Part shown: positions 1 through 64,000 of the stretch, piece by piece | How positions within the stretch are numbered: position 1 is the stretch's first letter | Layout: each line of letters opens with the position of its first letter | Assembly (NCBI GenBank): GCA_965207945.1 | Contig: OZ242303.1 | Span: forward strand, 61,199 to 125,198 | Direction: 5' to 3' | From: Gammaproteobacteria bacterium | Lineage (GTDB): Bacteria; Pseudomonadota; Gammaproteobacteria; CBDBNL01; JAAOII01 | Length of the DNA stretch: 64,000 nt | The notes under the pieces: model-generated | The model's input: only the letters and a program-made list of their open reading frames with translations | Told to the model about the DNA's origin: nothing | Databases searched by the model: none | Translations under genes and position numbers: made by a program

Positions 1-1
1 T

Positions 2-769
2 CCTGCAGCCAGCAGCAGAAATCCACAACTAGCCGGCAAGCCCTACAAAGCATGCGGCATATCAATAGTTATCCATCCACTTAATCCTTCTGTACCAACA
101 AGTCATGCCAACTTAAGAATATTCTCGTTAGATGATGCGGAGCATAATGCCAGCCCCTCTACCGAGAAGGTGACTAACGGCTGGTGGTTTGGCGGTGGTT
201 TTGATTTAACTCCATATTACATAGAAGAAGAGGATTGCATCTTCTGGCATCAAGCGGCAAAAGACGTCTGCGATAAATTTGATAAGAATCTATATGGCGA
301 GCTAAAAAAGAACTGCGATGATTATTTCTACTTGCCGCATCGCAACGAAACCCGTGGCATAGGAGGATTATTCTTTGATGATTTTAACCGCTGGGATGCG
401 CAACGTTGCTTAGAGTTTGTTAAAGAAGTAGGGCAGTGTTATGTTAATACTTATATAGCATTAACACAAAGACGTCTGCGTGTTAATTTAGGCAAAGATT
501 CAGGAGAGAATTTTGGCAAGAAGGAAAGAGAGTTTCAGCTATATAGGCGTGGCCGTTATGTTGAATTTAACCTGCTATATGACAGAGGGACCTTGTTTGG
601 CTTGCAGTCAGGAGGACGTAGCGAATCTATATTGATGTCCTTGCCGCCTTTGGTCAGCTGGAAATATAAGCGTGATTCCTCTGAAGATAGCGCTGCCAAA
701 GATAATGCCGCCAAAGATAGTGATGAAGCCGTCTTGCAGAAATTTCTCCAAAAAAGAGATTGGTTATAG
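2..769 (+). CDS. hemF: Oxygen-dependent coproporphyrinogen III oxidase, 5'-partial. The frame is open from position 2, so the real start lies upstream of the window.
   Basis: The translation from position 2 (…[23 protein letters not shown]…[13 protein letters not shown]…[15 protein letters not shown]) matches the conserved C-terminal half of HemF. There is no stop between 2 and 170, and the GTG the ORF track reports at 170 is internal. Confidence 0.9.
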
Positions 770-779
770 CAGCGCAGTA

Positions 780-1361
780 TTATTTGGATTCTTTTCTGAG
801 GAATTCACCGCTGCTAAGGTCGCGAATATCTGATACAGCAGCAGCATTGCCTATATCTCCTGGGACAATATAATCCACCTGCTCACCAAAATATTCTTTA
901 ACTGAAGCACTATCTAAAGCGGGGGGATGCCCAGATATGTTGGCAGAGGTAGATACTAATGGCTTGCCAAATTCTTTAGCAAGCAAGGATACTACTGGAT
1001 GATGTGATATGCGAATAGCAACTTTGTTACTCCCCCCCCGGATATTACTCCCACCCTTGACTACGGCGGGAATATTGCCTGCTTTATCTTCAACCAACCA
1101 AGTGCAGGGATGAACTGTTGCCGCGCTTATCTTGTTAATATCCTCTTGGTTGATGTTTGGTAAATATGTGGCAAACTCTCTCCAATTGCCGGCTACTAAT
1201 ATAAATCCCTTGATAACCCCCCTGTTGCTTGGACGTTCTTTTATTTTCTGTAATTTACTAACTGCAGATAAACTCTCAAAATCACAGCCCAAACCCCAAA
1301 CTGCTTCAGTAGGATATGCAATAATCCCTCCCCTATTTAGGACAGCTACTGCCTCATCCAA
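780..1361 (-). CDS. tsaC: L-threonylcarbamoyladenylate synthase (single-domain YrdC/TsaC family).
   Basis: 193 aa consisting only of a YrdC domain; the N-terminal motif is RGGIIAYPTEAVWGLGCD. Confidence 0.8.
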   Translation of the reverse strand: MDEAVAVLNRGGIIAYPTEAVWGLGCDFESLSAVSKLQKIKERPSNRGVIKGFILVAGNWREFATYLPNINQEDINKISAATVHPCTWLVEDKAGNIPAVVKGGSNIRGGSNKVAIRISHHPVVSLLAKEFGKPLVSTSANISGHPPALDSASVKEYFGEQVDYIVPGDIGNAAAVSDIRDLSSGEFLRKESK

Positions 1362-1368
1362 TTGAGTT

Positions 1369-2151
1369 TTATTTGGCAGGATAGAACTGTTGTTTTAAGA
1401 TTAGGATGTAGGCATACAGCATGCCCCAATATTCATGCAGAGCCGTGTTGCTGTCTTTTAAACTATCTACCCGCGGAATAAGATCGTATGGAATATTAGC
1501 TTCTCCTACCCAACCTACATATCCAACCCCACTATATAGAGGAATCATCCCATAATGCTCTGCCCATACCTTGACGCGAGGAATATGAGTTGCCGTGCTT
1601 ACTATAAGAATATTGCTGCCAGCATTCACTATTTGCGAGATGCCGCGCAGTTCACTTTGTGTATCAAAAGCATTTGGGTTAATAATAATTTGCCATTCTT
1701 CAAGCCCTTGTTCAATAGCCGCTGCTTTTTGAGTATCAGCATGACTTATATCGCCATGTTTGAAGCCCCCGCTTACTATGAGATAAGCGTTTTTTTGTTG
1801 CTTCATTATAGCTACTCCTTCCAATACGCGCCGCAATGAAGCATCGTTAAGCGCATCTGTGCGAGAATTTTTATTCTTACTAGAATTAGAACCACCCATC
1901 ACTATCACATAATCAAAGTTTTGTGTTGTGTTAGATGCTTGTAACTGATTATAATGAGGGACATTTTTTTCTAAGCTATATGCCAAGAATCCAGCTACTG
2001 GTGGTAAGGCAAAAAACCATAATTGCATCAAGGACACAACAATTAGCCATATAGCAGCTCTGCGTCTAAAAATTAGAACGAGCAGCCCCAACAAAACTCC
2101 AACAAAAGCTAAAGTGGTGGGTTGCAGCAGTAAAGATAGTAGGGCTTTCAT
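1369..2151 (-). CDS. DUF218 (ElyC/SanA/YdcF-like) envelope-associated protein.
   Basis: 260 aa with N-terminal transmembrane helices followed by a DUF218-like core (VIVMGGSN…LIVSTATHIPR). Size and architecture resemble E. coli ElyC. Confidence 0.65.
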   Translation of the reverse strand: MKALLSLLLQPTTLAFVGVLLGLLVLIFRRRAAIWLIVVSLMQLWFFALPPVAGFLAYSLEKNVPHYNQLQASNTTQNFDYVIVMGGSNSSKNKNSRTDALNDASLRRVLEGVAIMKQQKNAYLIVSGGFKHGDISHADTQKAAAIEQGLEEWQIIINPNAFDTQSELRGISQIVNAGSNILIVSTATHIPRVKVWAEHYGMIPLYSGVGYVGWVGEANIPYDLIPRVDSLKDSNTALHEYWGMLYAYILILKQQFYPAK

Positions 2152-2253
2152 GGTTTTATGATCATGGTTCTATAATTCTATAATATAAGTTTTCAAAGTA
2201 CCTATATTATAAATGAATGATTATAAATGAATGATTGTAAATGAACGGCATGG

Positions 2254-2736
2254 CTATTTAATAATATTCACGCTTGTTCCTGGATCTAACATATCAAACA
2301 ATGCTATTACATCCTCATTGGAAACCCTTATGCAACCGCGTGAATTGGGAACGGATAAATCCACTGGCTCTGGCGAACCGTGTATGTAAATATACCTTTT
2401 CATAGTATCAACCTCGCCAAAACGGTTATAGCCCACCTGACATCCGCTTAACCATAAAATCCGCGTTAGAATCCAATCACGTTCTGGGGATTTATTGTAA
2501 AGTTCTGCATCACATATCTCGCCAGTCCATCTACGCCCTACCAAGACCGCTCCAGCAGGCAGATTGGCGCCTATTTTAGCGCGAATAACATGCTCGCCAA
2601 GAGGAGTGCAAAAAGAATTCATCTTATTGCCAGCGCCATTAGCTGCGGTTGATGCTTGGCAATGATAGATTAATTTGCCAGCCGATAATACAGATAAATC
2701 CTGGAGCGCAATGTTTATGCTGACTTGTTTAGACAT
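2254..2736 (-). CDS. L,D-transpeptidase catalytic-domain (YkuD/ErfK) protein.
   Basis: The C-terminal motif YIYIHGSPEP…SRGCIRVSNEDV is the characteristic His/Cys L,D-transpeptidase signature. Confidence 0.7.
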   Translation of the reverse strand: MSKQVSINIALQDLSVLSAGKLIYHCQASTAANGAGNKMNSFCTPLGEHVIRAKIGANLPAGAVLVGRRWTGEICDAELYNKSPERDWILTRILWLSGCQVGYNRFGEVDTMKRYIYIHGSPEPVDLSVPNSRGCIRVSNEDVIALFDMLDPGTSVNIIK

Positions 2737-2797
2737 TTAAATAGCGTTCAAGCAAATAAATAAGTTTGTCGCTCAAACAGTAGATTATTCCAGGGGA

Positions 2798-4270
2798 TTA
2801 TTCGCGCTGATAATTTGGTGCTTCGCCAGTTATCCGCACATCATGAACGTGACTTTCCTGCATTCCTGCGGCGGTGACGCGGACAAACTTAGCATTCTTT
2901 TGCAATTCTTCAATATTTTTAGCACCCAAATATCCCATGCCCGAACACAAACCGCCAGTCAGCTGCCCCACCACTATATTAACTGCTCCACGACTTGGGA
3001 CTATGCCTTCAACCCCTTCGGGCACTAATTTGTCTGGTTCATAATCATCTTGGAAATAGCGGTCTTTGGAGCCATCTCTAAATGCCCCTAATGAGCCCAT
3101 GCCGCGATATGTTTTATAGGATCTGCCCTGACGCAGAACCACCTCGCCTGGAGCTTCGTCTGTGCCAGCCAGCAAGCTGCCTATCATAACTGTGTCGGCT
3201 CCTGCCGCGAGTGCTTTGGTTATATCGCCAGAATAACGAATTCCTCCATCAGCTATTACGGTTACATGCGGATATTTAGATTTTAGTGCTTTGGTAGCAT
3301 CCGCTATGGCGGTTAGCTGGGGAACTCCTACTCCACTAATCATTCGCGTAGTACATATTGTCCCTGGTCCTATGCCAACTTTAACTGCATCTGCGCCGGC
3401 TTTTGCCAAAGCTAATGCGGCGGCACCAGTCGCTATATTGCCAGCAATTATGGGGATATTCAAAAATCGTTGGCGGCATTCTTGCACAGCATTGATAACT
3501 TTTTGTGAGTGGCCATGAGCTGTATCCAGCACTATGACATCAGTGCCAGCGGCGATTAGGGCTTCTGTTCTCTCAATGTTATGAGCATCTGTCCCAATTG
3601 ATGCTGCAACTCGCAACCGTCCATGCTCATCTTTGTTAGACAGCGGGTATCTTTTATCATACTCTACATCTTTTAGTGTCATCATGCCGCATAGAGTGTT
3701 GCCTTGTTTAACCAATAGAATTTTTTCAATCCGATTGTCATACATAAGCTTGCGCGCTTTAGCAGGAGATACATTCTCTGAGGCAGTTATTAGCTTGCTA
3801 AAAGGAGTCATTAGGTCTGCCACCTTTTTTGCTGGGTCCTTTTCAAGACGAAAATCGCGTGAAGTTACTATGCCAGCCAATTTGTGGGAATCCTTATCCA
3901 ACACTGGCACCCCAGATATTCCGTGACGTTCAGTGATATTGCGCAGCTCCTCTATGGAGGCATCACTGTGAATTGTTATGGGAGTCCGCACTATAACGCT
4001 TTCGTGTTTCTTTACTGTTATCACTTCCTGCGTTTGCTTTTCAATGCTGGTATTTCTGTGTATTACCCCTATGCCTCCCATTCTCGCCATAGCTACTGCC
4101 ATAGCCGATTCTGTTACAGTGTCCATAGCTGCAGAGAGAAAAGGTATGCTCAGTGATATGTTTTTAGTTAGTCGTGTTTGGGTTTCTACCTCGTTAGGAA
4201 GAACCGCTGAATAATTCGGTATGAGGAGGAGGTCATCAAATGTGTAGGCATCGCCTTCAATCTTTACCAT
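2798..4270 (-). CDS. guaB: Inosine-5'-monophosphate dehydrogenase.
   Basis: 490 aa. The N-terminal [15 protein letters not shown] motif, tandem CBS region and catalytic IGPGSICTT loop-like segment ([11 protein letters not shown]) are present. Confidence 0.95.
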
Positions 4271-4407
4271 ATATGTATTATAGGGAAAACTTTATAAATG
4301 TGAGGCAATGTTAAGCATAGTTAGACATTATTTGCGGAAATTTTGGATTATTATTGCTCTAATCACTTGTAATTGAAGCATAAAGATCTATAAATAACTG
4401 TGTAATG

Positions 4408-4416
4408 TGGTATAAT
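4408..4416 (+). promoter_or_regulatory. Candidate extended -10 element (TGgTATAAT) for rpoD in the divergent guaB/rpoD intergenic region.
   Basis: The sequence tgtggTATAAT sits 38 nt upstream of the annotated ATG at 4454. I see no good -35 hexamer. Confidence 0.3.
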
Positions 4417-4453
4417 TATACCCCAATCGGCACCCTTTACATTAAATACATAA

Positions 4454-7117
4454 ATGATTGATAAACAGACAAGCGGAAAAGCAGCAGAGCCGCCTAAAAA
4501 AGATGCGGGCAAATCCTCTGGAAACTCCGCTACAAAACCCGCAATAAAGATTGCAAAGGTTGCGCGTAAAAGTGCAACAGCAAAAACATTGAAGGCATCA
4601 GAAGTGCTAAAGTCGTCGTCAAAGGCAGTAAAGCCATCAGGGGCGTCAAAGCCGTTAAGCAAGCAAGCCAAGCCAGTTGCGGTTAAAAAAGCAAAACCAG
4701 CTGCTTCCGCTTCTTCCAAGCCAGCGAAGGGAACAGCGAAGGGAACTAAGTCAGCTAAGCCCAAGTCAGCAGCACCTAAAGCAGTTGTTTCTAAGAAGAG
4801 TGCATCAAGTCCATCCAAGACGAGCAAACCTTCAACTACAGCTAATAAGAAGGCAAAACCCGTCACCAAGGCAGCTGCTAAACCATCAGCCAAGCCATCC
4901 GCTAAATCATCAACCAAATTAAAGTCAGGGTCAAAGCTGACATCACGCAATAAATCTAATACTAAACATAAAGAGGGGACAAAAATGTTATCTACAGCTA
5001 CAACAACCGCAAACAAAGCGGAAGAGACGAGAGTAATAAAAACGGCAGACGCTTTAAATAAAACGGGAAATAAAACGGGAAAGAAAGCCAGTAAAAGCGT
5101 ATCAGCTAAACCAGCAACTAAAGGAAAAACAAAAGCTAAAATTACTGCATCAAACCAGAAAGCAGCTACCAGTAAAAAGACATCGCAAGATTCATCAACA
5201 ACTAAAGGCAAGGGGTTTGATGATTATAAAATTAGCGCCAGGTTGGAAGAGCTAATAGCCAAAGGAAAAGAAGCAGGCAAGATTGGCAACGATGATATAG
5301 ACCAATGCATTGCAGATATAGTGGAAGACCATGAAGATATCAATGTAACCGAACTCACTTCCCATATAGCCGAAGGGCTGCGCTCTAATGATGTTGACGT
5401 TAAAGACGAAAGTGAAAGCGATTTGGATTATAACGTTAGCGGCTTGTATGACGATGATGATTCAAGCTCGGACGTAAAAGTAGATGCAGATAGTTTAGGG
5501 GATGCTCCTTCAAGCGGAAATTTCTTGGCAGGGAGTATAGATGATATGGACCACCTAAGCCCCGAGGAATTAACTGGACCAGGCAGAGGGGCAATAAGCG
5601 CTCCAATAAAAATGTATATGCGCCAGATGGGTTCTCATGCTCTGCTGGATCGTGAAGAAGAATTAACCTTAGCCAAAAGGATAGAACACAATATGCGTAG
5701 TGTGATGGGGCAGCTGGCTTATTTTCACTACGAAGTTCAGAAAGTAGTTGATAGCCATAATGCAGCTCATAAAGCCAAAGGTAAATTTAATGAGGTGTGC
5801 ATGGCGCTTTATCGTGAAGATGAAGTAGATATGACAGCTCAGATAGCTGAAGTAAAGAAGAACATGCCCAAGAGTGTTTCGGTGCAGAAGCGCCGCAGCA
5901 ATATCAGCCAACGCATGAAGAAGCTGCGCAGCGATATGAACGATATAATGACTCGCTTGGAAAGACAACTCAAGGCAGCCAAACTATCTTATCAAAATGG
6001 CGATGCTCTGGGTAAGGTAGCTCGGAAAAAACAAGAGCACCTGAGCCGCACTCTTTCTTTGATGAAACTGCAGCCCCATTACTATGAGGAGCTAATTTTA
6101 AATGCAGAAAACCTATTGCGTTCTATTTATAAGGCGGAAGAGGTTATAGAAAACATAGCAGTTGGCAAGGCGGGCTACGACAAAGAACTTATTCACGAAA
6201 AGGTAATATCCACTCCTCGCTATTTTACCTCTCTGGCAAAACGCACTGGACCTAAGGCGAAGATAATTGAAAAACATCTGAAAGAACTTGAAGATGCAGC
6301 CAGTGATTTGCTTATGGTAGTCATGGTATGTAATATGCCGTTAGATATGATTAAGAAATTGACTAAGAATATTCTCACCGCGAATCGCCAAGCAGATAAG
6401 GATAAAAAGAAAATGGTAGAGGCAAATTTAAGGTTGGTTATCTCAATTGCTAAAAGATATACTAATCGCGGACAACAATTGCTGGACTTAATCCAAGAAG
6501 GCAATATTGGATTGATGAAGGCAGTGGATAAGTTTGAATATAAAAGAGGATTCAAGTTCTCTACTTATGCTACTTGGTGGATAAGACAAGCAGTTACCCG
6601 CTCTATCGCCGACCAAGCGCGCACTATACGGGTGCCCGTCCACATGATAGAGACAATGAATAAACTCAGCCGTCTGCAAAGAACCGCCATGCAGAAATAT
6701 CAGAGAGAAGCAACTCCGCAAGAACTCGCAGTGGAGATGGAATTGCCAGAAGATAAAATCCACCGCATGCTGAAAATTGCTAAAGAGACAATTTCTACCG
6801 AGACCCCAGTGGGAGATGAGGAGGACGCAAGTTTGAAGGATTTTATTGAAGACACCCAAACCCTATCTCCTTATGAAACAACTCTAAAGACAAACCTAAA
6901 GACCGAGATGCATAAAGCAATTAGCTCTTTACCCGAGAAAGAGGCAAAGGTGTTGAGTATGAGATTTGGCTTGGAAACCAATAGCGACTATACATTGGAT
7001 GAGATTAGCCGCCAACTTTCGGTAACCCGTGAAAGAATTAGACAGATAGAATCCCGTGCCCTGCGCCGCCTGAATAATTTAGCTAATGTTGAAACAATAA
7101 AAGAATTTAGGGAATAA
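4454..7117 (+). CDS. rpoD: RNA polymerase sigma-70 (RpoD) with a ~250-aa Lys/Ala-rich histone-H1-like N-terminal extension. An alternative internal start at 4985 is possible.
   Basis: Regions 1.2 through 4 are conserved ([10 protein letters not shown], the [19 protein letters not shown] 2.4/-10 recognition segment, and the region 4 helix-turn-helix). The N-terminal 250 aa are KPAAK/KSAKP repeats, and the ORF stays open through them. Confidence 0.9.
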
Positions 7118-7168
7118 GTTATTGCAAAACTTGCCTAAATCCCATAAAATAGAATAATCAATTTACGC

Positions 7169-7242
7169 GGGCCTGTAGCTCAGTCGGTTAGAGCAGTGGA
7201 CTCATAATCCATTGGTCGTAGGTTCGAGTCCTACCGGGCCCA
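7169..7242 (+). tRNA. tRNA with a CAU anticodon. By synteny after rpoD this is probably tRNA-Ile2 (ileX-like, lysidine-modified); elongator tRNA-Met is the alternative.
   Basis: A 74-nt cloverleaf can be drawn: acceptor GGGCCTG/CGGGCCC, D-stem GCTC/GAGC, anticodon loop CTCATAA, T-arm GTAGG-TTCGAGT-CCTAC. CCA is not encoded. Confidence 0.85.
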
Positions 7243-7259
7243 CTATTTATAAATACTTA

Positions 7260-10200
7260 TCAATCCACCCACAACCTGGCATTGTAAAACATTGCTTGCC
7301 AAGGGGTTATATAAGAGGTTGCCACCTCCGCTTTTCTTTGTATGGCTGTGGCGGATTTATCATGCCAGCACTGATTCACTCTTCTTAACGTCCTTTCTGG
7401 ATGCGGCATTAATAGCGTAACCCTGCCATCTTTGGATGTCATACCGGCAATGCCATGCTCAGAACCATTGGGATTGAGCGGATAAGCGGGATTATCATTT
7501 CCCTGTCCGTCTGTATAAACCATTGCTGCTCGTTTCTTGTTAAGCGCCTGTTCGCCGTCCTTGCTCCTGCTAAAAGTTGCCATGCCTTCACCATGTGCCG
7601 AAGCAATTGGTATAACGCTACCTTCCATGCCTGTAAAAAATATACTTGGTGATTTGCATATTTTCACCATAACCGTACGTGCTTCAAACCTACGTGATTC
7701 GTTACGCTGGAAGCGGCAATTCCAATCCGCCCCTTCAATAATCTCCTGTAGGCGAGACAGCACCTGACAACCATTGCATATCCCCAGCGTAAAGGTATCC
7801 TTGCGTTGAAAGAATTGCTGAAACTCTTCTTTAAGTTTGGGATTATATAGAATGCTTGCCGCCCAACCAACTCCAGCGCCCAAAGCATCGCCGTAAGTAA
7901 AGCCGCCACAGAAAACTGCCCCTTTATAATCCTTCAATTTATCGGAGCCATCTTTTTTGAGGTCATTTATATGCACATCCACCGCCTCAAAACCCGCATT
8001 ATGAAAGGCAAGAGCGGTTTCTATATTACTATTCACTCCCTGTGTGCGCAAAATTGCAACCTTAGGACGGCTTTTGTTTAGCAGCTTTATGCTGTTATAG
8101 CTATTATATTTCCCCGCCATATCAAACTTAATATTCTCTTGAATTCCTTTATAGTTAAAATCTTCTATTAGGAGCGCTTCCTGTTTAACACACTGTGGAT
8201 TATCATCCCTGAGTTCACGTATATTATCTGAAACCTTGTTCCACAACGAACGCATTGCACTCATCTTTTTATCTATCAGAGTCCGTCCAGCACAGCTAAT
8301 TTCTATCCTATCTTTATCAATGGGGACGCCAAGCTTATGCACAACTAAATTATGTTGCTTTCCACGCTCTAATACCTTACTCTCATTCTCGGGCGCCACT
8401 TGGATAACAGCACCTGCCTCTTCACCAAATAGGGCGGTATACTCATTCTGCTGTTGTTTCATCATCCCAGTTAAATCAATGGATAGCCCGCAATTGGAAG
8501 CAAAAGCCATTTCACTTAACGTTGTCCATAACCCGCCATCCGACACATCATGATAGGCAAGCAATAACTTATCGTGCACTGCATCGCTAACAAAAGAAAA
8601 GAAGTTGGCAATATCCTTGGGCGACTCTATGTCCGCAGTTTCCCCCTCCCATTGTTGCATCACTTGTGCCAGCGCCGAACCCCCAAGACGATTACTGCCA
8701 TGCCGTGTGCTAACCAGCCACAAGGAGGGCAGCATATTTTTATAAGTGTCGGTATGTAATAGTGAGTTGTCAGCACCAGTGTTTTTATAAGTGTCGGTTT
8801 GCAATAGCGAGTTGTCAGCACCAGTGTTTTTATAAGTGTCGGTATGCAATAGTGAGTTATCGCCATCAATGTTTTTATAAGTGTCGGTTTGTAATAGTGG
8901 GTCAACCCCCAACCTGACATCTATTAGTGGCGCCAGCCCGCTCATTATCAAAGATAGAGGCGATATAACATTTTGCTTATCCCAGGAGGCAGACATAAAT
9001 AAAGAATCCTTGCCAACCGGTATAGCAAGCCCCAACTCCTGACACATTTCTTCAGTTAAAGTCCTAACCCCCTCATAGAGATTTGCCATCTGACCATCCT
9101 CATTGCTGGCAGCCATCCAGTTAGCACATAGTTTTATATCCTGTAGTTTCTTTATGCCGCTGGCAGCCAAATTAGTTACTACCTCTGCCAATGCCATACG
9201 CACCGCCGCTTTGGGATTGAGGATTGCCAAAGGAGTACGCTCACCAATTGCCGCCGCCTCACCACCAAACCCGCTAAAATCTGCCAAAGTGGCGGCATAA
9301 TCATTGATTGGCACTTGCCAGGGACCAACCATCTGCTCTCGCGCCGTCAGACCGCCAACAAACCTATCACCAATAGTAATTAGAAAGCCCTTGCTTGCCA
9401 CCGCTGGCAACTGCAGCACCTTCTCTGCATACTCACTAATCTCGCTAATGTTTGGTACCACAAAATCCTTAGTTTCAACTGGTACATAAGAGACGATAAT
9501 CTCCTTAGGTGTTTTAGGGAATAGAATTTCAAGGGGCAAGTTGATGGCATCGGTATCCCGACTATCTTCTTTATTCTCACGATTATCCTTATTATCCTGC
9601 TGCATCAGACGCAGTTCACCACTCTTGTTAGTTTTACCTATTACCTTGTAAGGAGCATTCTCACGCTGGCAGATTTTATCAAACTCATCCAAACGCTCTG
9701 GATCCACCGCCAGCAAAAATCTCTCTTGGCTTTCATTACTCCATACTTCTGCTGGAGACATAGAAGGATCCGCAACAGGAATATCACGCAGCTCAACCTC
9801 ACCACCACATTTGCCATCCTTCAACAGTTCCGCTACTGCGTTGCCGAGCCCTCCAGCTCCCAAGTCGTGTATAAAAATAATTGGGTTTTTCTTCCCCTGG
9901 CGCGAGCAGGCCTCAATCGCCTCTGCACATCTTTTTTCCGTCTCCGCATTATCACGTTGCACCGAAGCAAAATCTAACTCTACATTCTTCTTGCCGCCGC
10001 TACTTTTAAGGGAAGATACTGAACCACCACCAATCCCAATTCGTAATGCAGGTTCTCCCATAAGCACTAAATGCGCTCCCTCATCAATTTCCTCTGGCTT
10101 GATAGCTTGGTCGTTGCTAATCTCGCCCCAACCACCAGCAAGCATAATTGGTTTATGATAACCGTATTTGATACCATCTCTTTCACAACTTAGAGTGCGA

Positions 10201-11507
10201 AAGTATCCTGCCAAGGTAGGTCTGCCAAACTCATTAGCATAGTGACTGCTACCCAAAGGTGCCTCCAACATTATCTGTTGGGCTGATGCCTTGCCAAAAG
10301 GGCAACCAAAATCCTGCTCCCAAGTATAATTATTTTTATCCAACAGCAGGTCGGATACACTAAAGCCAGCAAACCCAGCTTTAGTTCTACCTCCTATGCC
10401 GCAGGCGAGTTCATCCCTTATCTCTCCGCCAACCCCAGTGGCAGCCCCTGGAAAGGGTGACACAAATGTAGGATGATTGTGTGTTTCGGCTTTGAATATT
10501 AGATGACGCTTTTGTTCTCTATGCTGATATTCACTAGAGCTATCTCCCTCATAACGATTGAAAGCAGATATCTTTGCAGTGGCAAAGATAGCCGCATTAT
10601 CTGTATATGCGGAAACTAAACCAGCAGGAGATTTTTTACTGGTTTCTTTGATGAGCCCAAACATTGTCGGACTGTGACCATTCTGGCTTGAAGATTTATC
10701 CGCCGAGTCGTCGCTGCTTATCACAGCATTAAAAATCTTATGGCGACAATGTTCCGAATTAAGTTGCGCAAACAGCATCAACTCTGCATCTGTAGCAGGG
10801 CGTTCAAGCTTGTGATAAACCTCCCGCAGATACTCTAACTCATCCTCACTAATCGCCAAACCCCATTCTCTATTGGCAACTTGCAGCTCAGCAAGGTCAT
10901 CCATATTGACACGCCTTAAATCATTGTCGGCATGGCTATCAATAAAATACCGCTCCAATTCTTGCTCGGACAATATCTCTTGCGTCATCTTATCGCAAAC
11001 TGAACCTTTCAACTCGTCTATATTATTTTTCAATGAAGCAGGAAGTGCATATTTATAACCCTTTTCAATTAATCTTCCACCATCCCAATCTTTTAACGAA
11101 GGAAAAATATCCTCAAGTATATCCTGCGTCTTGCTCGACCAAGGAGAATGAGTGCCACGCCGCGGCGCCACATAAAAGAGGGTATCTCGGAAGGAGTGAG
11201 TAGCCGCCTGGCTGTGAGAGGGTGCATCATCTTTATTAGCCAGTGATATCGCGCCAAAATTTGTACTGAATAATAATTTTTTCAGTTGTTCTTTTTCTCG
11301 CTCATTAAAAGGGTGATCTGGATGAAGGAAAAAGAACTCGCTACGAGTTGCAGTATAAATTGATTTAACAACATGCCCTTTACCGGATTTGGGTGCATGA
11401 AGGATAACTGGAATATCTATCTTCTCACTTGACAATCCCTTTTCGTCAAAAATAATCTCGGTGCGTGATTGTTTGTCCGACTCTGACACCAAATCCTTAT
11501 GATTCAT
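7260..11507 (-). CDS. purL: Phosphoribosylformylglycinamidine synthase, large single-chain form.
   Basis: 1415 aa. The FGAM synthetase core is followed by a C-terminal glutamine amidotransferase domain with GICNGCQ. It carries extra insertions relative to E. coli PurL (1295 aa). Confidence 0.95.
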   Translation of the reverse strand: MNHKDLVSESDKQSRTEIIFDEKGLSSEKIDIPVILHAPKSGKGHVVKSIYTATRSEFFFLHPDHPFNEREKEQLKKLLFSTNFGAISLANKDDAPSHSQAATHSFRDTLFYVAPRRGTHSPWSSKTQDILEDIFPSLKDWDGGRLIEKGYKYALPASLKNNIDELKGSVCDKMTQEILSEQELERYFIDSHADNDLRRVNMDDLAELQVANREWGLAISEDELEYLREVYHKLERPATDAELMLFAQLNSEHCRHKIFNAVISSDDSADKSSSQNGHSPTMFGLIKETSKKSPAGLVSAYTDNAAIFATAKISAFNRYEGDSSSEYQHREQKRHLIFKAETHNHPTFVSPFPGAATGVGGEIRDELACGIGGRTKAGFAGFSVSDLLLDKNNYTWEQDFGCPFGKASAQQIMLEAPLGSSHYANEFGRPTLAGYFRTLSCERDGIKYGYHKPIMLAGGWGEISNDQAIKPEEIDEGAHLVLMGEPALRIGIGGGSVSSLKSSGGKKNVELDFASVQRDNAETEKRCAEAIEACSRQGKKNPIIFIHDLGAGGLGNAVAELLKDGKCGGEVELRDIPVADPSMSPAEVWSNESQERFLLAVDPERLDEFDKICQRENAPYKVIGKTNKSGELRLMQQDNKDNRENKEDSRDTDAINLPLEILFPKTPKEIIVSYVPVETKDFVVPNISEISEYAEKVLQLPAVASKGFLITIGDRFVGGLTAREQMVGPWQVPINDYAATLADFSGFGGEAAAIGERTPLAILNPKAAVRMALAEVVTNLAASGIKKLQDIKLCANWMAASNEDGQMANLYEGVRTLTEEMCQELGLAIPVGKDSLFMSASWDKQNVISPLSLIMSGLAPLIDVRLGVDPLLQTDTYKNIDGDNSLLHTDTYKNTGADNSLLQTDTYKNTGADNSLLHTDTYKNMLPSLWLVSTRHGSNRLGGSALAQVMQQWEGETADIESPKDIANFFSFVSDAVHDKLLLAYHDVSDGGLWTTLSEMAFASNCGLSIDLTGMMKQQQNEYTALFGEEAGAVIQVAPENESKVLERGKQHNLVVHKLGVPIDKDRIEISCAGRTLIDKKMSAMRSLWNKVSDNIRELRDDNPQCVKQEALLIEDFNYKGIQENIKFDMAGKYNSYNSIKLLNKSRPKVAILRTQGVNSNIETALAFHNAGFEAVDVHINDLKKDGSDKLKDYKGAVFCGGFTYGDALGAGVGWAASILYNPKLKEEFQQFFQRKDTFTLGICNGCQVLSRLQEIIEGADWNCRFQRNESRRFEARTVMVKICKSPSIFFTGMEGSVIPIASAHGEGMATFSRSKDGEQALNKKRAAMVYTDGQGNDNPAYPLNPNGSEHGIAGMTSKDGRVTLLMPHPERTLRRVNQCWHDKSATAIQRKAEVATSYITPWQAMFYNARLWVD
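8737..8905 (-). repeat. In-frame tandem 45-bp repeat of about 3.7 copies inside purL, encoding four 15-aa units of the form LLQTDTYKN(T/I)G(A/D)DNS.
   Basis: The plus strand shows tttttataagtgtcggt(a/t)tg(t/c)aatag(t/c)gagttgtcagcaccagtg repeated head to tail. The frame is preserved through the repeats. Confidence 0.85.
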
Positions 11508-11956
11508 TAGAGTAAAACTTTAATTGTAATTGTCTTATATCTATCCGCACGCAAACTCCCTAAAACTAACATATTCATTTAGCAAGCAAGGTTATTGAAA
11601 AAGTGCATTCATTGTAGCACTATTATATTACATTATAGAGATTTCAATCCTTGTAGTCATCGGTTGTATTGAATATTTCTGCCCGTTCTGTTTTATTGCT
11701 TTACCCTAAAAATAGAAGAATACTTACTTAATGGGAGATAGTATAATTCCCCTTGATAAAATTGTACTTCAGTTAGTCAGCAGACACCAAAAAACCTCTT
11801 CAGATTAAACGTCACTATGCAAAGATGATTAAAGAATTTTATATGGAGATATTTGAACCAGGCGCTATAATTTTCATGGTCATAATTAATTTTTTAATGT
11901 ATAATTAACGTTTTATTATTAATAAATTTTTATAAACCATACAAAGGAGTAGTACC

Positions 11957-12262
11957 ATGATTGAAGCAGTATTTATAAACAATGATGGAAAGATCGTAGA
12001 AGTTTCTGTGAGGAACATTTATGATATTTCCAATAAAATCCAACGATTAGTAAATGATAACAACTTCCCATTGCATGAAAGTGAGGAAGAAGCTACGAGG
12101 GCTGGAAGTTCGTATGATCGCATCTCCAGATCTGATATGAATGAGTGGACTGATGCCCGTAAGGAATTAATAAAGCAGGCAGATAGTAATCAAAGTTTAT
12201 GGATATTAATTTCTTTCTTTGATTCTTTGGCGGAAAAAGTTGGGATGCAGAACTATAAATAA
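11957..12262 (+). CDS. Hypothetical small protein (101 aa) at the left edge of the island.
   Basis: The ORF has a good AAGGAG Shine-Dalgarno 7 nt upstream. I see no recognisable domain. Confidence 0.4.
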   Translation: MIEAVFINNDGKIVEVSVRNIYDISNKIQRLVNDNNFPLHESEEEATRAGSSYDRISRSDMNEWTDARKELIKQADSNQSLWILISFFDSLAEKVGMQNYK

Positions 12263-12355
12263 TATAAATATTTTAAGGAGTATGTTGTTGATAAACTAGG
12301 AGGCTTATTCTAATACACTTTCTGCTAGTATATCTTTAACTTATAATATAAAGCA

Positions 12356-12718
12356 ATGAAAGAGAAAATGAAGTTTAATTACGGCAACGTTAGGCGCATA
12401 CCTGATAATCTATCTGGGGTTTATGCATTTTGGGTTTTCCCTGAGGCTATTAGTGTTTGGCGATGCCTTTATATTGGAAAAGCAGACGTTTGCTTAAAGA
12501 AAAGATTAAAAAATCACTGGGATAGAGAACCTAGTGTAGGGAAAGATTTTATTGATGATAGAGAGGTATACTCAGATGATTTGTACTTTTGTTACTATTC
12601 AAGGAGTTATCTAGATAAGCAAAAGGTACATAACTTGGAGAGTATGCTAATTAAAAAATGGGGGCCTGATAGTAATACTGTCAAAAAAATTAAGAAATTA
12701 AAGTATAATAGAAAGTGA
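12356..12718 (+). CDS. GIY-YIG nuclease-family protein (120 aa).
   Basis: The GIY-YIG motifs are visible: GVYAF…YIGKA…RLKNH, followed by a conserved Glu. Confidence 0.65.
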   Translation: MKEKMKFNYGNVRRIPDNLSGVYAFWVFPEAISVWRCLYIGKADVCLKKRLKNHWDREPSVGKDFIDDREVYSDDLYFCYYSRSYLDKQKVHNLESMLIKKWGPDSNTVKKIKKLKYNRK

Positions 12719-12754
12719 ATTTAGTAATAATTAACCGAAGAGGAAATTAATAAC

Positions 12755-14071
12755 ATGTCAATTACATTACCTGTGATAAGAGGTCAAATGGGGATACATA
12801 CATATTATGTGGCTACAATGTCTGCACAAGATGCGACATTATTAATAAAAATGCCAAGCATTGTACCTGGCTGGAATTCTATTGAAGCTAGAGCTCAAAG
12901 AACGGTGGATTCTAAAAGAGTTGAGAAGGGGTTATATCCTTACTTAACTAATAAAAGTGCCGATAGATTTTTTGGCTCTTTAATAGTTGGAGTTCAATAT
13001 CTGGAAGAGGCGGATACTAGTAGTAAGATAGACAAAAAAAAGAAAAAAATTGTTTTTGAACCTATCGAAAAATATGGGGATTTACCCGTTGCATATGACC
13101 AACCAGCCGAAAGAATGGGAATATTAACTATAAAAGATAGTAGTATACTAGTAGTTCCTTATGATGGACAGCATAGGTTATTAGGATTAAGGTATGCTAT
13201 TGAAGGAAGAAAAAACACAGGGGATGAGATTCGTTCAGGAGAAAACAATCTCTCGGTGGCTAAGGATATAATTTCTGTTATTCTTCTTCCATATAGCGTA
13301 GGAACTTCCAGAAATATATTTACCAAACTTAATAGATATTCTAAGCCAACCAGTGCTACCCAGAATTATATCACCGATGATGATGACTCTATAGCGAGCA
13401 TAGCAAGAAAAATAACAAATACGGTTATTAACCAAAAGAGAGACGATATTGATTTAGTTAATTGGATAAGCAATTCTTTAAAGAAGAAGGATGGTTACTT
13501 CACCACACTTGATACGATTTACAAATGCACAAAGGCAATAATAGAAGAGATAGCGTCTAAAAAAATTCTAACAGGTGAAAGATTGAAGGATGAACTGGAG
13601 AGGAAATATTTTAAAGCAGCAAAGGATACTTGGGAGTTTTTATTAAAAGAGATAGATGAGTTTAAGGATGCTTTAAAGAATAGAACTAAAGCGGGTGATG
13701 AAAATAGAATGCAGATACGCGAATATTCGTTGCTTGGGAAGCCAGTGCCTCAGCAATGCATAGTAGAGGCATTTTTAAAAATTATAAGAGATAAAAAGAT
13801 ATCAAAGGAAGAGGCTGTTAAAAGGTTAAATAAAATACCCTGGGATATAGGAAATCCGCTATGGGATAGCATACTGTGGCAAGGAGATGGGGATACAGGA
13901 AAAATATTGACCAAAGGTAAAAAAATTGCCATTGATCTAGTATCTTACATGTGTGGGGCAACCATGACAACTGCTCAAGAAAGTAATCTATTAGCAAGAT
14001 ATGAGGCTTTATTATCACCTGATGATAATAGGAGGGGAAAGTTACCTAATAAGTTGAATAAACGCAGCTAG
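12755..14071 (+). CDS. DGQHR-domain protein, DndB-like (ParB/sulfiredoxin fold).
   Basis: The N-terminus LPVIRGQMGIHTYYVATM matches the DndB PAIRG…YY signature, and the eponymous YDGQHRLLGL motif is present. 438 aa. Confidence 0.8.
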   Translation: MSITLPVIRGQMGIHTYYVATMSAQDATLLIKMPSIVPGWNSIEARAQRTVDSKRVEKGLYPYLTNKSADRFFGSLIVGVQYLEEADTSSKIDKKKKKIVFEPIEKYGDLPVAYDQPAERMGILTIKDSSILVVPYDGQHRLLGLRYAIEGRKNTGDEIRSGENNLSVAKDIISVILLPYSVGTSRNIFTKLNRYSKPTSATQNYITDDDDSIASIARKITNTVINQKRDDIDLVNWISNSLKKKDGYFTTLDTIYKCTKAIIEEIASKKILTGERLKDELERKYFKAAKDTWEFLLKEIDEFKDALKNRTKAGDENRMQIREYSLLGKPVPQQCIVEAFLKIIRDKKISKEEAVKRLNKIPWDIGNPLWDSILWQGDGDTGKILTKGKKIAIDLVSYMCGATMTTAQESNLLARYEALLSPDDNRRGKLPNKLNKRS

Positions 14072-15243
14072 TGGTTAGATCACTTTCTGCTGCCGTCCCT
14101 GCTACAGATAACATAATAGCGACAAGTGCGGAATTCCTTAATCCTATTAGCTTAAAAGAAAAAATATCACGCATCCAAGCAGACATAGAGGAAGCCTATT
14201 TTGAGAAGACCTGTCCGTGGGTTATTGCTTATTCCGGAGGGAAGGACTCTACTATGGTACTTCAGTTGGTCTGTGAGTTCTTATTATCCTTGCCCAAAGA
14301 CAAGCATAATAAAGAAATCCATATAGTGTCAAATGATACTCGTGTGGAGTCGCCCGTTATATCACAACATTTAGATAAAAGCTTGGAGTTACTCAAAAAA
14401 TTTCAAAAAGAACACTCGCTACCTATCAAGGTGCAGAAAACAGTGCCAGCAGAGAATGATTCTTTTTGGGTGAATCTCATAGGGCGTGGTTACATACCAC
14501 CGACTAGAGTGTTTAGGTGGTGTACTAGCAAGATGAAAATAGAACCAACCAACAAGTACATTAAGAACTTCATAGATAGGAATGGTGAAGTAGTCCTTTT
14601 ATTAGGGGTAAGGACAAGTGAATCAACTTCGCGCGGAAGATCTATTAAGAAGCACACCAATGACGATGGGACTAGGTATAACCCTCATAGTATGATGCCG
14701 AAGTGCTTAATATATAGACCGATTATAGATATAGAGAATGAAGAAATATGGCAGTTACTGCTGCAACGTCCTTCCCTTTGGGGTGGAAATAATCGCGAGC
14801 TAATTACTATTTACAGAAATGCTGCTGGTGGAGAATGCCCTACAGTTCTGTCCGAAGACGATGCCCCTTCTTGTGGGTCGTCATCTGTTAGGTTTGGTTG
14901 CTGGACGTGCACCGTTATTAGCAAAGATAGGAGCTTGGGCGGCCTAGTAGATTCTGGACTTGATTATCTAGAACCCTACATGAATTTTAGAGATTGGTTA
15001 ATAGAATTAAGAGAAGATGATGGCAATAGAACACCCGTGCGTAGAAATGGCCGTTGGAAGAAAAAAGAAAATGGTTCTACGGTTAAGGGACCATTTTTAA
15101 TAAGTATTCGCAAGGAGATATATAGTAGATTACTTGAATTAGAGAAAGAAGTAGGAGAGAAATTAATTACTAAGAGCGAAATTTTCTTAATAGAAAGAAT
15201 CTGGCGCCAAGATGAGAAAAAAGCAATCTGGCCAGTAAATTAA
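14071..15243 (+). CDS. PAPS-reductase-family PP-loop ATP pyrophosphatase, DndC/SspD/IbrA-like, with a C-terminal Cys cluster.
   Basis: The PP-loop VIAYSGGKDST is present, together with Cys motifs ECPTV…SCGSS…RFGCWTCT. The GTG start overlaps the upstream stop (TAGTG), consistent with translational coupling. Confidence 0.8.
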   Translation: MVRSLSAAVPATDNIIATSAEFLNPISLKEKISRIQADIEEAYFEKTCPWVIAYSGGKDSTMVLQLVCEFLLSLPKDKHNKEIHIVSNDTRVESPVISQHLDKSLELLKKFQKEHSLPIKVQKTVPAENDSFWVNLIGRGYIPPTRVFRWCTSKMKIEPTNKYIKNFIDRNGEVVLLLGVRTSESTSRGRSIKKHTNDDGTRYNPHSMMPKCLIYRPIIDIENEEIWQLLLQRPSLWGGNNRELITIYRNAAGGECPTVLSEDDAPSCGSSSVRFGCWTCTVISKDRSLGGLVDSGLDYLEPYMNFRDWLIELREDDGNRTPVRRNGRWKKKENGSTVKGPFLISIRKEIYSRLLELEKEVGEKLITKSEIFLIERIWRQDEKKAIWPVN

Positions 15244-15254
15244 GTAGTGTTATA

Positions 15255-17000
15255 GTGAAGAAAAATCCTTTTTCTGCCAAAGCTCTACCACTGTATGAAC
15301 TCTTTAATGGCTTTATGGCGGAGCACAATATAGAGTCATTTCTCATTCCACAATATCAGAGGTTCTACTCATGGAAACCTAAGCATGTGAAGGACCTTTT
15401 ATCAGATATAGCTATGGCTATAACTGATAATGAAGATGGTTTTTTTTTAGGACCCATTCTATTATCTAATTCCCCAGAATCCCAGAAGAGTATTTCAATA
15501 GTTGATGGTCAGCAGAGGATAATAACCACGTCCCTAATTTTAGGGGCATTAATGCATCATGTTTATAACTTGAAACAAGAGAACAATGAAGTTGCTATGC
15601 GCTGCCTTTGGGATTTACCCAAAGAACTCACAGATATAGCCCATATATCACCTGGCAATATACCAACTAAACTAAGCTTTTCTTTAGAAAATGATGATAC
15701 TTCTTATCAGCTGATGATATGTGATAATCAGGCATATATTTCAGGACCTATTAAAAAAGCTTATGAAAGTATAAATGCATTTTTTGCTGGGTACTCTTAT
15801 GAAGATACTTGTAAGTATATCAATTATCTCACTAATAAGGTGTTCTTTGTGGCAATAAAACCAGATGAACATGTCAAGCAAATAAACAAGATATTTGAAA
15901 CATTGAATGATAGAGGGATGCCTCTTAATCAAATAGAGTTATTTAAGAACTTTGCACTTAGTTATTTTAGCCCCCGTGACAAGAAATTTGATTTATTTGA
16001 AAAACTATACATGTGGCTAAATACTGTGGATTCTGTTGAAAGATATTTGGCTGTATATTCTATGCTGCACTATGATTATAAGACAGTTAAGCGTGAGAAA
16101 AATTTATACAGGTTATGGAAAAATAGAATCTATGAATATCCAAAGTCCGAGAGGAAGAGTCAAATGCGTATTATTCTTGATGACCTCTCATCCTCTCTTG
16201 AATATTACCAGGCGATCTCCAAAGAGGGCAGTTCGCTTTGGATGACAAGGTATAAAGGTGCAGCAATGAATGATGACAGAATGCTTGCTATGATTCAATT
16301 TTTGAGTAAATACAAAATTACTCATCCTATTCTTTTTGCTATAGTTAAAAGAGAACCTGGCTATAAGGTTTTGAAAAGCTGCTATCATATAATTTATTCC
16401 CTTTTAGCTAGAGTGTGGTTAATTCACTCTCTATCACGGGCTGGCAATTTGGAGGAAATATTAACCACTGTAGCATTAGGTATAAATAAGAAAGAAATTG
16501 AACTATCTCCTGATAATCTATATAAGAATATAGTTAAACAAGCTGGATCTCACTATACAGATATAACGGATGATAAACTATTTAGTACCAAGTTGGGCGT
16601 TATAGAATATCCAGGAAATGTGGATCCCCGCACTAAATTCATATTTACTGAGATAGTTAACTCAAATCAAAAAGAGATTAAGATTATGAAGGAAGATACC
16701 CTCAAGGTATCCCATGTATTGCCTAGGGATGAAGGGGAGCTCTCCGATTGGGGTGGCTTCCCTTTAGCGGATTACCTTACAAGCCGCCATAAATTAGGAA
16801 ACATGGTTTTATTAAATGGAGAAGCCCCTCGGGTTGTTAATAGTCAATCTTTTAAAGAAAAGAAAAAGATCTTTGCGGAATCTGATTTTGATATAACTAA
16901 AAATATATCTTTGGTGCATAATTGGGGTCCACAAGAGATCCAACAAAAGCAAAAAGAATACGCCCAGCAAATCACCCAAATACTTTCATTGCCCTCTTAA
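15255..17000 (+). CDS. DUF262 + DUF1524 protein (GmrSD/SspE-like putative modification-dependent or modification-sensing nuclease).
   Basis: The N-terminal DUF262 signature is IPQYQRFYSW…VDGQQRI. The C-terminal DUF1524 His-Me motif is VSHVLPRDEG…GN(M)VLLN. 581 aa, with a GTG start. Confidence 0.8.
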   Translation: MKKNPFSAKALPLYELFNGFMAEHNIESFLIPQYQRFYSWKPKHVKDLLSDIAMAITDNEDGFFLGPILLSNSPESQKSISIVDGQQRIITTSLILGALMHHVYNLKQENNEVAMRCLWDLPKELTDIAHISPGNIPTKLSFSLENDDTSYQLMICDNQAYISGPIKKAYESINAFFAGYSYEDTCKYINYLTNKVFFVAIKPDEHVKQINKIFETLNDRGMPLNQIELFKNFALSYFSPRDKKFDLFEKLYMWLNTVDSVERYLAVYSMLHYDYKTVKREKNLYRLWKNRIYEYPKSERKSQMRIILDDLSSSLEYYQAISKEGSSLWMTRYKGAAMNDDRMLAMIQFLSKYKITHPILFAIVKREPGYKVLKSCYHIIYSLLARVWLIHSLSRAGNLEEILTTVALGINKKEIELSPDNLYKNIVKQAGSHYTDITDDKLFSTKLGVIEYPGNVDPRTKFIFTEIVNSNQKEIKIMKEDTLKVSHVLPRDEGELSDWGGFPLADYLTSRHKLGNMVLLNGEAPRVVNSQSFKEKKKIFAESDFDITKNISLVHNWGPQEIQQKQKEYAQQITQILSLPS

Positions 17001-17158
17001 CTGTCATTATCTCTCAGCCAGTATAAATTATTCTGGCTTATAATTCTATAATACCTTTTATACAATTTACCCAATAATAATGCAGGCATACAACCTCCAC
17101 ACCATACCCCCCCAACCTCACCATCTTGCAATCCCAACATATAATATAATCCATATAT

Positions 17159-18226
17159 ATGAAAGATAAGATTAAGGTAGCTATTTATGGAGCTTCGGGT
17201 TATACCAGTTCGGAGTTGTTGCGGTTGCTTGAGCAGCATCCGAATGTGCAGGTTTGCGCGGTGGTGTCGCACTCGCAAGTTGGTAAGTGTTTGGGTGCGT
17301 TGCATCCCCATCTTGGTGAGGAGCTTGGCGCTATGGAGGCGATTTCTGCCGAGCAGGTTCCTGATTGTGATTGTGTATTTTTTGCTACGCCAGCGTGTGT
17401 TGCAATTAAGGAGGCGGGTAGGTTGTTAGATAAGGGGGTAAAAGTTATAGATTTGTCGCCCGATTTTCGGATTAAGGATGCCAAGTTATGGCAGCAGTGG
17501 TACGCAAAGGAGCATGGCGCGACTGATTTATTGGCAGAGGCGGTGTATGGTTTGCCTGAGGCGAATCGCGCTGCCATTAAGAAGGCGCGGCTTATTGCTA
17601 ATCCAGGTTGCTATGCAACTACGGTGCAGTTGGCATTGTTGCCGTCATTGCTATCCGCTAAGCATGGTGGGCAACTTGCAGGTAAGGAGTTAGTCGTGGA
17701 TGCCAAGTCCGGCGTTAGTGGGGCGGGTAAGAATCTGGCAACCGATCTTTTATTGGGTGAGGCGGGAGAGGATTTTACCTGCTATTCAGCGGAAGGGCAT
17801 AGGCATCAGCCAGAGATGGAGGAGTCATTACAAGAAAAGAGTGGAGTAAATGTGAAGCTACGTTTTGTTCCTCATTTATTGCCGCTGGTGCGTGGAATTT
17901 TTGTGGATATATATTTACCGCTTGGCAGTGGAAGTGATAACAATCCAGCTGCTGATGAATTAAGAAGCGTGTATAGTAAGTTTTATGCCGCCGAGCCGTT
18001 TGTGAAAGTATTGGCTAAGGGGCAGGCACCACATATTAAACATACTCGCGGGAGCAATCATTGTCATTTAGCTGTTTTCGCTGCTCCTGGTTCTACTTAT
18101 ATACAGGTGTGTGGAGTTTTGGATAACTTGGTTAAGGGGGCGTCTGGTCAGGCGATCCAGAATATGAATATTATTTTTGGTTTGGATGAGAAGGAGGGGC
18201 TGCAGCAGGCAGCGTTGACGCCTTAG
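17159..18226 (+). CDS. argC: N-acetyl-gamma-glutamyl-phosphate reductase.
   Basis: IAIYGASGYTSSELLRLLEQHP at the N-terminus and the catalytic-Cys region NPGCYAT. Confidence 0.9.
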   Translation: MKDKIKVAIYGASGYTSSELLRLLEQHPNVQVCAVVSHSQVGKCLGALHPHLGEELGAMEAISAEQVPDCDCVFFATPACVAIKEAGRLLDKGVKVIDLSPDFRIKDAKLWQQWYAKEHGATDLLAEAVYGLPEANRAAIKKARLIANPGCYATTVQLALLPSLLSAKHGGQLAGKELVVDAKSGVSGAGKNLATDLLLGEAGEDFTCYSAEGHRHQPEMEESLQEKSGVNVKLRFVPHLLPLVRGIFVDIYLPLGSGSDNNPAADELRSVYSKFYAAEPFVKVLAKGQAPHIKHTRGSNHCHLAVFAAPGSTYIQVCGVLDNLVKGASGQAIQNMNIIFGLDEKEGLQQAALTP

Positions 18227-18232
18227 TAAAGT

Positions 18233-19099
18233 TTAGGGGGTATTGTTAGTCATGCGGGCTACTTTAAAAAGCTTACCATCTTCCAGTCGTTTGGCTGCTA
18301 AGTGTAGTCCCCAAGCACAGCCATAATCCATCGCCAGCATTTTTGCTTGGTTGGTTACGCCGCGGATAGCAGCCCAATGTCCAAAGACAATCAGCGTCTT
18401 TTCTTTTCTGGGATAGTCAAACCATGCTGCGCAGTTGGCGGGTGCTTCATTTGCTGCTCCTGCACTGCTCAGTTCCATCTTACCTTCGGCAGTGCAGAAG
18501 CGCATGCGGGTTAGGTAGTTGATAATTACCCTTAGGCGTTCACTTTCGTTGGATACCTCATCCATAGAAGAGGGCTGGTTGCCATATAGACCGCTCATTA
18601 GTTTTTGCATAGCAATTTGTTGTGTGGGGGCAGAACCAGAGGCATAAGTGCTTTGTAGTTGCTGCTCAGCATATCTGGCAAATCTCGCTGCTTGCTCTAT
18701 GCTCCAAATATGGGGTATTCCAGCATGCACCAAAACATAGTCATCTTGCTTGTTCCAATATAACAGCGATTGATGCAGCAGCCATTCAATTATTTGTTGG
18801 GCATCGCTGGCATCTATAATTTGGTTTAGGGTTGTATCTTGGTTTTTATCTCTGTCGTAGCCGCCAAAGTAAAGGGCGATTAGGTGCAGGTCGTGATTGC
18901 CAAGGACAACTTTCACCTCGGGATTTTCTTGCTGTAAGGAACGGACTAAGTGCACTGTTTTATATGCCTCGCTGCCACGCCCCACTAAGTCGCCAGTGAA
19001 TAGAAGTTTGTCTTGGTTCGGTTGATAGGATATAGCATCAAGCATTTTTGCTAGTTCATCATAGCAGCCATGCACATCGCCAATAAAATAAGATGCCAT
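18233..19099 (-). CDS. apaH: Bis(5'-nucleosyl)-tetraphosphatase (symmetrical).
   Basis: FIGDVHGCYDEL…TGDLVGRG…LGNHDLHL are the ApaH metallophosphatase motifs. Confidence 0.9.
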   Translation of the reverse strand: MASYFIGDVHGCYDELAKMLDAISYQPNQDKLLFTGDLVGRGSEAYKTVHLVRSLQQENPEVKVVLGNHDLHLIALYFGGYDRDKNQDTTLNQIIDASDAQQIIEWLLHQSLLYWNKQDDYVLVHAGIPHIWSIEQAARFARYAEQQLQSTYASGSAPTQQIAMQKLMSGLYGNQPSSMDEVSNESERLRVIINYLTRMRFCTAEGKMELSSAGAANEAPANCAAWFDYPRKEKTLIVFGHWAAIRGVTNQAKMLAMDYGCAWGLHLAAKRLEDGKLFKVARMTNNTP

Positions 19100-19132
19100 G
19101 CTGGATTAACTCCAGCTTTTGTTAGTCATTGA

Positions 19133-19519
19133 TTAATTGATAATTCGCGGTATAGAGAGCGTGAATTTTTTGATCGGAACATTAAATTCCATGCCATCCG
19201 AGCTGCGCATAATGTATTCGCCTTCCATGGTTCCCATCTCGGTATCCAACATTATTCCACTGGTATATGCAAACGAATGATTGGGTTCAATAACGGGCTT
19301 CTTGCCCACCACGCCTTCTCCTTCAACTTCGTGTGATTCGTTGTTGCCATCGGTCACTGTCCACTTACGTCCCACCAGCTGTATATTGTCATCGCACAAG
19401 TTTGTTATGCCGATGGTATATAAGAAGACATAACGATTCTCATTTGGGTTGGATTTTTTTCCATCATATTTTGTGAATATCTCTATTCGCAAAGCTTCGT
19501 CGTCGTGTTTAGAATTCAT
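19133..19519 (-). CDS. apaG: ApaG (DUF525) protein.
   Basis: NENRYVFLYTIGITN…EVEGEGVVGKKPVIEP…YTSG corresponds closely to E. coli ApaG. It sits in the conserved rsmA-apaG-apaH context. Confidence 0.85.
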   Translation of the reverse strand: MNSKHDDEALRIEIFTKYDGKKSNPNENRYVFLYTIGITNLCDDNIQLVGRKWTVTDGNNESHEVEGEGVVGKKPVIEPNHSFAYTSGIMLDTEMGTMEGEYIMRSSDGMEFNVPIKKFTLSIPRIIN

Positions 19520-19577
19520 AACGCTTATTTAAGGTTGTTTAGGTATTATACAAGACATCTGCGTATTTATGCATACT

Positions 19578-20549
19578 TTAACTTAGCGCTCGCATTATGC
19601 TGATGAAGTCAGCGAGGGATGTTTGTTTGGCGCGTTTTTCTGCAAGGTTTAGGTGGTGCAGGGTTTCTTGCTGGTGTAATTCTTTAATGGTATTACGCAG
19701 ATGGCGGTTAGGGCGGGAGAAGGCGGAAGTTATGATACCATTGAGTGTGCGTATTTCTTGCGGGCTAGTTATACTTTCGTATAGGCATGGTGTTAGACGA
19801 ACAAAGGAAGACATTACTTTAGGTGGGGGGACAAAAGAACGGGGCGGTAAGTCAAACAACTTTTCACCCTGAGCCATGGTTTGGCGCATTAAGCTGAGAC
19901 GACAATAGTTGTCGCCGCCCACTGCGGCAAGTAATCTTTGCGCTATTTCTTTTTGCACCAAGAAGTGCATGTCTCTTACATTGATTGCCGCAGTGTTGTT
20001 TGCGGCGGAATTATTAACGCCATCATTGCTTGCGACACTTATCCTCTCGCTGCCGATGCCGAAGTGGGCGAGCAGAAGAAACCGTTCCATTAAGTGCACG
20101 CTGATGTTATAGGGTAAGTTGCCCACTATACGTATTTCTTTTGATTTCGTCTTCGCCCCTGCCTCTATCTTCGTCTCCGTCCCTACCTTTGCCCCTGCCT
20201 TATTGTCCTCGCCCTCACTCTCCCCAGGTAATCCAGCAAACGCATCATCAAGGTTATCCTTTAGAGCATCTGCATTAATGATAGTTAAGTTGTTTATATG
20301 GGAGGTCTTGTCGCGTAAGTTGGTTGCCAGCTGTTGGTCTATTTCTATGGCTGTTATATGCCGACACCTTTCGCTGAGCGGCAGAGTTAGAGCGCCATCA
20401 CCACATCCTATTTCTATAAAAACATCTTCCTTTTGAGGTGCGATTGCTTCAACCAATCTATCCAGCGCATTGGGGTTGCGTAGAAAGTGCTGCCCTAAGC
20501 TCTTGCGCGCTTTTGGCTGATTATTGTTTGCTTGCTTCTTCAATCTCAA
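19578..20549 (-). CDS. rsmA: 16S rRNA (adenine1518/1519-N6)-dimethyltransferase, carrying two low-complexity insertions.
   Basis: LGQHFL…IEIGCGDGALT…GNLPYNIS are the KsgA motifs. 323 aa against ~273 aa typical. The inserts are GLPGESEGEDNKAGAKVGTETKIEAGAKTKSKE and SNDGVNNSAANNTAAIN. Confidence 0.9.
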   Translation of the reverse strand: MRLKKQANNNQPKARKSLGQHFLRNPNALDRLVEAIAPQKEDVFIEIGCGDGALTLPLSERCRHITAIEIDQQLATNLRDKTSHINNLTIINADALKDNLDDAFAGLPGESEGEDNKAGAKVGTETKIEAGAKTKSKEIRIVGNLPYNISVHLMERFLLLAHFGIGSERISVASNDGVNNSAANNTAAINVRDMHFLVQKEIAQRLLAAVGGDNYCRLSLMRQTMAQGEKLFDLPPRSFVPPPKVMSSFVRLTPCLYESITSPQEIRTLNGIITSAFSRPNRHLRNTIKELHQQETLHHLNLAEKRAKQTSLADFISIMRALS

Positions 20550-20550
20550 T

Positions 20551-21807
20551 TTAGTTTTTATGTAATCTCAATGCCAGACGCACTGCATATTCCATGCTGC
20601 CACTATTTGCCTTGCCACTGCCTGCCAATGAGAATGCGGTGCCATGGTCAGGAGATAAACGTAAAAAGGGCAAACCAAAAGTTAACTGTGCCCCCTGGTT
20701 AAATGTTAATGCTTTGAATGGAGTAAGTCCCTGGTCGTGGAACATAGCGATGACGGCGTCATAGTGTGCGAGATTACCTACGGCAAATAACGAGTCCGCT
20801 GCCAATGGGTCGGATACATTTATACCTTCCCCTTGGAGACGGCGAGCTAAGGTCGTCATCCATTGTGCTTCTTCTTCACCAAGCAGCCCCTCTTCACCAG
20901 CATGAGGATTGAGCCCGCATAGCGCCAAGCGGGGAGGGGGCAGTGGGGATGGAGTAGAGGGGGCAGATGTAGAGGGTGATAGAGTAGAGGCGGGCGACGT
21001 GGCGAGGGATGATGCGGTGGCGGGCGATGTGCTGTCTGACGTTGGCGATTTACAACTAAAATACTTTTGCATAATTATGTTGGTGTCGCGGATAGTGCGT
21101 TCCACAAGTTCTGGGTTAAGCTTGTTAGCAATCTCACTCACAGGAATATGCATAGTGGCAAAGGTTACCCGTAACTCTTTATCGCTGCCTACATCATTGC
21201 CTGTATCATAGATCGCGCTGTTTAGTTTTCCGCAAAACATTCTAAGCATCGTTGTTGTCGCTTGAGTTGTTTGGAGTGCTTGATATTCTTGCGATGTAGC
21301 AGGCAAATCTTTTGGCGCAGTTGATAAAAGCGATAAATCTGATGAGCATGTCTCCTGTAAAAATTCACTGAGGCCGATGAAGGGGATGCTCTTGTTGATA
21401 AGCTGCTTGCTTACTGGGGCGGTAACCATTGTGGTGTATTCACGCTTCATGCATAACTGCACTGCTTGCTTAAGCATTCCCAGTAGATAGGGATTATTTT
21501 CTGCATCTGGCTTTCCAGGAGTTACTTCTTTATTGAGTGGCAGATGGATAAAACGGAAGTCGGTATCATTTGTTCTGGCAGTTGTGCTGCCGTTCGTGCT
21601 GCCAGCCATCCCAGATGCCTTGCTTTCCACCTGACTATTTTCCACCCGCTTAAAAGAGACCTTCAGCCCTAATGACTCTGCTCTTTCAGATAGCATATCA
21701 CCATCGCCCATGAACACCAAATCCTGCCGTAGTTCAGATGGCAGCATAAGGCATATATCAGGACCTATACCGGCGGGTTCTCCTGTGGGGATTAGTATTT
21801 CTTGCAT
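20551..21807 (-). CDS. pdxA: 4-hydroxythreonine-4-phosphate dehydrogenase, with a Ser/Thr/Pro-rich insertion.
   Basis: PAGIGPDI…LCGLNPHAGE…DHGTAF are the PdxA motifs. 418 aa against ~330 aa. The insert TSDSTSPATASSLATSPASTLSPSTSAPSTPSPLPPP precedes the catalytic loop. Confidence 0.85.
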   Translation of the reverse strand: MQEILIPTGEPAGIGPDICLMLPSELRQDLVFMGDGDMLSERAESLGLKVSFKRVENSQVESKASGMAGSTNGSTTARTNDTDFRFIHLPLNKEVTPGKPDAENNPYLLGMLKQAVQLCMKREYTTMVTAPVSKQLINKSIPFIGLSEFLQETCSSDLSLLSTAPKDLPATSQEYQALQTTQATTTMLRMFCGKLNSAIYDTGNDVGSDKELRVTFATMHIPVSEIANKLNPELVERTIRDTNIIMQKYFSCKSPTSDSTSPATASSLATSPASTLSPSTSAPSTPSPLPPPRLALCGLNPHAGEEGLLGEEEAQWMTTLARRLQGEGINVSDPLAADSLFAVGNLAHYDAVIAMFHDQGLTPFKALTFNQGAQLTFGLPFLRLSPDHGTAFSLAGSGKANSGSMEYAVRLALRLHKN

Positions 21808-21813
21808 CGTCTT

Positions 21814-22560
21814 CTAAAAATGATAATTAAATAGGGATATCTCCTTGGCGCAACTCCTTGCCACAATGTTTTTTTGCTCTTCATTGTATATATGTTGATA
21901 TTGTAACTTTTCCTTTTTGTTGCTGCGCTTAAGCTTTATGTTTAGTTTGCCACTAAATGGGATGCCAAGTTGTTGGCATACTGCGCCAAAATCATCATCC
22001 AATCTCTCAAATCTCATAACCTTGTCTGCTAATACTTTACCTGAGGCATCACTATAAAAAGAAAAGTCACTTATATATGGCGAGGTTACAGCGCTATGTT
22101 TTATAAACTCATCAAACAGCTCGGGGGATATATTATTGGGTAATTGCTGGTCTTTATTGTGATAACTCCAGCAGTAGCGAGATAGAAGCTTGTCCCAAGG
22201 ATTACGTTCACAACAGAACTTAAAATAACTATTCCAGATATTGCGAGGAATACAATGTTTAATGTCTCGTGCTCTTATATGGTTGAAAAAATTGCCATTA
22301 ATTATCTGCCTCCTTTGCGAGCCGCTAGGGTGATGTTGGATAGGATTTTGCCAGAAGGACATTTCACCGATTCGCAGAGGAAGACGCCACCAAGGGACGG
22401 TTCCCTCCCAATTGCGCGATAGGTCATACTCCGCAGAGGACTGCATGGGCGTTATTATGTCATCTGCGCCACAATGTTGCGCTAAATACGCCTCTATGCT
22501 GCTGCCAGCACACTTGCGTATCTTTATAAAGATGAACTTATGCTTATGTGAAATTATCAT
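21814..22560 (-). CDS. Putative sulfotransferase-family protein (Sulfotransfer_2-like).
   Basis: The N-terminus HKFIFIKIRKCAGSSIE resembles the 5'-phosphosulfate-binding loop (hIPKtgGTS) of carbohydrate sulfotransferases. It sits where surA would lie in the E. coli surA-pdxA-rsmA order, next to tRNA-Leu. Confidence 0.5.
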   Translation of the reverse strand: MIISHKHKFIFIKIRKCAGSSIEAYLAQHCGADDIITPMQSSAEYDLSRNWEGTVPWWRLPLRIGEMSFWQNPIQHHPSGSQRRQIINGNFFNHIRARDIKHCIPRNIWNSYFKFCCERNPWDKLLSRYCWSYHNKDQQLPNNISPELFDEFIKHSAVTSPYISDFSFYSDASGKVLADKVMRFERLDDDFGAVCQQLGIPFSGKLNIKLKRSNKKEKLQYQHIYNEEQKNIVARSCAKEISLFNYHF

Positions 22561-22589
22561 TTATATTGTTATTATAAACTCACTACAAA

Positions 22590-22672
22590 TACCGAGGGCG
22601 AGACTTGAACTCGCACTCCCAAAAGGAACTGGTTTTTGAGACCAGCGCGTCTACCGATTCCGCCACCCCGGC
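22590..22672 (-). tRNA. tRNA-Leu (anticodon CAA), class II with a long variable arm.
   Basis: The reverse complement reads GCCGGGGTGGCGGAATCGGTAGACGCGCTGGTCTCAAAACCAG…GCGAGTTCAAGTCTCGCCCTCGGTA. The anticodon loop is CTCAAAA and the T-arm is GCGAG-TTCAAGT-CTCGC. Confidence 0.8.
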
Positions 22673-23015
22673 TAAAGATGTTGTAGCCCATTATAGCATA
22701 ATCATAAAGGAGGAATACTTGCTTCCTAACGCTTGCATGCACTTATATAGTGGCTTTTAATCAGAAAAATCTCTAAAAATCTTGGAAAAAGCAAAAAATT
22801 AATTATTAATATGCGTTAATAAAGTTAACCTGTGTTATACTTGTAATGTTGTGTTTATTTATTTTGTTGCAACGGGAAATTTAGTGAGAAGTTTAGTGAG
22901 AGATTTGTTATGTTAGTAGTAATGTCGGCAATAAAAACTATGGTCTTCGGATTATGGAGCCGAACAGACCTGGACGAAAGTCCAGGGGTTCAGTCATCGG
23001 ATGCATCTTATTTAT

Positions 23016-24079
23016 GGAGGCATCCGATGACCTTTTTGAAGATTCCAGTTTTATGGACAGGAATCTCACAAACCCAGCAAACCCAGCAAATTAAGTCAAG
23101 CTACTTCAAAGGATTAGTCACTGCCTTTTTAGTAATAGGGCTAACAGCGTCTTTTATGCCGCAGCAGGGGCAAGCAGATGACCTTGACTTTAAGAAAGAG
23201 CGGGGTAAGAATTATGAAGTGATCACGTCCATTGCTCAGCTAGGTGAACCCCTCGCACATATAACGGAGAGCTGTGTTTATGTAAAGAGCCTACTGGGTA
23301 GTGGAACGGATCCTCATTTATATCGTCTTAGTAGAGCCGATGTTCGAAAAATGCATCGCTCTGAGATGGTTCTGTATGTTGGCCATTTATTGGAAGCACA
23401 GATGAAACCATTTCTGCATTTATTATCAATTACCAAACCAGTTCATCCAGTGGGAGAGTTAATAAATCCTAATCTGATGATGGAAGTAGAGCCAGGTATA
23501 CATGACCCTCACCTATGGATGGATCCTGTTTTATGGAGCGAGGTATTACAAGTCGCAATTAATATTATTATCAATCAGTATCCGGCATGTAAAGAAACTA
23601 TAATGGCAAGGGCTAATACGTATTTTTACGAATTGGGGGTGCTCCATGAAAAAACTGAAAAAATATTTCACTTAGTCCCTAAAGAGAAGAGAATATTAGT
23701 TACTTCCCATGATGCTTTTGGTTATTTTGGTGCCCGCTTTGGGATTAAGGTTTTAGCGATTCAAGGGATATCCACTGATAGGCAGATTAGTATCAATAAA
23801 ATAAATTCTTTGGTTGATTCTTTAATTGAATATAACATTAAAAGCGTATTTGTGGAAAGCTCGGTTAGTTCGCGTGATATTCTTGCAGTTATTGAAGGAG
23901 CGGCAAGCAGGGGGCATGAAATAAAAATAGGAGGGACTCTGTATTCTGATGCTATGGGAGAAAGCGGAACTTTGGAAGGAACTTATATGGGTATGTTGGA
24001 ACATAATATACGAACTATTGCAACAGCTTGGGGAGTGGATACTTCCATTTTAGATTCAGTAGCTTTAGACAGCTTATAA
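23016..24079 (+). CDS. Metal (Mn/Zn) ABC transporter substrate-binding protein, TroA/ZnuA family. The ORF is open from 22910, but 23016 is the likely start.
   Basis: The HDPHLWMDP metal-binding-region motif is present. A GGAGG Shine-Dalgarno lies 6 nt before the ATG at 23016, and a signal-peptide-like KGLVTAFLVIGLTASF segment follows. Confidence 0.75.
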
Positions 24080-24117
24080 CCCCTGCACAGGAGGCATCAC
24101 TGGAGGCATCGCAATAG

Positions 24118-24840
24118 ATGAAAGCAAGTAACACGAACATCATTGAGTGTAGCGGCTTGTCAGTTTTTTATGGTAAAAAACAAGTATTGGGAACGTTAAA
24201 CTGTAATTTAAAGCGTGGGGTTAAGATAGGCATTTTGGGACCCAATGGGGCGGGGAAAAGTACATTTCTTAAAGCGATAGTTGGTCTCATTCCGTATAAA
24301 GGAAAGATAATTAAAAACTGTTCATCTTTGGTGTATACTGCGCAACGTCAAGAAATAGATTGGGACTTTCCAGTAACTTGCCGTGATGTAGCTCAAATGG
24401 GATTGTATCGTAACATTGGTTGGTTTAAAAAAGTAACACGTCAGCATAAGGATAAAGCACTTGAAGCATTGAAAGATGTAGGTATGGAGAATTACGCAGA
24501 CACCCCTATAAGCGACCTTTCTGTAGGGCAGCAACAGCGTATCTTTTTAGCGCGCGCTATGGTGGATGATAATGCCGACCTATTTCTTTTTGATGAACCC
24601 TTAGCAGGGGTTGATATGAAAACTGAGCGGGTAATTCAAAACCTGTTCAACCGCCTGATTAAACAAGGCAAGAGTATTCTATGTATTCATCATGACTTAT
24701 ATAGTGCTGCAGTTCATTTTGATTATGGAATACTACTTAATAGCAAGTTGATAGCCAGTGGTCCCATTAACAAGGTTTTATCTGCGACTAACTTACGTCG
24801 CGCTTATGGCAGCGGTATTGTCATTCCTAAATTGCGCTAA
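24118..24840 (+). CDS. Metal ABC transporter ATP-binding protein.
   Basis: Walker A GPNGAGKST, signature LSVGQQQR and Walker B LFLFDEP. Confidence 0.85.
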   Translation: MKASNTNIIECSGLSVFYGKKQVLGTLNCNLKRGVKIGILGPNGAGKSTFLKAIVGLIPYKGKIIKNCSSLVYTAQRQEIDWDFPVTCRDVAQMGLYRNIGWFKKVTRQHKDKALEALKDVGMENYADTPISDLSVGQQQRIFLARAMVDDNADLFLFDEPLAGVDMKTERVIQNLFNRLIKQGKSILCIHHDLYSAAVHFDYGILLNSKLIASGPINKVLSATNLRRAYGSGIVIPKLR

Positions 24841-25745
24841 TGTTTTCTATAGATTATAATTTTCAAGAATTCACCTCAGCCCTATTATTTTCATATTCAT
24901 ATAATTCTGCCGTAGTATCCAGCGCGGTCATGATGCAGGGTATTGCGTCTGGTATTTTAGGTGCCTACTTATTATATAGACGTAAAGCGTTGTTGGCAGA
25001 TGCGCTAAGTCATGCATCTCTTCCAGGTGTTGGCTTGGGTTTCTTGGTGGCGCATTTCTTCTTGGGGGGTACTCGCGAGGAATGGGTAATTATTGCAGGA
25101 GCTTTCGTTACTATTTTTATATGTCTAATTTTCATTAATTTCTTAACCCGTCATATAAAACAGGATGCCGCCTTAGCTCTTTCCCTCAGTAGCTTCTATG
25201 GCTTGGGGATAGTGTTGCTTAGTTATATCCAAAGCATTCCCAGTGGCGCCAAAGCCGGTTTGGAAACATTTATTTTAGGACAGAGCGCCACAATCAATTT
25301 AGCAGAAGCGCAGCTTATTGGCTTGGGTGCTTTGGTAGTGGTGCTAATGTGCGTTCTTTTTTATAAAGAATTACAATTGTTATGTTTTGATGAAATATTT
25401 GCCTTGTCTCAGGGCTACAGAGTTCGGCTGTTAGATTTTGTAATAACCCTGCTGGCAGTTATTGTTATAGCGATCGGAATGAAGGCGATGGGTTTAATTC
25501 TTATTATGGGGTTATTAACTATTCCACCTTTAACCTCGGCTTTGATATTTAAGAACTGGCATACTTTCTTAATTAGCTCAGCCACCATAGGCGGGTTGAG
25601 CTGTCATTTAGGAGCTGCAATAAGTACTGGGCTGGAGGGCATTCCCACTGGGGTGTCAATAATATTGGTGTGCGCTTTTTTCTATATCATTGGCTTATTA
25701 TGGTCGTTTAATAAAAATGTCATTCACAGATTTTTGGCTAATTGA
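24840..25745 (+). CDS. Metal ABC transporter permease (ABC-3 family, TroC/ZnuB-like).
   Basis: A multi-transmembrane protein with a typical ABC-3 N-terminus (…LADALSHASLPGV). Its start overlaps the upstream stop as TAATG. Confidence 0.85.
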   Translation: MFSIDYNFQEFTSALLFSYSYNSAVVSSAVMMQGIASGILGAYLLYRRKALLADALSHASLPGVGLGFLVAHFFLGGTREEWVIIAGAFVTIFICLIFINFLTRHIKQDAALALSLSSFYGLGIVLLSYIQSIPSGAKAGLETFILGQSATINLAEAQLIGLGALVVVLMCVLFYKELQLLCFDEIFALSQGYRVRLLDFVITLLAVIVIAIGMKAMGLILIMGLLTIPPLTSALIFKNWHTFLISSATIGGLSCHLGAAISTGLEGIPTGVSIILVCAFFYIIGLLWSFNKNVIHRFLAN

Positions 25746-26634
25746 TTTTGCCCCTTTGCTTGCTGCTATTCTTAGCGGAATTTGCTGCGCTTTATGCGGC
25801 AATTTTTTGTTAGTGCGGGGGCATAGTATGACGGTGGACGCGCTTTCTCACATGGTATTGCCAGGGATGGTTGTTGCATTTTTTATTGCTGGAAGCATCT
25901 CTTTTTTCTATATGTTTTGGGGGGCATTGGCTGCGGCGCTTATCGGCATTATTCTCATTGAGCTGTTAAGCCGCATTCAAGATAGAAACGCAGTTATGGG
26001 CATGATATTTAGTGTGATGTTTGCTATGGGTATTTTGTTACTAGAACTTTTTGTTGACCGCAGAGTTCACTTTGATGTAACTCATATTCTATTTGGCAGT
26101 TTAGAATCAGTTTATTGGGTTGGTTTAGGAACGCCTGATATAGGCGTATGGGATCTGCTTGGGTACATCCCGTCTTCTATTGCGGTGCTTATCTTTCTTG
26201 TTGGGTTAATATCTTTATTGATAATATTATTTTATAAAGAGTTATTGTTAGTATGCTTTGACTATGAATTTGCGCGCTGCACTATTAAAGGAGCTCGTTT
26301 AATTTATTATGCCATCCCTATTATAATTACGATGACTGTAGTAGGTGCCTTTAGATTAGTGGGATTAATATTAATTGTGGGAATGTTTATAATCCCGCCG
26401 CTTATTGCTTCTTTATTTGCGAAATCCATAGTGTCGCGCATATTTATTAGTTGCTTGCTCTCGGTGGTGTTATGCATAGCAGGTTATAGCATAGCGGTTT
26501 ATGTTCCCATTTATATGCTCAATGAGGGCTTTAGCTTAAATGTTGGAGGGACTATTGTTACTACAGGAGGGGTATTATTATTTTTAATGCTTTTGTGTAA
26601 GCAATTATTTATTACGACAACAAAAACGACTTAG
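25717..26634 (+). CDS. Second metal ABC transporter permease (ABC-3 family, TroD-like). The ORF is open from a TTG at 25690; the ATG at 25717 is preferred.
   Basis: It is paralogous to the upstream permease (…VDALSHMVLPGM…) and overlaps it by 29 nt. Confidence 0.8.
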   Translation: MSFTDFWLIDFAPLLAAILSGICCALCGNFLLVRGHSMTVDALSHMVLPGMVVAFFIAGSISFFYMFWGALAAALIGIILIELLSRIQDRNAVMGMIFSVMFAMGILLLELFVDRRVHFDVTHILFGSLESVYWVGLGTPDIGVWDLLGYIPSSIAVLIFLVGLISLLIILFYKELLLVCFDYEFARCTIKGARLIYYAIPIIITMTVVGAFRLVGLILIVGMFIIPPLIASLFAKSIVSRIFISCLLSVVLCIAGYSIAVYVPIYMLNEGFSLNVGGTIVTTGGVLLFLMLLCKQLFITTTKTT

Positions 26635-26650
26635 TTGGAATTCTTGCGAC

Positions 26651-27067
26651 TCAGTTTGAATTATAACGGGTAAACTTTTCCAGGCAGCTCAGGGATTCTT
26701 CACTGAGATAATGCTCAAGTCCTTCGGCATCCTGCTCTGCATTTTCCTTGCTTACCCCTAATGATAATAAAAACTTAACTACCAGTTCATGACGTTTGGC
26801 GCACTTTTCTGCCAACTCTTGCCCCTCATCAGTTAAGAAAACGGAGCGATAAGGGTCGGAGCGAACCAGCCCTTCTTTCTTTAAACGAGCAACCGCTCCA
26901 TTAACTGCTGATTGAGAAACACCAAAAGCAGTAGCCAAATCAGTTGAACGCGCTTCACCTTTTTCTGCAATTAAAGATGCAATCATTTCTACATAGTCCT
27001 CTTGCAATTCTTTACTTTGTGCCTCGCGGGTCTTGTTAAATCTAAGATATGTTTTATCTTGTTCCAT
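26651..27067 (-). CDS. DtxR/MntR-family metal-dependent transcriptional regulator.
   Basis: 138 aa with an N-terminal winged helix-turn-helix (IASLIAEKGEARSTDLATAFGVSQSAVNGAVARL) and a C-terminal metal-binding/dimerisation helix region. It is divergent from the adjacent metal importer operon. Confidence 0.8.
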   Translation of the reverse strand: MEQDKTYLRFNKTREAQSKELQEDYVEMIASLIAEKGEARSTDLATAFGVSQSAVNGAVARLKKEGLVRSDPYRSVFLTDEGQELAEKCAKRHELVVKFLLSLGVSKENAEQDAEGLEHYLSEESLSCLEKFTRYNSN

Positions 27068-27102
27068 AATAGCTTTTTATATTATAAGGCATTGGTAGTG
27101 CG

Positions 27103-29001
27103 TTACAAATCGGAATTAAAGAAACCCGAGTCAGGATTTAGTGCCCGCCAATTTACGCTATGCGAATCCATTACTTTCCGCAGAACATCAGAATTTGAAT
27201 CCTGTTCGTAAGCAGTTAACCAGATATACTTAGCTCTTTGAATCTTATTCTGACTCCATGACACCTCGCCAAGATGCGCGGCAATCTCAGCGTCTTGTTT
27301 TTGTCTGTATGCCCATTGCAGTAGGTCCTCTGCCTTTTGCAGTTCCCCTTTACGAAAATACCACCAACCCAAGCTATCAACATAAGCGGGGCTGATGGGG
27401 TTTGCTTCAATAGCATCATCTATTAATTTCTTTGCCTTATCAAGCTGGATATTTTTGTCGGTTAATGAATAGCCATAACTATTCTTTATCGCATGACTTT
27501 GACCGCTGACACTCATTGCCTTATCAAATTGCTTTTTCATTGCTGAAATCTGGTTTATTTCGTAATACATAAATGCGGATGACTGGATTAAATCCTCATC
27601 AAGCGGAATTCTATTATTAGCGGTTTTCATAATAGCTCCCGCCTCTTTAACATAGCCACGTTTGCCTAGTTCATTAGCATATCTGCCGGTAAGGAATACA
27701 TATTCTCGGCGGCTATAGCTAAGAACTTCTTCCAGCAACGACTCTCCAGCACTAAAGTCCTTAGTGTTTATAGAGTTTTTTAATCTAAGCCATAACGCAT
27801 TGTATGAAAAATCGGATGAGGTTGAGACCCTGCTTAGAAACTCTTCCGCGAGCACTTCATTTCTGCCTGCCAAAGCAACCATGCCCATCCTAAAAGATGA
27901 CTCATTTTTATCCGGTAAATTTTGCAGATAAGTTGCTGATTTACGAAATAAATCTTCCATGCCTTGTTTTTGCGCTCCCATAGTTAAAAAGAGTATAGTA
28001 TTTGTTTCTTTTGCTGGGATTAATTTTTTCTCTAACATTTGAATCAATATTTTTTCTGCTTTCTCTTCTTCTTGTTGATTAATCAAATATAAGGCATAGT
28101 AGATTTGCAACGGATAGGACTCAGGGTTTTCTCTTATGGATTTTACATAAAACGGTTCGCCATTGCTTCTTTTAGTTAAGTAATAAATACGCCCCTTGAG
28201 TTCTATAACCTGTTGCATCAAACGCACATTGTTGTTAGATTTATTAGAGTCAATAATTAGGTTTAGTAGCTGTAAGGACTTATCATGCTGTTCTTGGTAA
28301 AAAAGAAAATGAGCTAAACGATAATAGGCGATTTCTAACCCCGCGCGCAAGTTATTTTTTGCTTCGGGGTATATGTTCATATAGCGGATATATGTCCTAA
28401 TTAAATCTCTTGCCTGCTCTTCATCTAATAATTGGTAGAAGTTGGCGATGGGTCTGAAATCGCTAGTTCTTCCTTGTTCAATTCGCTGTGCCATTAACTC
28501 AAAGGCGAGTTTATAGTTGGAATTTGTAATTAGTTCTTTGATATAGCTGCTTTGGGCTGCCGATGATTGAGGGTCAATCTCATACCACAGCTTTGCAGTT
28601 TCCCTTGATATATCAGAATTGTATAAAAATACGGAAAGGTCATAAGCCCGTTGGGCAATTTCAGGGTCGTTATAGGTTTTAGCATATTTAAGCATTCCTT
28701 CAACGGACTCTGTTTTATCGGGGTTTCTTTGCGCGCTTATCTCCAGACGAAGAATTTCACCTAAATCAAAAGAAGGGGGTTCCTCCTCTATAATTCCTGG
28801 CGAGGCGCTTGCAGCCCCAAATCCTTTTATGCTTTTTCCTGCTTCTTCCACCCCCAAATCTACTCCGTAGCTACGGGTTTTACTTTTTTTGTGAACTCTA
28901 CTTTCTTCAAAGCCAGGAGTGGAAACCCGTGAAGAATTATTAATAGTGGCGCAGGAAAGTAATAGTAGAGATAAAACTATTAACGTAAATATTTTTATCA
29001 T
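27103..29001 (-). CDS. TPR-repeat lipoprotein (632 aa) in the LapB/YciM genomic position, but lacking a rubredoxin-like Cys domain.
   Basis: A lipoprotein signal (LLLSC) is followed by many TPR-like helical repeats. There are no C-terminal CxxC pairs. Confidence 0.55.
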   Translation of the reverse strand: MIKIFTLIVLSLLLLSCATINNSSRVSTPGFEESRVHKKSKTRSYGVDLGVEEAGKSIKGFGAASASPGIIEEEPPSFDLGEILRLEISAQRNPDKTESVEGMLKYAKTYNDPEIAQRAYDLSVFLYNSDISRETAKLWYEIDPQSSAAQSSYIKELITNSNYKLAFELMAQRIEQGRTSDFRPIANFYQLLDEEQARDLIRTYIRYMNIYPEAKNNLRAGLEIAYYRLAHFLFYQEQHDKSLQLLNLIIDSNKSNNNVRLMQQVIELKGRIYYLTKRSNGEPFYVKSIRENPESYPLQIYYALYLINQQEEEKAEKILIQMLEKKLIPAKETNTILFLTMGAQKQGMEDLFRKSATYLQNLPDKNESSFRMGMVALAGRNEVLAEEFLSRVSTSSDFSYNALWLRLKNSINTKDFSAGESLLEEVLSYSRREYVFLTGRYANELGKRGYVKEAGAIMKTANNRIPLDEDLIQSSAFMYYEINQISAMKKQFDKAMSVSGQSHAIKNSYGYSLTDKNIQLDKAKKLIDDAIEANPISPAYVDSLGWWYFRKGELQKAEDLLQWAYRQKQDAEIAAHLGEVSWSQNKIQRAKYIWLTAYEQDSNSDVLRKVMDSHSVNWRALNPDSGFFNSDL

Positions 29002-29273
29002 TTATCTGCCTGTTCTTTTATCAAGCTCTTACTTTTACTGTTTCTTTGTTTGGACTTTCCGATGATTGTTAGAGATGCTATAAACCCAAGGATAAAACCA
29101 CATAAAAGTAGCATAATGCTTAGCAGCCCTAAATTTATTTGAGGTATTTGTAAGAAGATTAAATCAAACTTTACAAGTTGTTGATTATGCAGAGCAAAGT
29201 ATATTCCTAAGAATATAAATAACAAGCAAATGATTAGCTTGGCTATAAATACAGGTCCTGATAAAAATTTCAT
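28998..29273 (-). CDS. lapA: LapA/YciS-like small inner-membrane protein (DUF1049).
   Basis: 91 aa with two transmembrane helices and the segment ALHNQQLVKFDLIFLQ between them, analogous to the LapA AQNDQQVTFNYLL segment. It lies immediately downstream of rpsA. Confidence 0.55.
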   Translation of the reverse strand: MKFLSGPVFIAKLIICLLFIFLGIYFALHNQQLVKFDLIFLQIPQINLGLLSIMLLLCGFILGFIASLTIIGKSKQRNSKSKSLIKEQADK

Positions 29274-29348
29274 TTCAAACCTAACTGGAATATTTTAAAG
29301 GTTGTTAATAAATGCTGCTTACTCCAACAAGTAAACCCCAAAAGTAAA

Positions 29349-29372
29349 AACTGTTATGAGACGTCATAAAAT
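29349..29372 (-). terminator. Weak candidate intrinsic terminator downstream of rpsA.
   Basis: An imperfect 9-bp inverted repeat (agacgccat/atgacgtct on the transcribed strand, one mismatch) is followed by a T-rich tract (gtttttactttt). Confidence 0.2.
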
Positions 29373-29387
29373 AATGGCGTCTGTCAT

Positions 29388-31394
29388 TTAGCTGTCGCTG
29401 TCTTTAGCCGCGTCTTCTTTTACTTTTACTTCTTTGCTGTCTTCTGTAGATTCCCCAGATTCTTCTGTTTCTGTAGATTCTTCAGTTGCGAGCTTCTCTT
29501 CGGCTTCTTCCTGCTCTGGGCTGTCTTTATTTTCTTCGGCTTCGTCAGCTACTTCTTCAGATTTCTTATCTTCGGTCTCTTGTGCTTCCTCACCTTCTGC
29601 ATTTGCTGTTGCTTCTACGGGCTCTTCTTGTGTAGTCGTTTCTTCAGTGGCGTCCTTGTCCGAAGTTTCTTTTGCTTCTTTTGCTTCTTTTGCTTCCTCG
29701 CCTTCGCCTTCTTCTCCTTCGGTATCTTGTTTATCTTTCAGATTCAATATATCTCCCAATGTTGAAAAGAAACCGCCTTTCTTCTTCTGTTGATGATCCA
29801 GCGCAACTTGGTCTTGTTGCTCATTTACTGCTCTCAACGAAAGAAAGATTTGTCTTTTCTTAGTGTCCACTCTCCATATCAAAGCAGTTAGTTCTTCACC
29901 CACTTTGACTAAATCTGCAGGTTCTTTCATTTTGTCAATGCCCAACTCAGAAGCATTTATTATGCCATCCAAATCGTCATTTATTTTAACTATAACTTTC
30001 CTGCCGTCCACGGACTTGACTATGCATTTAACTTCGGTTTTCTTAACAGGATTCCTCTTAATAAAATCCATAAAGTTATTTGGCTTGGTCTTCTTAATGC
30101 TAAGAGAAATCTTTTCTTTAGGAACATCTATTACAGTTATCACAGCTTTAACCATATCATTTTTGGAATATAGTTTTAATGCTTCTTCGGCTGGGATTTC
30201 CCAATCAATATTGTTAGCATGAATAAAACCGTCTAAATATTCATTAAGTTCCACAAACATTCCAAACTCTTTTATGTCTTTAATCCTGGATTCTACAATA
30301 TCACCTGCTGAATTGAGTTGCGCATATTCATCCCAAGGATTATTAAAGCATTGTTTATAGCCCAATGATATGCGGCGATTTTGAATATCTATGGAGAGGA
30401 TTTTAATGTTTACTGTATCGCCAACCTTAACATAGTTTGCGGGGCGGGGCGATTTATTTACCCAGTCAATCTCAGAAATATGAACCAATCCCACTATACC
30501 AGGAGCAAGCTCAACAAAGAAGCCGTATTTATCAATCTTAGTTACTAAGCCACTAACTTCTTGACCTTCCTCAATCTTACCTTCAAGCTCATCCCAAGGG
30601 TTATTTTGCATCTCGCGTAAACTAAGTGATAAGCGGTTCTTTTCTCTATTATAATTAATGACCTTAAATTCATACTCTTCCCCGACTTTTAGCACCTCAC
30701 TGGGGTGTTGAATTCTTTGCCACATAATATCGGCTATGTATACCAGCCCTTCGCCTTTGCCGAGATCTATAAAAGCACCGAAATCCATAATCTTCTTAAC
30801 TCTGCCCCTGACAGTTCCAGCTTCCATTAGTGATTCAAAGAATATTTGTTTATCTGAATCGCTTTTTTCATCGCTTAGTGATTTGTGCGAAAGCACTACA
30901 TTAAACCTAGACCTGCTTATCTTGACTATTTTGAAATTTGTTTCGGTATTTTCCCATGCGGCTGGATTAACTCCTTCGCCTATTTCAATTAATGAGCCGG
31001 GTAAGAACCCTTTAATTCCATCTATGAATACGCTAAAACCACCGCGCACTCTATTCTTAATTAATCCTTTAACTGTTTCGCCCTTTTTATATGACGCTTC
31101 AAGTTCCGTCCATCTGCGCCAGAACTTGGCTTTCCCATAAGAAACCTGTGTTCTTCCCAACCCGTTTTCAACGGATTCAAGCATCAGTTCAATTTCATCC
31201 CCTACGTGGACATCGGAATTTCCTTCGGTATCATTAAATTGCTCAAGTGGCAATATACTCTCAGTTTTAAGATGGGTATCTACTATAACCCAATTTTTTT
31301 GGACATCAATAATATTCCCTTTAATTAGGGCACCTGGCTTCATACTGGAAACCTTTAAGTCCTGTTCTACAATAGTAGCAAAATCAATTTTCAT
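29388..31394 (-). CDS. rpsA: 30S ribosomal protein S1 with a ~110-aa acidic C-terminal extension.
   Basis: Six S1 domains are present (…GFFVELAPGIVGLVHISEI…). The C-terminus is a Glu/Asp/Thr/Lys-rich low-complexity tail (EGEEGEGEEAKEAKEAKE…EEAEEKLATEESTETEE). 668 aa against ~557 aa in E. coli. Confidence 0.95.
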   Translation of the reverse strand: MKIDFATIVEQDLKVSSMKPGALIKGNIIDVQKNWVIVDTHLKTESILPLEQFNDTEGNSDVHVGDEIELMLESVENGLGRTQVSYGKAKFWRRWTELEASYKKGETVKGLIKNRVRGGFSVFIDGIKGFLPGSLIEIGEGVNPAAWENTETNFKIVKISRSRFNVVLSHKSLSDEKSDSDKQIFFESLMEAGTVRGRVKKIMDFGAFIDLGKGEGLVYIADIMWQRIQHPSEVLKVGEEYEFKVINYNREKNRLSLSLREMQNNPWDELEGKIEEGQEVSGLVTKIDKYGFFVELAPGIVGLVHISEIDWVNKSPRPANYVKVGDTVNIKILSIDIQNRRISLGYKQCFNNPWDEYAQLNSAGDIVESRIKDIKEFGMFVELNEYLDGFIHANNIDWEIPAEEALKLYSKNDMVKAVITVIDVPKEKISLSIKKTKPNNFMDFIKRNPVKKTEVKCIVKSVDGRKVIVKINDDLDGIINASELGIDKMKEPADLVKVGEELTALIWRVDTKKRQIFLSLRAVNEQQDQVALDHQQKKKGGFFSTLGDILNLKDKQDTEGEEGEGEEAKEAKEAKETSDKDATEETTTQEEPVEATANAEGEEAQETEDKKSEEVADEAEENKDSPEQEEAEEKLATEESTETEESGESTEDSKEVKVKEDAAKDSDS

Positions 31395-31403
31395 AAATAT
31401 TAA

Positions 31404-32081
31404 TTATAATGTATTAAATCTCTCTTTAGTCATTTTCATAATTTTTTCAACTGTTTGGTCAATAGTTAAATCTGTTGAATCCACAACAACGGCATCTTCT
31501 GCTTGTTTCAAAGGGGCGGTTGCACGATTGCGATCGGACTCGTCTCTTTTTTTGATAGCGTCAAAGATGTCGTCCATTTTAGCATATTTATCACCTAAAT
31601 TTTGAAATTGTTTTAATCTTCTAATTGCACGCTGTTCAAGTGAGGCAAATAGGTATATTTTAAGCCCTGCTTCAGGGAAAATAACGGTTCCCATGTCTCG
31701 TCCTTCAGCCACTAACCCTGGATGCTTGATAAAAGAACGTTGATATGGCATTAGTTTTTGGCGCAATTCAGGATAAATCGCTATTTGGGACGCTATTTCG
31801 CTGGTATTATCGCTGCTTATTTCTTCATCCACGCACTTACCACTTATATAAGTGTGTAATTGGCCATTTTCCACGATAAACTCTAGATTAAGCTGAGCTA
31901 TTAGCTTAATTACCTCGTCCCGATTCCGACTTTCAATGTTTTTTTGCTTTGCTTGCACAGCGATAGCGCGGTAAATATTCCCACTTGGCAGGATATGCCA
32001 TTTAATCTGTTGCGCTACTTGCAGTGCAACAGTTCCCTTGCCAGAAGCGCTGGGACCATCTATGGCGATAATATTATCCAC
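31404..32081 (-). CDS. cmk: Cytidylate kinase.
   Basis: IAIDGPSASGKGTV P-loop; 225 aa; sits upstream of rpsA as in other gammaproteobacteria. Confidence 0.9.
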   Translation of the reverse strand: MDNIIAIDGPSASGKGTVALQVAQQIKWHILPSGNIYRAIAVQAKQKNIESRNRDEVIKLIAQLNLEFIVENGQLHTYISGKCVDEEISSDNTSEIASQIAIYPELRQKLMPYQRSFIKHPGLVAEGRDMGTVIFPEAGLKIYLFASLEQRAIRRLKQFQNLGDKYAKMDDIFDAIKKRDESDRNRATAPLKQAEDAVVVDSTDLTIDQTVEKIMKMTKERFNTL

Positions 32082-34329
32082 TTTTTGTTATGATTTCCAT
32101 GCCTAAAGATGAAGCACATTCCCTAAAATCGGGAAATGAGGTAGCCACATTGGCGCATCTTTGCACGTGGATGGGCTTTTCTGCAGCGCAAGCAGCTACT
32201 GTAAATGACATAGCAATACGATGGTCTTGATACGAGTCCACAATCCCGCCCTTAACACCTTTTCCTCCTTCAATGACAGCGCCATCTTTGGTGGCTTTGA
32301 CTTTCACACCTATGCGGGTTAATCCATCAACCATTGCGGCTATTCTATCCGTTTCCTTCACTCTTAATTCTTCTGCTCCACTTATGCGAGTGGTTCCTTT
32401 AGCATAAGCTGCCGCCACCATAATAATTGGCATTTCATCTATTGCCAGAGGCACAAGTTCAGGGGCGATGGTTATGCCGCTAAGTTCGCTGCTGGTAACT
32501 GCAATATCAGCCACTGGTTCGTTGCCAAATTGTCTTTTATTTTGCAACTCTATATTTGCTCCCATCTGATTAAGGATAGTGATAATTCCAATGCGGGTTG
32601 GATTTACGCTTACATCTTTTAGTAATATGGAGGAATTAGGGGTGATTAAGGTGGCAACTATGAAAAATGCTGCAGAAGAAATGTCTGCGGGCACATTTAT
32701 TGATGCAGCGTTAAGCCGTCCACGCCCTTTAACCGATACGGTGCCGTCTTTGGTGCGAGCAACCCTGTAGCCAAAGTTCTTGAGCATTCTTTCGGTATGG
32801 TCGCGGGTTGGCGCTATTTCTTTGATTAGAGTTTCCCCGTCTGTATATAGAGAAGCGAGTATAAGCGCGGATTTTATCTGGGCGCTAGCCACAGGCATAT
32901 CATAATCAATAGGGCGCAGGGTGCGATTGCCAATAATCAACAAAGGCAAGCGATGGTTATTACTGGCATAGATGCGCGCTCCCATCTGACTTAGCGGGGT
33001 TATCACTCTATCCATTGGACGTGAACTTAGGGATATATCACCACGTATCTGGCTGGAAAAACTCTGACCACTCAACAATCCGCATAATAAACGGGCGGCA
33101 GTTCCTGAATTGCCGCAATCTAAGAAGTTGTCTGGTTTACGCAAGCCCTGCAGTCCTACGCCCTTTATTTTTATACTTTTTTTGCTCCGGTCCATAGTTA
33201 TGCTTACCCCCATAGCCCGAAAAATATTAATCGTGTTTAAGGTATCTTCTGCTGGCAGAAAATTATTTACCGAACTTATTCCTTCGGCAATTGAGCCGAT
33301 TATAATTGACCTGTGTGAAATAGATTTATCTGCGGCGGTCTTAATTTCTCCAGTTAACTGTGAGCAGGGGTAAGATACATAGTCAAATTCACTACTGAAT
33401 TCAATACTAGAGTCGTCTGTTGACTTCTTATGTTTTGTGGATGATTCTTTGGATTTACTTTCTTCAAAGCGTTGCCGTCCATGGCGCGCTCTTTTTATTC
33501 TGGCAATTAGCTGCTCTTCATTGCTTTCCTGTAGGTCGCCCCGCATCTGAGCGAGAAACTTTTGAAACCGCGTTATGGCTTTGAGTAAATTACCGCGATT
33601 AACCGCAAAGACATCCGCCCACATTCTTTCATCACTTGCAGCTATGCGAGTGAAGTCGCGAAATCCTCCTGCCGCATAGTTAAAAAAATCTTCAGCGTTA
33701 GGATCTTGTGACAGTGATTCAACCAAAGTATAAGAAAGAAGGTGCGGTAAATGACTGGTATAAGAAAAAATCTTGTCATGCAGTTTTATATCCATATAGG
33801 AAACATCACTGCCTATTGCTTGCCAAAAAGCAGCGATGCGCGCCACGGACTCTGGTAAATTATTATCCAAAGGAGTAATGATGCATTTGTGATTTTTGTA
33901 TAGTTCAGTGCTGGCATTTTTCAGCCCATTCTTTTCTATTCCTGCTATCGGATGACTGGGGACAAAATTACTAAGAGATGACTTACCTTTAAGGTGGGCT
34001 TGTATCATACGATGTAGATGGCCTTTAGCGCTGCCTATTTCTGTTATCAGAGATTTAGGTGACGCGGCGGTGCAATCTATCAGCACTTGCTCGGTTGCCT
34101 TCAGAGGGACGGCAATTATAATTAAATCATTTTCATCTTGCGCCAGTGCAGCTGCCTCACTCATTGTCGGCACTGCTTTATTTATTATCTTTCTTTTAAC
34201 CGCTTCTTCTAACGCTTGCTCATCGCAATCATAAGCGATTACTTGTTTTGCCAAGTTGTTTTTTTTGATTGCCAGGGATAAGGAACCCCCCATAAGCCCT
34301 AAGCCAGCAATGATGATGTTATTGAACAC
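32074..34329 (-). CDS. Bifunctional prephenate dehydrogenase / 3-phosphoshikimate 1-carboxyvinyltransferase (TyrA-AroA fusion).
   Basis: The N-terminus has an NAD-binding IAGLGLMGGS TyrA domain. The C-terminal half is an EPSP synthase (LDCGNSGTAARLL, …ELRVKETDRIAAM…DHRIAMSF). Confidence 0.9.
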   Translation of the reverse strand: MFNNIIIAGLGLMGGSLSLAIKKNNLAKQVIAYDCDEQALEEAVKRKIINKAVPTMSEAAALAQDENDLIIIAVPLKATEQVLIDCTAASPKSLITEIGSAKGHLHRMIQAHLKGKSSLSNFVPSHPIAGIEKNGLKNASTELYKNHKCIITPLDNNLPESVARIAAFWQAIGSDVSYMDIKLHDKIFSYTSHLPHLLSYTLVESLSQDPNAEDFFNYAAGGFRDFTRIAASDERMWADVFAVNRGNLLKAITRFQKFLAQMRGDLQESNEEQLIARIKRARHGRQRFEESKSKESSTKHKKSTDDSSIEFSSEFDYVSYPCSQLTGEIKTAADKSISHRSIIIGSIAEGISSVNNFLPAEDTLNTINIFRAMGVSITMDRSKKSIKIKGVGLQGLRKPDNFLDCGNSGTAARLLCGLLSGQSFSSQIRGDISLSSRPMDRVITPLSQMGARIYASNNHRLPLLIIGNRTLRPIDYDMPVASAQIKSALILASLYTDGETLIKEIAPTRDHTERMLKNFGYRVARTKDGTVSVKGRGRLNAASINVPADISSAAFFIVATLITPNSSILLKDVSVNPTRIGIITILNQMGANIELQNKRQFGNEPVADIAVTSSELSGITIAPELVPLAIDEMPIIMVAAAYAKGTTRISGAEELRVKETDRIAAMVDGLTRIGVKVKATKDGAVIEGGKGVKGGIVDSYQDHRIAMSFTVAACAAEKPIHVQRCANVATSFPDFRECASSLGMEIITKSG

Positions 34330-34340
34330 TTATACGCCGC

Positions 34341-35438
34341 TTAGATGCTGCGAGGATAGGAACCCAGAATCTTGATGAAACTGCTTTGGGATTTTAATCT
34401 ATCAATTGCTTTTTTAACTGCCGCATCTTCCAAGTGACCGCGGCAATCTATGAAAAAATTATACTGCCAGTCGCCCATACGGGTGGGGTGGGATTCAAGC
34501 AAAGTTAAATCAACATCCTCTTTATAAAAGCACTCTAACAATTTGTATAAGCTGCCTGGCTGATTTTTTGCCCCAACTACTATAGAGGTTTTATCATCGC
34601 CGCTTGCTTTGGTCTCTTGGTCGCCTATCACAAAAAAGCGTGTGGTGTTATCTGGCTGGTCTTCAATATTCTTTGCCATTAATTTTAATCCGTAAAGGTT
34701 GGCATTCAACTCTCCAGCTATAGCTGCAGAGTTTGGGGTTTGCAGGGTTTGTTGCGCCGCCCGCGCATTGCTGTTTTCTACCCGAATTTCTATATTAGGC
34801 AGATATTCGGCAAGCCATAATCTACACTGGGCAATTGATTGCTGATGAGAGAACACTAAAGAAATATCTTTTAGTGATTCCGCCCAAGGATGCCCCAATA
34901 GGCAATGATGTATTGCCATCTTTACTTCCCCCACTATCTTTAACCCCGAATCAACCAACACATCCATGGTGTTTGACACCATCCCTTCAGATGAATTCTC
35001 TATTGGGACTACGCCATAGAAAGAGTTCTTTGCCTCCACTTCGCGAAATACTTCAGGGATGGAATGGACTGGCATCAGCTCAGAGTTTTTGCCAAAATAT
35101 TTGATTGCTGCTTGTTGGGTATAGGTGCCTTCAGGTCCTAAGTATGCTACCTTAGTTAATGATTCGGCATTAAGACAAAGAGAAATTATCTCTCTAAAAA
35201 TATTGAGTAGCTGCTCCTTTGATAGAGCATTTGACGCATTTTTATTTTTCTCCGCAAATTGTTGCACCCGCCGCAGAACTTCGGCTTGTCTTTCAGGCCT
35301 TAGAAAAACAGGGTTATCGCTCTTTTCTTTATGTTGCCCTATGGTATGGGCATGGTCTACACGCTTATTGATGAGGTCAAGTAAACTATCATCAATTGCA
35401 TCTATTTGGGCGCGGAGTTTTTCAAGTTCTTTCGTCAT
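34341..35438 (-). CDS. pheA: Chorismate mutase / prephenate dehydratase (P-protein).
   Basis: An N-terminal CM_2 helix (LEKLRAQIDAIDDSLLDLINKR) is followed by a prephenate dehydratase domain (TRF motif, ESRP-like motif ESHP) and a C-terminal ACT domain. Confidence 0.9.
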   Translation of the reverse strand: MTKELEKLRAQIDAIDDSLLDLINKRVDHAHTIGQHKEKSDNPVFLRPERQAEVLRRVQQFAEKNKNASNALSKEQLLNIFREIISLCLNAESLTKVAYLGPEGTYTQQAAIKYFGKNSELMPVHSIPEVFREVEAKNSFYGVVPIENSSEGMVSNTMDVLVDSGLKIVGEVKMAIHHCLLGHPWAESLKDISLVFSHQQSIAQCRLWLAEYLPNIEIRVENSNARAAQQTLQTPNSAAIAGELNANLYGLKLMAKNIEDQPDNTTRFFVIGDQETKASGDDKTSIVVGAKNQPGSLYKLLECFYKEDVDLTLLESHPTRMGDWQYNFFIDCRGHLEDAAVKKAIDRLKSQSSFIKILGSYPRSI

Positions 35439-35518
35439 TTATCCGCAATTAGAAATTGTTGAAATTCTTGAGGTTGCTAGAATTATTGAGGTTGCTAGAA
35501 TTGCTAGAATTATTGGAA

Positions 35519-36256
35519 TTATTGAGTAACGTCTTTCCAGTATTCTCGTTTTACAAAGTAGGTAAGTACAATTAATAAAAGCAAAAACAGCATAACCTTC
35601 CAGCCCAATTTAACCCGCTGAATTTTTGCTGGTTCGCTGAGATAATCCATAAAGTTAACCAGGTCGGTCATTGCATTATGAAACTCCTTTTTATTCATAG
35701 AACCAGGTGTAGCAATCTCTAACCCCACTAATTTTTGCTCGCCATGGCTATCCTTATATACTGGGTCTTGTATTCCTTGCATGGAAACTAACACATTGCT
35801 CATAGCAGTCCCAGGGAAAATGACATTGTTGTAACCAGTGGATGAATCCCCATCCCGATAGAAACCTTTTAAGTAAGAAAGCATCCAGTTAAGTCCGCGA
35901 ACCTTAGCGCGCAGAGTTAAATCTGGAGGGACAACTGCATAAGCAGCCAGTGCCGCCTCTTCGCTAAGAGGGCTAATAATTGGTTCGTATATGCCGCCGC
36001 GCACCAACATATTCTCGCGCAGCTCATCATTGTTCCATTTTAAGTCCTCCCCTATGCGACTATATCTCATATACTGAGCGGAATGACAAGCAACACAATT
36101 TTGCGCAAATGTTTTGGCGCCTCTTCTTAATGACTCAATGTCTGTAATCTTAGTATATGCCTTATCTAATCTATAGCTGGATTCGGCTGCGGACGCAATG
36201 TTGATACTGCCTATCAGAACAACAGCGGTAAGGAAAAAAATATTGAAAATTTTCAT
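35519..36256 (-). CDS. petC: Cytochrome c1 of the ubiquinol-cytochrome c reductase complex.
   Basis: A signal peptide, a CVACHS haem-binding motif and a C-terminal transmembrane anchor. Confidence 0.85.
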   Translation of the reverse strand: MKIFNIFFLTAVVLIGSINIASAAESSYRLDKAYTKITDIESLRRGAKTFAQNCVACHSAQYMRYSRIGEDLKWNNDELRENMLVRGGIYEPIISPLSEEAALAAYAVVPPDLTLRAKVRGLNWMLSYLKGFYRDGDSSTGYNNVIFPGTAMSNVLVSMQGIQDPVYKDSHGEQKLVGLEIATPGSMNKKEFHNAMTDLVNFMDYLSEPAKIQRVKLGWKVMLFLLLLIVLTYFVKREYWKDVTQ

Positions 36257-37572
36257 TAGGTTAATCTAGTTGGGACCGGCTTAGTTTTCTCAAGCCGCGA
36301 ATATATGGGCATAGTAAAAAAGTACGCAAAGTATACTAAGGTTAAAACCTGAGCTATGTTTGTGTATAAAGAAGAGATGGGCAAAGTGCCAAGAATACCA
36401 AGCCCGATAAAACTTACAACAAATGCGGCTAAAAATATTTTACTAATCGGACCTTTATATCTTATAGATTTTACTGGCGACCTATCAAGCCAGGGCAGGA
36501 AAAACCACACTAATATAGCGCTAAACATTACTAAAGTTGCGGGGAACTGACTGCCTGCTATGCTTGGAACCGCTCTTAGCATGGCATAAAAAGGAGTGAA
36601 ATACCACACGGGGGCAATATGCGCCGGGGTCTTTAGTGGATTTGCTTCTTCATAATTAGGCGGCTCAATAAAGTATCCGCCACCAGTGGGCTGATAAAAG
36701 ATAATAAATGAGAAGATAAATAAGAAAATCATTGCCACAAATATATCCTTAACCGTCATATATGGATGAAAGGGCACGCCGTCTATAGGTATTCCTTGGC
36801 TGTTCTTATGTTCTTTAATTTCTATGCCATCGGGGCTATTGGAGCCGACATGGCGCAGAGCCATCATGTGCAACACCACAAACATTAATAACAGCAGGGG
36901 CATTAATATTACATGATAGGCAAAAAATCTGTTGAGAGTTACATCGGAAATCACAAAGTCGCCGCGTACCCACTCTGCCAATGAAGTGCCGATATAAGGA
37001 ACGGAGGCGAATAAATTGACAATTACCTGACCGCCCCATAAAGACATTTGTCCCCAAGGCAATAGGTAGCCAAAGAATGCTTCCGCCATAAGAATTAGAT
37101 ATATGCACATCCCCACAATCCACAATAATTCGCGTGGTTTGCGGTATGAACCGTAAAGGATACCGCGAAACATGTGTAGATATACCACGATGAAGAAGGC
37201 GGAGGCGCCTGTTGAATGCATATAGCGAATTAGCCAGCCATAATCTACATCACGCATTATACTTTCTACTGAGGCGAATGCTTTGGCAGCATCTGGTTTG
37301 TAACTCATAGTTAGGAATATCCCGCTGCCTATCTGAATTACCATCACCAATAAAGCTAAACTGCCCATGAAATACCAAAAATTGAAGTTCTTGGGAGCAT
37401 AGTAGCTCAGCAGTTGCTTTTCTATAAAATCAGTTACGGGTAGACGATCGTCTATCCATTTCATTGCCCCACCTTTATTAGTGCTTTTAGTATTAGTGTT
37501 TTTAGCGCTTTGTGTGTTTTGCTTTTCTTCGCTGTTTGCGTTGTTTACGTTGTCTCTATTGTCTGTTTCCAT
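36256..37572 (-). CDS. petB: Cytochrome b of the bc1 complex.
   Basis: 438 aa polytopic protein with conserved haem-ligand His pairs in helices B and D and a PEWY-like region (PVWYF). Confidence 0.9.
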   Translation of the reverse strand: METDNRDNVNNANSEEKQNTQSAKNTNTKSTNKGGAMKWIDDRLPVTDFIEKQLLSYYAPKNFNFWYFMGSLALLVMVIQIGSGIFLTMSYKPDAAKAFASVESIMRDVDYGWLIRYMHSTGASAFFIVVYLHMFRGILYGSYRKPRELLWIVGMCIYLILMAEAFFGYLLPWGQMSLWGGQVIVNLFASVPYIGTSLAEWVRGDFVISDVTLNRFFAYHVILMPLLLLMFVVLHMMALRHVGSNSPDGIEIKEHKNSQGIPIDGVPFHPYMTVKDIFVAMIFLFIFSFIIFYQPTGGGYFIEPPNYEEANPLKTPAHIAPVWYFTPFYAMLRAVPSIAGSQFPATLVMFSAILVWFFLPWLDRSPVKSIRYKGPISKIFLAAFVVSFIGLGILGTLPISSLYTNIAQVLTLVYFAYFFTMPIYSRLEKTKPVPTRLT

Positions 37573-37598
37573 TTTGAATAACCAAATAAATAAATATT

Positions 37599-38180
37599 TT
37601 AACTTTCCCCTATGATGATGCTGCTTGTATCAGTAAACCTATAGGGGGGAACTTCTAAATTTGTTGGAGCGGGCATGTTCTTATACACTCTGCCTGACAT
37701 ATCAAAGCGAGAACCATGACAAGGGCAGAAGAATCCTCCCTCCCAATCCGTGCCAACGTCTGGGTCGCCTTTCACGGGCTTATATAAAGGAGAGCAACCA
37801 AGATGGGTGCAAATTCCCACTAATACCAGGTATTCAGGGTTTATGGCGCGGGCATCGCCGCTTATCTGCGTTGGTTGGATGCTGCTTTTAGAGGTGGGAT
37901 CTGCCAACAGGGCAGCGTTAGTGGCTAATTCTTGAATAATGCTGGATGAGCGGCGGAGAATCCATATAGGTTTGCCTCGCCATTCAATAATTTTAAATTC
38001 GCCCATTTTTAAGCCCGATATGTCTACTTCTAAGGGAGCGCCTAGTGCCTTGACCAAATCATTAGGCAGTAATGACCTCATGAAAGGTATGGCGGCAAAC
38101 ACGAATCCTATGGAGGCGAATACCCCTGTAATAATATTCAGGACTTTGCGTCTTTGTAAATTAGGTTTATTTTCAATCAT
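37599..38180 (-). CDS. petA: Ubiquinol-cytochrome c reductase Rieske iron-sulfur subunit.
   Basis: Rieske boxes CTHLGC and CPCHGS. Confidence 0.9.
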   Translation of the reverse strand: MIENKPNLQRRKVLNIITGVFASIGFVFAAIPFMRSLLPNDLVKALGAPLEVDISGLKMGEFKIIEWRGKPIWILRRSSSIIQELATNAALLADPTSKSSIQPTQISGDARAINPEYLVLVGICTHLGCSPLYKPVKGDPDVGTDWEGGFFCPCHGSRFDMSGRVYKNMPAPTNLEVPPYRFTDTSSIIIGES

Positions 38181-38319
38181 CTCTATTAAATAATGTGTAC
38201 GTATTAATTATAAACAATAGGAGACATTTTACAGCAAAAACATCATTTCTGCTCCTCCTCCGCTTTAATTATACACCATTTATTCTCTGCCTTTTCCTTA
38301 TATAAGTATAATAACAATT

Positions 38320-39636
38320 ATGATTAAATACCTAAAACAAGCAACACGCTCCGATGACAAAACATCCCGTGAGCAAATATCACGCACAGTCGCTGATATT
38401 GTCAAATCAATAGAAGAACGCGGCGATGAAGCGATCCGCGAGTTCTCACAAAAATTTGATAACTGGTCACCTCCTTCTTTTCAAGTATCAAAGGATGAAA
38501 TCGCAGATGCGATGAAGCAAGTGCCCACTACTGCGTTGGACGATATTAAATACGCCCAACAACAGATAAGCACTTTTGCGCAAAAACAGCGCGATGCATT
38601 ACAAGACACAGAAGTAGAAATTCAGCCAGGAGTTATCTTAGGGCATAAGAATATCCCAGTAAACCGAGCTGGCTGTTATGTCCCTGGCGGCAAGTACCCG
38701 CTGATTGCCGCAGCAAGTATGAGCATTATTACTGCCAAGGTGGCGGGAGTTAAACATATAACCGCAATGGCACCACCACAAGGCGGCAAGCCGCATCCAG
38801 TGGTAGTGGCGACCATGCATTTAGCCGGAGCTGATAGCATCTTAATGTTGGGAGGCATTCAAGCAATTGCTGCAATGGCTTATGGCATTGAGGCAGAGAA
38901 CATTAAACCCGTTGATATAATCGTGGGTCCTGGCAATGCTTATGTGGCAGAAGCCAAACGCCAATTATTTGGTGTGTCAGGTATTGATTTATTAGCAGGT
39001 CCCACCGAAACCTTAGTGGTTGCCGATGACACAGTGGATGGAGAGTTATGCGCCGTTGATTTATTGGGACAGGCAGAGCATGGACCTACTTCCCCAGCAG
39101 TGTTGATTACGGATTCGCAAAAACTTGCCGAGGATACTATGCAACACATAGAGCGATTATTAAAAGTAATGCCCACTGGCGAAACAGCCGCAGCCGCCTG
39201 GCGCGATTATGGCGAAGTTATTCTTTGCGATTCGCTGGAAGCCATGGTGCAGGCAGCCGATGAGGTTGCCTCCGAGCATGTGCAGATAATGACGCGCGAT
39301 GACGATTATTTTTTACAAAACCTAACCAACTTTGGAGCGCTTTTTCTGGGACCGCGCACCAATGTTTGTTATGGCGATAAGGTTATAGGCACCAATCATA
39401 CTCTGCCCACACTGAAAGCCGCCCGTTATACTGGAGGATTATGGGTAGGGAAATTCCTCAAAACTTGCACTTACCAACGAGTAACCAGCGATGAAGCGTC
39501 AGTCAAAATTGGCGAGTATGCCGCCCGTCTGTGTATGCTGGAAGGTATGAAAGGACATGCCGAACAAGCCAATATCAGAGTTAGACGTTATGGCGGCAAA
39601 AACATCAAGCCATATAGCGGCGCTGAGGAAGCATAA
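38320..39636 (+). CDS. hisD: Histidinol dehydrogenase.
   Basis: 438 aa with Zn-binding and NAD-binding HisD motifs (…GQAEHGPTSPAVLI…, …EHVQIMT…). Confidence 0.95.
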   Translation: MIKYLKQATRSDDKTSREQISRTVADIVKSIEERGDEAIREFSQKFDNWSPPSFQVSKDEIADAMKQVPTTALDDIKYAQQQISTFAQKQRDALQDTEVEIQPGVILGHKNIPVNRAGCYVPGGKYPLIAAASMSIITAKVAGVKHITAMAPPQGGKPHPVVVATMHLAGADSILMLGGIQAIAAMAYGIEAENIKPVDIIVGPGNAYVAEAKRQLFGVSGIDLLAGPTETLVVADDTVDGELCAVDLLGQAEHGPTSPAVLITDSQKLAEDTMQHIERLLKVMPTGETAAAAWRDYGEVILCDSLEAMVQAADEVASEHVQIMTRDDDYFLQNLTNFGALFLGPRTNVCYGDKVIGTNHTLPTLKAARYTGGLWVGKFLKTCTYQRVTSDEASVKIGEYAARLCMLEGMKGHAEQANIRVRRYGGKNIKPYSGAEEA

Positions 39637-39711
39637 AAGCTTATATAAGTGTATATATAAGTGTAATGACATAGAAGCATCGCAGAAAATTAAGTAACAT
39701 ATTAAAGCACA

Positions 39712-40476
39712 ATGGATATTCCTCGCACTCCCAGCCAAGACCTCACAGGCAAGCGCGCCATAATCACCGGAGCTAATGGCGGTTTGGGCTTTGCCTGCGC
39801 TGCAGCTTTGGCACAGGCGGGAGCAGAAGTATTCCTGCTGGCACGCAATGCCAAAACGCTTCGCGCCGCAGAAGATGCAATAAATCAAAGCGGCGGCAAG
39901 GCGCACTCAGTGATAGCGGACATCAATGATGTAGCCGCAATGAAAAGTGCGTTGGATGAGATTCCTTTGTGCAGTATTTTAGTGAATAATGCTGGCATCA
40001 ACCGCTTGGCAGATTTTGTTGATGTTACAGAGGATGACTTTGATGCCATATTTAATATAAACGTCCGCGCCTCTTTTTTTATGGCTCAAGAAGTTGCCAA
40101 GCGGCTGGTGGCAGCTAAACAACCTGGCTCAATCATAAACATATCTTCGCAAATGGGCTATGTGGGCGGTAATCAACGCAGTGTATATTGCGCGTCCAAA
40201 CATGCGATGGAAGGTTTCACCAAAGCTATGGCTTGGGAACTTGGTCCGCATAACATAAGAGCAAACACTATATGCCCCACTTTTTTTGCAACTCCCCTCA
40301 CTAAGCCAATGTTTGAAGATAAAGAGTTCATGCAAGAAGTTCTTGCTAAAATCGCCCTGAAGCGAGTAGGTGAACCACAAGATATTATGGCAGCAGTAGT
40401 ATTCTTAGCGGCAGATGGTTCCGCCATGATTACTGGCAGTGCCCTAAAAATTGACGGCGGCTGGACCGCAGTTTAA
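39712..40476 (+). CDS. Short-chain dehydrogenase/reductase (SDR) family oxidoreductase.
   Basis: ITGANGGLGFA Rossmann motif, NNAG motif and the YCASKHA catalytic Tyr-x3-Lys. Confidence 0.85.
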   Translation: MDIPRTPSQDLTGKRAIITGANGGLGFACAAALAQAGAEVFLLARNAKTLRAAEDAINQSGGKAHSVIADINDVAAMKSALDEIPLCSILVNNAGINRLADFVDVTEDDFDAIFNINVRASFFMAQEVAKRLVAAKQPGSIINISSQMGYVGGNQRSVYCASKHAMEGFTKAMAWELGPHNIRANTICPTFFATPLTKPMFEDKEFMQEVLAKIALKRVGEPQDIMAAVVFLAADGSAMITGSALKIDGGWTAV

Positions 40477-40591
40477 GGAACCACATAAAGTTATGGATAA
40501 TTTTATTAAAACAATGATGTCGCTCCACATTATTTATAAATTTAGTGCGGGTCCTCTCCATCTCGTCCAATTCACTCAAACCTACTTATAT

Positions 40592-42352
40592 ATGAACTGT
40601 TACAGAAAAATTAAGCGCTATATAAGCTTTTTCATTACGGCTATAATTCTCTCCTCATTAATTGCTTGCGGTGGAGACAGCGCAGCTACAGCTACCCCTG
40701 CTCCCGCCACAACTCCCCCTGCTCCCGCCACTGGCTCCCCTGGTCCTGCTGGTGTTACTGTTGTCATACTATCGGACTTCACTTCCTTGAGGATAACATG
40801 GGATAATATGCCACAAACCACCCGCTATGAAGTGTATGATAGCAGTGGGGTGAGAGTTGCCACTGTTACTCCTCCTGCCACTAGTTACACCGCCACAAAC
40901 CTATTGCCCAACACAAAATATACCTACGGTATCAAATCATGTAATCCATCTGGCTGCTCGGATTCCACTGAAGTATCTTTTACTACTAAGCCCATAGGTA
41001 CATCAAATGCCCCACAAGTTGCTGTAGTTACTTCAACTATTAGTACAGGAGTGATTTTCTTAAGGATTTCTTGGGACCGCATATCGGAAGTTACATCCTA
41101 CCAAATACTTAATCGGGCTGAGGAAGTGGTTGCAACAGTTCCAGCCCCATCTACCAGCTACATTATCACGCAACAATCAGTATATACCATATATAAATAT
41201 AAAGTTAGGGGCTGCTATGCCTCATCTGTCCCTGGAAGTTCCAATATATGCGGTGAGTTATCCCCAGCTGGCTCTGTTACCATTTCCACTGCTGACACTA
41301 ATATTATTAATAACAATACAGTTGGCGCTATAAGCATTAGTAACGCTACTGAACTTGCAGCTATCCGCACTAATAGCACTACTTTATCTGGCAACTATAA
41401 TCTAACTGGAAATATAGATCTATCCACCATACCTAATTGGCAGCCGATTGGCAACAAAACTAACGGGTTTACTGGCAGCTTTGATGGCAATGGTTACAAC
41501 ATAAGCGGAGTAAGTAGCTCGGGCTATCAACATGCTGGTCTGTTTGGTTATATGGAAAATGCAAATATAAGAAATATTCAGGTTTTGGTTGGTAATCTAT
41601 CATCACCAATATCTTATGCAGGAGGCCTGGTTGGTTTGGCTCGTTCAAGCGAGATTAGTAATTCTTATGTAGTAGTTGAAGGTAGTATATCATCAATATA
41701 TTCAGGAGGTCTGGTTGGCCATGCTGTCCGTAGTCGGATCAGCAATTCTCATGCAGTAGTTGAAGGGAGCATATCATCCTCATTTTCTGCAGGAGGTCTG
41801 GTTGGCTGGGCTGATAAAAGCTCAATAGGCAATTCTTATGCATTAGTTGCAGGCAGCATATCAGCATCAACATCATCAGATTATTCAACATATTCAGGAG
41901 GTCTGGTTGGCTGGGCTGATGAAAGCTCAATAAGTAATTCTTATGCATTAGTTGCAGGCAGTATATCAGCATCATCATCAAAATATGTTGGTTTTTCAGG
42001 AGGTCTGGTTGGCTTAGCTGAGAATAACTTGATTATCAATTCTTATGCAGCAGTTGCGGGCAGTATATCATCATCATCTAATCCTAGTTTTAGTACTTAT
42101 GCAGGAGGCCTGGTTGGCGAAGGCGATAATATGGATATTAAACGTTCTTATTACAACGGCAGCCGTAAATCTTCGGAAGGGGGATTTAGCAACACTCTCG
42201 GCACTTCTGAAACCCTTAGCGGATTGCGCAGATTAACTGCTGCGACTACTGGCTGGGACACAGGCATCTGGAATTTCGGTGCTGCTACTAACCTGCCGAC
42301 GTTGGTTGATAATCCTCTTACCGTGACTTTGCCGCCAGCTTTTCGGGAGTAG
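40592..42352 (+). CDS. P1: surface lipoprotein with two fibronectin-III-like domains followed by GLUG-like beta-helix repeats. The ORF is open from 40451, but the ATG at 40592 precedes the lipoprotein signal.
   Basis: The lipobox is LIACG. The FN3-like segments are (L/V)RI(T/S)WD…RYEVY…TSYT…NLLPNTKYTY. An NWQPIG…FTGSFDGNGYNISGV module is followed by repeated GGLVGx6-8SxIxNSYA units. Confidence 0.7.
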   Translation: MNCYRKIKRYISFFITAIILSSLIACGGDSAATATPAPATTPPAPATGSPGPAGVTVVILSDFTSLRITWDNMPQTTRYEVYDSSGVRVATVTPPATSYTATNLLPNTKYTYGIKSCNPSGCSDSTEVSFTTKPIGTSNAPQVAVVTSTISTGVIFLRISWDRISEVTSYQILNRAEEVVATVPAPSTSYIITQQSVYTIYKYKVRGCYASSVPGSSNICGELSPAGSVTISTADTNIINNNTVGAISISNATELAAIRTNSTTLSGNYNLTGNIDLSTIPNWQPIGNKTNGFTGSFDGNGYNISGVSSSGYQHAGLFGYMENANIRNIQVLVGNLSSPISYAGGLVGLARSSEISNSYVVVEGSISSIYSGGLVGHAVRSRISNSHAVVEGSISSSFSAGGLVGWADKSSIGNSYALVAGSISASTSSDYSTYSGGLVGWADESSISNSYALVAGSISASSSKYVGFSGGLVGLAENNLIINSYAAVAGSISSSSNPSFSTYAGGLVGEGDNMDIKRSYYNGSRKSSEGGFSNTLGTSETLSGLRRLTAATTGWDTGIWNFGAATNLPTLVDNPLTVTLPPAFRE

Positions 42353-42540
42353 ATTTGTAAGGGGGGGATAATACATATATAAGTGCGTTGCGAGCATGAG
42401 GATAGTTTATAGCAAGAGTTAAACATTTAGCGGACGGAGCCAGGGGGGATGAATATAGGCCCTCCGCCCCTACAGACCTGAGTTGCAAGGATTTATGTAT
42501 TATGTAAATTTGTGGACGCTGTAAAATAATTGATATGGCG

Positions 42541-42570
42541 GTTGTATTTTGGAGGGGATAGTGTTATAAT
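42541..42570 (+). promoter_or_regulatory. Candidate sigma-70 promoter for P2: TTGTAT, 17 bp, TATAAT.
   Basis: -35 at 42541-42546, a 17-nt spacer and a perfect -10 at 42564-42569. It lies in the 285-bp gap upstream of the second GLUG-repeat gene. Confidence 0.4.
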
Positions 42571-42646
42571 GGGCTTCTGTTAAATAAAGGGATTTAATAG
42601 AAGGGATTATTATACAAAGGGGATTTATACACAAGGGGTGATTCAA

Positions 42647-45600
42647 ATGAGGGGAATTAATCAATCAAAGATTAGTCAATTAATGGCTAATACATTAAGG
42701 ATTAGTGCATCAAAACTTAATAGCAACAAGCTATTTTTACAAGCGTTGTTATTTAGCGTTGCGCTGCTTGGCGCCTGTAGTTTAGATGTAAGCGTGTCTG
42801 ATGGAGAAGACGTTGCTTCGGTTCCACCGCAGCAGCCACAACCACCAGAGCAGCCAGGTATCCCGCCAGAGTATAATCCCCAGGAGCGATTTCCTGACAG
42901 CATCATCTTTGATGCGGATGGAGATGGAATTGTTAATGCTTATGACTTTGCTCATCTTGATAGCAATGTTCAGGTTAGAGGCAGAGGCACCCTTGATAAT
43001 CCTTTTATTATTCGTAATATTTATCAGTTGCAAGCAATTGCTGGAGTTGACCATACAGGGGTTGTATTGGACTCATCAAAATTCACTGATAGCACTTGGC
43101 TTTATGGCAACAGCAGAAGAGGGCAGCTCGGTAAGGCATACACCCTTGACAACAATATAGACGCAGCGCCAACCCGCGACTGGAATCATTATAGGGTGCA
43201 CGGTGTCTCAGAGGGATTATATCCGATAGGCAATTGCGGCAGAGACAATATCTGTAATAGTTTTGATGATTTACCTTTTAGCGGTAGTTTTATTGCTTCC
43301 TCTTTTTCCATTAATAACTTATATATACTACAGTCGTTTTTAAATGGAGTCGGCTTGTTCGGCATGGTTGCGGAGGATGCAGTTGTCGCTTCCCTGCGCT
43401 TAATTGGATTTGAGGTTAGCGGTAATAATAAAGTTGGTGGTTTGGCTGGCTTTAACGAAGGAACGCTTGGGGATATTTATGCTTATGGGACAGTTAACAG
43501 CAGATCAGAAGCTGGCGGGTTAGTTGGTGTTAACCGCAAGGATATTATTAATTCTTATGTCGGTGGCATAACTAATGGCGTGGATGTCACAGGCGGAATG
43601 GTGGGGCGCAATCAAGGCAAGGTTGAACACTCATCTTCCGCTGCCATAGTGCATGGCGGATCTTTTTCTGGTGGGATGATTGGCGTCAATGATGCTACTG
43701 GATTAATTGATTATTCTTTTGCGTTAGGAAAGATTATCGCCACTTCCGTAGTTGGTGGATTAGTAGGCAGCAATAATGGCAAGACACTTAATTCTTATGC
43801 CAGCGGCAATATGCATGCCGATGAAGAGGTGGGCGGTTTAGTCGGTAATAATCAAGGTTCAGTGGTTAGTTCTTATGCCTCAGGGAATGTCATCGGCGAG
43901 ATAAGTGTAGGCGGTTTGGTTGGCATGGGTGAAGGTCTTATAGATTATTCTTATGCGCACGGCAGTGTTACAGGAGGTAAAAAAGTTGGCGGCTTGGTAG
44001 GTTTCCAAAACGCTCATTCAGGAATATCATCTTCATATTCTACAGGGGCGGTGACAGGCACCAGCTTTGTCGGTGGATTGGTGGGTTATAGCTTAGCGGA
44101 TGCTTCTTTTTCATCATACTGGGATATACAAAGTAGCGGGCAGACGCAAAGTTTTGGTGGCTCTGCAGTGCAGGGTGTTACCACAGAGCAATTGAAAAAC
44201 TGCGGCATCAATGGCATCAGAGTTAACGATAATTTAGCTGTTGACTGTTCTGACTTATTTCCAGGAGATCTGTGGGATAGTAGGGATAACTCCGATGGCT
44301 CATCAACCTTATGGGACTTCTCATCTTCACAACACTACCCGCTTCTTACAGTTGGAGGTAAAAAACCTGGACGGATTAGATTTAGTGGCAGCTCTAACTT
44401 GCTACCCAATGAGATTTGTTTTGATATTGACAATATACGAGGAACATGTGTGAATAATATCTATGTGTTGGATGCAATTCAAGGGCTGGAAGTTGGCAGG
44501 ATTCTCGTAGCAAATAATAAGAATGCTTATTCTAAATTCACCTATACTTTTGCTGATGCCGATGCTAATGCCGACACTGACGCCGATGATAGCACCAATA
44601 ATATTAACAGGAGCATCACAGAATTATTTGCCATTGACTCAGATAGCGGTGTTATTACTATGGTGCGCAATGCCACTGTTGATGATATTGCTGCGTATCA
44701 GATGACTATTATAGCCCGCCCACAGAATCAACTACCAGGAAGAGAAGTTGAGCGCAGGCAACTTGTGGTTGAGTTTACTGCAGAGCTCACCAATGGAGAG
44801 CCGTTCTTTGATAAGCAAGATTATTCTTTCTCCAATCTGCCTGGTTATTTTATTACCCCTCTCGTTATGGTTAGTGCTGTAGACCCAGAAGGAGGAGATA
44901 TCTTATATACACTGGATTCCCCAGCAGCAACTCTGTTTCAAATAAGCGACACCGGCATAATAACTCCACGTAGTAATCTTGCTGCGGGTAAATATACAAT
45001 TGAGGTTACTGCCACTGATGAGGCAGGAGTATCCACCAGTAAAATTGCGCTGCTATATATAGCGTATGAGGATGCAGATAGAGATTTAGTGGTGGACCAT
45101 TATGATGCATTCCCTAATGATGCCTCAAAGTTTTCAAATGGTACTGGCACTGCCGAAGACCCTTTTATTATTAGCAACATATATCAGTTACAGGCAATCT
45201 CAGGATTTGATCATACATATAAAATAATTTCAAAAGCCGATTCATTAACAGGCGGCAGCTGGCTGTATGGCACAAGTCGTCTGGAACAACTTAACAACCA
45301 TTATCAACTTGCCAATAATATAAACGCCACGATTACTCATACTTGGTCCCCACATATTGCGGACGGAACAGAGGTCTCACCCGAGAATACACTATCTGGG
45401 TTTATACCTATCGGTAATTGCATAACTAACAAATCTTTTTCATGCGATGCAGGTGATACACAATTCTCTGGTTCTTTTGATGGTCGCGGCAATAGCATCA
45501 ACAACTTGCATATTAATTCTACGCAGGGGGAAAGAATAGCCCTGTTTGGCTCGCTTGCCTCAAATGGCAGCATAACCTCAGTAGGACTTCAAAACGTTGA

Positions 45601-46333
45601 TATATATGGTGGCAATAATGTTGCCGCTTTGGTTGGAGAAAACCATGGTTCGATCACCGCATCTTATGCTACTGGCAGGGTGGAGTTGTTTAGTAATGGT
45701 GGTATGTTGGCTGGATATAACAAGGGCGATATATATGCATCTTATGCAACAGGTAATTTGCATGGTTCTTTTGATGTCGGTGGATTAGCAGGTTACCATG
45801 AATTTGGCAACATAACTTCTTCTTACGCAGCCGTTAACATAATAGGCGGTTCGGCAAGTGGTGGTTTTGTCGGTCAGGCATTGCAGGGGTTCATTTATGC
45901 TACTTATTCTACGAGTATTATAAATTCTGAGGAGGGTGGTAGTGCCTTTGCGCACAGTAGATTATTGACTGTTATCTATTCATCTTATTGGGATAATAGA
46001 ACTAGTGGGGTGGATGTTGACATAGAAGATGATTTGATTGAGGATAAGAACTATTCCCCTACATCCATAACAACCCAACGTTTGCAGGGTTGTGGTAGAA
46101 ATGGAATACCTACGAGGGACTACTCAGGCAATGATTGTCTTGGAGTTTTTCCTGAAGTAGTATGGGGGGATGTTACAAACTCTCGCGGCATGACGATAGG
46201 TTGGATTTTTGAGCCCTTTAATCATTACCCTAAGTTAAGAGTGGTGGATAAGTTAGGCAACTCTTTAATGCCAAGCCCTGTAGAACAGTTCTGTCATCGT
46301 CAAGGGCTTTTCCTTGGCTGCTCAAATAATTAA
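42647..46333 (+). CDS. P2: large GLUG-repeat surface lipoprotein (about 1228 aa) with an internally duplicated module and a cadherin-like segment. A GTG at 42638 is also in frame.
   Basis: The lipobox is LLGAC. There are two copies of the D-x-D-x-D-G + PFII(R/S)NIYQLQAI(A/S)G(V/F)DHT + WLYG(N/T)SR module, each followed by GGLVG/NSYA repeats. The central segment AIDSDSGVITMVRNATVDD resembles a cadherin-like domain. Confidence 0.75.
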   Translation: MRGINQSKISQLMANTLRISASKLNSNKLFLQALLFSVALLGACSLDVSVSDGEDVASVPPQQPQPPEQPGIPPEYNPQERFPDSIIFDADGDGIVNAYDFAHLDSNVQVRGRGTLDNPFIIRNIYQLQAIAGVDHTGVVLDSSKFTDSTWLYGNSRRGQLGKAYTLDNNIDAAPTRDWNHYRVHGVSEGLYPIGNCGRDNICNSFDDLPFSGSFIASSFSINNLYILQSFLNGVGLFGMVAEDAVVASLRLIGFEVSGNNKVGGLAGFNEGTLGDIYAYGTVNSRSEAGGLVGVNRKDIINSYVGGITNGVDVTGGMVGRNQGKVEHSSSAAIVHGGSFSGGMIGVNDATGLIDYSFALGKIIATSVVGGLVGSNNGKTLNSYASGNMHADEEVGGLVGNNQGSVVSSYASGNVIGEISVGGLVGMGEGLIDYSYAHGSVTGGKKVGGLVGFQNAHSGISSSYSTGAVTGTSFVGGLVGYSLADASFSSYWDIQSSGQTQSFGGSAVQGVTTEQLKNCGINGIRVNDNLAVDCSDLFPGDLWDSRDNSDGSSTLWDFSSSQHYPLLTVGGKKPGRIRFSGSSNLLPNEICFDIDNIRGTCVNNIYVLDAIQGLEVGRILVANNKNAYSKFTYTFADADANADTDADDSTNNINRSITELFAIDSDSGVITMVRNATVDDIAAYQMTIIARPQNQLPGREVERRQLVVEFTAELTNGEPFFDKQDYSFSNLPGYFITPLVMVSAVDPEGGDILYTLDSPAATLFQISDTGIITPRSNLAAGKYTIEVTATDEAGVSTSKIALLYIAYEDADRDLVVDHYDAFPNDASKFSNGTGTAEDPFIISNIYQLQAISGFDHTYKIISKADSLTGGSWLYGTSRLEQLNNHYQLANNINATITHTWSPHIADGTEVSPENTLSGFIPIGNCITNKSFSCDAGDTQFSGSFDGRGNSINNLHINSTQGERIALFGSLASNGSITSVGLQNVDIYGGNNVAALVGENHGSITASYATGRVELFSNGGMLAGYNKGDIYASYATGNLHGSFDVGGLAGYHEFGNITSSYAAVNIIGGSASGGFVGQALQGFIYATYSTSIINSEEGGSAFAHSRLLTVIYSSYWDNRTSGVDVDIEDDLIEDKNYSPTSITTQRLQGCGRNGIPTRDYSGNDCLGVFPEVVWGDVTNSRGMTIGWIFEPFNHYPKLRVVDKLGNSLMPSPVEQFCHRQGLFLGCSNN

Positions 46334-46355
46334 TTAATAAAGGAGGTATATACAA

Positions 46356-48908
46356 ATGAGGAGGAAGTTCATAGAGAAGCTTATTAAGTTTCAGGCGGCA
46401 TTGATGCCGTGGCATGTCTTTAACAAACATAACATAAGCATTGTAATTTTATCATTTATGGCTTTAGTGCTAACATCTTGTGGTTCAAGCGATAATTCTG
46501 GGACTACGCGCCCGTTTGTCAACGAAGTTATTTCAGTGGAACAAAATGCGCCTATACTGGATAATGAGGGCAATCTGGAAAGAAGCGGACATCTTTTTGT
46601 TAGCTTATCCGTAGACGAATTATTTTGGCGGCAGGTATCACAGGCAACAAGTAAAATAGAAGTTGTTAATGAAGATACTGAAGAGAGTGTAGAAATAACG
46701 GTTCCCCTTGCCTATCTGGCAAATAGCTGGAGGGTTGATTTTGGTTTTGTCTATCCTGGCAACTATACCCTTGCCGCAACCTTTTCTCGTGTAGATGGCG
46801 TAAATATAAACGGCACAGACATTGCTTATATTGAAACTCCTATTCAGATTACTCAGGGCGAAGAAGAAAACTCCTTCATTTATTTTGATGTAGATTCTGC
46901 TCTTATTATAATTCCACCGCAGAGGTTAGTGGACACAGATGGTAACGGTCTGCTGGAAATAATAGATATGGCTCAATTTGAAGATGTCCGTGGAAATCCA
47001 AACGGCAACTATGAGTTGACGCGTGATTTTGACCTGACGAGATACCTCAATTACAAAACTCCTATTGACTCCATGGACTATAGATTAGGACGTAGCTTTG
47101 GGAAATGGCAGCCCATCGGCAAAGATGAGTTTACTCCTTTTACTGGCATATTTGAAGGTAACGGTTATACCATTAGCGGCGTTTCCGTTGAGGGGTTTGA
47201 GTATACTGGCTTTTTTGGCTATGTTAGGGGAGCAACAATTAGCAACACTGACTTTAACATAACGAGCATCAGCGGCAATTCTCATGTTGGCGGTTTAGCG
47301 GGCATTGCAACAACTAATAGCCGCATCAGCAATGTGAATGTTACTATAAGTGGAGATTTATCTAGCACAGCTTTAAATGACAAAGATAACTTATTTGTCG
47401 GTGGTCTACTCGGAAAGGGTGATGATATTTTTATGGTTGATTCTTATGCTACTATTGAGGGGGATATCTATGCAAGTGGCGGAGCTTCATCGCGAGTAGG
47501 TGGATTAGCTGGCAACATATATCGCAGCATAATTCAAAACCCTAAGGTCAGGGTTGCTGGAGATATACTATTGTCTGCAACTGGGGATGATTCATTAGGT
47601 GGAGGATTGGCTGGCATGTCAGAGCAAAACCAAATAATCAATCCGCAAATTACGGTTGGCGGCAAAATATCTTCTTTCCCAGTTCTTGAGTCCGCTAGTA
47701 ATTTTGTAGGTTCTTTTAAGTTAGGTGGCATGGCAGGCATAGCTTATGATACTGATATTAAAAATATTACTATTGAAGTTGATAATGGTATCATGGCTCA
47801 ATCCGCAGGGTATTCCTACTTGGGCGGTTTAGCCGGAGATATGGATGGCACGGATATACAAGAGGCACTTATTCGTATAGGTCAACCTATCAGTGCTGAA
47901 CTGTTAGATAGTGGCAGCTGGGTTGGAGGCGTGGCAGGAAGTGCCCGTAATGCTCTGGTGAATGCTACCGATGTGATTGTTGATGATCTAAAGATTACCT
48001 CTTCTGCACAAGCTAATAATTATGGCGGCGGCTTATTCGGCTTTGCTCGCCAAGTTGATATGGCTTCTATAGTTTTATCCGTAGAAGAGGTTGATGTTTC
48101 TGCGATTAATCATAATGCTTTTGCTGCTGGTTTGATTGGTGTTAGTGAGGATAATAATATCAACAAAGTGTCTATGTCCGTAAATAAGATCACTGCCTCT
48201 GCCCCACGTTCAGAGGGCTACAGCAGCGGCTTGATAGGGGTATCGGATGGCGATGAAATTACTGATGTATTTTTGGGCACCTCCTCTACCATAAATGCTG
48301 TTGGGCGGACAACTACCTCAGCAACAGGAGGGATTGGTTCTTTTGTTGACGGCACTCTATCATCATCATATTTTCTTATGGGTGGTAATATACACTCATT
48401 ATCAATGGGTGAAGTTAATGAGTTGGCTAATACTTATGCATCAGGAGTTGTAGGGTTTTGTAGTTTTTGTGAGATGAGTAACATTTATGTAGAGGCGGAA
48501 AGAAATATAAGCGCTTCCGCGACAGGAACGGTCTCAGTCGGCGGCATTATAGGAGCAGCAAGTTCTGCTTCAGTTATTACAAACTCTTACGCGGTTATCA
48601 GGGGAGATATATCTGCGCCTTACCCTCATTCTTATACTGGTGGATTAGCAGGATGGATATTAAATGGTGAGCTGGCAGCAACTGGAGTTTATTATCTGGC
48701 AAATCGCGCCACAAGCCAGAACAGTGGTATTTTTGAGAGTTCAGCTGGTGAGGCACGTAGTTTGCAACAGCTAAGTTGTCCTACTGCACCCAATGCCAGC
48801 TGCGAACTCCAGGGAAATGGCGTTACCTATTCTGATTGGGATGAGAGTATATGGAACTTTGGCACGACAGACGATCTGCCAGAATTACGGATTTTTCAAA
48901 ATTTTTAA
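46356..48908 (+). CDS. P3: GLUG-repeat surface lipoprotein (850 aa).
   Basis: GGAGG Shine-Dalgarno, lipobox VLTSC, the W(Q)PIG…FTGIFEGNGYTISGVS module, then GGLAG/GGLVG beta-helix-type repeats. The conserved C-terminus is ELQGNGVTYSDWDESIWNFGTTDDLPELRIF. Confidence 0.75.
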   Translation: MRRKFIEKLIKFQAALMPWHVFNKHNISIVILSFMALVLTSCGSSDNSGTTRPFVNEVISVEQNAPILDNEGNLERSGHLFVSLSVDELFWRQVSQATSKIEVVNEDTEESVEITVPLAYLANSWRVDFGFVYPGNYTLAATFSRVDGVNINGTDIAYIETPIQITQGEEENSFIYFDVDSALIIIPPQRLVDTDGNGLLEIIDMAQFEDVRGNPNGNYELTRDFDLTRYLNYKTPIDSMDYRLGRSFGKWQPIGKDEFTPFTGIFEGNGYTISGVSVEGFEYTGFFGYVRGATISNTDFNITSISGNSHVGGLAGIATTNSRISNVNVTISGDLSSTALNDKDNLFVGGLLGKGDDIFMVDSYATIEGDIYASGGASSRVGGLAGNIYRSIIQNPKVRVAGDILLSATGDDSLGGGLAGMSEQNQIINPQITVGGKISSFPVLESASNFVGSFKLGGMAGIAYDTDIKNITIEVDNGIMAQSAGYSYLGGLAGDMDGTDIQEALIRIGQPISAELLDSGSWVGGVAGSARNALVNATDVIVDDLKITSSAQANNYGGGLFGFARQVDMASIVLSVEEVDVSAINHNAFAAGLIGVSEDNNINKVSMSVNKITASAPRSEGYSSGLIGVSDGDEITDVFLGTSSTINAVGRTTTSATGGIGSFVDGTLSSSYFLMGGNIHSLSMGEVNELANTYASGVVGFCSFCEMSNIYVEAERNISASATGTVSVGGIIGAASSASVITNSYAVIRGDISAPYPHSYTGGLAGWILNGELAATGVYYLANRATSQNSGIFESSAGEARSLQQLSCPTAPNASCELQGNGVTYSDWDESIWNFGTTDDLPELRIFQNF

Positions 48909-48933
48909 TATGATTAACAGGGAGGATTAATTT

Positions 48934-51690
48934 ATGCAAGCGGAGGTTATTAAAACAAGGGCTATTATGGCTGTCTTGTTGCTGGCAGCACTGTTCAGCG
49001 GCTGCAGTTCCAGCAGTAAATCAAACAGCAGTGGGGCGTCACAGAATCCAGCGCAGAGTCGCGGGGAAGCCAGGGAAGAGCTGGGGACGATAAAAGAACC
49101 GGCTTCAAGTGGCGAGATAAACAATGAATATAGTCCAGGCAGTGGGCGTCTTATTGTTAAGTTGGAAATTCTTGATAACTTAATTAGTTATGAGCAGGTA
49201 TCGTATGCGCGAGTCCATATAACTCCGCAGGACCTGACGGGCAAGGTGGGAGAATATTTATCGCTGCCAGAAGATTCCGCACCACAAGATGAGATTCCAC
49301 TTGACATTGATGCCTCGCTGGGCATTGATGTAGCGCTTAGCGTGGGGGATGAAAGCGCCCGTCTGGACTTTGGCTATGTTGCTTTTGGACGCTACATCCT
49401 CAATGCGACAATCTATCATAACAACGGCAGAGCTCTTGCTTATAGCGAATTACTTATTGATGTTGGCTTGGCGGACGATGTCCAAGTTGGCGACTCCCAA
49501 GTTGGCGACTCCCAGATTGACGACACCCAGATTGACGACACCCAAACAGGCGAAGCAGAAGTTCCAATAGAGTATATTCGTCCGAATCCTGATGCGACAG
49601 ATACCGCTTTAGCGGAATATACAGCTACACTCATTTTTGATTTATCTTCGGCTTTGTTTCGTCTGGTAACTCTGCCGTTAGTTTTTACTGATGATGATAA
49701 TGATGGACTACTGGATGTCTGGCATCCCGCCTATCTTGCAGCAATTGCTAATGACTTAGATGGCGGATTGGATGGCAGCTATGAACTGACAGAAGATATT
49801 GACTTATCTTCCTATGATAACCGGGGAAACTGGGACAACCGGGGAAACTGGCAGCCACTGGGCAGTGAAGAGCAGCCCTTTAGGGGAACTTTTGTTGGCA
49901 ATGGTCATAGCATTAGAGGTCTCTCCGTCAAGGGACATAGCAGAGCCGGCTTATTCGCCGCTTTAGATGGAGCGAGCGTAAGAGACCTGATGGTTGAGGT
50001 GTGGCAGATTAATGCATCTAACTATAATGATGCTTCATATAGCGCTGGTTTTGCGGGAGCTGTTGCGGGGCTTGCCACTCATAGTACTTTTGCCAACATT
50101 ACAGTTGAGATGAATTCTTATGACGATGAATCACCATACATAACTGCATTTGCACAAGATGGTGTAACTTATGTTGGTGGCTTGGTTGGCCGCGTCAGGA
50201 ATAGCGTCATAGATAACACAACAATTATGGCGAACGGCATAATATCAGCCATGTCATTGGGAGATGACTATAGGGCACGTTCTTACGTTGGTGGATTGGC
50301 TGGATTAGTTAATCTATTCAATGAAATTACAAATGTTGAAGTTGTTGGGGAAGTTGATTTGCTGGCGAGCAGCTTTGATGGGGTATCAATGGGTGGTCTG
50401 ATAGGGTCGCTAACAAGGAGTGAAGTTAGTGCGGCAAGGGTTGCACTTAGCGGCGACATAATATCTTATAGTGATAATAATTATTTATTATCTGGCGGCG
50501 CAGTGGGAGAATGCAGCAGCTCTCCTATTGTTGATATGAATATTTTTGTTGAAGGAAATATACTGGCGGAATCATCCGGGGGTGGTGGTGATGTCTATGT
50601 TGGCGGAGCTATTGGGGAAGCAGACCGTTGCAACATTATCAATTTAAAAACAGATACTTATGGGACCATTAGCACTACAGGCAGTTATGCGGATAGAACT
50701 TATTTTAGCACAGGAGGTTTAGTGGGTTTTAGTCAACGGACGGAAACTAATCATGTTACGGTTACGCATAATGGCGATTTGCTTTCATTGGGTGATTCTT
50801 GCTATGTTGGTGCTGTAGTGGGTTACTCCTATTATGAAATAATGAATAATGTATCCGCAACAATTAATGGCAATCTAATCGCTGGAGCACCTAATAGTGA
50901 AGTTGGTATTTCTTTTAATTGCCATGTCGGGGGTATACTCGGTTATTCAGAAAATCTTATTGTAAGCAATTCTTATGCCATAGTTAATGGAGATGTTCTC
51001 TCTTATGCTAATAATAACCCTGCTAAGGCGGGAGGAATTGTGGGGAAAAATGAGAAAGACATAGAAATTGATAACTCTTATGCATTGATTAAAGGCAACT
51101 TGGCTGCCACTTCATTTTTTGCGCCGACTTATATAGGCGGTTTGGTTGGCGACTCTGATGGTGAGCTGTTGATAGTCCATGATTCTTATGTTCAGATTTT
51201 AGGCAATATAACCCTGCGGAGTATTTTTTCTGAGGATGAAAATGTCTCTTCTGGTGGAAACTTTGTTGGCATAACAAAGGGAGCTTATTTTGCTAACTCT
51301 TATGTTTTTATTGGCGGCAAGGCATCTGCCATAAATATACCGGTGCTCGGCACTTCTTCACCAGCCGTCTTTGGCGGTGCCTGGGGTGAGACAAAGATGA
51401 CTAACAATGACCCATATAGTATAACGTTGAGCTCGTCTTATTATAGGTCGCAGCGCGAGTTAGGTGAGGGTGGTTTTAATAGCGCTGAAGTGGACGGTGA
51501 TGCGATTGATGTAGATCGCAGTGACTTGCAACTACGTTGCCCGCAAGCGGCGGGACAAAATTGCGGAGGAGCCGTAACGCCAGGCAATCCGCAAACTTAT
51601 GTCGGTTGGGATGAGAGCGTATGGGACTTTGGTGCGGCAGACGAACTGCCCAGATTAAGAGTTTTTCCAAGTACTAATTTATTGGATTGA
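48934..51690 (+). CDS. P4: GLUG-repeat surface lipoprotein (918 aa), a member of the near-identical paralog set P4-P8.
   Basis: The GGAGGATTAATTT-ATG ribosome-binding site and lipobox LFSGC are conserved. So are the N-terminal ~130-aa block (GRLIVKLEILDNLISYE…), the DDDNDGLLDVWHPAYLAAIA and NWQPLGSE(E)QPFRGTFVGNGHSI(R/S)GLS module, and the C-terminus QLRCPQAAGQNCGG…TPGNPQTYVGWDESVWDFGAADELPRLRVF. Confidence 0.8.
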   Translation: MQAEVIKTRAIMAVLLLAALFSGCSSSSKSNSSGASQNPAQSRGEAREELGTIKEPASSGEINNEYSPGSGRLIVKLEILDNLISYEQVSYARVHITPQDLTGKVGEYLSLPEDSAPQDEIPLDIDASLGIDVALSVGDESARLDFGYVAFGRYILNATIYHNNGRALAYSELLIDVGLADDVQVGDSQVGDSQIDDTQIDDTQTGEAEVPIEYIRPNPDATDTALAEYTATLIFDLSSALFRLVTLPLVFTDDDNDGLLDVWHPAYLAAIANDLDGGLDGSYELTEDIDLSSYDNRGNWDNRGNWQPLGSEEQPFRGTFVGNGHSIRGLSVKGHSRAGLFAALDGASVRDLMVEVWQINASNYNDASYSAGFAGAVAGLATHSTFANITVEMNSYDDESPYITAFAQDGVTYVGGLVGRVRNSVIDNTTIMANGIISAMSLGDDYRARSYVGGLAGLVNLFNEITNVEVVGEVDLLASSFDGVSMGGLIGSLTRSEVSAARVALSGDIISYSDNNYLLSGGAVGECSSSPIVDMNIFVEGNILAESSGGGGDVYVGGAIGEADRCNIINLKTDTYGTISTTGSYADRTYFSTGGLVGFSQRTETNHVTVTHNGDLLSLGDSCYVGAVVGYSYYEIMNNVSATINGNLIAGAPNSEVGISFNCHVGGILGYSENLIVSNSYAIVNGDVLSYANNNPAKAGGIVGKNEKDIEIDNSYALIKGNLAATSFFAPTYIGGLVGDSDGELLIVHDSYVQILGNITLRSIFSEDENVSSGGNFVGITKGAYFANSYVFIGGKASAINIPVLGTSSPAVFGGAWGETKMTNNDPYSITLSSSYYRSQRELGEGGFNSAEVDGDAIDVDRSDLQLRCPQAAGQNCGGAVTPGNPQTYVGWDESVWDFGAADELPRLRVFPSTNLLD
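49483..49555 (+). repeat. Internal 15-bp x~5 in-frame repeat in P4 (QVGDS QVGDS QIDDT QIDDT QTGEA). Shorter versions occur in P5 (~52273-52310) and P8 (~60511-60565).
   Basis: caagttggcgactcc and cagattgacgacacc units lie head to tail. Confidence 0.8.
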
Positions 51691-51715
51691 CATGATTAAC
51701 AGTGAGGATTAATTC

Positions 51716-54442
51716 ATGCAAGCGGAGGTTATGAAAGCAGGGGGGATTACAACAAAGGGGATTACAACAAGAACTGTTATAGTGTTTTTGTTGCTGGCAG
51801 TCCTGTTCAGTGGCTGCAGTTCTAGCAGCAACTCAGGTGGTGCAAAATCGCCAGGGACGCCACAGCAGCCAGAGCAGAGTCGCGGGGAAGCTAGAGGAGA
51901 AGCTGGCGCGGGGCAACAACCGACTTCAAGCCCAATTTCAAGCGGTGAGATAAACAATGAATATACTCCTGGTAGTGGTCGCCTTATTGTTAAGTTAGAT
52001 ATTCTTGATAACTTAATTAGTTATGAGTCAGTATCGTTTGCGCGAGTATATATAACTCCGCTGGGCATAGATGCTGCGCATGATATTGATGACTCGCTGG
52101 GCATAGATGCCTCGCTTAGCATTGATGTTGCGCTTGATGTGGGAGATGAAAGCGCCCGTCTGGATTTTGGTTATGTTGCTTTTGGACGGTATATCCTCAA
52201 CGCGACAATCTATCACAGCAACGGCAGTGCTCTTGCTTATAGCCAGTCACTTATTGATATTGGTTTGGCGGATGACACCCAAGTTGGCGACACTCAAACA
52301 GGCGAAGCAGAAATCCAAATAGAATATATTCGTCCGAGTCCTGATGCAACAGATCCCAACTTAGCGGAATATACTGCCACGCTCATTTTTGATTTATCTT
52401 CATCTTTATTTCGTCTGGTAACTCTGCCATTAGTTTTTACTGATGATGATAATGATGGACTACTGGATGTTTGGCATCCCGCATATCTTGCGGCAATTGC
52501 TGATGACTTGACTGGTAGTTATGAATTAACGGCAGATTTGGATTTATCCTACTATAACGGTTGGGGTAACTGGCAGCCGCTGGGTAGTGAAGCATTACCT
52601 TTTAGCGGAACTTTTGTCGGCAATGGTCATAGCATTAGCGGACTCTCTAGCAAGGGATATAACAAAGCTGGCTTATTCGCCGTTGTAGAAGGAGCGAGCA
52701 TAACCGACCTTATAGTTGAGGCGTGGCAGATTAATGCATCGGACTATTACTATTCAAACGGTAATTTAAACGGAGATTTAAATGGGGCTTCTTATGCTGG
52801 CGTTGTTGCAGGTCTTGCCCGTTCCAGCACTTTTGCCAACATCACAGTTGTGATGAATTCTTATGACGATGAATCACCATATATAACTGCGTTGGCGCAA
52901 GATGGCGCAACTTATGTTGGTGGTTTGGTTGGTCGCGCCAGCAATAGCATTATAGCTAACACAACAATTGTGGCGAGTGGCATAATATCAGCCAATGCCT
53001 GGGGGAATAATAGTAGAGCGAAATCTTATGCTGGTGGGCTGGCAGGGTTGGTTGATGAAGGCAGTGAAGTTATGAATGTTGCGGTTACTGGGGAAGTTGA
53101 TGTGCGGGCGGACGGATTAACTGAAGCATTATCAGGCAATAAGTATGCTGGCGGTTTGTTAGGTAGAATAAATGATAGCAGAATAAGCGCGGTGAAAGTT
53201 GAGCTTAGTGGCGACATAATAGTTGATAATGGCAATTATTTATCAGCGGGCGGTGCAGTGGGCAACTGCAGGCACTCTTCCGTTGTTGATATGAATATTA
53301 TTATTGCTGGCAATATATTGGCGGAGTATTCTGGCAGGAATAACGATGCGGCTGCTGCTGGAGTACTTGGTGAGGTATTTCGTTGTGACATTACTAATGT
53401 AGTAAGCAAGTTCTTCGGTTTAATCAGCGCTGAAGGTTATGGTTATGTGACTGCAGGAGGGTTAATGGGATATGCTGAATATACGGCAATCAGCAATGTT
53501 AAGGTTACCCACCATGGCGATTTACTCTCATCAGGTGATTATTGCTACGTTGGCGGTTTAGCAGCTTACCACTCTTCATCTACTGCTCCCATACATAATT
53601 CATCCGCAATAATTAATGGCAATATAATTGCGGGGGTACCTAATAGTGAAGTCGGAGTTTACCTTGATTGCGAAGCTGGAGGGATGATTGGTTATTTATC
53701 TGGAGGCACTATTAATAGTTCTTATGCCATAGTTAATGGAGATGTTCGCTCTTATTCTAGTGGTAAACCTTCTGAGGTGGGAGGATTTGTGGGGAGTGGC
53801 ACTGGTGAACTAAAAATTGAGAAATCTTATGCATTGATTAAAGGTAACTTGGTTGCCTCTTCATTTTTTGCGCCAACTTATGTTGGCGGTGTAGTCGGCA
53901 TCTCTTATGGTTCGTTGGTGACAGTCCGCGATTCTTATGTTCATATTTTAGGCAATATAACCCTGCGGAGTATTTTGTCTGAGGATGACGCCATTTCTTA
54001 TGGTGGCAATTTTATCGGCAGAGTAAAGGGAGCTAATTTTGCTAACACTTATGTTTTTATTGGTGGCACGGCATCTGCCATAAATATACCAGAGATCGGT
54101 ACTTCCTCGCCGGCTATCTTTGGCGGCGTTTGGGGTGCTATTTCAAAGAGGACTGCCAATGAATCGCATAATATCACATTTAGCTCTTCTTATTATAGAT
54201 CGCAGCGCGAGCCAAGGGAGGGTGATTTTAACAGCGCTGATGTGGGCGGCGATGCAATTGATGCGGCTCGTAGTGATTTGCAACTACGTTGTCCGCAAGC
54301 GGCGGGACAAAATTGTGGCGGACTCATAACACCAGGCAACCCACAAACTTATGTCGGTTGGGATGAGAACGTATGGGACTTTGGTGCGACGGACGAGCTG
54401 CCCAGATTAAGAGTTTTTCCAAGTACTAATTTATTGGATTGA
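51716..54442 (+). CDS. P5: GLUG-repeat surface lipoprotein (908 aa), paralog of P4.
   Basis: It has the same conserved 5' and 3' blocks and ribosome-binding site as P4, with a divergent central repeat region. Confidence 0.8.
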   Translation: MQAEVMKAGGITTKGITTRTVIVFLLLAVLFSGCSSSSNSGGAKSPGTPQQPEQSRGEARGEAGAGQQPTSSPISSGEINNEYTPGSGRLIVKLDILDNLISYESVSFARVYITPLGIDAAHDIDDSLGIDASLSIDVALDVGDESARLDFGYVAFGRYILNATIYHSNGSALAYSQSLIDIGLADDTQVGDTQTGEAEIQIEYIRPSPDATDPNLAEYTATLIFDLSSSLFRLVTLPLVFTDDDNDGLLDVWHPAYLAAIADDLTGSYELTADLDLSYYNGWGNWQPLGSEALPFSGTFVGNGHSISGLSSKGYNKAGLFAVVEGASITDLIVEAWQINASDYYYSNGNLNGDLNGASYAGVVAGLARSSTFANITVVMNSYDDESPYITALAQDGATYVGGLVGRASNSIIANTTIVASGIISANAWGNNSRAKSYAGGLAGLVDEGSEVMNVAVTGEVDVRADGLTEALSGNKYAGGLLGRINDSRISAVKVELSGDIIVDNGNYLSAGGAVGNCRHSSVVDMNIIIAGNILAEYSGRNNDAAAAGVLGEVFRCDITNVVSKFFGLISAEGYGYVTAGGLMGYAEYTAISNVKVTHHGDLLSSGDYCYVGGLAAYHSSSTAPIHNSSAIINGNIIAGVPNSEVGVYLDCEAGGMIGYLSGGTINSSYAIVNGDVRSYSSGKPSEVGGFVGSGTGELKIEKSYALIKGNLVASSFFAPTYVGGVVGISYGSLVTVRDSYVHILGNITLRSILSEDDAISYGGNFIGRVKGANFANTYVFIGGTASAINIPEIGTSSPAIFGGVWGAISKRTANESHNITFSSSYYRSQREPREGDFNSADVGGDAIDAARSDLQLRCPQAAGQNCGGLITPGNPQTYVGWDENVWDFGATDELPRLRVFPSTNLLD

Positions 54443-54467
54443 TATGATTAGCGGAGAGGATTAATTT

Positions 54468-57170
54468 ATGCCAGCGGGGGTTATGAAAGCAGGAGGGATT
54501 CAAACAGAGAGGATTCAAATCGGGGAGATTCAAACAGGGGGAATTCAAACAGAGAGGATTAAAACAAGGGCTGTTATAGTGTTTATGTTGTTGGCAGTTC
54601 TGTTGCTGACAGCACTGTTCAGCGGCTGCAGTTCCAGCAGCAACTCAGGTGGTGCAAAATCGCCAGGGACGCCACAGCAGCCAGAGCAGAGTCGCGGTGA
54701 AGCGGGAGGAGAAGCTGGCGCGGGACAACAACCGACTTTAAGCCCAATTTCAAGAGGAGTAATAAACAATGAATATACTCCTGGTAGTGGTCGTCTTATT
54801 GTTAAGTTAGAGATTCTTGATAACTTAATTAGTTATGAGTCAGTGTCGTTTGCGCGAGTATATATAACTCCACTGGGCATAGATGCTGCGCAGGATATTG
54901 ATGCCTCGCTTAGCATTGATGTTGCGCTTCGCTTGGGGGATGAAAGTGCCCGTCTGGATTTTGGTTATGTTGCTTTTGGACGCTATCTCCTCAATGCGAC
55001 AATCTATCATAACAACGGCAGTGCTCTTGCTTATAGTGAATTGTTTATTGATGAGACAGATCCCAGCTTAGCGGAGTATACAGCTACGCTCGTTTTTGAT
55101 TTATCTTCGTCTTTGTTTCGTCTGGTAACTCTGCCATTAGCTTTTACTGATGATGATAATGATGGACTACTGGATGTTTGGCATCCCGCCTATCTTGCAG
55201 CAATTGCTGGCGACTTGACTGGTAGTTATGAATTAACGGCAGACCTGGACTTATCCTCCTGGGGCAACTGGCAGCCGCTGGGCAGTAGAGTTCAGCCCTT
55301 TGAAGGAATTTTTGTTGGCAACGGTCATCGCATCAGCGGTCTCTCCAGTCGGGGATATAGCAGCGCCGGCTTATTCGGTGTTGTGGAAGGAGCAAGCATA
55401 ACAGACCTGATGGTTGAGGTGTGGCAGATTAATACATCGGGCTATTATTCTTTAAATGGACATTTTTTAAGCAGTAATTCAAGCAGTAATTCAAGCAGTG
55501 ATTCAAGCGGTGCTTCTTATGCTGGTGCTGTTGCGGGAGCTGTTGTAGGTTTGGCACGTTCTAGTATTCTTGCCAACATCACAGTTATGATGAGTTCTTA
55601 TAATAATGAATTGCCATATATAACTGCATTTGGGCAAAATGAAGCAACTTATGTTGGCGGCTTGGTTGGTCACGCCAGCAATAGCACAATAGCAAACACA
55701 ACAATTATGGCAGCAGGACTAATATCGGGAGCTTCATCAATAGTTAAAAGTTATGCCAAAACTAATGTTGGTGGTTTGGCGGGGTTCGTTGATAATGGTA
55801 GTGATATTATAAATGTTGCGGTTACAGGTAAAGCGGATGTGCAGGCAGGTGGACTCCTTAATGTATTGTCAGGCAATTATATATCTGGCGGACTGTTAGG
55901 GAGAATAAGGCATAGCAGAATGAGAGAGGTAAGAGTTGCACTTAGCAGTGACATAACAACCTATAATGGTAAATTTTTATCAACCGGCGGCGCAGTGGGC
56001 GAATGCTTCAGGTCTTCTGTTGTTGATATAAATATTGTTGTTGCTGGCGATATACTAGCGGAGCATCCGCTCACTAATGGATATGCGTATGCTGGCGGAG
56101 TACTTGGCGAAGCTTATGAGTGCGGCATTACTAATGTAGTAAGTGAGACGTTCGGCTTAATCAGTGCTGTAAGTTCCAGTTTTACGTCTGCAGGAGGGCT
56201 AGTGGGTTATGCCGAATATGTGACAATCAGCAATATTAGGGTTGCCCATCATGGTGATGCATTCTCATCGGGTAAGTATTGCAACGTCGGTGGTTTAATG
56301 GGTTACTACTCTTTTTTAGATGATGAATCCATAAATAATACATCCACAATAATTAATGGCAATCTAATTGCCGGGAAGGATAATAATCCAGCAAGAATTC
56401 ACTTTAATTGCCAGATAGGAGGGATGATTGGTTATTTGGAAGGCGGCGCCATTAATAATTCTTATGCCATAGTTAGTGGAGATGTTCAATTATATTCTAA
56501 TGGAGAGAATGTTGCGGTGGGAGGAATGGTGGGGCGCAGTGCAACAGACATATTGGAGATTACGAATTCTTATGCATTGATTAAAGGCAACTTGGCTGCC
56601 GTTTCATTTTTTGCGCCGGCTTATGCTGGTGGTTTGGTTGGCATCTCTGAGGATAAATTTATGACAGTCCGCAATTCTTATGTTCAAATTTTAGGCAATA
56701 TTACTCTGCGGAGTATTTTGCCAGAGGATGATGCCATCTCTTATGGTGGCAATTTTATTGGATTAGTGGAAAGAGCTAGCGGCAGTTTCACTAACACTTA
56801 TGTTTTTGTTGGCGGCGCGATATCATCTATTCGTGATTCCTTGCCGGCTATCTTTGGCGGCACTCGGGGGAGTATTAGTACTGCCAAAGAATCGCATAAT
56901 ATCACATTTAGCTCGTCTTATTATAGGTCGCAACGCGAGCTAAGCGAGGGTGATTTTAACAGCGCTGAAGTGGGTGGCTATATAACTGATGTGGCTCGCA
57001 GTGATTTGCAACTACGTTGTCCGCAAGCGGCGGGACAAAACTGCGGCGGACCTGTAATGCCGGGTAATCCGAAAACTTATGTTGGTTGGGATGAGAGTGT
57101 ATGGGACTTTGGTGCGGTGGACGAGCTGCCCAGATTACGAGTTTTTTCTCTAATCAATATATTGGATTAA
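54468..57170 (+). CDS. P6: GLUG-repeat surface lipoprotein (900 aa), paralog of P4.
   Basis: It has the same conserved blocks. The signal-peptide n-region carries 5 copies of the 15-bp pentapeptide repeat (GIQTE RIQIG EIQTG GIQTE RIKTR). Confidence 0.8.
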   Translation: MPAGVMKAGGIQTERIQIGEIQTGGIQTERIKTRAVIVFMLLAVLLLTALFSGCSSSSNSGGAKSPGTPQQPEQSRGEAGGEAGAGQQPTLSPISRGVINNEYTPGSGRLIVKLEILDNLISYESVSFARVYITPLGIDAAQDIDASLSIDVALRLGDESARLDFGYVAFGRYLLNATIYHNNGSALAYSELFIDETDPSLAEYTATLVFDLSSSLFRLVTLPLAFTDDDNDGLLDVWHPAYLAAIAGDLTGSYELTADLDLSSWGNWQPLGSRVQPFEGIFVGNGHRISGLSSRGYSSAGLFGVVEGASITDLMVEVWQINTSGYYSLNGHFLSSNSSSNSSSDSSGASYAGAVAGAVVGLARSSILANITVMMSSYNNELPYITAFGQNEATYVGGLVGHASNSTIANTTIMAAGLISGASSIVKSYAKTNVGGLAGFVDNGSDIINVAVTGKADVQAGGLLNVLSGNYISGGLLGRIRHSRMREVRVALSSDITTYNGKFLSTGGAVGECFRSSVVDINIVVAGDILAEHPLTNGYAYAGGVLGEAYECGITNVVSETFGLISAVSSSFTSAGGLVGYAEYVTISNIRVAHHGDAFSSGKYCNVGGLMGYYSFLDDESINNTSTIINGNLIAGKDNNPARIHFNCQIGGMIGYLEGGAINNSYAIVSGDVQLYSNGENVAVGGMVGRSATDILEITNSYALIKGNLAAVSFFAPAYAGGLVGISEDKFMTVRNSYVQILGNITLRSILPEDDAISYGGNFIGLVERASGSFTNTYVFVGGAISSIRDSLPAIFGGTRGSISTAKESHNITFSSSYYRSQRELSEGDFNSAEVGGYITDVARSDLQLRCPQAAGQNCGGPVMPGNPKTYVGWDESVWDFGAVDELPRLRVFSLINILD
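54492..54566 (+). repeat. A 15-bp tandem repeat of 5 copies in the 5' coding end of P6. The same repeat family is present in 2 copies at 51740-51769 (P5), 4 copies at 57205-57264 (P7), 5 copies at 59955-60029 (P8) and 1 degenerate copy in P4.
   Basis: The unit is (g/a)(g/a)gg(g/a)gatt(c/a)aaaca. It is in-frame and encodes the pentapeptide G-I-(K/Q/T)-T-x in the signal-peptide n-region. Confidence 0.85.
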
Positions 57171-57195
57171 TATAATTAACGGAGAGGATTAATTT

Positions 57196-59907
57196 ATGCA
57201 AGCAGGGGGGATTAAAACCGGGGGGATTAAAATAGAGAGGATTAAAATAAAGATTATTAAAACAAGAGCTGTGATAGTGTTTTTGTTGTTGGCGGTTCTG
57301 TTGATGACAGCGCTGTTTAGTGGCTGCAGTTCCAGTGTCAACTCAAATAGTAGCGATACTACACAGAATCCAGAGCAGAGTCGCGGGGAAAGCAGAGAAG
57401 AACTGGGAGAAGAATCTGGAGCAGTAGAACAACCAAATTCAAGCCCAATTTCAAGAGGAGTAATAAATAATGAATATAGCCCAGGCAGTGGCCGTCTTAT
57501 TGTTAAGTTGGATATTCTTGATAACTTAATTAGTTATGAGTCGGTATCGTTTGCGCGAGTCCATATAACTCCGCTTGACATTGATGCTGCGCTGGGCATA
57601 GATGCTGTGCAGGGCATTGATGTTTCGCTTGGCATAGATGCTGTGCAGGGCATTGATGTTTCGCTTGGCATAGATGTTGCGCTTCGTGTGGGCGATGAAA
57701 GCGCTCGTCTGGACTTTGGCTATGTTGCTTTTGGACGCTACTTCCTCAATGCGACAATCTATCATAGCAACGGCAACGCTCTTGCTTATAGTGAATTACT
57801 GATTGATGCAACAGACCCCAGTTTAGCGGAATATACAGCAACGCTCGTTTTTGATTCATCTTCGGCTTTGTTTCGTCTGGTAACTCTGCCACTTGTTTTC
57901 AATGATTATGATAATGATGGACTACTGGATGTTTGGCATCCCGCCTACCTTGCGGTAATTGCTAGCGACTTAGATGGCAATTATGAATTGACGGCAGATT
58001 TGGATTTATCCTCCTATTCTAACTGGCAGCCACTGGGCAGTGAAGATCAGCCCTTTAGAGGAACTTTTGTTGGCAATGGTCATCGCCTCAGTGGTTTATC
58101 CAGCAAGGGATATATGAATGCCGGCTTATTCGGTGTTGTGGAAGGAGCAAGCATAACAGACCTAATAGTTGAGGCGTGGCAGATTAGTTCCTTGGACTAT
58201 GATAACTCCAATGCAGGCGCTATTGCGGGGTTAGCCCGTTCCAGCACTTTTGCAAATATCACAGTTGTGATGAGTTCTTATGACGATGAATTATCTTATA
58301 TAACTGCGGTTTCTCAAGATGATACCGTTAGTGCAGGCGGTTTGTTTGGTCGCTTCAGAAATAGCACTATAGCTAACGCAAAGATTATGGCAGCAGGACT
58401 AATATCAGGAATTTCATCAAAAGTTGAAGGTTCTGCCAAAGTTTATGTAGGCGGCTTGGCAGGATATGTTTATAGGGGTAGTGATATCATAAATGCTGAG
58501 GTTATGGGTAAAGTGGATGTACAGGCAGGCGGTATCTTTGGAAATTCAACGGGCGATTATAAATCTGGCGGACTGATAGGGAGAATTAGTCGTAGCCGAC
58601 TTAGAGAGACAAAAATTATGCTTAGCGGAAACATAACAACTCATAATGGAGATTATCTAACATCTGGCGGCGCGATGGCTAAATGCGGGAGTTCTTCTGT
58701 AGTTGATATGGATATTGTTATTGTTGGCAATATACTGGCGGAAAATCCCACCATTAAAGATAGCGTCCTTGCCGCTGGAGTTATTGGTGAGAACAGTAAT
58801 TGTAGTATAAATAATGTAACGGCAGAAATATTTGGTTCAATAAGAGCCACCTCCACTTATGCTAAGTATGCGTTTTCTGGAGGGGTACAGGCAGGAGGGG
58901 AAAATAAATACGTTACTGATGTAACTCAAATTAGTGATATTATGGTTACAGTTCATGGTGATGTGCTTTCTTCAGGAAAGAAATGCGCTTCTGGGGGTTT
59001 GGGAGGAAACCAGAATAACAACATTAATATAAATAATTCGTCTGTAACTATTTATGGCGATATAATTGCTGGAAATCTTATAGAGGGAGACACTTATTTT
59101 ACTTGTAGTGGTGGAGGAATATTCGGCTCATTAAGTGGAGGAGTTATTAATAATTCTTATGCCATAGTTAATGGGGATGTTCGCTCTTATGCTAATGGAA
59201 GAACTTCTAAGGCGGGAGGCATGGTGGGCGTTAATATCTATCCATTAGAGATTATGAATTCTTATGCATTGATTAAAGGTAATTTAGATGCTACTGCATT
59301 TATTAAGCCAGTTTATGTTGGTGGCTTTGTTGGCAACTCTTATGGTTCACTATTTGTAGAGCGCAATGATTATGTCTCGTCGTTAGGCGTTCGTGATTCT
59401 TATGTTCAGGTTTTAGGCAATATGACCCTGCGGAGTATTTTGCCCGAGGATAATGCCCTCTCTTATGGCGGCAACTTTATTGGTGTAGGACAGACAAGCA
59501 TTTTCACCAACACTTATGCTTTTGTTGGTGGCACGATATCAGCTATTATTGATTCCACACCAGCCACTTTTGGCGGTATCCAGGGGCGTATTATAGATGG
59601 GAGTTTCGTAAAGGCGGCACGCGATGAACTACATAATATTTCATTAACCTCATCCTATTATAGGGGGGAGAGAGATCTAAGTGAGGATAACTTTAATAGC
59701 GCTGATGCTGACGGGGATGCAGTTTCTGCAGCGCGTAGTGATTTGCAACTGCGTTGTCCGCAAGCAGCGGGACAAAACTGCGGCGGACCTGTAATGCCTG
59801 GCAATCCGCAAACTTATGTCGGTTGGGATGAGAGCGTATGGAACTTTGGTACGCCAGACGAGCTTCCCAGATTACGTATTTTTTCAAACATTAATATATT
59901 GAATTAA
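57196..59907 (+). CDS. P7: GLUG-repeat surface lipoprotein (903 aa), paralog of P4.
   Basis: It has the same conserved blocks, 4 N-terminal pentapeptide repeats, and an internal 36-bp x2 repeat (GIDAVQGIDVSL). Confidence 0.8.
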   Translation: MQAGGIKTGGIKIERIKIKIIKTRAVIVFLLLAVLLMTALFSGCSSSVNSNSSDTTQNPEQSRGESREELGEESGAVEQPNSSPISRGVINNEYSPGSGRLIVKLDILDNLISYESVSFARVHITPLDIDAALGIDAVQGIDVSLGIDAVQGIDVSLGIDVALRVGDESARLDFGYVAFGRYFLNATIYHSNGNALAYSELLIDATDPSLAEYTATLVFDSSSALFRLVTLPLVFNDYDNDGLLDVWHPAYLAVIASDLDGNYELTADLDLSSYSNWQPLGSEDQPFRGTFVGNGHRLSGLSSKGYMNAGLFGVVEGASITDLIVEAWQISSLDYDNSNAGAIAGLARSSTFANITVVMSSYDDELSYITAVSQDDTVSAGGLFGRFRNSTIANAKIMAAGLISGISSKVEGSAKVYVGGLAGYVYRGSDIINAEVMGKVDVQAGGIFGNSTGDYKSGGLIGRISRSRLRETKIMLSGNITTHNGDYLTSGGAMAKCGSSSVVDMDIVIVGNILAENPTIKDSVLAAGVIGENSNCSINNVTAEIFGSIRATSTYAKYAFSGGVQAGGENKYVTDVTQISDIMVTVHGDVLSSGKKCASGGLGGNQNNNININNSSVTIYGDIIAGNLIEGDTYFTCSGGGIFGSLSGGVINNSYAIVNGDVRSYANGRTSKAGGMVGVNIYPLEIMNSYALIKGNLDATAFIKPVYVGGFVGNSYGSLFVERNDYVSSLGVRDSYVQVLGNMTLRSILPEDNALSYGGNFIGVGQTSIFTNTYAFVGGTISAIIDSTPATFGGIQGRIIDGSFVKAARDELHNISLTSSYYRGERDLSEDNFNSADADGDAVSAARSDLQLRCPQAAGQNCGGPVMPGNPQTYVGWDESVWNFGTPDELPRLRIFSNINILN
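57580..57690 (+). repeat. Internal 18/36-bp in-frame repeats in P7 (GIDAVQ GIDVSL x2 plus flanking LGIDAA/LGIDVAL units).
   Basis: ggcatagatgctgtgcagggcattgatgtttcgctt is duplicated exactly. Confidence 0.8.
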
Positions 59908-59945
59908 TATATTGAATTAATATAATTAAAAGAGAGAATAAATTT

Positions 59946-62678
59946 ATGCGAGCCGGGGGGATTAAAACAAAGGGGATTAAAACAAAGGGGGATAAAACAG
60001 AGATGATTAAAACAGGGGGGATTAAAATAAAGGGGGCTATTATAGCTGCCTTGTTGCTGGCAGCGCTGTTTAGCGGCTGCAGTTCCAGTGTCAACTCAAA
60101 CAGTAGCGATCCGCCACAGAACCCAGAGCAGAGTCGCGGGGAAGGCAGGGAAGAACTGGGAGCAGAATCTGGAGCAGTGGAACAACCAAATTCAAGAGGA
60201 GCGATAAACAATGAATATAGTCCGGGCAATGGGCGTCTTATTGTTAAGTTGGAGATACTTGATAACTTAATTAGTTATGAGTCGGTATCGTTTGTGCGAG
60301 TAGATATAACTCCTCAGAGCATAGATGCTGTGCAGGGCATTGATGCCTCGCTTAGCATTGATGTTGCGCTTCGCGTGGGGGATGAGAGTGCCCGTCTGGA
60401 TTTCGGCTATGTCGCTTTTGGACGCTACCTCCTTAATGGGACAATCTATCATGGCAACGGCAACGCTCTTGCTTATAGTGAATTGCTTATTGATGTTGGT
60501 TTGGAGGACGACCCCCAGATGGACAACATCCAAATCGGCGTCGCCCAAACGGGAGAAACAGAAATACCAATAGAATATATTCGCCCGAATACTGATGCAA
60601 CAGATCCCGCTTTAGCAGAGTATACAGCCACGCTCGTTTTTGACTCATCTTCTGCTTTGTTTCGTTTTGCAACTCTGCCACTTATTTTCACTGATGATGA
60701 TAATGATGGACTACTGGATGTTTGGCATCCCGCCTACCTTGCAGCAATTGATGGCGACTTAGATGACAGTTATGAATTGACGGCAGATTTGGATTTATCC
60801 TCCTGGGGCAACTGGCAGCCACTGGGTGATGATGCACAGCCCTTTAGAGGAATTCTTATCGGCAATGGTCATCGTATCAGCGGTCTCTCCAGTAAGGGGT
60901 ATAGCAGCGCTGGCTTATTCGGTGTTGTGGAAGGAGCGAGCATAACAGACCTGATAGTTGAGGCGAGGCATATTAATGCATCGGGCGGGTATTTAAATGA
61001 AATTTTAAACAATGCTAGTTTTGCGGGAGCTGTTGCGGGGCTTGCTCGTTCCAGCACTTTTGCGAACATCACAGTTGTGATGAGTTCTTATGACGATGAA
61101 TCGCCCTACATAACCGCATTTTCTCAGGATGGTGTATCTCATGCCGGCGGTTTAGTTGGTCGTGCCAGCAATAGCACCATAGCCAATACAACGATTGCGG
61201 CAAGCGGCATAATATCAGTTACCTCTTGGGGGGATAACTTTTATTTAGAATCTTATGCTGGTGGACTTGCGGGGTTGGTTGATGAGGGCAGTAGAATTAT
61301 GAATATTACGGTTACCGGGGAAGTTGATGTGCTAGCAAATGGTATAAGTGAAGCATCACCAGGCGACCGTATCTCAGGCGGCTTAATAGGGGTGATAGAT
61401 GAAAGCCAAATTAGCGCAGCAAGGGTTATGATTAGCGGAAATATAAAAACTGATAATGGTGAATATTTATCATCTGGTGGTGGAATGGGTTCTTGTGGCA
61501 GTTCTTCTATTACTGACGTGAATATTGTTATTGTCGGAAATATACTGGCGGATAATTTTGTATCTGGTGATACCTTAGCTTCTGGCGGAGCTATTGGCGG
61601 GATTAGCAGTTGCACCATAACCGATATAAAGGTAGAAATATTTGGTTCAATAAGAACTATCACTGATTATTATGCTTATGCCTTTTCTGGGGGGCTATAT
61701 GGATACATTGTTGATGGTTCTCAAATTAGTAATATCAAGGTTACAGTTCATGGTGATGTATTTTCTTCTGGAGGGGAATGCGCTTCCGGGGGGATGGGGG
61801 GATACCAGGGTAGCAATATCAATATGAATAATTTGTCCGCAACTATTTATGGCGATATAATTGCTGGGGAGTTTATAGAGAACGATATTATTATTGCCTG
61901 TAATGGTGGGGGGATGCTTGGTGAATCACGAGGAGGCGTTATTAATAGTTCGTCCGCCATAGTTAAAGGAGATGTTCTATCTTATTCTAACGGGGATTCT
62001 GCTGAGGCAGGAGGAATGGTGGGACGCAATACAGCCCCATTGGAGATTATGAACTCTTATGCATTGATTACTGGAGATTTAGTTGCTACTTCATTTCTTG
62101 CATCTTCTTATGCTGGTGGTTTTATTAGCAGCTCTTATAGTCGGACTGGTATAACGAGGAATAATCTTCTTTTTAATAGGGATTCTATAGTAACGGTAGG
62201 CAATTCTTATGTTCATATTTTAGGCAATATAACCTTGCGCAGTATTTTGCCTGAGGATGACGCTGTCTCTTCTGGCGGCAATTTCATTGGCAGAGGACGG
62301 CTAAGCAGTTTTACTAATACTTATGTTTTTGTTGGCGGCACTATATCAGCCATTCGCGATTCCTTGCCAGCTATCTTTGGCGGTTCTTGGGGGACGATAG
62401 GAGGGGTTGCAGTTGACTCTTACAATATCACGCTAACCTCATCCCATTATAGGGGCGAGAGGGAGCTAAGCGAGGATGACTTTAATAGCGCTGATGCTGC
62501 TGGAGATGAAATTGCTGCGGCACGTAGTGATTTGCAACTGCGTTGTCCGCAAGCGGCAGGACAAAATTGCGGCGGAGATATAACTCCAGGCAATCCGCAA
62601 ACTTATGTCGGTTGGGATGAAAAGATATGGGATTTTGGCACGGTAGACGATCTGCCCAGATTAAGAATTTTTCAATAA
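59946..62678 (+). CDS. P8: GLUG-repeat surface lipoprotein (910 aa), paralog of P4.
   Basis: It has the same conserved blocks and 5 N-terminal pentapeptide repeats (GIKTK GIKTK GDKTE MIKTG GIKIK). Confidence 0.8.
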   Translation: MRAGGIKTKGIKTKGDKTEMIKTGGIKIKGAIIAALLLAALFSGCSSSVNSNSSDPPQNPEQSRGEGREELGAESGAVEQPNSRGAINNEYSPGNGRLIVKLEILDNLISYESVSFVRVDITPQSIDAVQGIDASLSIDVALRVGDESARLDFGYVAFGRYLLNGTIYHGNGNALAYSELLIDVGLEDDPQMDNIQIGVAQTGETEIPIEYIRPNTDATDPALAEYTATLVFDSSSALFRFATLPLIFTDDDNDGLLDVWHPAYLAAIDGDLDDSYELTADLDLSSWGNWQPLGDDAQPFRGILIGNGHRISGLSSKGYSSAGLFGVVEGASITDLIVEARHINASGGYLNEILNNASFAGAVAGLARSSTFANITVVMSSYDDESPYITAFSQDGVSHAGGLVGRASNSTIANTTIAASGIISVTSWGDNFYLESYAGGLAGLVDEGSRIMNITVTGEVDVLANGISEASPGDRISGGLIGVIDESQISAARVMISGNIKTDNGEYLSSGGGMGSCGSSSITDVNIVIVGNILADNFVSGDTLASGGAIGGISSCTITDIKVEIFGSIRTITDYYAYAFSGGLYGYIVDGSQISNIKVTVHGDVFSSGGECASGGMGGYQGSNINMNNLSATIYGDIIAGEFIENDIIIACNGGGMLGESRGGVINSSSAIVKGDVLSYSNGDSAEAGGMVGRNTAPLEIMNSYALITGDLVATSFLASSYAGGFISSSYSRTGITRNNLLFNRDSIVTVGNSYVHILGNITLRSILPEDDAVSSGGNFIGRGRLSSFTNTYVFVGGTISAIRDSLPAIFGGSWGTIGGVAVDSYNITLTSSHYRGERELSEDDFNSADAAGDEIAAARSDLQLRCPQAAGQNCGGDITPGNPQTYVGWDEKIWDFGTVDDLPRLRIFQ

Positions 62679-62723
62679 TATTGATATTATTGTATTAATA
62701 TAATCAATGGAGAGGATTAATTT

Positions 62724-64000
62724 ATGAAGTGGGGGCTTCTTATATCTGCGCTATTATTGGCTATGGCTACGACTAGCTGTAACAGAACTGAATATGTGAA
62801 TGATAGACAATTAGAGAATGAGCAAGGCATAGAACAACCGGTAGAAGAACAACCGGTAGAAGAACAACCGGGAGAAGAACAACCACCGAAGGAAGAAAAA
62901 CCACCGAAGGAAGAAAAACCACCGAAGGAAAAACCACCGAAGGAAGAAAAACCACCGAAGGAAGAAAAACCACCAAAGGAAAAACCACCAAAGGAAAAAC
63001 AACCGAAGGAAAAACAACCGAAGGAAGAACCACCGAAAGAAAAAAAACCGAAGGAAAAACCACCGAAAGAAAAAAAACCGAAAGATAAATGCCTGGATGT
63101 GGGAACAACAGATAAAGATAAAAATTTAAATAGCACATTAATTGATGGCGATGGAAACGGCTTATTGGATATTTGGAATCATCTGCAGCTTGCTGCAGTT
63201 TCCCATAATCTTACTGGTAATTATGAGTTGAAAAATCATATATCTTTATCGTCTTGCGCCAACGCTAACTGGCAGCCGTTAGGTAATGACACTATTCCAT
63301 TTAGTGGTGTCCTTGTTGGCAACGACTATGGCATAAGCAACTTAGTTAGCAAGGGCTATCGCAGCGGTGGATTATTTGGAGTTATACAAGATGCGACAAT
63401 AAGTAATCTCATAATTGATGTAAAGCATATTAACTCAACCCAATATTCTGGCTCTCTTACGGGGTTGGCTAATTCTGGTGTGCTTGAGAATATTACAGTT
63501 CGCCTGCTTTCTTCCACAGATGAGATGCCTCATATAACGGCGGTTGCTTCATCTGGCGTGGCGAATGCTGGTGGTTTAATTGGCGGAGCTAACAATATCA
63601 TCATCAATAACGCAACAATTATAGCGGCAGATAGCACAATCTCTGCTTATGCTATTGATAATAACACATCAAAAGAAGCGTATGCTGGCGGATTGGTGGG
63701 GATGCTTAACCGCGGCACTGTAACCAATACCGCGGTCATGGGTGAAGTTAATGTACTGGCGTACGCGTTAGAGTATTCAGTTTCTAAAGCCCATGCTGGT
63801 GGTTTAGTAGGAGACGTAAGAAGAAGCAAGTTAATAGATACCCGAATTGAGATTAGTGGAGATGTAATAAGTAGTAGCAAAGATTTAGTGTCGTCTGGCG
63901 GGGTGGTGGGAAATTGTTTTCATTCCCCCTTTGATGGCATGGATATAATTTTCAAAGGGAGTGTATTAGTAGTGGAGCAGAAATATTCTAATATAGCTGC
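62724..64000 (+). CDS. P9: GLUG-repeat surface lipoprotein, 3'-partial (runs off the window), with a Pro/Lys/Glu-rich (PKEEK) linker.
   Basis: An ATG at 62724 follows GGAGGATTAATTT and the lipobox is ATTSC. The (E)EQPVEEQP…PPKEEKPPKEEK… repeats are followed by DGDGNGLLDIWNHLQLAAV…NWQPLGNDTIPFSGVLVGN…GGLIG/GGLVG repeats. The ORF track omits it because no stop occurs before the window ends. Confidence 0.75.
   Translation, partial: MKWGLLISALLLAMATTSCNRTEYVNDRQLENEQGIEQPVEEQPVEEQPGEEQPPKEEKPPKEEKPPKEKPPKEEKPPKEEKPPKEKPPKEKQPKEKQPKEEPPKEKKPKEKPPKEKKPKDKCLDVGTTDKDKNLNSTLIDGDGNGLLDIWNHLQLAAVSHNLTGNYELKNHISLSSCANANWQPLGNDTIPFSGVLVGNDYGISNLVSKGYRSGGLFGVIQDATISNLIIDVKHINSTQYSGSLTGLANSGVLENITVRLLSSTDEMPHITAVASSGVANAGGLIGGANNIIINNATIIAADSTISAYAIDNNTSKEAYAGGLVGMLNRGTVTNTAVMGEVNVLAYALEYSVSKAHAGGLVGDVRRSKLIDTRIEISGDVISSSKDLVSSGGVVGNCFHSPFDGMDIIFKGSVLVVEQKYSNIA
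62832..63085 (+). repeat. Coding microsatellite-like repeats of 12-18-bp units encoding EEQPV/PPKEEK/KPPKEK in the P9 N-terminal linker.
   Basis: aaccggtagaagaac, ccaccgaaggaagaaaaa and ccaccgaaggaaaaa units recur directly in the sequence. Confidence 0.85.

Follow-up and report, generated by a model that had tools for sequence, protein, structure and literature searches.

The DUF262-DUF1524 protein encoded at positions 15255 to 17000 of the window (the whole 64-kb stretch of DNA analysed here) is linked to the sulfurtransferase DndC, and this linkage is obligate and clade-specific. As the protein travels constantly with one branch of DndC that lacks DndD and DndE, we regard it as an integral part of its cassette and not as a hitch-hiker. 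It may well act as a DndI/SspE-like, NTP-driven reader or effector of phosphorothioate (PT) marks, within a self-contained PT cassette of four to five genes. The role of 'effector or reader', which the first-pass annotation had put forward, is suggested by homology to DndI and SspE, and a role as a partner of the writer would fit the data nearly as well. Between purL and argC, the cassette forms an island of low GC content with the following features:

11844 to 11905, forward strand: two sigma-70-like promoter matches (consensus scan, 10/12 each) upstream of the first ORF, a candidate operon promoter
11957 to 12262, forward strand: 101-aa ORF with a good RBS, conserved in the related strain L090; cassette membership uncertain
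12356 to 12718, forward strand: small GIY-YIG (URI) nuclease-like protein, 120 aa, in a BLASTP cluster with homologues in 10 other cassettes
12755 to 14071, forward strand: DndB-like ParB-superfamily protein, 438 aa, with a DGQHR motif (PF14072, 6.8e-34; TIGR03187, 81.5 bits, above cutoff)
14071 to 15243, forward strand: short DndC, 390 aa, of a clade without DndD/DndE (TIGR03183, 356 bits, cutoff 290.4)
15255 to 17000, forward strand: DUF262-DUF1524 (GmrSD_N + GmrSD_C) protein, DndI/SspE-like (Pfam, PADLOC, AF2/Foldseek)

The last of these reading frames has a GTG start and encodes 581 amino acids. The claimed fusion of a DUF262 N-domain to a DUF1524 C-domain is borne out by Pfam, with PF03235 (GmrSD_N/DUF262) at residues 25-233 (E 1.2e-31, 110.9 bits, cutoff 33.2) followed on the same polypeptide by PF07510 (GmrSD_C/DUF1524) at residues 438-571 (E 8.1e-14, 52.1 bits, cutoff 23). 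Both exceed their gathering cutoffs, and together they make up the GmrSD-type architecture. In PADLOC the HEC-06 model matches over the full length (7.8e-65) and 'Orf5' at 7.3e-51; the SspE models cover the N-domain alone. The AF2 model has a pLDDT of 83. A pseudogenised state in related strains had been named as something that would weaken the link to the neighbouring genes, but in L090 the same island holds a full-length copy that is 99.3% identical, and the link is not weakened. The two copies are separated by 4 non-synonymous differences (dN/dS 0.13); over all cassette genes the values against L090 run from 0.13 to 0.26, and these genes are under purifying selection. Given the domains, the motifs, the gene context and the full-length L090 copy, the ORF is neither a chance reading frame nor a pseudogene.

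The cassette reads, in order, 101-aa ORF, GIY-YIG nuclease, DndB, DndC and DUF262-DUF1524. All of its genes are intact and lie close together; DndB shares 1 nt with DndC, 11 nt separate DndC from the DUF262-DUF1524 gene, and the core of four genes is compact and clonable at ~4.7 kb. The DndB/DndC-like pair is thus found where it was said to be, directly upstream. The DndC scores above the TIGR03183 equivalog cutoff and classifies as a DndC sulfurtransferase; of the 447 positions in the model the match spans 2-365, and the last ~80 residues have no counterpart in the protein. Its PP-loop (S55-G-G-K-D-S60) and C151, C256, C268, C277 and C280 are invariant, with the CxxC-type cysteines intact, and it matches the SspD and BrxP models weakly (45 and 56 bits, respectively). 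A Foldseek comparison of its AF2 model with the PDB returned generic PP-loop enzymes alone (the FAD synthase PAPS domain, TtuA, NcsA and LarE), with no DndC or TdpC structure among the matches, and neither the DndC profile nor DndB found a match among PDB sequences. The DndB-like protein matches the Pfam DndB and DGQHR domain models, reaches 62 bits against the TIGR03233 equivalog (cutoff 328), and is ~70 aa longer than canonical DndB. The GIY-YIG gene always precedes the DndB gene. The window copy of this small nuclease had no match in a Pfam scan; its homologues matched PF01541/PF20815 in 9/9 scanned, and the GVY...YVG...R..H...E...N motifs are conserved. The cassette has no DndD, DndE or DndA, tblastn of DndD, DndE and DndE-fusion representatives against the 64-kb window gave zero matches, and neither sspB nor sspC was found. 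The first-pass annotation mentions neither the missing DndD/DndE nor the small GIY-YIG nuclease, which is part of the cassette. The window holds no rRNA.

In a neighbour-joining tree of 81 DndC relatives, the 16 with an adjacent DUF262-DUF1524 homologue form a single clade (clade A; Fisher p=3e-17), and the remaining 65 all lack such a neighbour. DndD/DndE were found within 6 kb of 0/16 clade-A DndC loci, and are present at most other DndC loci. All relatives of the DUF262-DUF1524 protein with at least 31% identity and a readable context adjoin a short DndC (L001, L002, L003-5, L006, L172 and L090). Gene order is cyclically permuted, with GIY-DndB-DndC-X in subclade A1 and DndA-DndC-X-GIY-DndB in A2, where X is the DUF262-DUF1524 gene; DndC and X are nevertheless always adjacent and in that order, with overlaps of 7-26 nt in L001, L002, L003 and L172. 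Clade-A cassettes are flanked by housekeeping genes, as a discrete unit would be, and the L002 cassette is bounded by a duplicated ~480 bp stretch of a GSDH gene. A cysteine desulfurase gene directly precedes DndC in 6/11 A2 loci and lies at the cassette end in a seventh (L010), an arrangement that supports sulfur transfer. The functional tie to the DndB/DndC pair proposed by the first-pass annotation is therefore supported, being clade-specific and persisting through a rearranged gene order and many moves to other genomic locations.

Could the protein instead be an independent, modification-dependent type IV enzyme like GmrSD or BrxU that only happens to share the island? This second proposal of the annotation has some arguments in its favour, e.g. 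the Pfam architecture is that of GmrSD, the protein is a full-length match to the PADLOC candidate family HEC-06, and distant relatives (at most 26% identity) occur alone or beside unrelated genes. That said, the co-occurrence with clade-A DndC is perfect across many phyla, gene orders and insertion sites, and the controls point the same way. DndC, DndB or GIY-YIG genes were found near generic, stand-alone relatives at 0/80 metagenomic loci, in a scan with the clade alignment that was swamped by generic DUF262 patterns (best ~25% identity) and served as a negative control only. The pairing of DndC with a DUF262-DUF1524 protein was seen at 0/80 DndC-like loci on viral contigs, a plasmid collection held no clade-A protein above ~25% identity, and a phage collection held no close DndC. 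The BrxU fold match is not significant, and a type IV enzyme that depends on PT would attack the marked DNA of its own host. With the clade-specific pairing, the permuted order, the housekeeping flanks and the two 0/80 controls taken together, we reject the hitch-hiking type IV reading, and consider it very improbable that this protein is such an enzyme.

Within these cassettes the DUF262-DUF1524 protein diverges faster than DndC (36-39% versus 60-61% identity at the same divergence), and its gene is triplicated in L003; fast divergence and triplication are typical of effector or sensor modules. Split copies in L010 and L014 were considered as evidence of dispensability and rejected. Sequencing error is as likely a cause: the assemblies look like long-read MAGs, and in both loci the reading frame shifts at or close to a homopolymer run (A6/A7, T6).

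The closest solved relative of the protein is DndI of Salmonella enterica Cerro 87 (IscS-DndBCDE-DndI; PMC11662687). A profile search of the PDB ranks DndI (9JFL) best, at 5e-63 and over the full length (residues 14-567), with SspE matched in the N-domain alone, and 9JFL is also the top Foldseek match (E 9.6e-16, TM 0.66/0.65), with SspE at TM 0.42-0.44. The SspE-type relationship proposed in the annotation stands, and the nearest solved structure is neither GmrSD nor BrxU. DndI resembles the window protein in its DGQQR-bearing DUF262 domain, its DUF1524 His-Me domain, its length of ~590 aa and its position beside dndB/dndC, and its PT-sensing tyrosine, Y25, aligns with Y34 of the window protein. 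It differs in being partnered with a complete DndBCDE, whereas the window cassette and its 16 related loci have no DndD/DndE, and in having N541 and E507 where the window protein has Pro and Ser; the GIY-YIG gene is a further difference, on the side of the window cassette. In a pairwise comparison BLASTP matches Salmonella DndI at E 4e-6 and 24% identity over the N-domain only, and matches DndI to stand-alone relatives at 1e-26. By sequence DndI is nearer to those stand-alone relatives than to clade-A proteins, and the window protein would not qualify as its ortholog.

The comparison with other systems is equally mixed. SspE (SspABCD-SspE; PDB 6JIV/7DRS) is likewise a ParB-like NTPase with a DUF1524 nickase that senses PT, and its partner, SspD, is a PP-loop sulfur-inserting enzyme in a system without DndD/DndE. 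However, SspE has ~770 aa and matches the window protein in sequence only at residues ~20-116, the nickase SspB and the ORC/Cdc6-type ATPase SspC are absent from the window cassette, and the PP-loop enzyme here is of the DndC type. Canonical DndABCDE shares a DndC that passes TIGR03183, a DndB-family protein and, in many of the relatives, an adjacent desulfurase; it differs in DndD and DndE, which have been described as the invariable core (PMC10853773). TdpABC and BREX type 4 (BrxP) are precedents for PT writing by PAPS-reductase-type enzymes without DndD/DndE, with TdpC writing PT alone and BrxP working with BrxC (PMC12914056), but their partners are TdpA/TdpB and BrxC/Z/L, and TdpC was compared by description only. 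GmrSD and BrxU share the Pfam domain pair and are NTP-stimulated nucleases; they differ in being stand-alone and modification-dependent, and the sequence match to BrxU is marginal (E 0.0065).

Residue conservation was scored over 167 relatives, with DndI residues mapped by alignment with 9JFL. Both motifs quoted in the first-pass annotation were found, DGQQR at residues 84-88 and SHVLPRDEG at residues 486-494. The sites of interest are:

15354 to 15362, forward strand: Y34-Q35-R36, in which Y34 aligns with DndI Y25
15504 to 15518, forward strand: D84-G-Q-Q-R88, NTPase motif of the ParB-like domain
16710 to 16724, forward strand: S486-H487-V-L-P490, first His-Me finger motif (consensus E-H-x-L-P), with the His kept and the preceding Glu replaced by Ser
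16797 to 16829, forward strand: G515-N516 ... P525, second and third His-Me motifs, with P525 in the DndI N541 column

The NTPase side is well preserved. DGQQR is invariant (167/167), the FETLNDRG motif is intact, and Q35 and R36 are kept in 166/167 relatives, the remaining row being a gap. In DndI, R87A leads to loss of ATPase activity and defence, and Y25 is the reported PT-sensing tyrosine (PMC11662687). The column of Tyr34 varies between Y, H, F and N, so this residue is not diagnostic of PT sensing.

The nuclease side is less regular. Set against the canonical E/D-H ... G-N ... N site, H487 (His in 159/167) and G515-N516 (167/167) are present and S486 and P525 deviate; the catalytic histidine named in the annotation is there, in an S-H that replaces the usual E-H. 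Glu occupies position 486 in 161/167 relatives and the window protein is the only one with Ser, and column 525 is Asn in 144/167. P0001 has the same residues in the first motif, and a 99%-identical copy shares both deviations. In DndI, N541A abolishes nicking and defence (PMC11662687). In the majority of the family the His-Me site is canonical, and these proteins could cut by themselves. The canonical tetrad is found in 42/57 DndC-linked-type and 67/69 stand-alone-type relatives (p=1.3e-4), where the classes are best BLAST hits and not verified contexts, and the alignment of the fourth position is soft. Among other A1 members the catalytic His is lost in P0005, P0008 and possibly P0004; the E-H..N..N tetrad is non-canonical in half of this subclade, though DGQQR is invariant, which fits an NTPase-centred rather than a cutting role.

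These substitutions raise the possibility that the His-Me site has eroded in this genome, and that the protein is an NTP-dependent, DNA-binding regulator of DndC, or is being lost, with no role in defence. Two near-invariant catalytic positions are altered in the same way in the 99%-identical copy, the A1 members without the catalytic His are in line with this and, speculatively, a window contig of only 1.86 Mb might mean a reduced genome. We nevertheless think this unlikely. The ORF is full-length in two strains at a low dN/dS, H487 and G515-N516 are kept, the NTPase and FETLNDRG motifs are intact, and so is every gene of the packed cassette.

Our preferred reading, a reader or effector of PT marks, would work as follows. 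The cassette would consist of the GIY-YIG nuclease, DndB, the short clade-specific DndC and the DUF262-DUF1524 protein, to which relatives often add a cysteine desulfurase. DndC would receive sulfur from a cysteine desulfurase, either an IscS encoded elsewhere in the genome or, in relatives, DndA, and would mark the host DNA. The DUF262-DUF1524 protein would bind DNA and burn NTP at DGQQR; contact with the PT mark would tell self from non-self, as in DndI and SspE, and unmarked invading DNA would then be nicked. As the His-Me site of the window copy is non-canonical (S486, P525), this protein may cut poorly, or the GIY-YIG nuclease may do the cutting together with DndB. We infer the PT chemistry, the PT sensing and the identity of the cutter. 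The weak pairwise similarity to DndI counts against this reading, and so does the lack, in this copy, of two His-Me residues that are nearly invariant, one of them the counterpart of N541. Moreover, DndC, SspD and BrxP need an NTPase partner (DndD, SspC and BrxC, respectively), with only TdpC reported as self-sufficient (PMC12914056), so PT writing by DndC with no other partner is an assumption.

A tentative alternative turns this assumption around. The DUF262-DUF1524 protein would replace both DndD (an ATPase) and DndE (a nicked-DNA binder), and form a minimal PT writer with DndC and a desulfurase; restriction, if it occurs, would be the task of the GIY-YIG/DndB pair or a second role of the same protein. 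According to reviews, PT installation requires, besides the PAPS-reductase-type enzyme, an ATPase as well as a component that recognises or nicks DNA (PMC12707154; PMC10853773), and neither the cassette nor the 64-kb window has another NTPase gene. The protein and DndD/DndE strictly exclude each other at the 16 clade-A loci, though these were scored within 6 kb and DndD/DndE may exist elsewhere in the genomes. It occupies the slot right after DndC that is DndD's in other architectures, in overlapping or near-touching frames, and the invariant DGQQR together with the rarer canonical tetrad would suit a writer, subject to the limits of class and alignment given above. However, the characterised relatives DndI and SspE, both PT-sensing NTPase-nickases, are dispensable for modification (PMC11662687; PMC12914056), TdpC is a PP-loop enzyme that writes PT alone, and a core catalytic subunit would not usually be triplicated, as in L003, or diverge so rapidly. 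If the writer role is true, a ParB-like NTPase/His-Me nickase does the jobs of DndD and DndE, and the reading fold of DndI and SspE helps to write the mark. DndC and the DUF262-DUF1524 protein might then even be a fifth PT-writing machine, after Dnd, Ssp, Tdp and BREX type 4, with DndB and GIY-YIG in regulation or restriction, which we find possible but doubtful.

Whichever role the protein has, a cassette of a DndC without DndD/DndE and a DndI-like protein is quite plausibly an undescribed variant of PT-based defence. Our literature search, which covered sources outside subscription journals, found no published description of DndC with DUF262-DUF1524 in the absence of DndD/DndE, and two broad surveys took DndD/DndE as their anchor or demanded a P-loop NTPase, and would have missed the cassette. 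The prevailing view holds DndD/DndE or SspB/SspC to be the indispensable core of PT installation, with DUF262-DUF1524 proteins as optional add-on effectors. Here a coherent DndC clade from many phyla never has DndD/DndE at the loci examined and always has a DndI-like protein. The four-gene cassette lets one ask what a minimal PT writer is, and whether a ParB-like NTPase/nickase reads, writes or does both. The natural eroded-nuclease variants, the window copy included, are ready-made separation-of-function alleles for this question.

Some minor features surround the core genes. A 14-nt repeat flanking the cassette was considered as an insertion scar and rejected as too short and AT-rich. The evidence for the candidate promoter is weak, as the total number of sites in the scan is not above that in shuffles. 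The 101-aa ORF was assigned to no family by Pfam, NCBIfam, PADLOC or PHROGs, and it does not resemble the ORF of 101 aa that has the same place in L001; its counterpart in L090 is 89% identical at the amino acid level, with a dN/dS of 0.135.

The DUF262-DUF1524 protein, here called X, is encoded by a real open reading frame (ORF) with a GTG start, which is credible because the alignment to homologues begins at residue 1. As the first-pass annotation had it, X joins a DUF262 N-domain (PF03235 GmrSD_N, residues 25-233, Pfam E-value 1.2e-31) to a DUF1524 C-domain (PF07510 GmrSD_C, residues 438-571, 8.1e-14), and the two motifs read there, DGQQR and SHVLPRDEG, lie at residues 84-88 and 486-494. 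In PADLOC the full-length match is the candidate family HEC-06 (7.8e-65). 'Orf5' models also match, and SspE models cover the first ~100 residues only. The gene lies in an island of ~5.6 kb with a G+C content of 0.34-0.38, against ~0.43 elsewhere. Its five ORFs are closely packed and share one orientation: a 101-aa ORF, a 120-aa protein, DndB, DndC and X.

7260-11507, minus strand: purL, one flank of the island
11957-12262, plus strand: 101-aa ORF with a strong RBS
12755-14071, plus strand: DndB-family gene, overlapping DndC by one base
14071-15243, plus strand: DndC, 390 aa (TIGR03183, 356 bits, cutoff 290)
15255-17000, plus strand: X, 581 aa
17159-18226, plus strand: argC, the other flank

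X follows DndC after 11 nt, directly behind the DndB/DndC-like pair as first described. The window DndC is short, and some 80 positions at the C-terminal end of the DndC model are missing from it. Homologues of the 120-aa protein occur in other cassettes; all nine that were scanned match GIY-YIG models, and GVY/YVG/R/E/N motifs are conserved. The 101-aa ORF is kept in a related strain (dN/dS 0.135), with no family detected and no similarity to the equally placed 101-aa ORF of locus L001. No DndD, DndE, DndA or other Dnd/Ssp component was found within the 64-kb window.

Seen from X, all relatives with at least 31% identity on contigs of sufficient length adjoin a PAPS-reductase/DndC gene that is short (376-389 aa). 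The order GIY-YIG, DndB, DndC, X is common to the relatives' loci L001, L002 and L172 and to L090, the locus of a related strain carrying the island, and L006 reads X, GIY-YIG, DndB, DndC, followed by another cut ORF. In L003 (3045-9761; also L004 and L005), where DndB and GIY-YIG are missing, DndC precedes three X paralogues in tandem (609, 640 and 586 aa). More distant relatives (L007-L009, at most 26% identity) stand on their own, and around generic relatives in metagenomes DndC, DndB or GIY-YIG was nearby in 0 of 80 loci.

For the view from DndC, a DndC alignment was used to scan one genome per species, ORFs were called and clustered in the best 80 loci, and recurrent neighbours were labelled by Pfam. 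These loci show three architectures: the canonical DndB-DndC-DndD-DndE-DndA; DndC with a small Sp-DndD protein, DndD, and DndE fused to an FtsK/HerA-type ATPase; and [cysteine desulfurase]-DndC-X-GIY-YIG-DndB, without DndD/DndE. A neighbour-joining tree of 81 DndC sequences, which carries no support values, places the 16 that adjoin X in one clade, here clade A, and none of the remaining 65 is accompanied by X (Fisher p=3e-17). DndD or DndE lies within 6 kb of none of the 16 clade-A DndC genes, and X occurs in 0 of 80 viral DndC-like loci. The first-pass annotation had tied X to the DndB/DndC pair, a link that this clade bears out, and had also allowed for an independent type IV enzyme hitch-hiking in the island, which we reject because the linkage is clade-specific from both sides, with both control sets at 0/80.

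Clade A comprises subclade A1, which contains the window, and the larger A2. Their gene orders are cyclic permutations in which DndC-X and GIY-YIG-DndB are invariant pairs. A cysteine desulfurase gene is part of the cassette in 7 of 11 A2 loci, in six of them directly upstream of DndC. Cassette neighbours are unrelated housekeeping genes (MFS transporter, aconitase, LeuRS, citrate transporter). The four genes of L002 lie between two copies of a ~480-bp stretch (4364-4845 and 9842-10323) that covers the upstream region and first 139 codons of a glucose/sorbosone dehydrogenase (GSDH) gene. The copies are 96% identical over 300 nt and at 137 of 139 aa, and they set the cassette apart as a self-contained insert of ~5 kb.

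DndI (PDB 9JFL) and SspE are phosphorothioate (PT)-sensing NTPase-nickases, dispensable for modification, and DndI loses its defence activity with either R87A (NTPase) or N541A (nuclease) (PMC11662687). The family profile of X matches DndI over its full length (5e-63) but SspE in the N-domain only, and BrxU marginally. For an AF2 model of X (pLDDT 83) the best match is DndI (TM 0.66) and the next SspE (0.42-0.44); BrxU gives no significant fold match. By both fold and family, X is thus DndI-like. It is not a DndI orthologue, however, because BLASTP of DndI against the window X yields only an N-domain match (E 4e-6, 24% identity) and the stand-alone relatives lie closer to DndI.

The DGQQR, QR and FETLNDRG motifs are intact in X and vary little or not at all across 167 relatives. 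The His-Me tetrad reads S486-H487...N516...P525 where the family has E-H...N...N; position 486 is Glu in 161 and position 525, which aligns with DndI N541, is Asn in 144 of the 167, and a 99% identical copy has the same four residues as the window X. The canonical tetrad is found in 67/69 stand-alone-type, 37/47 A2-type and 5/10 A1 proteins, where classes are by best BLAST hit in the library, sequences are not independent and the fourth column is alignment-sensitive. Judged from sequence, the His-Me site of the window X is atypical.

In the best-supported reading, to which we give roughly an even chance, DndC would put a sulfur mark on host DNA, fed by cysteine desulfurase (in the window genome, IscS encoded elsewhere), and X would be the NTP-driven reader that discriminates marked from unmarked DNA and triggers nicking of invaders. 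In the window copy nicking may run through the GIY-YIG nuclease, since X's own site is atypical. The main rival, which we think less likely, is that X would be a writer subunit: at these loci it is strictly mutually exclusive with DndD/DndE and occupies the DndD slot, its NTPase motif is invariant whereas the nuclease motif is eroded, and DndC-type enzymes generally need an NTPase partner (PMC12707154, PMC10853773). That said, TdpC writes PT alone, which makes X as a reader chemically possible (PMC12914056).

A comprehensive Dnd survey is anchored on the DndD/DndE dyad, stated as always present; a dndC neighbourhood survey requires a P-loop NTPase, and its sole mention of a DUF262 gene concerns a single Sulfurimonas neighbourhood. 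Since no DndC plus DUF262-DUF1524 cassette without DndD/DndE was described in the literature searched, we classify the system as a putative, previously undescribed variant of PT-based defence with a DndI/SspE-like component, and X as a candidate new, divergent member of the DndI-like family.

A pseudogenised state in related strains had been raised earlier; in L090 the island occupies the same site and each of its five ORFs, X included, is intact, with dN/dS of 0.13-0.26 for each gene. Between window and L090, 12356-14071 is diverged (amino acid identity: GIY-YIG 69%, DndB 78%) and 14071-17000 conserved (DndC 96%, X 99.3%), and dS of X (0.023) is below that of flanking housekeeping genes (0.12-0.17). 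This mosaic suggests recent exchange of one or more modules. X is rare: of 1.84 billion library representatives only 41 proteins match at E <=1e-30, and the top 170 matches include ~15 A1-type and ~59 A2-type proteins by best BLAST hit.

Some further observations concern the relatives. Short DndC genes commonly show the second architecture (~30 loci, including L030, L032, L034, L042 and L047), often near a divergent second DndB-like gene. Of the L003 paralogues, the first alone carries the canonical E-H..N..N tetrad, and in the third Arg replaces the catalytic His; upstream, in divergent orientation, L003, L004 and L005 have an Mrr_cat gene. In A2 loci L020 (13092-14426) and L025 (12843-15090) an SNF2-type helicase (444-472 aa) replaces the GIY-YIG/DndB pair, and in L025 a classical ParB-like protein (274 aa) comes next. 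X is frameshift-split in two A2 loci (L010, 11142-12907; L014, 11167-12958), with A or T homopolymer runs at or near the frame change, so that sequencing error and pseudogenisation are indistinguishable. A stand-alone relative in L008 (6851-9671; also L009; 22% identity) is divergent to a C5 DNA methylase gene (PF00145), a pairing that differs from that with DndC.

In the window, a 14-nt AT-rich repeat (AACTTATAATATAA / AACATATAATATAA; 12338-12351 and 17136-17149) lies just 5' of the GIY-YIG and argC starts, and both genes start ATGAAAGA.AA.AT. It could be the scar of an insertion, though at 14 nt it is not long enough to be relied on. Within purL, an in-frame tandem repeat (8737-8899, minus strand; 45-nt unit, 3.6 copies, 89% matches) gives the PurL protein repeated 15-aa units (LLxTDTYKNxGADNS).

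Follow-up and report, generated by a model that had tools for sequence, protein, structure and literature searches.

Results

RsmA and PdxA retain intact catalytic cores interrupted by low-complexity segments

The window, which is the whole 64-kb stretch of DNA that we analyzed, encodes two essential enzymes, the 16S rRNA adenine dimethyltransferase RsmA (KsgA) and the 4-hydroxythreonine-4-phosphate dehydrogenase PdxA. In the ORF list, rsmA occupies 19578..20549 on the minus strand and gives a protein of 323 aa from a TTG at 20549. The pdxA coding sequence occupies 20551..21807, also on the minus strand, and gives a protein of 418 aa that is identical to a database protein (P0001) encoded on a 1.86-Mb contig. 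An Rfam scan of the window found two tRNAs and no rRNA. The rsmA genes of relatives start at the next TTG, and the same start here would give 321 aa. Pro49 of RsmA, which is near-invariant elsewhere, is Cys in this clade.

RsmA matches the Pfam family RrnaAD (PF00398) with an E of 5e-53 and 180 bits against a curated cut-off of 24. PdxA matches PF04166 with an E of 6e-74 and 249 bits against a cut-off of 27, and its inserts split the match into two stretches. No further Pfam domain besides RrnaAD and PdxA was found in either protein. When compared using Foldseek, the RsmA model exhibited the two-domain KsgA fold (TM 0.90-0.91 against 3tqs and 1qyr, target-normalised) and the PdxA model exhibited the PdxA fold (E 2e-32 and TM 0.87 against 1yxo, target-normalised). 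The invariant motif residues of RsmA are all kept, namely E46, G48 and G50 (SAM motif I, GxGxG) and the catalytic N144-L145-P146-Y147. PdxA retains H220, N300, P301, H302, G304, E305, H357, D358, Q359, D387, H388, G389 and T390, which are invariant across 119 sequences. We take its conserved His and the NPHAGE, HDQG and DHGT motifs to be metal and substrate ligands, as in E. coli PdxA. In AlphaFold models the cores of both proteins have pLDDT above 90, whereas the inserts have pLDDT of about 46-72 and form coil between secondary-structure elements. These data indicate that the catalytic cores of PdxA and RsmA are intact, and both enzymes probably retain catalytic function. The inserts are predicted to be intrinsically disordered and to lie in loops. 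Conservation of the reading frame suggests that they are translated.

RsmA carries two inserts

To describe the inserts we use seven genomes, the window and six close relatives (L001 and L050-L054), at 92-98% nucleotide identity. The preliminary description had assigned two inserts to RsmA, one rich in Gly, Glu and Lys and one rich in Asn and Ala, and alignment to the solved KsgA structures 3tqs and 7afo confirmed both. The extra residues lie at about 100-135 (Gly/Glu/Lys/Ala-rich) and about 157-190 (Asn/Ala/Ser-rich).

Insert 1 (20139..20234, minus strand; aa 106-137, GLPGESEGEDNKAGAKVGTETKIEAGAKTKSK) has no counterpart in solved KsgA structures and has pLDDT of 51-53. Its DNA is made of imperfect 18-bp repeats of the type GGGGCGGAGACGAAGGTA. 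Among the relatives, a 29-aa block is missing in L051, L052 and L054, and L001 has one more repeat. The insert is shortened in L053, where the deletion is bounded by two GGGGCRAAG repeats. Insert 2 (19980..20054, minus strand; aa 166-190, Asn/Ala/Ser-rich) also lacks a counterpart in solved KsgA, has pLDDT of 52-63 and differs in length by up to 25 aa across close relatives.

PdxA is variable at four sites

PdxA had been described as carrying a single Ser/Thr/Pro-rich insert of about 40 aa. That insert is present, but it is one of four variable sites. Relative to the solved structures 1yxo and 1ps6, extra residues lie at about 60-82, 155-209 and 244-289.

Insert 1 (21562..21639, minus strand; aa 57-82, NSQVESKASGMAGSTNGSTTARTNDT) falls in a 34-column indel block and has pLDDT of 53-54. 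It is missing in L001 and L054 and enlarged in L050 and L053, and relatives carry (QVESS)n copies. Insert 2 (21247..21345, minus strand; aa 155-187, rich in Ser, Thr, Gln, Ala and Leu) falls in a 30-column indel block and has pLDDT of 56-72. L001, L051 and L053 lack this insert, L052 and L054 have part of it and L050 has a longer version; its presence separates L050 from L053 despite 98.3% DNA identity. At site 3 (21178..21213, minus strand; aa 199-210, an 8-column indel block with pLDDT of 66) the window has the short allele and relatives have an additional DSGSGIGG.

Insert 4 (20935..21054, minus strand; aa 252-291) is the Ser/Thr/Pro/Ala tract. It is without counterpart in solved PdxA, has pLDDT of 46-56 and varies from 0 to 39 extra residues across relatives. 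Ser, Thr, Pro and Ala make up 34 of the 39 residues from 253 to 291 against a background of 0.247 (binomial P = 3e-16; 4e-12 after all-window correction). By composition alone the other tracts gave corrected P of 0.01 to 0.3, and they are called inserts by alignment and not by composition. The GC content of insert 4 is 0.62 compared to 0.47 in the rest of the gene. Most of this excess is at codon position 2 (0.88) and thus reflects the Ser, Thr, Pro and Ala codons. GC3 is only 0.53 compared to 0.44, and we rejected foreign GC-rich DNA as the source of the insert on these grounds.

Two further statements about insert 4 hold in part. It had been attributed to GC-rich imperfect repeats, and the tract is GC-rich, but its periodicity is weak (15 bp, STLSP/STSAP/STPSP; TRF 20945-20990, 3.1 copies, 75% matches, score 53). 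The DNA string quoted earlier is the plus strand of about 20985-21030. It had also been placed next to the active-site loop. This is correct in sequence, where the insert ends nine residues before NPHAGE, but probably not in space. The insert sits at the N-terminal end of the beta-strand between it and the NPHAGE motif. In alpha/beta folds, the N-terminal ends of beta-strands usually face away from the active site. By this rule, insert 4 would be on the opposite face from the active site.

Expansions occur in other core genes of the window

RpoD, RpsA and PurL had likewise been named as expanded, and all three are, by an extension, an acidic tail with a 44-aa indel and a 45-bp tandem repeat, respectively. 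RpoD is 887 aa long and has an N-terminal extension of about 250 aa rich in Lys, Ala, Ser, Pro and Thr, most of which an entropy scan marked as low complexity (4610..5215, plus strand; aa 53-254). In this RpoD, regions 1.1 and 1.2 start at about 261 and at 379, respectively, compared to 8 and 94 in 7xya. The PurL repeat (8737..8899, minus strand) consists of 3.6 copies of 45 bp, (LLQTDTYKNTGADNS)n, with a TRF score of 256 and 89% matches, and about 50 residues of PurL are unmatched between residues 830 and 834 of 1t3t. It is the same phenomenon as the PdxA and RsmA inserts at a younger age, with the repeats still recognisable.

The acidic low-complexity block of RpsA (29571..29738, minus strand; aa 553-608) contains an (EAK)n stretch encoded by 9-bp repeats (TRF 29667-29696, period 9, 100% matches). 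Here a 44-aa block is missing in L001, L050 and L053, and L051 and L054 differ by a 3-aa EAK copy. ZnuA has a (QTQ)n 9-bp repeat (23069..23090, plus strand; TRF period 9, 2.4 copies, 100% matches), with one to five QTQ/QTR units across the seven genomes. At a Gly/Asp/Asn-rich variable site in ArgC (17921..17962, plus strand; aa 255-268) the window has the short allele. L001, L050 and L053 carry a 14-aa block there, L051 carries only 7 aa of it, and an HGA duplication is seen.

Inserts differ in length between nearly identical genomes

The preliminary description held that these segments are recent low-complexity expansions, and that identical lengths in close relatives, with conserved and non-repetitive tracts, would instead mark them as old domains. 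We found the opposite. Among the six close relatives PdxA ranges from 358 to 435 aa and RsmA from 303 to 342 aa. In a wider set the ranges are 352-435 aa for nine PdxA orthologues (74-100% identity) and 298-342 aa for RsmA orthologues. All internal indels of PdxA and RsmA fall within the flagged tracts. All are in frame, with the sole exception of rsmA in L050, a low-coverage contig, which is frameshifted within insert 2. Amino-acid identity is 0.72-0.77 within the flagged PdxA and RsmA tracts and 0.95-0.96 outside them. For PdxA, RsmA, RpsA and ArgC together, the values are 0.72-0.81 and 0.95-0.99.

Although L050 and L053 were obtained from the same sample and share 98.3% identity, four indel events amounting to 39 aa separate them. 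Length polymorphism was found in 6 of the 13 orthologous genes of the window; the comparison of znuB2 with L052 was left out of the counts, as a paralogue was picked and the contig ends there. Whole inserts differ between genomes that are 95-98% identical, and insert turnover is demonstrably recent.

The close relatives are represented by contigs or chromosomes of 1.8-2.2 Mb. Two more distant relatives share the gene order: L055, with 47% PdxA identity and on a contig labelled sponge metagenome, and P0011. Both have inserts in the corresponding PdxA loops, and these are unrelated to the ones described here. In RsmA of L055 an insert lies at another loop than here. Across the wider lineage, none of the inserts has a conserved sequence. 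The sponge label is only suggestive of an association of the lineage with eukaryotes.

Repeat signatures and elevated indel rates suggest slippage as the probable origin

DNA repeats are clear in RsmA insert 1 (18 bp), PurL (45 bp), RpsA (9 bp) and ZnuA (9 bp). No DNA periodicity was detectable in this genome for PdxA insert 2 or RsmA insert 2; for these two, slippage is suggested by the relatives. We compared the clade to Psychrobacter, a control of similar GC run through the same pipeline. In-frame indels per nucleotide substitution were 0.010-0.022 in this clade and 0-0.003 in Psychrobacter, a 5-10x difference measured against a single genus at a single locus. In a crude entropy scan, the low-complexity fraction was 6.4% in the window and 1.4% in Psychrobacter control loci.

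When comparing inserts to flanks, dN was 0.159 and 0.027, respectively (about 6x), dN/dS was 0.44 and 0.15, and dS was 0.365 and 0.180, with the dS within inserts inflated because repeat alignment is ambiguous. Judged by these sequence comparisons, constraint on the inserts is weak. Since dN/dS in the inserts is below 1 and their composition is kept, some selection may act on the tracts.

Discussion

We propose that the inserts are weakly constrained low-complexity regions generated by slippage and tolerated in permissive loops of an otherwise normal RsmA and PdxA, a reading to which we assign a probability of about 80%. Short coding repeats of 9-45 bp would tandemly duplicate and delete, so that inserts arise and change, the likely routes being slippage during replication or unequal recombination at imperfect direct repeats. 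Subsequent point mutations would erode the repeats into tracts of biased composition. In the models the host loops connect secondary-structure elements, most of them at the N-terminal ends of beta-strands, where added residues should leave the catalytic core undisturbed. If selection only maintains the reading frame and a soluble composition, then alleles of very different length can coexist in near-identical strains. In this reading, the propensity for inserts is a trait of the whole lineage, an uncultured gammaproteobacterial group whose genomes are about 2 Mb in size. Slippage is the probable molecular event, and relaxed selection or small population size may be the reason that inserts are tolerated. 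The elevated indel rate could stem from a repair defect or from small population size. Recombination between strains, and not repeated independent events, could be behind part of the patchy presence and absence.

The strongest competitor is that the inserts are functional disordered segments under selection (solubility tags, spacers, interaction or condensate regions, or modification sites) whose length variation is adaptive. The dN/dS below 1, the retention of each tract's compositional class across relatives, the preserved reading frame and the presence of inserts in these PdxA loops even in relatives with 43-47% identity are what such function would predict. Retained composition is predicted by repeat origin alone as well, however, and strains at 95-98% identity differ by the presence of entire inserts, such as RsmA insert 1 and PdxA inserts 1, 2 and 4. 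Both host proteins are enzymes of the cytosol that seem to have no obvious need for such tracts, and the lack of any conserved insert sequence in the wider lineage also argues against function. We therefore consider selected function unlikely. The insertion sites are shared across the lineage, as would fit old lineage-specific structured domains, but most tracts are modelled with low confidence and no regular secondary structure, Pfam finds no extra domain, and the length and sequence differences among close relatives rule this reading out. Inteins or other self-removing elements were not found either, the inserts being 12-46 aa of low complexity with no added Pfam match where a Hint/splicing domain needs at least 130 aa.

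In-frame insertion into loops of essential proteins, in a small-genome lineage with a sponge-metagenome relative, is also what a small selfish mobile element similar to the Rickettsia palindromic element would produce. However, the inserts share no sequence among themselves, and when eight insert DNAs were compared to the 64-kb window by short-word blastn, nothing came up beyond self-matches and chance matches of 11-20 nt. Single-strand DNA folding of five RsmA and PdxA inserts revealed no excess of hairpin potential (z of +1.4 to -1.7), and length variants differ by repeat units and not by whole elements. Because the inserts are single-copy within the window and not palindromic, the mobile-element explanation is largely refuted and very improbable. 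We give even less weight to artefacts of long-read metagenome assembly or gene calling. The contigs of several relatives have low coverage, 3x-10x according to their names, and the frameshift in L050 rsmA lies inside an insert. Against this, independent assemblies and samples, megabase-scale contigs among them, repeatedly yield alleles with inserts, and every variant besides L050 rsmA is in frame and free of stop codons. Their flanks align perfectly, and clean indels of 6-44 codons are not a product of assembly errors.

Plasmodium and some other eukaryotes are the textbook case of low-complexity inserts in core enzymes. In bacteria such inserts are uncommon, and bacterial proteomes usually carry few low-complexity tracts. 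In Plasmodium falciparum, the length variation of low-complexity regions in housekeeping proteins between isolates has been ascribed to replication slippage and considered mostly near-neutral (PMC3140889). The tracts described here share the compositional bias and the length variation and, as predicted from the models, also the disorder and the placement in loops of conserved enzymes. They differ in that the organism is a bacterium of 42% GC and in being rich in Ser/Thr/Pro/Ala, Gly/Glu/Lys or Asn/Ala, whereas those of P. falciparum are mostly poly-Asn. Tandem repeats of the host-associated Ehrlichia ruminantium expand and contract between strains and target non-coding regions, according to the passage of PMC10710844 that cites Collins et al. 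2005. On that account the between-strain variation is shared, but the variable repeats here are within essential coding sequences and in frame.

Rickettsia palindromic elements, reportedly described by Ogata and colleagues in 2000 as in-frame inserts in protein genes, are a dispersed palindromic repeat family in a host-associated bacterium. They too add peptide segments at tolerated positions of essential proteins, but each insert described here occurs once in the window, and the inserts are mutually unrelated and non-palindromic. Coding VNTRs, as used in MLVA typing, usually lie in surface or contingency genes and number few per genome. In both cases strains differ in frame by the copy number of short repeats, and the loci can be used to mark strains; unlike usual VNTRs, the variation here reaches 6 of 13 neighbouring core genes, including those for PdxA, RsmA, RpsA and ArgC. 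Slippage-type low-complexity inserts are thus a known feature that is unusually pervasive for a bacterium. Our literature search found nothing specific on this lineage, the sponge run or low-complexity inserts in bacterial housekeeping genes.

These tracts account for the odd lengths and split domain matches of proteins such as RsmA and PdxA, and they warn against reading the inserts of these proteins as new domains. They are also ready markers for several strains co-occurring in one sample, and they raise the question of mutation and repair biases and of selection strength in this lineage. More tentatively, and with the odds against it, the lineage may gain and lose tandem repeats in frame at a heritably raised rate and be under weak selection as well; lost or altered mismatch repair or a replisome prone to slippage are examples of what could raise the rate. 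If so, it would have a 'Plasmodium-like' bacterial proteome in which a large proportion of the essential enzymes has strain-specific disordered tracts. It would then offer a natural system in which to watch low-complexity regions arise in bacteria, and the tracts would serve as markers that resolve co-existing symbiont strains in one host.

Inserts in RsmA and PdxA

The flagged interval contains rsmA (19578-20549; 323 aa; Pfam RrnaAD, 180 bits) and pdxA (20551-21807; 418 aa; Pfam PdxA, 249 bits, in a match broken into two stretches) and nothing else. Both belong to a minus-strand sulfotransferase-pdxA-rsmA-apaG-apaH cluster, which lies within 17159-32081 together with argC, znuA-znuC, two znuB-like ABC-3 permease genes (znuB1, znuB2), an MntR-like regulator gene and lapB-lapA-rpsA-cmk. 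Directly upstream of pdxA is a gene for a Sulfotransfer_2 family protein (21814-22560, minus strand; 248 aa) that has no indels in any relative; this position is occupied by surA in the E. coli surA-pdxA-ksgA-apaG-apaH operon. The sulfotransferase-pdxA arrangement is kept as far as a sponge-metagenome relative (L055) and two Logan contigs (L056, L057).

When aligned with the solved Coxiella and E. coli KsgA structures, RsmA matches in three blocks separated by two unmatched stretches, one of about 36 residues (between query residues 99 and 136) and one of about 34 (between 156 and 191), in agreement with the two inserts proposed in the preliminary description. PdxA also matches the solved Pseudomonas and E. 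coli structures in three blocks. Residues 66-78 face a 13-residue gap, and two longer segments have no counterpart: about 55 residues (between 154 and 210) and about 46 (between 243 and 290). The Ser/Thr/Pro-rich insert described in PdxA is therefore present, but it is one of four variable sites in alignments of relatives rather than a single insert. In this tract (insert 4), 34/39 residues are Ser, Thr, Pro or Ala (P = 3e-16), and the DNA string quoted for it is its plus strand. Tandem Repeats Finder detects a weak 15-bp periodicity (20945-20990, 3.1 copies, 75% matches). The GC content of the tract is 0.62, compared to 0.47 for the remainder of the gene. Because the excess is located at codon position 2 (0.88), it is a consequence of the Ser/Thr/Pro/Ala codons. 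The other tracts have a weaker compositional bias and are defined by alignment.

Conserved residues and the predicted fold suggest that both enzymes are intact. All invariant columns are retained in PdxA (119-sequence alignment), including H220, NPH 300-302, HDQ 357-359 and DHGT 387-390, and in RsmA (106-sequence alignment), including G48, G50 and NLPY 144-147. RsmA SAM-binding motif I (aa 46-52, ~20400-20415) reads EIGCGDG throughout the clade and GSGDG in L055; at least 90% of the 106 RsmA sequences have the Pro that is replaced here. Mean AlphaFold2 pLDDT is 85 and 87 for the two models, with most core blocks >90. Foldseek matches to PdxA structures have TM 0.85-0.87, and those to KsgA structures 0.90-0.91 (target-normalised). 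Predicted confidence drops to 46-67 at PdxA 61-80, 201-210 and 251-280, to 56-72 at PdxA 161-190, and to 51-63 at RsmA 111-130 and 171-190. Apart from one helix modelled at PdxA 172-182, most of this low-confidence sequence is coil linking secondary-structure elements. In the models, helix 232-249 and strand 293-297 flank PdxA insert 4, and RsmA inserts 1 and 2 precede strands 137-144 and 189-199, respectively. Each of these three strands thus has an insert at its N-terminal end and a catalytic motif at its C-terminal end; by the usual alpha/beta topology rule, the inserts would therefore be away from the active site.

The inserts vary in length among close relatives

A search of a large protein collection returned a tight clade of nine PdxA sequences (74-100% identity) of 352, 358, 385, 388, 392, 402, 410, 418 and 435 aa; the contigs that carry them reach 1.8-2.2 Mb. 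RsmA relatives (83-87% identity) span 298-338 aa, compared to 250-270 aa for ordinary RsmA. Six close relatives were used as DNA: L001, a 2.06-Mb chromosome labelled 'Gammaproteobacteria bacterium'; L050, L052, L053 and L054, from one ENA sample; and L051, from another. Flanks are ~95% identical, and length differences are restricted to the flagged tracts. In RsmA insert 1, a 29-residue block is missing in three genomes, whereas L001 is longer and L053 shorter; insert 2 differs in length by as much as 25 residues. The four PdxA sites have indel blocks of 34, 30, 8 and 33 columns. The orthologs of identical length expected of old lineage-specific domains are not found, and the earlier reading of recent expansions stands. 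The RsmA and PdxA tracts are young and unstable.

Genome pairs sharing 95-98% nucleotide identity are separated, over 13 orthologous genes, by 4-9 in-frame indel events that add up to 39-97 residues. A single pipeline gives 0.010-0.022 events per substitution in this clade. Around the same gene in Psychrobacter (six loci of similar GC) it gives 0-0.003, and the pair there at ~95% identity had zero indels. Mean pairwise amino acid identity in PdxA, RsmA, RpsA and ArgC is 0.72-0.81 in variable zones and 0.95-0.99 outside. dN is 0.159 inside and 0.027 outside; dN/dS is 0.44 inside and 0.15 outside, with repeat misalignment inflating dS. The inserts are weakly constrained, with the reading frame kept except in L050 rsmA. 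In this gene (L050 11316-12420), the Asn/Ala-rich insert 2 is even longer and is interrupted by frameshifts and a stop, reflecting either assembly or sequencing error (the contig is 10x by name) or a genuine pseudogene.

Repeat structure and origin of the inserts

A codon-level alignment resolves RsmA insert 1 into consecutive, imperfect 18-bp units (GGG GCG GAG ACG AAG GTA). L001 has one additional unit, and the L053 deletion is flanked by two GGGGCRAAG repeats. Unit-wise changes also occur in PdxA, (QVESS)n, and, with perfect 9-bp periods, in ZnuA, (QTQ)n, and RpsA, (EAK)n; ArgC has an HGA duplication among relatives. The clearest 'young' example of the expansion process seen in other tracts is a well-preserved 45-bp tandem repeat in purL (8737-8899, minus strand; 3.6 copies, 89% matches) encoding (LLQTDTYKNTGADNS)n. 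It starts at the native 'LLQTD', aligned to E. coli PurL residues 826-830. Such unit-wise changes are what replication slippage or unequal recombination would leave, with the repeats then decaying by mutation.

We reject a dispersed in-frame mobile element of the Rickettsia palindromic element type: no second copy of any insert was found in the window, the inserts are mutually unrelated, and 0/5 tested inserts fold better than shuffled sequence. Independent assemblies repeatedly contain in-frame, insert-bearing alleles, which makes an assembly artefact unlikely, and length polymorphism together with disordered models excludes old structured domains. A dN/dS below 1 could reflect a selected function, as could the unrelated inserts borne by the same PdxA loops in relatives at 43-47% identity. 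However, presence or absence differs between near-identical strains, which argues against a required role, and we consider selection for function improbable. Slippage or recombination remains our preferred reading.

Low-complexity sequence across the window

Six of the 13 genes are length-polymorphic (argC, apaH, rsmA, pdxA, znuA, rpsA); among the compared relatives, indels are absent from ApaG, the sulfotransferase, ZnuC, ZnuB1 (the first permease), MntR, LapA and LapB. By a crude entropy scan, low-complexity residues make up 6.4% of window ORFs of at least 150 aa, compared to 1.4% in the Psychrobacter loci. Low-complexity sequence had also been noted in RpoD, PurL and RpsA, and we find it in all three: besides the PurL and RpsA repeats, RpoD (4454-7117, plus strand; 887 aa) has a ~250-residue histone-H1-like Lys/Ala/Ser/Pro/Thr-rich extension ahead of region 1.1. 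RpoD also has an acidic tract at residues 332-348, and an ORF of 282 aa that overlaps its low-complexity part on the other strand (4363-5211) is probably spurious. TyrA (prephenate dehydrogenase) and AroA (EPSP synthase) are fused in a single 751-aa ORF (32074-34329, minus strand) with a Ser/Lys-rich, low-complexity linker (aa 288-308).

Between purL and argC, a low-GC (0.33-0.36) island (11500-17100) encodes DndB-like, PAPS-reductase-like and GmrSD proteins. The corresponding slot, downstream of argC in L050-L054, holds Cas12a in L051, Csx12-type Cas9 and Cas1 in L050, Cas9-Cas1-Cas2 in L053 and no recognisable content in L054; this is a strain-variable defence island. Within 40451-64000 (plus strand), seven tandem paralogous ORFs (850-1231 aa; 42638-62678) lie downstream of an fn3+GLUG protein gene (40451-42352) and upstream of a partial ORF in which a 15-bp repeat (~16 copies, 62831-63082) encodes (EEKPPK)n. 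Of the first two tandem ORFs, which were scanned against Pfam, the 1231-aa ORF has GLUG motifs and the 850-aa ORF has no match. In the later copies, a lipobox-like 'FSGCSSS' motif and short 15-bp repeats occur at the N-terminal end. The paralogues look like an expanded surface-lipoprotein family.

Lineage and comparison with known systems

The closest named proteins, from assorted Gamma- and Betaproteobacteria, are only ~32-35% identical, and the lineage is therefore deep-branching. L055, on a contig named 'sponge.metagenome', has the same gene order and 47% PdxA identity; another syntenic relative (38% identity) has small inserts only. A eukaryote-associated organism, as suggested earlier, would fit both the genome sizes (1.8-2.2 Mb) and the sponge link.

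Coding VNTRs in bacteria are a comparable phenomenon. In how they work, the tracts resemble Plasmodium protein low-complexity regions, which vary in length between isolates, lie in loops and are ascribed to slippage (PMC3140889). They also share active expansion and contraction with Ehrlichia ruminantium tandem repeats, which are described as non-coding (PMC10710844). The tracts are a new, unusually dense bacterial example of a known feature, and the mechanism is not new. Their main value lies in being an oddity of the lineage and in providing markers for strains.

Follow-up and report, generated by a model that had tools for sequence, protein, structure and literature searches.

A Shine-Dalgarno-like 15-nucleotide unit repeated in the leader and at the start codons of a GLUG lipoprotein gene cluster

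The leader of P2, the first gene of the GLUG lipoprotein series P2 to P9, carries four degenerate copies of a ~15-nt unit that resembles the genes' own ribosome-binding sites (RBS), and further copies continue past the start codon into the signal-peptide coding region. The motif is concentrated at the starts of the GLUG lipoprotein genes in the window, by which we mean the whole 64,000-nucleotide stretch of DNA analysed here. Its leader copies are conserved among related strains, its coding copies vary in number, and a distant homologue begins at another point of the array. The reading that we tentatively put forward, with less than even confidence, is that the element is a reiterated RBS module, phased like a Shine-Dalgarno (SD) sequence, which would act at the RNA level on translation initiation.

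Results

Four units in the P2 leader

Between positions 42586 and 42646 of the forward strand, directly 5' of the P2 start codon (ATG 42647), four units of ~15 nt follow the pattern AAGGG(G)ATT plus an A/T-rich remainder. Units u1 (42586-42600, AAAGGGATTTAATAG), u2 (42601-42615, AAGGGATTATTATAC) and u3 (42616-42630, AAAGGGGATTTATAC) are SD-like and lack a start codon, and u4 (42631-42646, ACAAGGGGTGATTCAA) is the SD site of P2 (GGGGTGAT, ~4-5 nt before the ATG). The series runs on beyond the ATG as AGGGGAATTAATCAA (RGINQ), TCAAAGATTAGTCAA (SKISQ) and further P2 codons, and the motif is found both 5' and 3' of start codons.

A 15-nt weight matrix trained solely on 50 distinct coding units of the P4-P8 family matched the region at 8 bits or more at 42617, 42635 and 42649, with the highest regional score (13.7 bits) at 42635 in u4 and a weaker match of 5.7 bits at 42600. 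As the background is 25 matches per 80 kb of strand, only 0.03 matches are expected in the 95 nt from 42571 to 42665, compared with the three observed (Poisson P = 4e-6). The consensus AAGGGGATTWAWAYA, with up to three mismatches, has 49 matches in the window, where shuffled sequence gives 18.6 ± 4.3; four of the 49 lie in the P2 leader and the remainder mostly at the starts of P4-P9. The matrix and shuffle statistics rule out a chance origin of the leader units. The repeats occupy the non-coding leader and run into the P2 start, as noticed in a sequence-only reading that preceded this work. The leader units are nonetheless degenerate: TRF reports just 1.9 copies (14-nt period, score 43), a repeat search returned 20-nt copies of 75% identity, and the core-to-core spacing is 14-18 nt rather than a strict 15.

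The P2 start is the same ATG in the gene calls of four other genomes, and the only ATG, GTG or TTG codon in the leader is GTG 42638, which abuts a G-run. With no ATG or TTG and this lone GTG, an upstream open reading frame or leader peptide was rejected; a minus-strand frame at 42500-42664 is no more than a mechanical listing.

Coding units in the signal-peptide n-regions

P2 (42647-46333, forward strand, as are all features below) encodes a GLUG/cadherin-domain lipoprotein with a Pfam Glug match and a lipobox LLGAC, the cysteine codon of which is at 42776-42778; its orthologues are 92-96% identical and start at the equivalent ATG. Its coding units (42650-42724) read RGINQ, SKISQ, LMANT, LRISA and SKLNS, with 15 nt each, and form part of the signal-peptide n-region. 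In P3, the RBS TAAAGGAGGTATATACAA is followed by ATG 46356 and two 15-nt units, RKFIE and KLIKF (46338-46394 in all). The RBS module of P4, AACAGGGAGGATTAATTT, precedes ATG 48934 and a single unit, GAGGTTATTAAAACA (EVIKT; 48916-48957). P5 has its module and three units, EVMKA, GGITT and KGITT, at 51698-51769 (ATG 51716), P6 has six units at 54450-54566 (ATG 54468), and P7 has four, GGIKT, GGIKI, ERIKI and KIIKT, at 57178-57264 (ATG 57196). P8 combines a weak RBS with five units plus one partial unit at 59928-60044 (ATG 59946), and an internal in-frame ATG at 60003-60005 is kept in all orthologues. The arrays of P5 to P8 are reported by TRF. P9 has the RBS module alone, AATGGAGAGGATTAATTT, without coding units (62706-62726, ATG 62724).

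Every gene from P2 to P8 thus has coding units in its signal-peptide n-region, at strictly 15 nt per unit. Read by eye, the lipoprotein signal peptides consist of a charged n-region, a hydrophobic stretch and a lipobox, which is LLGAC in P2, LTSC in P3 and LFSGC in P4-P8. Pfam searches with P1-P5 and P8 at E ≤ 0.001 returned only Glug, fn3, Cadherin and Peptidase_M26_N, and the N-terminal extensions of these proteins matched neither PF13018 (ESPR) nor PF00805 (pentapeptide repeat).

Codon choice within the units preserves the G-run and the A-run against genome codon usage. Glycine is encoded by GGG in 30 of 36 cases, compared with 13-19% genome-wide, and GAG is used in 19 of 19, although these statistics are inflated by founder effects because related units are treated as independent. 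For lysine, the first position of the unit has AAG and the fourth has AAA. The isoleucine codon, on the other hand, varies at the wobble base alone (ATT, ATA or ATC), a coding-level signature that points to a peptide constraint too. The sequence-only reading had taken the element to be primarily a nucleic-acid-level signal. At least in part this view holds, given the presence of the motif on both sides of start codons, its likeness to the RBS, its concentration at GLUG lipoprotein gene starts, the constraint on the leader and the codon choice.

Promoter and operon

A putative sigma-70 promoter of P2 occupies 42542-42570, with TTGTAT at 42542-42547, a 17-nt spacer and TATAAT at 42565-42570, the latter forming an extended -10 (TGTTATAAT, 42562-42570). 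A consensus promoter scan did not call it, because the -35 element fits at only three of six positions. The promoter, which the sequence-only reading had already picked out, is near-invariant in five genomes, where a single C/T difference lies 5' of the -35, and is identical at 23 of 29 positions in the distant homologue L004. The spacers between P2 and P9 measure 22-45 nt, and none contains a terminator-like match. P2-P9 would thus form one probable operon, and 42542-42570 probably drives the whole of it; both the promoter and the transcription start remain putative.

Predicted structure of the leader

A 12-bp hairpin is predicted at 42574-42603, the likely start of the mRNA, and its loop, AAAGGG, contains the G-run of u1. 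The inverted repeat is 92% complementary and appears in both the minimum free energy (MFE) and centroid folds, and the modelled pairing survives an A-to-G difference of other strains as U.G, the variants being too few for covariation. The leader as a whole folds with z = -1.9 and has no stable predicted structure beyond this 5' hairpin, the folds of five other GLUG leaders gave no structure in common, and u4 and the P2 ATG are essentially unpaired in the MFE and centroid folds. Rfam returned no family for 42300-42800 up to E = 10, and over the whole window only two tRNAs. An RNA G-quadruplex is unlikely, as the loops between G-runs span 11-13 nt and P5 and P7 have two or three runs only.

Fixed leader copies and variable coding copies

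We compared the window with four close relatives (L002, L003, L007 and L009). The bacteria are probably symbionts, with genomes of ~2 Mb and several strains co-existing in one sample; as to more distant orthologous leaders, the genome collection covers one genome of the clade (OZ242292.1). In the P2 leader, 6 of 84 columns are polymorphic (7%), compared with 90 of 491 four-fold sites (18%; P = 0.011), and for promoter and leader together the figure is 7 of 129 (5.4%; P = 1e-4 against four-fold sites). The number of leader units is four in all five genomes. A 1-nt indel lies at the 5' edge of u1, and polymorphisms also fall inside units, in u3 and u4 of L002; u4 reads GGGGTGA in the window, L003, L007 and L009, and GGGGAGA in L002. 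Based on six variable columns in five close genomes, these data indicate that the non-coding copies are under purifying selection. P2 codons 2-30 are hypervariable, with 42.5% polymorphic columns and a 5-residue gap that corresponds to one additional unit in L009.

Across the co-occurring strains, the P4-P8 coding arrays contain 1-7 units and change in 15-nt steps, with identical neighbours side by side. P3 has one or two units in other strains, P4 orthologues have 1, 2, 3 or 4, P5 orthologues 1, 3, 3 and 4 in DNA (and five in the P0123 protein), P7 orthologues 2 to 7 and P8 orthologues 3 to 7. All 26 arrays, from six sequences, are in frame, which dismisses frameshift phase variation through the G-tracts; G-tract length varies just in a non-coding element at 42364 (7 versus 5 G). 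Switching by repeat number, through either frameshift or promoter spacing, is likewise rejected, with a unit of 15 nt and repeats that lie 3' of the -10 box.

These counts do not agree with the earlier proposal that a regulatory element had been co-opted into coding sequence in the younger paralogs. Coding units are present in all of P2-P8, P2 and P3 included, and copy number follows the strain and not the age of the paralog (1-4 units in both P4 and P5). The wobble-only variation of the isoleucine codon, as a mark of coding sequence, also counts against the proposal.

A start codon shifted within the array

In L004, the protein body of which is only 36% identical to that of P2, the ATG aligns in frame with AAG 42617-42619 of the window. 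The L004 start lies two units earlier, and the homologous units are therefore coding in L004 and leader in P2: u3 and u4 read KGIYT QGVIQ in the P2 frame, and their L004 counterparts encode M-GVYKR-GAYSR-GVHKS. The alignment shows a start codon that moved within the array, and coding sequence can become leader as easily as leader becomes coding. The leader-to-coding direction assumed by the sequence-only reading is not supported by this comparison; the coding unit can, moreover, be derived from resident n-region codons, EVIKT, present once in P4.

Likeness to ribosome-binding sites

The unit (GAGAGGATTAAAACA) resembles the genes' own RBS (GAGAGGATTAATTT-ATG), and the RBS of P4, P6, P7 and P9 score 8-10 bits with the coding-unit matrix. 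Of the 50 cluster genes, 40 have an SD-like motif between -20 and -4, compared with 11 of 58 other genes. Pairing with the anti-SD was computed with the canonical 16S tail, which is assumed here, the organism's own tail lying outside the window. By this measure u3, u4, c1 (the first coding unit of P2) and nearly all coding units form duplexes within the top 2% of 9-mers, phased at 15 nt, and the energies of u3, u4, c1 and most coding units range from -7.7 to -10.8 kcal/mol, with u4 at -7.7. Pairing of u1 and u2 (AAGGGA) is weak. A working SD-to-start distance (~5-10 nt) is held by u4 and by the modules of P3-P7 and P9.

Discussion

A reiterated ribosome-binding module

According to the reading that we tentatively favour, each ~15-nt unit would consist of a purine-rich G-run able to pair with the 16S anti-SD tail, followed by AUU and an A/U-rich spacer. 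The P2 leader would hold four fixed, degenerate copies, the fourth serving as the working SD and the upstream three being retained by selection. Units u1-u3, with u1 displayed in the loop of the predicted 5' hairpin, may act as auxiliary docking sites for the 30S subunit on the mRNA, in a standby or decoy role, and so set initiation at the first gene. Within the n-regions, the module would have been multiplied by replication slippage in a strict register of 15 nt (five codons), where repeats may be tolerated because this segment is cleaved off the mature protein. Rapid changes in copy number would then alter the translation-initiation region, and would also make the n-region longer or shorter and change its charge. 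The period would comprise a G-run and a spacer to the first codon of the next unit that resembles an SD-to-start distance (~8-10 nt), and a one-base change could therefore make or remove a start codon with a ready SD. The classical standby model demands a masked RBS, and the RBS of P2 is not predicted to be structured. To our knowledge, no positive role in initiation is accepted for SD-like sequences 3' of a start codon.

A bolder version of this proposal, which we hold with considerable doubt, regards the array as an SD-phased minisatellite and a distinct type of tuning element, in which the 15-nt unit is at once a ribosome or regulator site and five codons of disposable n-region. Slippage would dial translation and export gene by gene and leave the mature lipoprotein untouched, start codons would hop along the array, and the fixed leader copies would provide a regulatory anchor for the whole operon.

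Alternative readings

The sequence features suit a GGA-binding protein equally well, and the main rival to the RBS module, in our estimate a rather unlikely one, is that the units are sites for an RNA-binding repressor of the CsrA/RsmA type. By reaching from the hairpin-loop site across to the SD, a bound dimer would keep the ribosome out, and the degree of repression would depend on the number of coding copies. GGA motifs occur in u1, u2, u3 and c1 (and in L002 also in u4, which reads GGGGAGA there), u1 and u2 read AGGGA and match A-N-GGA, and the G-run of u1 is predicted to lie in a six-base hairpin loop. In the coding arrays GGA is kept in most internal units despite amino-acid changes (GGG, AGG or TGG before ATT), but the first and last units (EVMKA, KIIKT) do not have it. 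The layout is similar to that of the E. coli glgC leader, where CsrA binds at four sites, of which one lies in a hairpin loop and another covers the SD (PMC7652899), and the organism is labelled as a member of the Gammaproteobacteria, the class in which Csr/Rsm is best studied (PMC7652899). However, u4 of the window (GGGGTGA) contains no GGA, the nearest one being 3' of the ATG at +7; the predicted hairpin places the A of GGA in a base pair; the SELEX-consensus context ACA...GGA...GU is absent; and no Rfam family matches the region.

Less likely still is that the leader units are relics, left when slippage-born coding repeats fell outside the gene as the P2 start moved downstream (ATG to AAG at 42617-42619). 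Function would then be confined to the promoter, the 5' hairpin and the final SD, u1-u3 would have no role, and the coding repeats would be neutral variation in length. The resemblance of u3 and u4 to coding units in the P2 frame and the coding status of their L004 homologues are what this account predicts for two of the four units; u1 and u2, however, are out of the P2 frame (ATT spacings of 14 and 17 nt). The hypervariable coding arrays fit weak constraint, the wobble-only isoleucine variation accords with this account too, and the L002 leader polymorphisms fall within u3 and u4, but polymorphic columns are ~2.5 times rarer across the whole leader than among four-fold sites. Against the relic reading, too, the coding-unit codons preserve the G-run in spite of genome usage, and similar G-run units stand beside the starts of several non-orthologous GLUG genes.

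A role at the DNA level is improbable, whether as direct-repeat operators just 3' of the promoter or as patches for recombination or gene conversion between the 5' ends of tandem paralogs. In its favour, the direct repeats share one orientation and adjoin the conserved promoter, which is itself flanked by another repeat pair (CTGTAAAATAA / CTGTTAAATAA), and paralog 5' ends are mosaic (P4 orthologues of L003 and L009 have the P8-type start MRAGGIK). Against it, a 15-16 bp period places consecutive sites on opposite helix faces, the motif occurs on the sense strand exclusively and goes with start codons and RBS, not with promoters, the short spacers leave P3-P9 no room for promoters, and paralogs that are 60-90% identical recombine without a special signal.

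If the RBS module is real, a battery of surface lipoproteins would be varied in expression or export efficiency by in-frame repeats, a mode of variation that differs from frameshift phase variation and is invisible at the protein level because the repeats are removed from the mature protein. The cluster would also offer a natural test system for the role of SD-like sequences 5' and immediately 3' of a start codon, and for the weight of signal-peptide n-region length and charge, with the related strains, in which unit number runs from 1 to 7, providing a natural allelic series. The start-codon shift gives a direct view of how untranslated sequence can turn into coding sequence and vice versa.

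Relation to known systems

The arrangement of u1-u4 together with repeats inside signal peptides is unusual, and it probably tunes translation or export. A full HMMER scan of 1.84 billion representative sequences with the P8 N-terminus yielded two repetitive proteins, both irrelevant, and nothing else. A synthetic repeat peptide used as the query of a word-indexed search gave zero candidates, an uninformative result. In JGI metagenomes the promoter pattern matched 14 times, in unrelated sequence and close to the chance number estimated by hand, and we found nothing relevant in the literature on n-region repeat variation and on GLUG proteins in symbionts.

The ESPR (PF13018) of autotransporters and two-partner secretion proteins is likewise an unusually long N-terminal extension, placed ahead of an ordinary signal peptide in large surface proteins, and GLUG repeats occur in some of these; here, in contrast, the extension is a variable pentapeptide repeat on lipoprotein signal peptides with a lipobox. 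In Neisseria opa genes, CTCTT repeats inside the signal-peptide coding region constitute a contingency locus, and the GLUG cluster shares with them tandem repeats in the signal-peptide part, membership of a surface-protein multigene family and strain variability through slippage. The repeats described here, however, lie in the charged n-region outside the hydrophobic core, a fixed non-coding set is present in the leader too, and, because the unit is 15 nt, there is no frame shift or ON/OFF switching. The 7-bp repeats of H. influenzae hmw and the AGAT repeats of M. catarrhalis uspA2 are promoter-to-start "volume controls" thought to grade expression. They too are short tandem units between a promoter and an adhesin-type coding sequence, whereas the number of P2 leader units is fixed in five genomes and the variable copies are the coding ones.

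Like leaders under CsrA/RsmA control, that of glgC for example, the P2 leader has several purine-rich GGA motifs, here at intervals of 14-18 nt within ~70 nt; one of them may occupy a hairpin loop and one may lie at the SD or beside it, and the target would be a surface-protein operon. The present unit differs in being longer (G-run, AUU and an A-rich part) and in continuing into the coding region as a strict in-frame array of strain-variable copy number. With SD and standby sites, finally, the array has in common the anti-SD complementarity, a last unit at working distance and single-stranded A/U-rich flanks upstream. It differs from them in that its phased copies number four to eight, mostly have no start codon of their own and in many cases come after the start, and in a genuine RBS that is not predicted to be masked.

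The P2 leader and its promoter

Between 42586 and 42646 lie four units of 15–16 nt (u1, 42586–42600; u2, 42601–42615; u3, 42616–42630; u4, 42631–42646), which share AAGGG(G)ATT followed by an A/T-rich stretch. The last of these is the Shine-Dalgarno (SD) site of the lipoprotein gene P2, about 4–5 nt upstream of its ATG, and the pattern carries on past that ATG in P2 coding units of 15 nt each (RGINQ, SKISQ and others). The leader units are degenerate, being scarcely detected by TRF and returned by the repeat search as 20-mers of 75% identity. The sequence-only reading had quoted this stretch, which matches the window exactly, and had related it to the coding repeats of P5–P8, a kinship that proved statistically solid. 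A 15-nt weight matrix trained on nothing but coding units of the P4–P8 family (50 distinct ones) found three matches scoring 8 bits or more within the 95-nt interval, against 0.03 expected (P = 4e-6), and a consensus search of the window returned 49 matches against 18.6 in shuffles, clustered in the leader and at the P4–P9 starts. All independent gene calls place the P2 start at the identical ATG, a 1-nt indel separates genomes at the 5′ edge of u1, and the leader holds no usable start codon upstream of the P2 ATG; on these grounds the leader region is non-coding.

The promoter hexamers are present as they had been described. The −35 element is weak, and a consensus scan did not call the promoter. 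It is nevertheless credible, since the −10 is extended, the sequence hardly varies among five genomes and a distant homologue has it too; the transcription start is inferred. A direct repeat, CTGTAAAATAA (42519–42529) and CTGTTAAATAA (42577–42587), 58 bp apart, brackets the putative promoter and may be a protein-binding pair.

Organization of the locus

The window is a piece of bacterial chromosome (GC ~42%) that includes the housekeeping genes rpoD, purL, rpsA, hisD and tyrA-aroA. From 40.5 kb on, large lipoprotein genes, most of them with GLUG motifs, follow head-to-tail: P1 (probable start 40493), P2 (42647–46333), P3 (46356–48908), the paralogs P4–P8 (48934–62678) and P9 (from 62724). The intergenic spacers from P2 to P9 measure just 22–45 nt; terminator-like matches occur at about shuffle expectation, with none inside these spacers. 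The genes probably make up a single operon, over 21 kb long, with the P2 leader at its head.

The source contig is 1.86 Mb long; among catalogued genomes its nearest relative is OZ242292.1 (‘MAG: Gammaproteobacteria bacterium’, 2.06 Mb). A matching gene array was recovered from four further genomes or strain contigs (L002/L006, L003, L007 and L009) and a partial one from L008; L002 and L007–L009 come from one sample and L003 from a different one. All but two of the comparison genomes are close, with 5–10% synonymous divergence. The 285 nt separating P1 from the conserved block, which begins near 42506, are strongly strain-variable. Mosaic intergenic repeat elements occupy 42353–42505 and comprise GTGCGTTGCGAGCA-type blocks together with a hairpin rich in GC, GGACGGAGCC...GGCCCTCCGCCCCTACAGACC; they, and not the leader units, account for the G-runs at 42364 and 42445. 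These elements, present also at L002:347–600, L005:18440–18690, L008:6920–7018 and 10350–10449, vary among strains in copy number and arrangement, appear again ahead of further GLUG or cadherin lipoprotein genes, and look like REP/MITE-type sequences.

Repeats also occur within two housekeeping genes. The unusually long purL ORF (7260–11507, minus strand; 1415 aa against a 1290-position profile), encoding FGAM synthase, contains a 45-bp tandem repeat at 8737–8899 (3.6 copies, 89% identity). RpoD (4454–7117; 887 aa) matches its 631-position profile from residue 243, and its N-terminal extension of ~240 residues carries short 12- and 24-bp tandem repeats (4722–4917).

Conservation and the position of the start codon

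Across five genomes, 18.3% of P2 four-fold degenerate sites are polymorphic (90/491). Measured against these sites, the fraction falls to 7.1% from the −10 box to the ATG (6/84; P = 0.011) and to 5.4% over promoter and leader together (7/129; P = 1e-4), and it stands at 42.5% in P2 codons 2–30, which comprise coding units. The non-coding copies are thus constrained, and the coding copies turn over rapidly. P2 as a whole (42647–46333, compared with L002, L003, L007 and L009) is a fast-evolving protein, with amino-acid identity of 93–96% at only 6–11% four-fold differences and a dN/dS of roughly 0.4–0.5, as would fit a surface protein on which selection is relaxed or diversifying.

The P2 promoter, leader and first units also align with a distant homologue (L004, protein P0023), for which the promoter is identical at 23 of 29 positions and the leader at 44 of 67; the protein bodies are 36% and the coding DNA ~50% identical. 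The homologue's ATG aligns in frame with AAG 42617–42619, which lies 30 nt ahead of the P2 ATG, and GVYKR and GAYSR, the units that open the homologue's coding sequence, correspond to u3 and u4 (KGIYT and QGVIQ when read in frame), so that homologous units are coding in the homologue and leader in P2. A single base change would give back an ATG at 42617–42619, with u2 as its SD. The boundary between leader and coding sequence is also uncertain in P8, since the ribosome-binding site at its annotated start is weak, and an in-frame ATG within its array (60003–60005, EMIK) is kept in all P8 orthologues and preceded by AAGGAGGG in three strains (L002, L007 and L008); the real P8 start may be this internal one.

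Coding units in the signal peptides

All of the genes P2–P8 carry their units downstream of the start codon and ahead of the hydrophobic core and lipobox. This stretch is the n-region of the lipoprotein signal peptide, which is absent from the mature protein. In the P4–P8 family this region reads M-x-x followed by one to seven units of five residues, and the number varies among orthologues of one gene: 1, 2, 3 or 4 in P4, 1 to 4 at the DNA level in P5 (5 in one orthologous protein), 2 to 7 in P7 and 3 to 7 in P8. In P2 and P3 it varies by one. Steps are always of 15 nt and adjacent copies are often identical, as expected of slippage. The sequence-only reading had proposed co-option of the element in the younger paralogs, which finds no support here, as units occur in all of P2–P8 and their copy number depends on the strain. 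The paralog 5′ ends are partly mosaic: P4 begins MQAEVIKTR in the window (48934) and has a P8-type start, MRAGGIKIKW..., in L003 (10001) and L009 (7204), a pattern that indicates recombination or gene conversion among tandem-paralog 5′ ends.

Further in-frame tandem repeats are found in the mature lipoprotein regions (49482–49546, 52059–52127, 57572–57684 and 62831–63082), of 15 bp in P4 (DDTQI-type), 18/36/54 bp in P5 and P7 (GIDASL-type) and 15 bp in P9 (EEQP/KEKPP-type, ~17 copies). Their copy number differs among protein orthologues, for example TRIDD ×2 or ×4 in P0131 and P0132.

The coding units bear both nucleotide-level and protein-level signatures, and the proposal of a primarily nucleic-acid-level signal is borne out in part. 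In its favour, codon choice preserves the G-run and the A-run, contrary to genome usage: of 36 distinct Gly cases, 30 use GGG (13–19% genome-wide), all 19 Glu codons are GAG, and Lys is encoded by AAG at unit position 1 and by AAA at unit position 4. Because the units share descent, P values for codon choice are upper bounds on significance. The residue preceding Ile alternates between Gly, Arg and Trp (GGG, AGG, TGG) with GG-ATT retained. At the protein level, the Ile codon varies only at the wobble base (ATT 70, ATA 12, ATC 4), with ATG restricted to the first unit, as predicted if the units are translated in this frame and a hydrophobic residue is selected for.

Resemblance to ribosome-binding sites

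The consensus of the coding units, RRG-GGG-ATT-AAA-AYA, is similar to the ribosome-binding sites of the operon itself: P6, P7 and P9 have GAGAGGATTAATTT-ATG, compared with GAGAGGATTAAAACA in the unit, and these sites score 8–10 bits with the coding-unit matrix. Assuming a canonical 16S rRNA tail, u3, u4, the first P2 coding unit and almost all other coding units have anti-SD duplex energies in the top 2% of 9-mers, and the pairing units are 15 nt apart. Among cluster genes, 40 of 50 have an SD-like motif between −20 and −4, compared with 11 of 58 others; the SD-like unit is not the genome default. Most housekeeping genes (rpoD, purL, rpsA, hisD and others) are A/T-rich upstream and without a recognisable SD in a survey of gene starts (~28 ORFs in window 1–40476, and L001, L004 and L005), which were taken from longest ORFs or gene calls and may in some cases be wrong. 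Such rarity would be unexpected for a gammaproteobacterium. G-run units flank starts on both sides in GLUG lipoprotein genes beyond the P4–P8 family, both in this genome and in more distant ones: their initiation regions gave 9 matrix matches in 12, against 6 in 58 controls, and 7 of the 12 genes had a match, against 5 of 58 (P = 4e-4).

The 25-nt spacers before P4 (48909–48933), P5 (51691–51715) and P6 (54443–54467) each contain a seven-codon mini-ORF, ATG ATT AAC AGx GAG GAT TAA, that takes in the SD and stops 4 nt short of the next ATG; the P7 and P8 spacers have ATA in place of its ATG. It could be a coincidence or a translational-coupling device.

Discussion

Judged from its anatomy, the array fits a ribosome-binding-site module in reiterated form. 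Its period spans one G-run and the spacer up to the first codon of the next unit, which makes the module in frame and SD-phased at once. The leader copies would act on the mRNA at translation initiation as docking or decoy sites for the 30S subunit, with a predicted 5′ hairpin presenting the first G-run. The coding copies would be slippage products that alter the initiation region and the n-region and leave the mature protein unchanged. In the main rival reading, the leader units would be bound by a CsrA-type repressor that recognises GGA. A relic model, in which the leader units would be former codons stranded by the start shift, is less well supported, as are models in which the units act at the DNA level. 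Among known systems, the layout of the P2 leader is like that of the four-site glgC leader (PMC7652899), which speaks for a CsrA-type repressor.

Follow-up and report, generated by a model that had tools for sequence, protein, structure and literature searches.

The window analyzed here, a 64,000-nucleotide stretch of gammaproteobacterial DNA, carries tandem genes whose ends resemble one another more closely than their middles do. This pattern raises the question of whether the copies exchange sequence and, if they do, which segments move. The initial annotation implied that homologous flanks allow the variable cores of five genes, P4–P8, to be recombined. The genes themselves are borne out: five intact open reading frames (ORFs) on the same strand (+) occupy exactly 48934–62678 and encode proteins of 918 (P4, 48934–51690), 908 (P5, 51716–54442), 900 (P6, 54468–57170), 903 (P7, 57196–59907), and 910 aa (P8, 59946–62678). 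We consider it probable that they are old tandem duplicates whose ends have been exchanged by partial gene conversion, with cores that stay stable in each array position.

Each of the five window ORFs is full-length, begins with ATG behind a purine-rich spacer resembling a ribosome-binding site, and encodes a signal peptide. A further, more distant paralog, P9 (62724–64000, +; ~40% aa identity to P4–P8), begins beyond the set described initially and continues past the window end; a PKEEK-type 15-nt tandem repeat (62877–63082) makes up its N-terminal part. Together, P4–P8 and P9 probably constitute a tandem family of surface lipoproteins and are likely transcribed together. A scan by consensus only found no intergenic terminators between P3 and P9, which fits co-transcription. 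The antisense ORFs over P4–P8 can reasonably be regarded as by-products of the repeated DNA.

Each of the P4–P8 proteins comprises a lipoprotein signal peptide, a disordered linker, a lineage-restricted β-sandwich, a long GLUG-motif β-helix, and a small Cys-containing C-terminal region. Pfam Glug (PF07581) matches P4, P5, and P6 with 47.5, 31.5, and 42.4 bits, respectively (gathering cutoff 20.5). P7 and P8 give no Glug match at E ≤ 0.01; both are 65–66% identical to full-length P5. The AlphaFold model of P5 contains the β-sandwich at residues 85–225 and a β-helix of strand-rich repeats at 250–790 (pLDDT 85–98). Its best PDB fold matches are the IgA1-protease β-helix domains 7uvk, 6xjb, and 3n6z (Foldseek E = 3e-4 to 3e-3; target-normalized TM-score of 0.52 for 3n6z), with query-normalized global TM-scores that are low (0.17–0.21) because the targets are multi-domain. 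The Pfam matches of P4–P6 and the fold of the P5 model both identify P4–P8 as GLUG-motif β-helix proteins.

The streptococcal M26 IgA1 proteases and BACOVA_03286 (7uvk, 6xjb, 3n6z) have the GLUG motif and the predicted β-helix in common with P4–P8. In contrast to them, P4–P8 have no metalloprotease domain or HExxH motif and are predicted Gram-negative-type lipoproteins with a lineage-restricted N-terminal β-sandwich. Neither Peptidase_M26_C nor any other protease domain was found, Peptidase_M26_N is detected only below threshold in P3 and P7, and HExxH is absent from P1–P9. A protease function resembling that of the M26 IgA1-specific zinc metalloproteases ZmpA/B/C is rejected for lack of the motif and of a catalytic domain. 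At the N-terminus of P4–P8, a hydrophobic stretch is followed by an invariant LFSGC (Cys34 in P5 numbering). With F at position −3, the strict [LVI][ASTVI][GAS]C lipobox is not matched, but a broader PROSITE-type pattern fits by eye; signal peptide and lipobox Cys together mark P4–P8 as predicted bacterial lipoproteins. These proteins may be surface-exposed and play an adhesin-like role. The N-terminal β-sandwich returns 3 matches among 1.84 billion representatives, and the GLUG β-helix lipoprotein family of P4–P8 only 24 proteins among 5.8 billion clusters; a literature search for the GLUG motif returned unrelated papers only. P4–P8 thereby define a lineage-restricted family whose N-terminal domain is essentially without relatives outside the lineage.

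Divergence among the window copies is uneven along the genes rather than uniform, and the central part does differ more, as had been claimed, with cores 69–75% identical. The 5′ 48-mer quoted in the initial annotation occurs once per gene with 0–3 mismatches (0 expected by chance), but the first 400 nt are not near-identical: pairwise identity is 78–90% in aligned columns and 59–81% with indels counted. Indels are most frequent in the first ~300 nt, which encode the signal peptide n-region and the linker and average 60–65% identity in the multiple alignment. The length of ~400 nt given for the conserved 5′ block proves to be an understatement, since the block reaches ~nt 1200 at 82–86% identity. 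Near-identity was also overestimated for the last ~170 nt, which are 84–92% identical; only two of the five genes contain the quoted 50-mer when up to 3 mismatches are allowed. The longest exact runs between any two window copies measure 35–62 nt. Values of pN are 0.06–0.14 for the N-terminal domain, 0.08 for the C-terminus, and 0.25–0.41 for the core, and pS in the ends still amounts to 0.2–0.45. A large part of the end conservation is thus due to purifying selection at the protein level.

Within the window, the exchange tract that stands out most clearly joins P5 (51776–52013, +) and P6 (54573–54825, +). The two sides are 93–97% identical, whereas orthologs of either gene are 79–92% identical there, and the tract holds a 62-nt exact run from 51824 in P5 and 54636 in P6. 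A GENECONV-like longest-run permutation recovers 51826–51873/54638–54685 with a global p = 0.008; within the window, the other nine of ten pairs have no significant tract. Both sides carry the linker type SGGAKSPGTPQ, which is the P5 type (also found in copies B5 and C5 of the related arrays described below) and therefore suggests transfer from P5 to P6. PHI on the five window sequences is significant for the whole gene and the core only, the sub-regions being underpowered; for the 3′ region, all 43 sites fall inside one PHI window. The joint between β-sandwich and β-helix is the most conserved one (55146–55192, +, encoding TDDDNDGLLDVWHPAY; copies near 49683, 52439, 55146, 57908, and 60690). 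Its protein block is invariant, and it accounts for half of the ten longest exact runs between pairs of copies (five runs of 36–47 nt), so that crossovers are likely at this site. Taken alone, the window provides thin evidence of recent conversion. The pN contrast, the remaining pS in the ends, the shortness of the exact runs, and the nine pairs without a significant tract would all suit old tandem duplicates that never exchanged sequence, with ends kept similar by stronger purifying selection on the signal peptide, β-sandwich, and C-terminal region than on the helix surface.

The window array (W) was compared at the DNA level with three related arrays (A, B, and C), for a total of four metagenome assemblies. 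Orthology is positional and 1:1, with orthologs 84–94% and paralogs 53–68% identical in aa sequence. In the core tree (alignment columns 620–960), all five ortholog groups are monophyletic with 100% bootstrap. The N-terminal tree (columns 100–400) is incongruent with it, as the P5 and P6 ortholog groups are not monophyletic (0% bootstrap); in the C-terminal tree (columns 960–1067), A5 clusters with A4, which leaves the P5 group at 0% support. Polymorphisms are distributed in the same zonal manner. Fixed versus shared differences between ortholog groups number 4:40 and 64:95 in the N-terminal blocks (68 fixed and 135 shared in sum), 2294:28 in the core, and 226:78 at the C-terminal end; the contrast between N-terminal blocks and core has a Fisher p = 5e-142 with sites treated as independent. 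Ortholog pS falls from 0.19–0.22 in the ends to 0.067 in the core. Between the window and strain A, the corresponding values are 0.24–0.25 and 0.085, compared with 0.155 for nine neighboring housekeeping genes and 0.09–0.20 for P2 and P3. The excess in the ends over these local controls is modest (1.2–1.6-fold), and the contrast between ends and core comes in part from an unusually low core pS.

Individual tracts show the same discordance. W5 and W6 are closer to each other at columns 40–140 than to their orthologs, A4 and A5 have 3′ ends in common, and A6 combines a P7-like 5′ end with a P5-like stretch at columns 465–585. B5 is 93–100% identical to W6 at columns 375–420. The last two segments, and likewise columns 480–525 of C5, represent exchange inside the first third of the β-helix. 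Tracts of 100–148 nt are 96–100% identical between non-orthologous copies, where orthologs are 78–90% identical. The presence or absence of a 49-codon module (VGLxDD...IEYIRP) is out of step with orthology; P7 is without it, and all three P7 orthologs possess it. Among 20 classifiable family proteins from outside the window, whose contigs vary widely in length and so probably represent at least seven assemblies, N-terminal domain and core differ in their best window match in 12. The moving parts are short tracts of 60–150 nt, insertion modules, N-terminal domain types, and 3′ tails. Exchange is sporadic, and variants are common to several strains.

The proposal of recombination between paralogs is thus supported by discordant tracts, trees, and shared polymorphisms, and mosaicism among strains is present both in the three related assemblies and in the family proteins. 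Duplication without exchange leaves unpredicted the three-fold higher ortholog pS in the ends than in the core, the excess of shared over fixed differences in the ends, the non-monophyly of the P5 and P6 groups there, the 100–148-nt tracts between non-orthologs, and the indel modules and domain types that disagree with orthology. As the sole explanation it is largely refuted, and we regard it as unlikely. Concerted evolution throughout each genome is also rejected, as same-genome paralogs are no more alike than different-genome ones in the N-terminal blocks (0.842 vs 0.846 and 0.862 vs 0.861); the pattern therefore needs conversion together with exchange between strains. Minor alleles are not discriminating: the share of them that also occurs in a paralog is 0.68–0.85 everywhere, because the diverged cores hold almost every base at each site.

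Apparent mosaics could also be generated by metagenome assembly, if a consensus had been formed across co-occurring strains or paralogs. All of the compared genomes are MAGs or metagenome contigs, and two related contigs, L001 and L002, are from one sample, L002 being labeled 4x. P6 is truncated in L001 and missing from L002. Ortholog identity changes in blocks along the gene, with one strain replacing another as the best match, as a strain-collapsed consensus would also produce; some of the ortholog mosaics and the missing P6 of L002 could have this origin. However, paralog-type tracts and discordant modules are found in all four assemblies, including a circular contig labeled 128x, and the same discordance recurs at the protein level in further assemblies. 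Paralogs are at least 15% apart in the ends and ~30% in the cores, so that gene-spanning long reads (a read type deduced from contig names only) should not be mis-assigned. Indiscriminate mixing of paralogs would not be expected to leave the cores clean. An assembly origin for the overall pattern appears improbable.

The cores do not take part in the exchange. In each of the 20 classifiable non-window proteins, the segment that covers the last ~60% of the β-helix is 90–100% identical in aa sequence to a single window paralog, with the runner-up at 56–63%. In conjunction with the core tree, this contradicts the idea that the variable cores are swapped through homologous flanks; the cores keep their array positions. 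A stretch of ~1 kb at 68% identity would strongly hinder strand exchange in homologous recombination, and either this heterology or selection may keep the cores separate. It is accordingly very unlikely that P4–P8 are a cassette system for antigenic or adhesin variation in which flanks let variable cores be copied from gene to gene, as in pilE/pilS, vlsE, or msp2: conserved ends around a divergent middle in a tandem array, mosaic alleles among strains, and the exchanges that enter the first third of the β-helix would be in keeping with such a system, but none of the four aligned arrays has a core out of position (100% bootstrap for all five groups, and the 2294:28 ratio), the non-window proteins agree, the window copies are full-length with start codon and purine-rich spacer rather than truncated or promoterless cassettes, and the low core identity would present a strong barrier.

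Partial gene conversion of old tandem duplicates would operate in three zones, delimited in P4–P8 by alignment columns 620 and 960. The duplications would be older than the split of the sampled strains. The exchange-prone 5′ zone (48934–50448 in P4, 51716–53206 in P5, 54468–55943 in P6, 57196–58623 in P7, and 59946–61433 in P8) makes up ~45–55% of the gene and is predicted to encode the signal peptide, linker, β-sandwich, and first β-helix rungs. Its similarity would be due in part to purifying selection and in part to recurrent short-tract exchange between paralogs, which exact runs of 35–62 nt, such as the DDDNDGLLDVWHPAY joint, may seed. Variants would thereby be pooled and N-terminal modules re-paired with cores. 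The position-specific core of ~1 kb (50449–51390, 53207–54139, 55944–56873, 58624–59589, and 61434–62396, in the same order) spans the last ~60% of the β-helix, is ~68% identical between paralogs, and is not exchanged across array positions; five distinct β-helix surfaces are thus kept as stable lineages. The 3′ zone consists of the last ~300 nt (51391–51690, 54140–54442, 56874–57170, 59590–59907, and 62397–62678) plus the spacer and is exchange-prone too; in a related strain, it apparently mediated an unequal crossover with loss of P9. Dependence on RecA-type homologous recombination can be presumed.

A more ambitious interpretation, which we find doubtful, is that the array serves as a combinatorial diversification device of an undescribed adhesin family, in which five fixed β-helix "specificity" cores are re-paired appreciably often with a shared N-terminal pool. 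Crossovers would then occur at the conserved ~45-nt joint (DDDNDGLLDVWHPAY), and expansion of 15- and 18-nt repeats in frame would be a further source of variation. Variants would arise and be selected in populations of this uncultured small-genome gammaproteobacterium, as opposed to being a slow, neutral by-product of similarity.

Segmental, non-reciprocal recombination within gene families that have conserved flanks and variable segments is well known from Neisseria pilE/pilS, Borrelia vlsE, and Anaplasma msp2. P4–P8 resemble these systems in that conserved segments flank variable ones and exchange is segmental within a gene family. They differ in having no single expression site and no truncated silent copies, and their variable cores are not transferred; with five full-length ORFs in the window and variable segments that do not move, an expression-site/silent-cassette arrangement is rejected. 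In Helicobacter pylori, babA, babB, and babC resemble one another at their 5′ and 3′ ends and diverge in the middle, and conversion yields chimeric alleles that differ between strains. The bab genes occupy dispersed loci, their ends come far nearer to identity than those of P4–P8, and whole middles are replaced, such that babA can be converted to babB. Both families thus consist of paralogous surface-protein genes with similar ends, a divergent middle, and conversion between paralogs. P4–P8, however, form a tandem, operon-like array, their ends are only 78–92% identical, and their cores are never replaced. The folds are also unrelated, bab encoding an autotransporter-like outer-membrane protein and P4–P8 a predicted lipoprotein β-helix. 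Gene conversion and chimeric bab genes are among the subjects of Helicobacter pylori reviews (PMC5483490, PMC4552749).

The Staphylococcus aureus lpl genes provide another parallel. As outlined by Tsuru and Kobayashi (2008, PMC2568036), they form a tandem lipoprotein-like cluster with a presumed role in host interaction, and a conserved sequence within every ORF is the site of homologous recombination. According to the same outline, phylogenies built from different parts of one ORF disagree, and rearrangements distinguish the strains. On that description, lpl and P4–P8 share tandem lipoprotein paralogs, region-wise phylogenetic incongruence, and strain differences. The conserved site of lpl is described as central, with variable 5′ and 3′ ends that are shuffled, whereas in P4–P8 the 5′ half and the 3′ end are exchanged and the internal core is stable.

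The mechanism is not new, being well known in families such as bab, lpl, and opa, so the general significance of the locus is modest. It does present a clean natural case of region-limited gene conversion, with pooled ends and separate cores in the same genes, and serves as an example of how far exchange can extend within tandem surface-protein families before sequence divergence, or selection, limits it. As the family occupies a large, strain-variable locus in genomes of an estimated 1.8–2.2 Mb, a role as a host- or surface-interaction determinant is plausible.

The lpl model of a "unit spanning two adjacent genes," as that report presents it, may have a counterpart in the junctions of the P4–P8 array, where a repeated block is composed of the 3′ end of the preceding gene, the spacer, and the first codons of the next gene. 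A 20-nt spacer sequence with a ribosome-binding site (TTAACRGRGAGGATTAATTT) lies upstream of P4, P5, P6, and P7, and also of P9. The P4/P5 spacer (51691–51715, +) is a 25-nt intergenic segment with a Shine-Dalgarno-like GAGGA; the equivalent spacers are 48909–48933, 54443–54467, and 57171–57195, with 62679–62723 ahead of P9. The common intergenic spacers of the initial annotation are thus present ahead of P4–P7, but the P7/P8 spacer (59908–59945, +) is divergent, longer, and AT-rich, and fails the spacer pattern even with two mismatches allowed. It overlaps a 13-nt tandem repeat (59890–59924), and TTGAAT-16-TATAAT at 59899–59926 is promoter-like by consensus match only.

Five intact ORFs of 900-918 aa each lie on one strand within 48934-62678, in agreement with the initial annotation: P4 (48934-51690), P5 (51716-54442), P6 (54468-57170), P7 (57196-59907) and P8 (59946-62678), all on the + strand. 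They are part of a longer run that includes the related genes P1 (40451-42352), P2 (42638-46333) and P3 (46356-48908). The initial annotation stops at P8, but a further paralog, P9, comes directly after it, with the conserved spacer ahead of it as well, and continues past the window end (62724-64000). Alignment gives 65-72% protein identity to P5 across P4-P8; P3 (~27%) and P9 (~40% aa identity) are far more distant. A Pfam search of the array proteins gave above-threshold GLUG matches for P4-P6 and no catalytic domain, and the HExxH motif is absent from P1-P9. Because a hydrophobic leader ends in an invariant LFSGC in all five proteins, P4-P8 are probable lipoproteins.

The AlphaFold model of P5 (24 family sequences as input, mean pLDDT 71) consists of a disordered linker, a β-sandwich (residues 85-225, moderate confidence) and a β-helix (250-790, pLDDT 85-98); the C-terminal ~100 residues are poorly modelled. 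In the PDB, the best fold matches are the β-helix domains found in BACOVA_03286 and in IgA1 proteases from streptococci and Gemella. With 3 matches among 1.84 billion representative proteins, the β-sandwich is essentially confined to the family. Full-length members number 24 in a database of 5.8 billion clusters and stem from only a few metagenome assemblies. The N-terminal part of P9 is a proline/lysine/glutamate-rich linker encoded by 12.9 copies of a 15-nt tandem repeat (62877-63082), which also gives rise to the antisense ORFs at 62717-63138 as a by-product.

The initial annotation proposed near-identical gene ends around divergent cores as a substrate for gene conversion. Its quoted 48-mer does occur in all five genes (0-3 mismatches), but the ends are less alike than claimed: the first 400 nt are 78-90% identical over aligned columns and 59-81% with indels counted, the last 170 nt are 84-92% identical, and only two of the five genes carry the quoted 3′ 50-mer within three mismatches. 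In the multiple alignment of the window copies, mean identity over the first ~300 nt is 60-65%, a low value caused by variation in in-frame tandem repeats of 15 and 18 nt. Pairwise identity is 82-86% over nt 401-1200 and 69-75% in the central part, and the longest exact run common to any two copies is 35-62 nt.

The P5-P8 leaders are unusually long because of 15-nt in-frame repeats (51742-51770, 54496-54566, 57203-57262, 59957-60035) that add GIKTK/GIQTE-like pentapeptides to the positively charged n-region of each signal peptide; their copy number varies between paralogs and between orthologs of related strains. Most length differences between copies stem from 18-nt (GIDAxL-type) and 15-nt (QIDDT-type) repeats of the β-sandwich region (52059-52127, 57572-57684, 60337-60371, 49482-49546). 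The spacers ahead of the copies are similar, 25-nt and purine-rich, and the described motif precedes P4-P7 and P9, but the P7/P8 spacer differs. In the region 59890-59945, that spacer overlaps 2.7 exact tandem copies of a 13-nt unit (ATTAATATATTGA) and has a promoter-like TTGAAT-16-TATAAT (59899-59926), a consensus match only and a possible internal promoter. A consensus scan of the intergenic spacers found no terminator-like sites between P3 and P9.

Within the window, sliding Nei-Gojobori estimates yield pN of 0.06-0.14 and pS of 0.2-0.45 for the N-terminal domain, 0.25-0.41 and 0.45-0.6 for the core, and 0.08 and 0.30-0.35 for the C-terminus. The contrast between ends and core is chiefly non-synonymous; therefore purifying selection accounts for much of the conservation, and no copy has been recently homogenised. 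The nearest neighbour nevertheless shifts along the alignment, from P5/P6 and P7/P8 (nt 200-300) to P6/P8 (nt 400-600) and P6/P7 (nt 600-700). The PHI test on the five whole genes gives p = 0.003, and one tract (P5 51826-51873 / P6 54638-54685) comes out as significant in a GENECONV-like permutation (global p = 0.008). Judged from the window alone, the evidence for exchange is suggestive, not strong.

Three syntenic arrays were compared, all from metagenome assemblies: A (L001, from OZ242292.1, 'MAG: Gammaproteobacteria bacterium', 2.06 Mb), B (L002, a 28-kb contig) and C (L004, part of a 1.79-Mb contig from a different sample). Together with the window (W), they give a codon alignment of 19 sequences and 1067 columns. 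Positional orthology is 1:1 overall, with aa identity of 84-94% for orthologs vs 53-68% for paralogs. Copy number and gene integrity differ among strains; the P6 ortholog is absent from B (P5/P7 ortholog junction at L002 12767-12791). In strain A, ~45 kb separate an SDR gene from P2 according to record coordinates (L005 12405-21317, L001 1-760), and the sampled parts contain genes for GLUG and fibronectin-III proteins (467 and 1308 aa) and for giant proteins (6068 and 6609 aa); the window counterpart (40451-42637) holds only the 633-aa P1.

Across strains the genes fall into three zones. Bootstrap support for ortholog groups is 100% for all five in the core (columns 620-960, the last ~60% of the β-helix), 0% for P5 and P6 in the 5′ domain (columns 100-400), and 0% for P5 at the C-terminal end (columns 960-1067), where A5 joins A4. 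In the same order (core, 5′ domain, C-terminal end), nucleotide identity is 0.966, 0.90-0.92 and 0.919 between orthologs and 0.68, 0.84-0.86 and 0.79 between paralogs, fixed:shared polymorphisms are 2294:28, 4:40 and 64:95, and 226:78, and ortholog pS is 0.067, 0.19-0.20 and 0.20. Ortholog synonymous divergence is thus higher exactly where paralogs are most alike. Selection alone would predict the reverse, and import of paralogous variants would predict this pattern. The excess over local controls is modest: window vs A, pS is 0.24-0.25 at the ends, 0.155 in nine neighbouring housekeeping genes (94.9% nt identity) and 0.09-0.20 in P2 and P3. Ortholog pN/pS of 0.36 in the core, vs 0.14 in housekeeping genes, indicates relaxed or partly diversifying selection.

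Individual events can be discerned. Over columns 40-140, identity between W5 and W6 is 93-97%, compared with 79-92% for their orthologs, and the linker common to W5 and W6 is of P5 type. A 118-nt stretch of B5 is identical in W6 and C6; other P5 alleles are 78-83% identical there. A6 (L001 12653-15028) combines a P7-like 5′ end with a P5-like stretch (columns 465-585); it is without the β-sandwich, and a 20-nt spacer deletion removes its Shine-Dalgarno sequence. A 49-codon module is missing in A5, W7 and A8 and present in their orthologs, and A4 and A5 have common 3′ ends. A8 terminates in a C-terminal tail of P9 type, beyond which lies the DNA normally found downstream of P9; P9 itself is missing from strain A (L001 17949-21400 vs L002, L004). 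This arrangement suggests an unequal crossover between the P8 and P9 3′ ends. Tracts of at least 96% identity between non-orthologous copies span 60-148 nt, nearly all within nt 130-1230 or nt 2130-2740. Among the 20 classifiable non-window family members, the N-terminal domain and core best match different window paralogs in 12. Over the last 60% of the helix, each member matches a single window paralog at 90-100%, with the runner-up at 56-63%. The most conserved block at the β-sandwich/β-helix joint, encoding DDDNDGLLDVWHPAY, is a plausible crossover point, as it holds five of the ten longest exact matches between pairs of copies.

A metagenome consensus artefact could partly produce the block-wise ortholog mosaics and the missing P6 in B, given the origin of every compared genome; B, moreover, shares its sample with A and has a 4x label in its contig name. 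Paralog-type tracts between unique cores, however, recur in all four assemblies and are harder to explain in this way. Classical homogenising concerted evolution is ruled out, since same-genome paralogs are no more alike than different-genome ones. So is a cassette system: every copy is a complete gene behind a purine-rich spacer, terminator-like sites are absent between the genes, and the variable cores are not transferred.

These data are consistent with an exchange between paralogs that is limited to certain regions. Short-tract gene conversion would act on the conserved 5′ half and 3′ end, with occasional unequal crossover between paralogs and spread of variants between strains, and the ~1-kb core would be kept as a stable, position-specific lineage. 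Either heterology blocking strand exchange or selection favouring five distinct surfaces may keep the cores apart. Two systems come closest as functional analogues: the bab paralogs of H. pylori and the tandem lpl lipoprotein cluster of S. aureus. In bab the divergent middle gets replaced, unlike that of P4-P8. For lpl, one study places the recombination site in a conserved intragenic segment and describes incongruent trees from parts of one ORF (PMC2568036); its geometry is inverted relative to the P4-P8 array. Exchange of this kind is a known phenomenon; what is new is the protein family and the organism that carries it.

Elsewhere in the window, a low-GC island (12755-17000, 34-38% vs about 43% elsewhere) encodes DndB-like, DndC-like PAPS-reductase-type and GmrSD/HEC-06/SspE-like nuclease proteins and is probably a DNA-modification-linked defence module. 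A sigma-70 family protein (rpoD-like, 4454-7117) is long for its family at 887 aa, with ~380 residues ahead of region 1.2. Finally, the histidinol-dehydrogenase-family gene adjoining the array (38320-39636) is 99% identical to the sister MAG copy; its next-best relatives are only 66-80% identical, and the named ones are mostly alphaproteobacterial or, per one source, sulfopropanediol 3-dehydrogenase.
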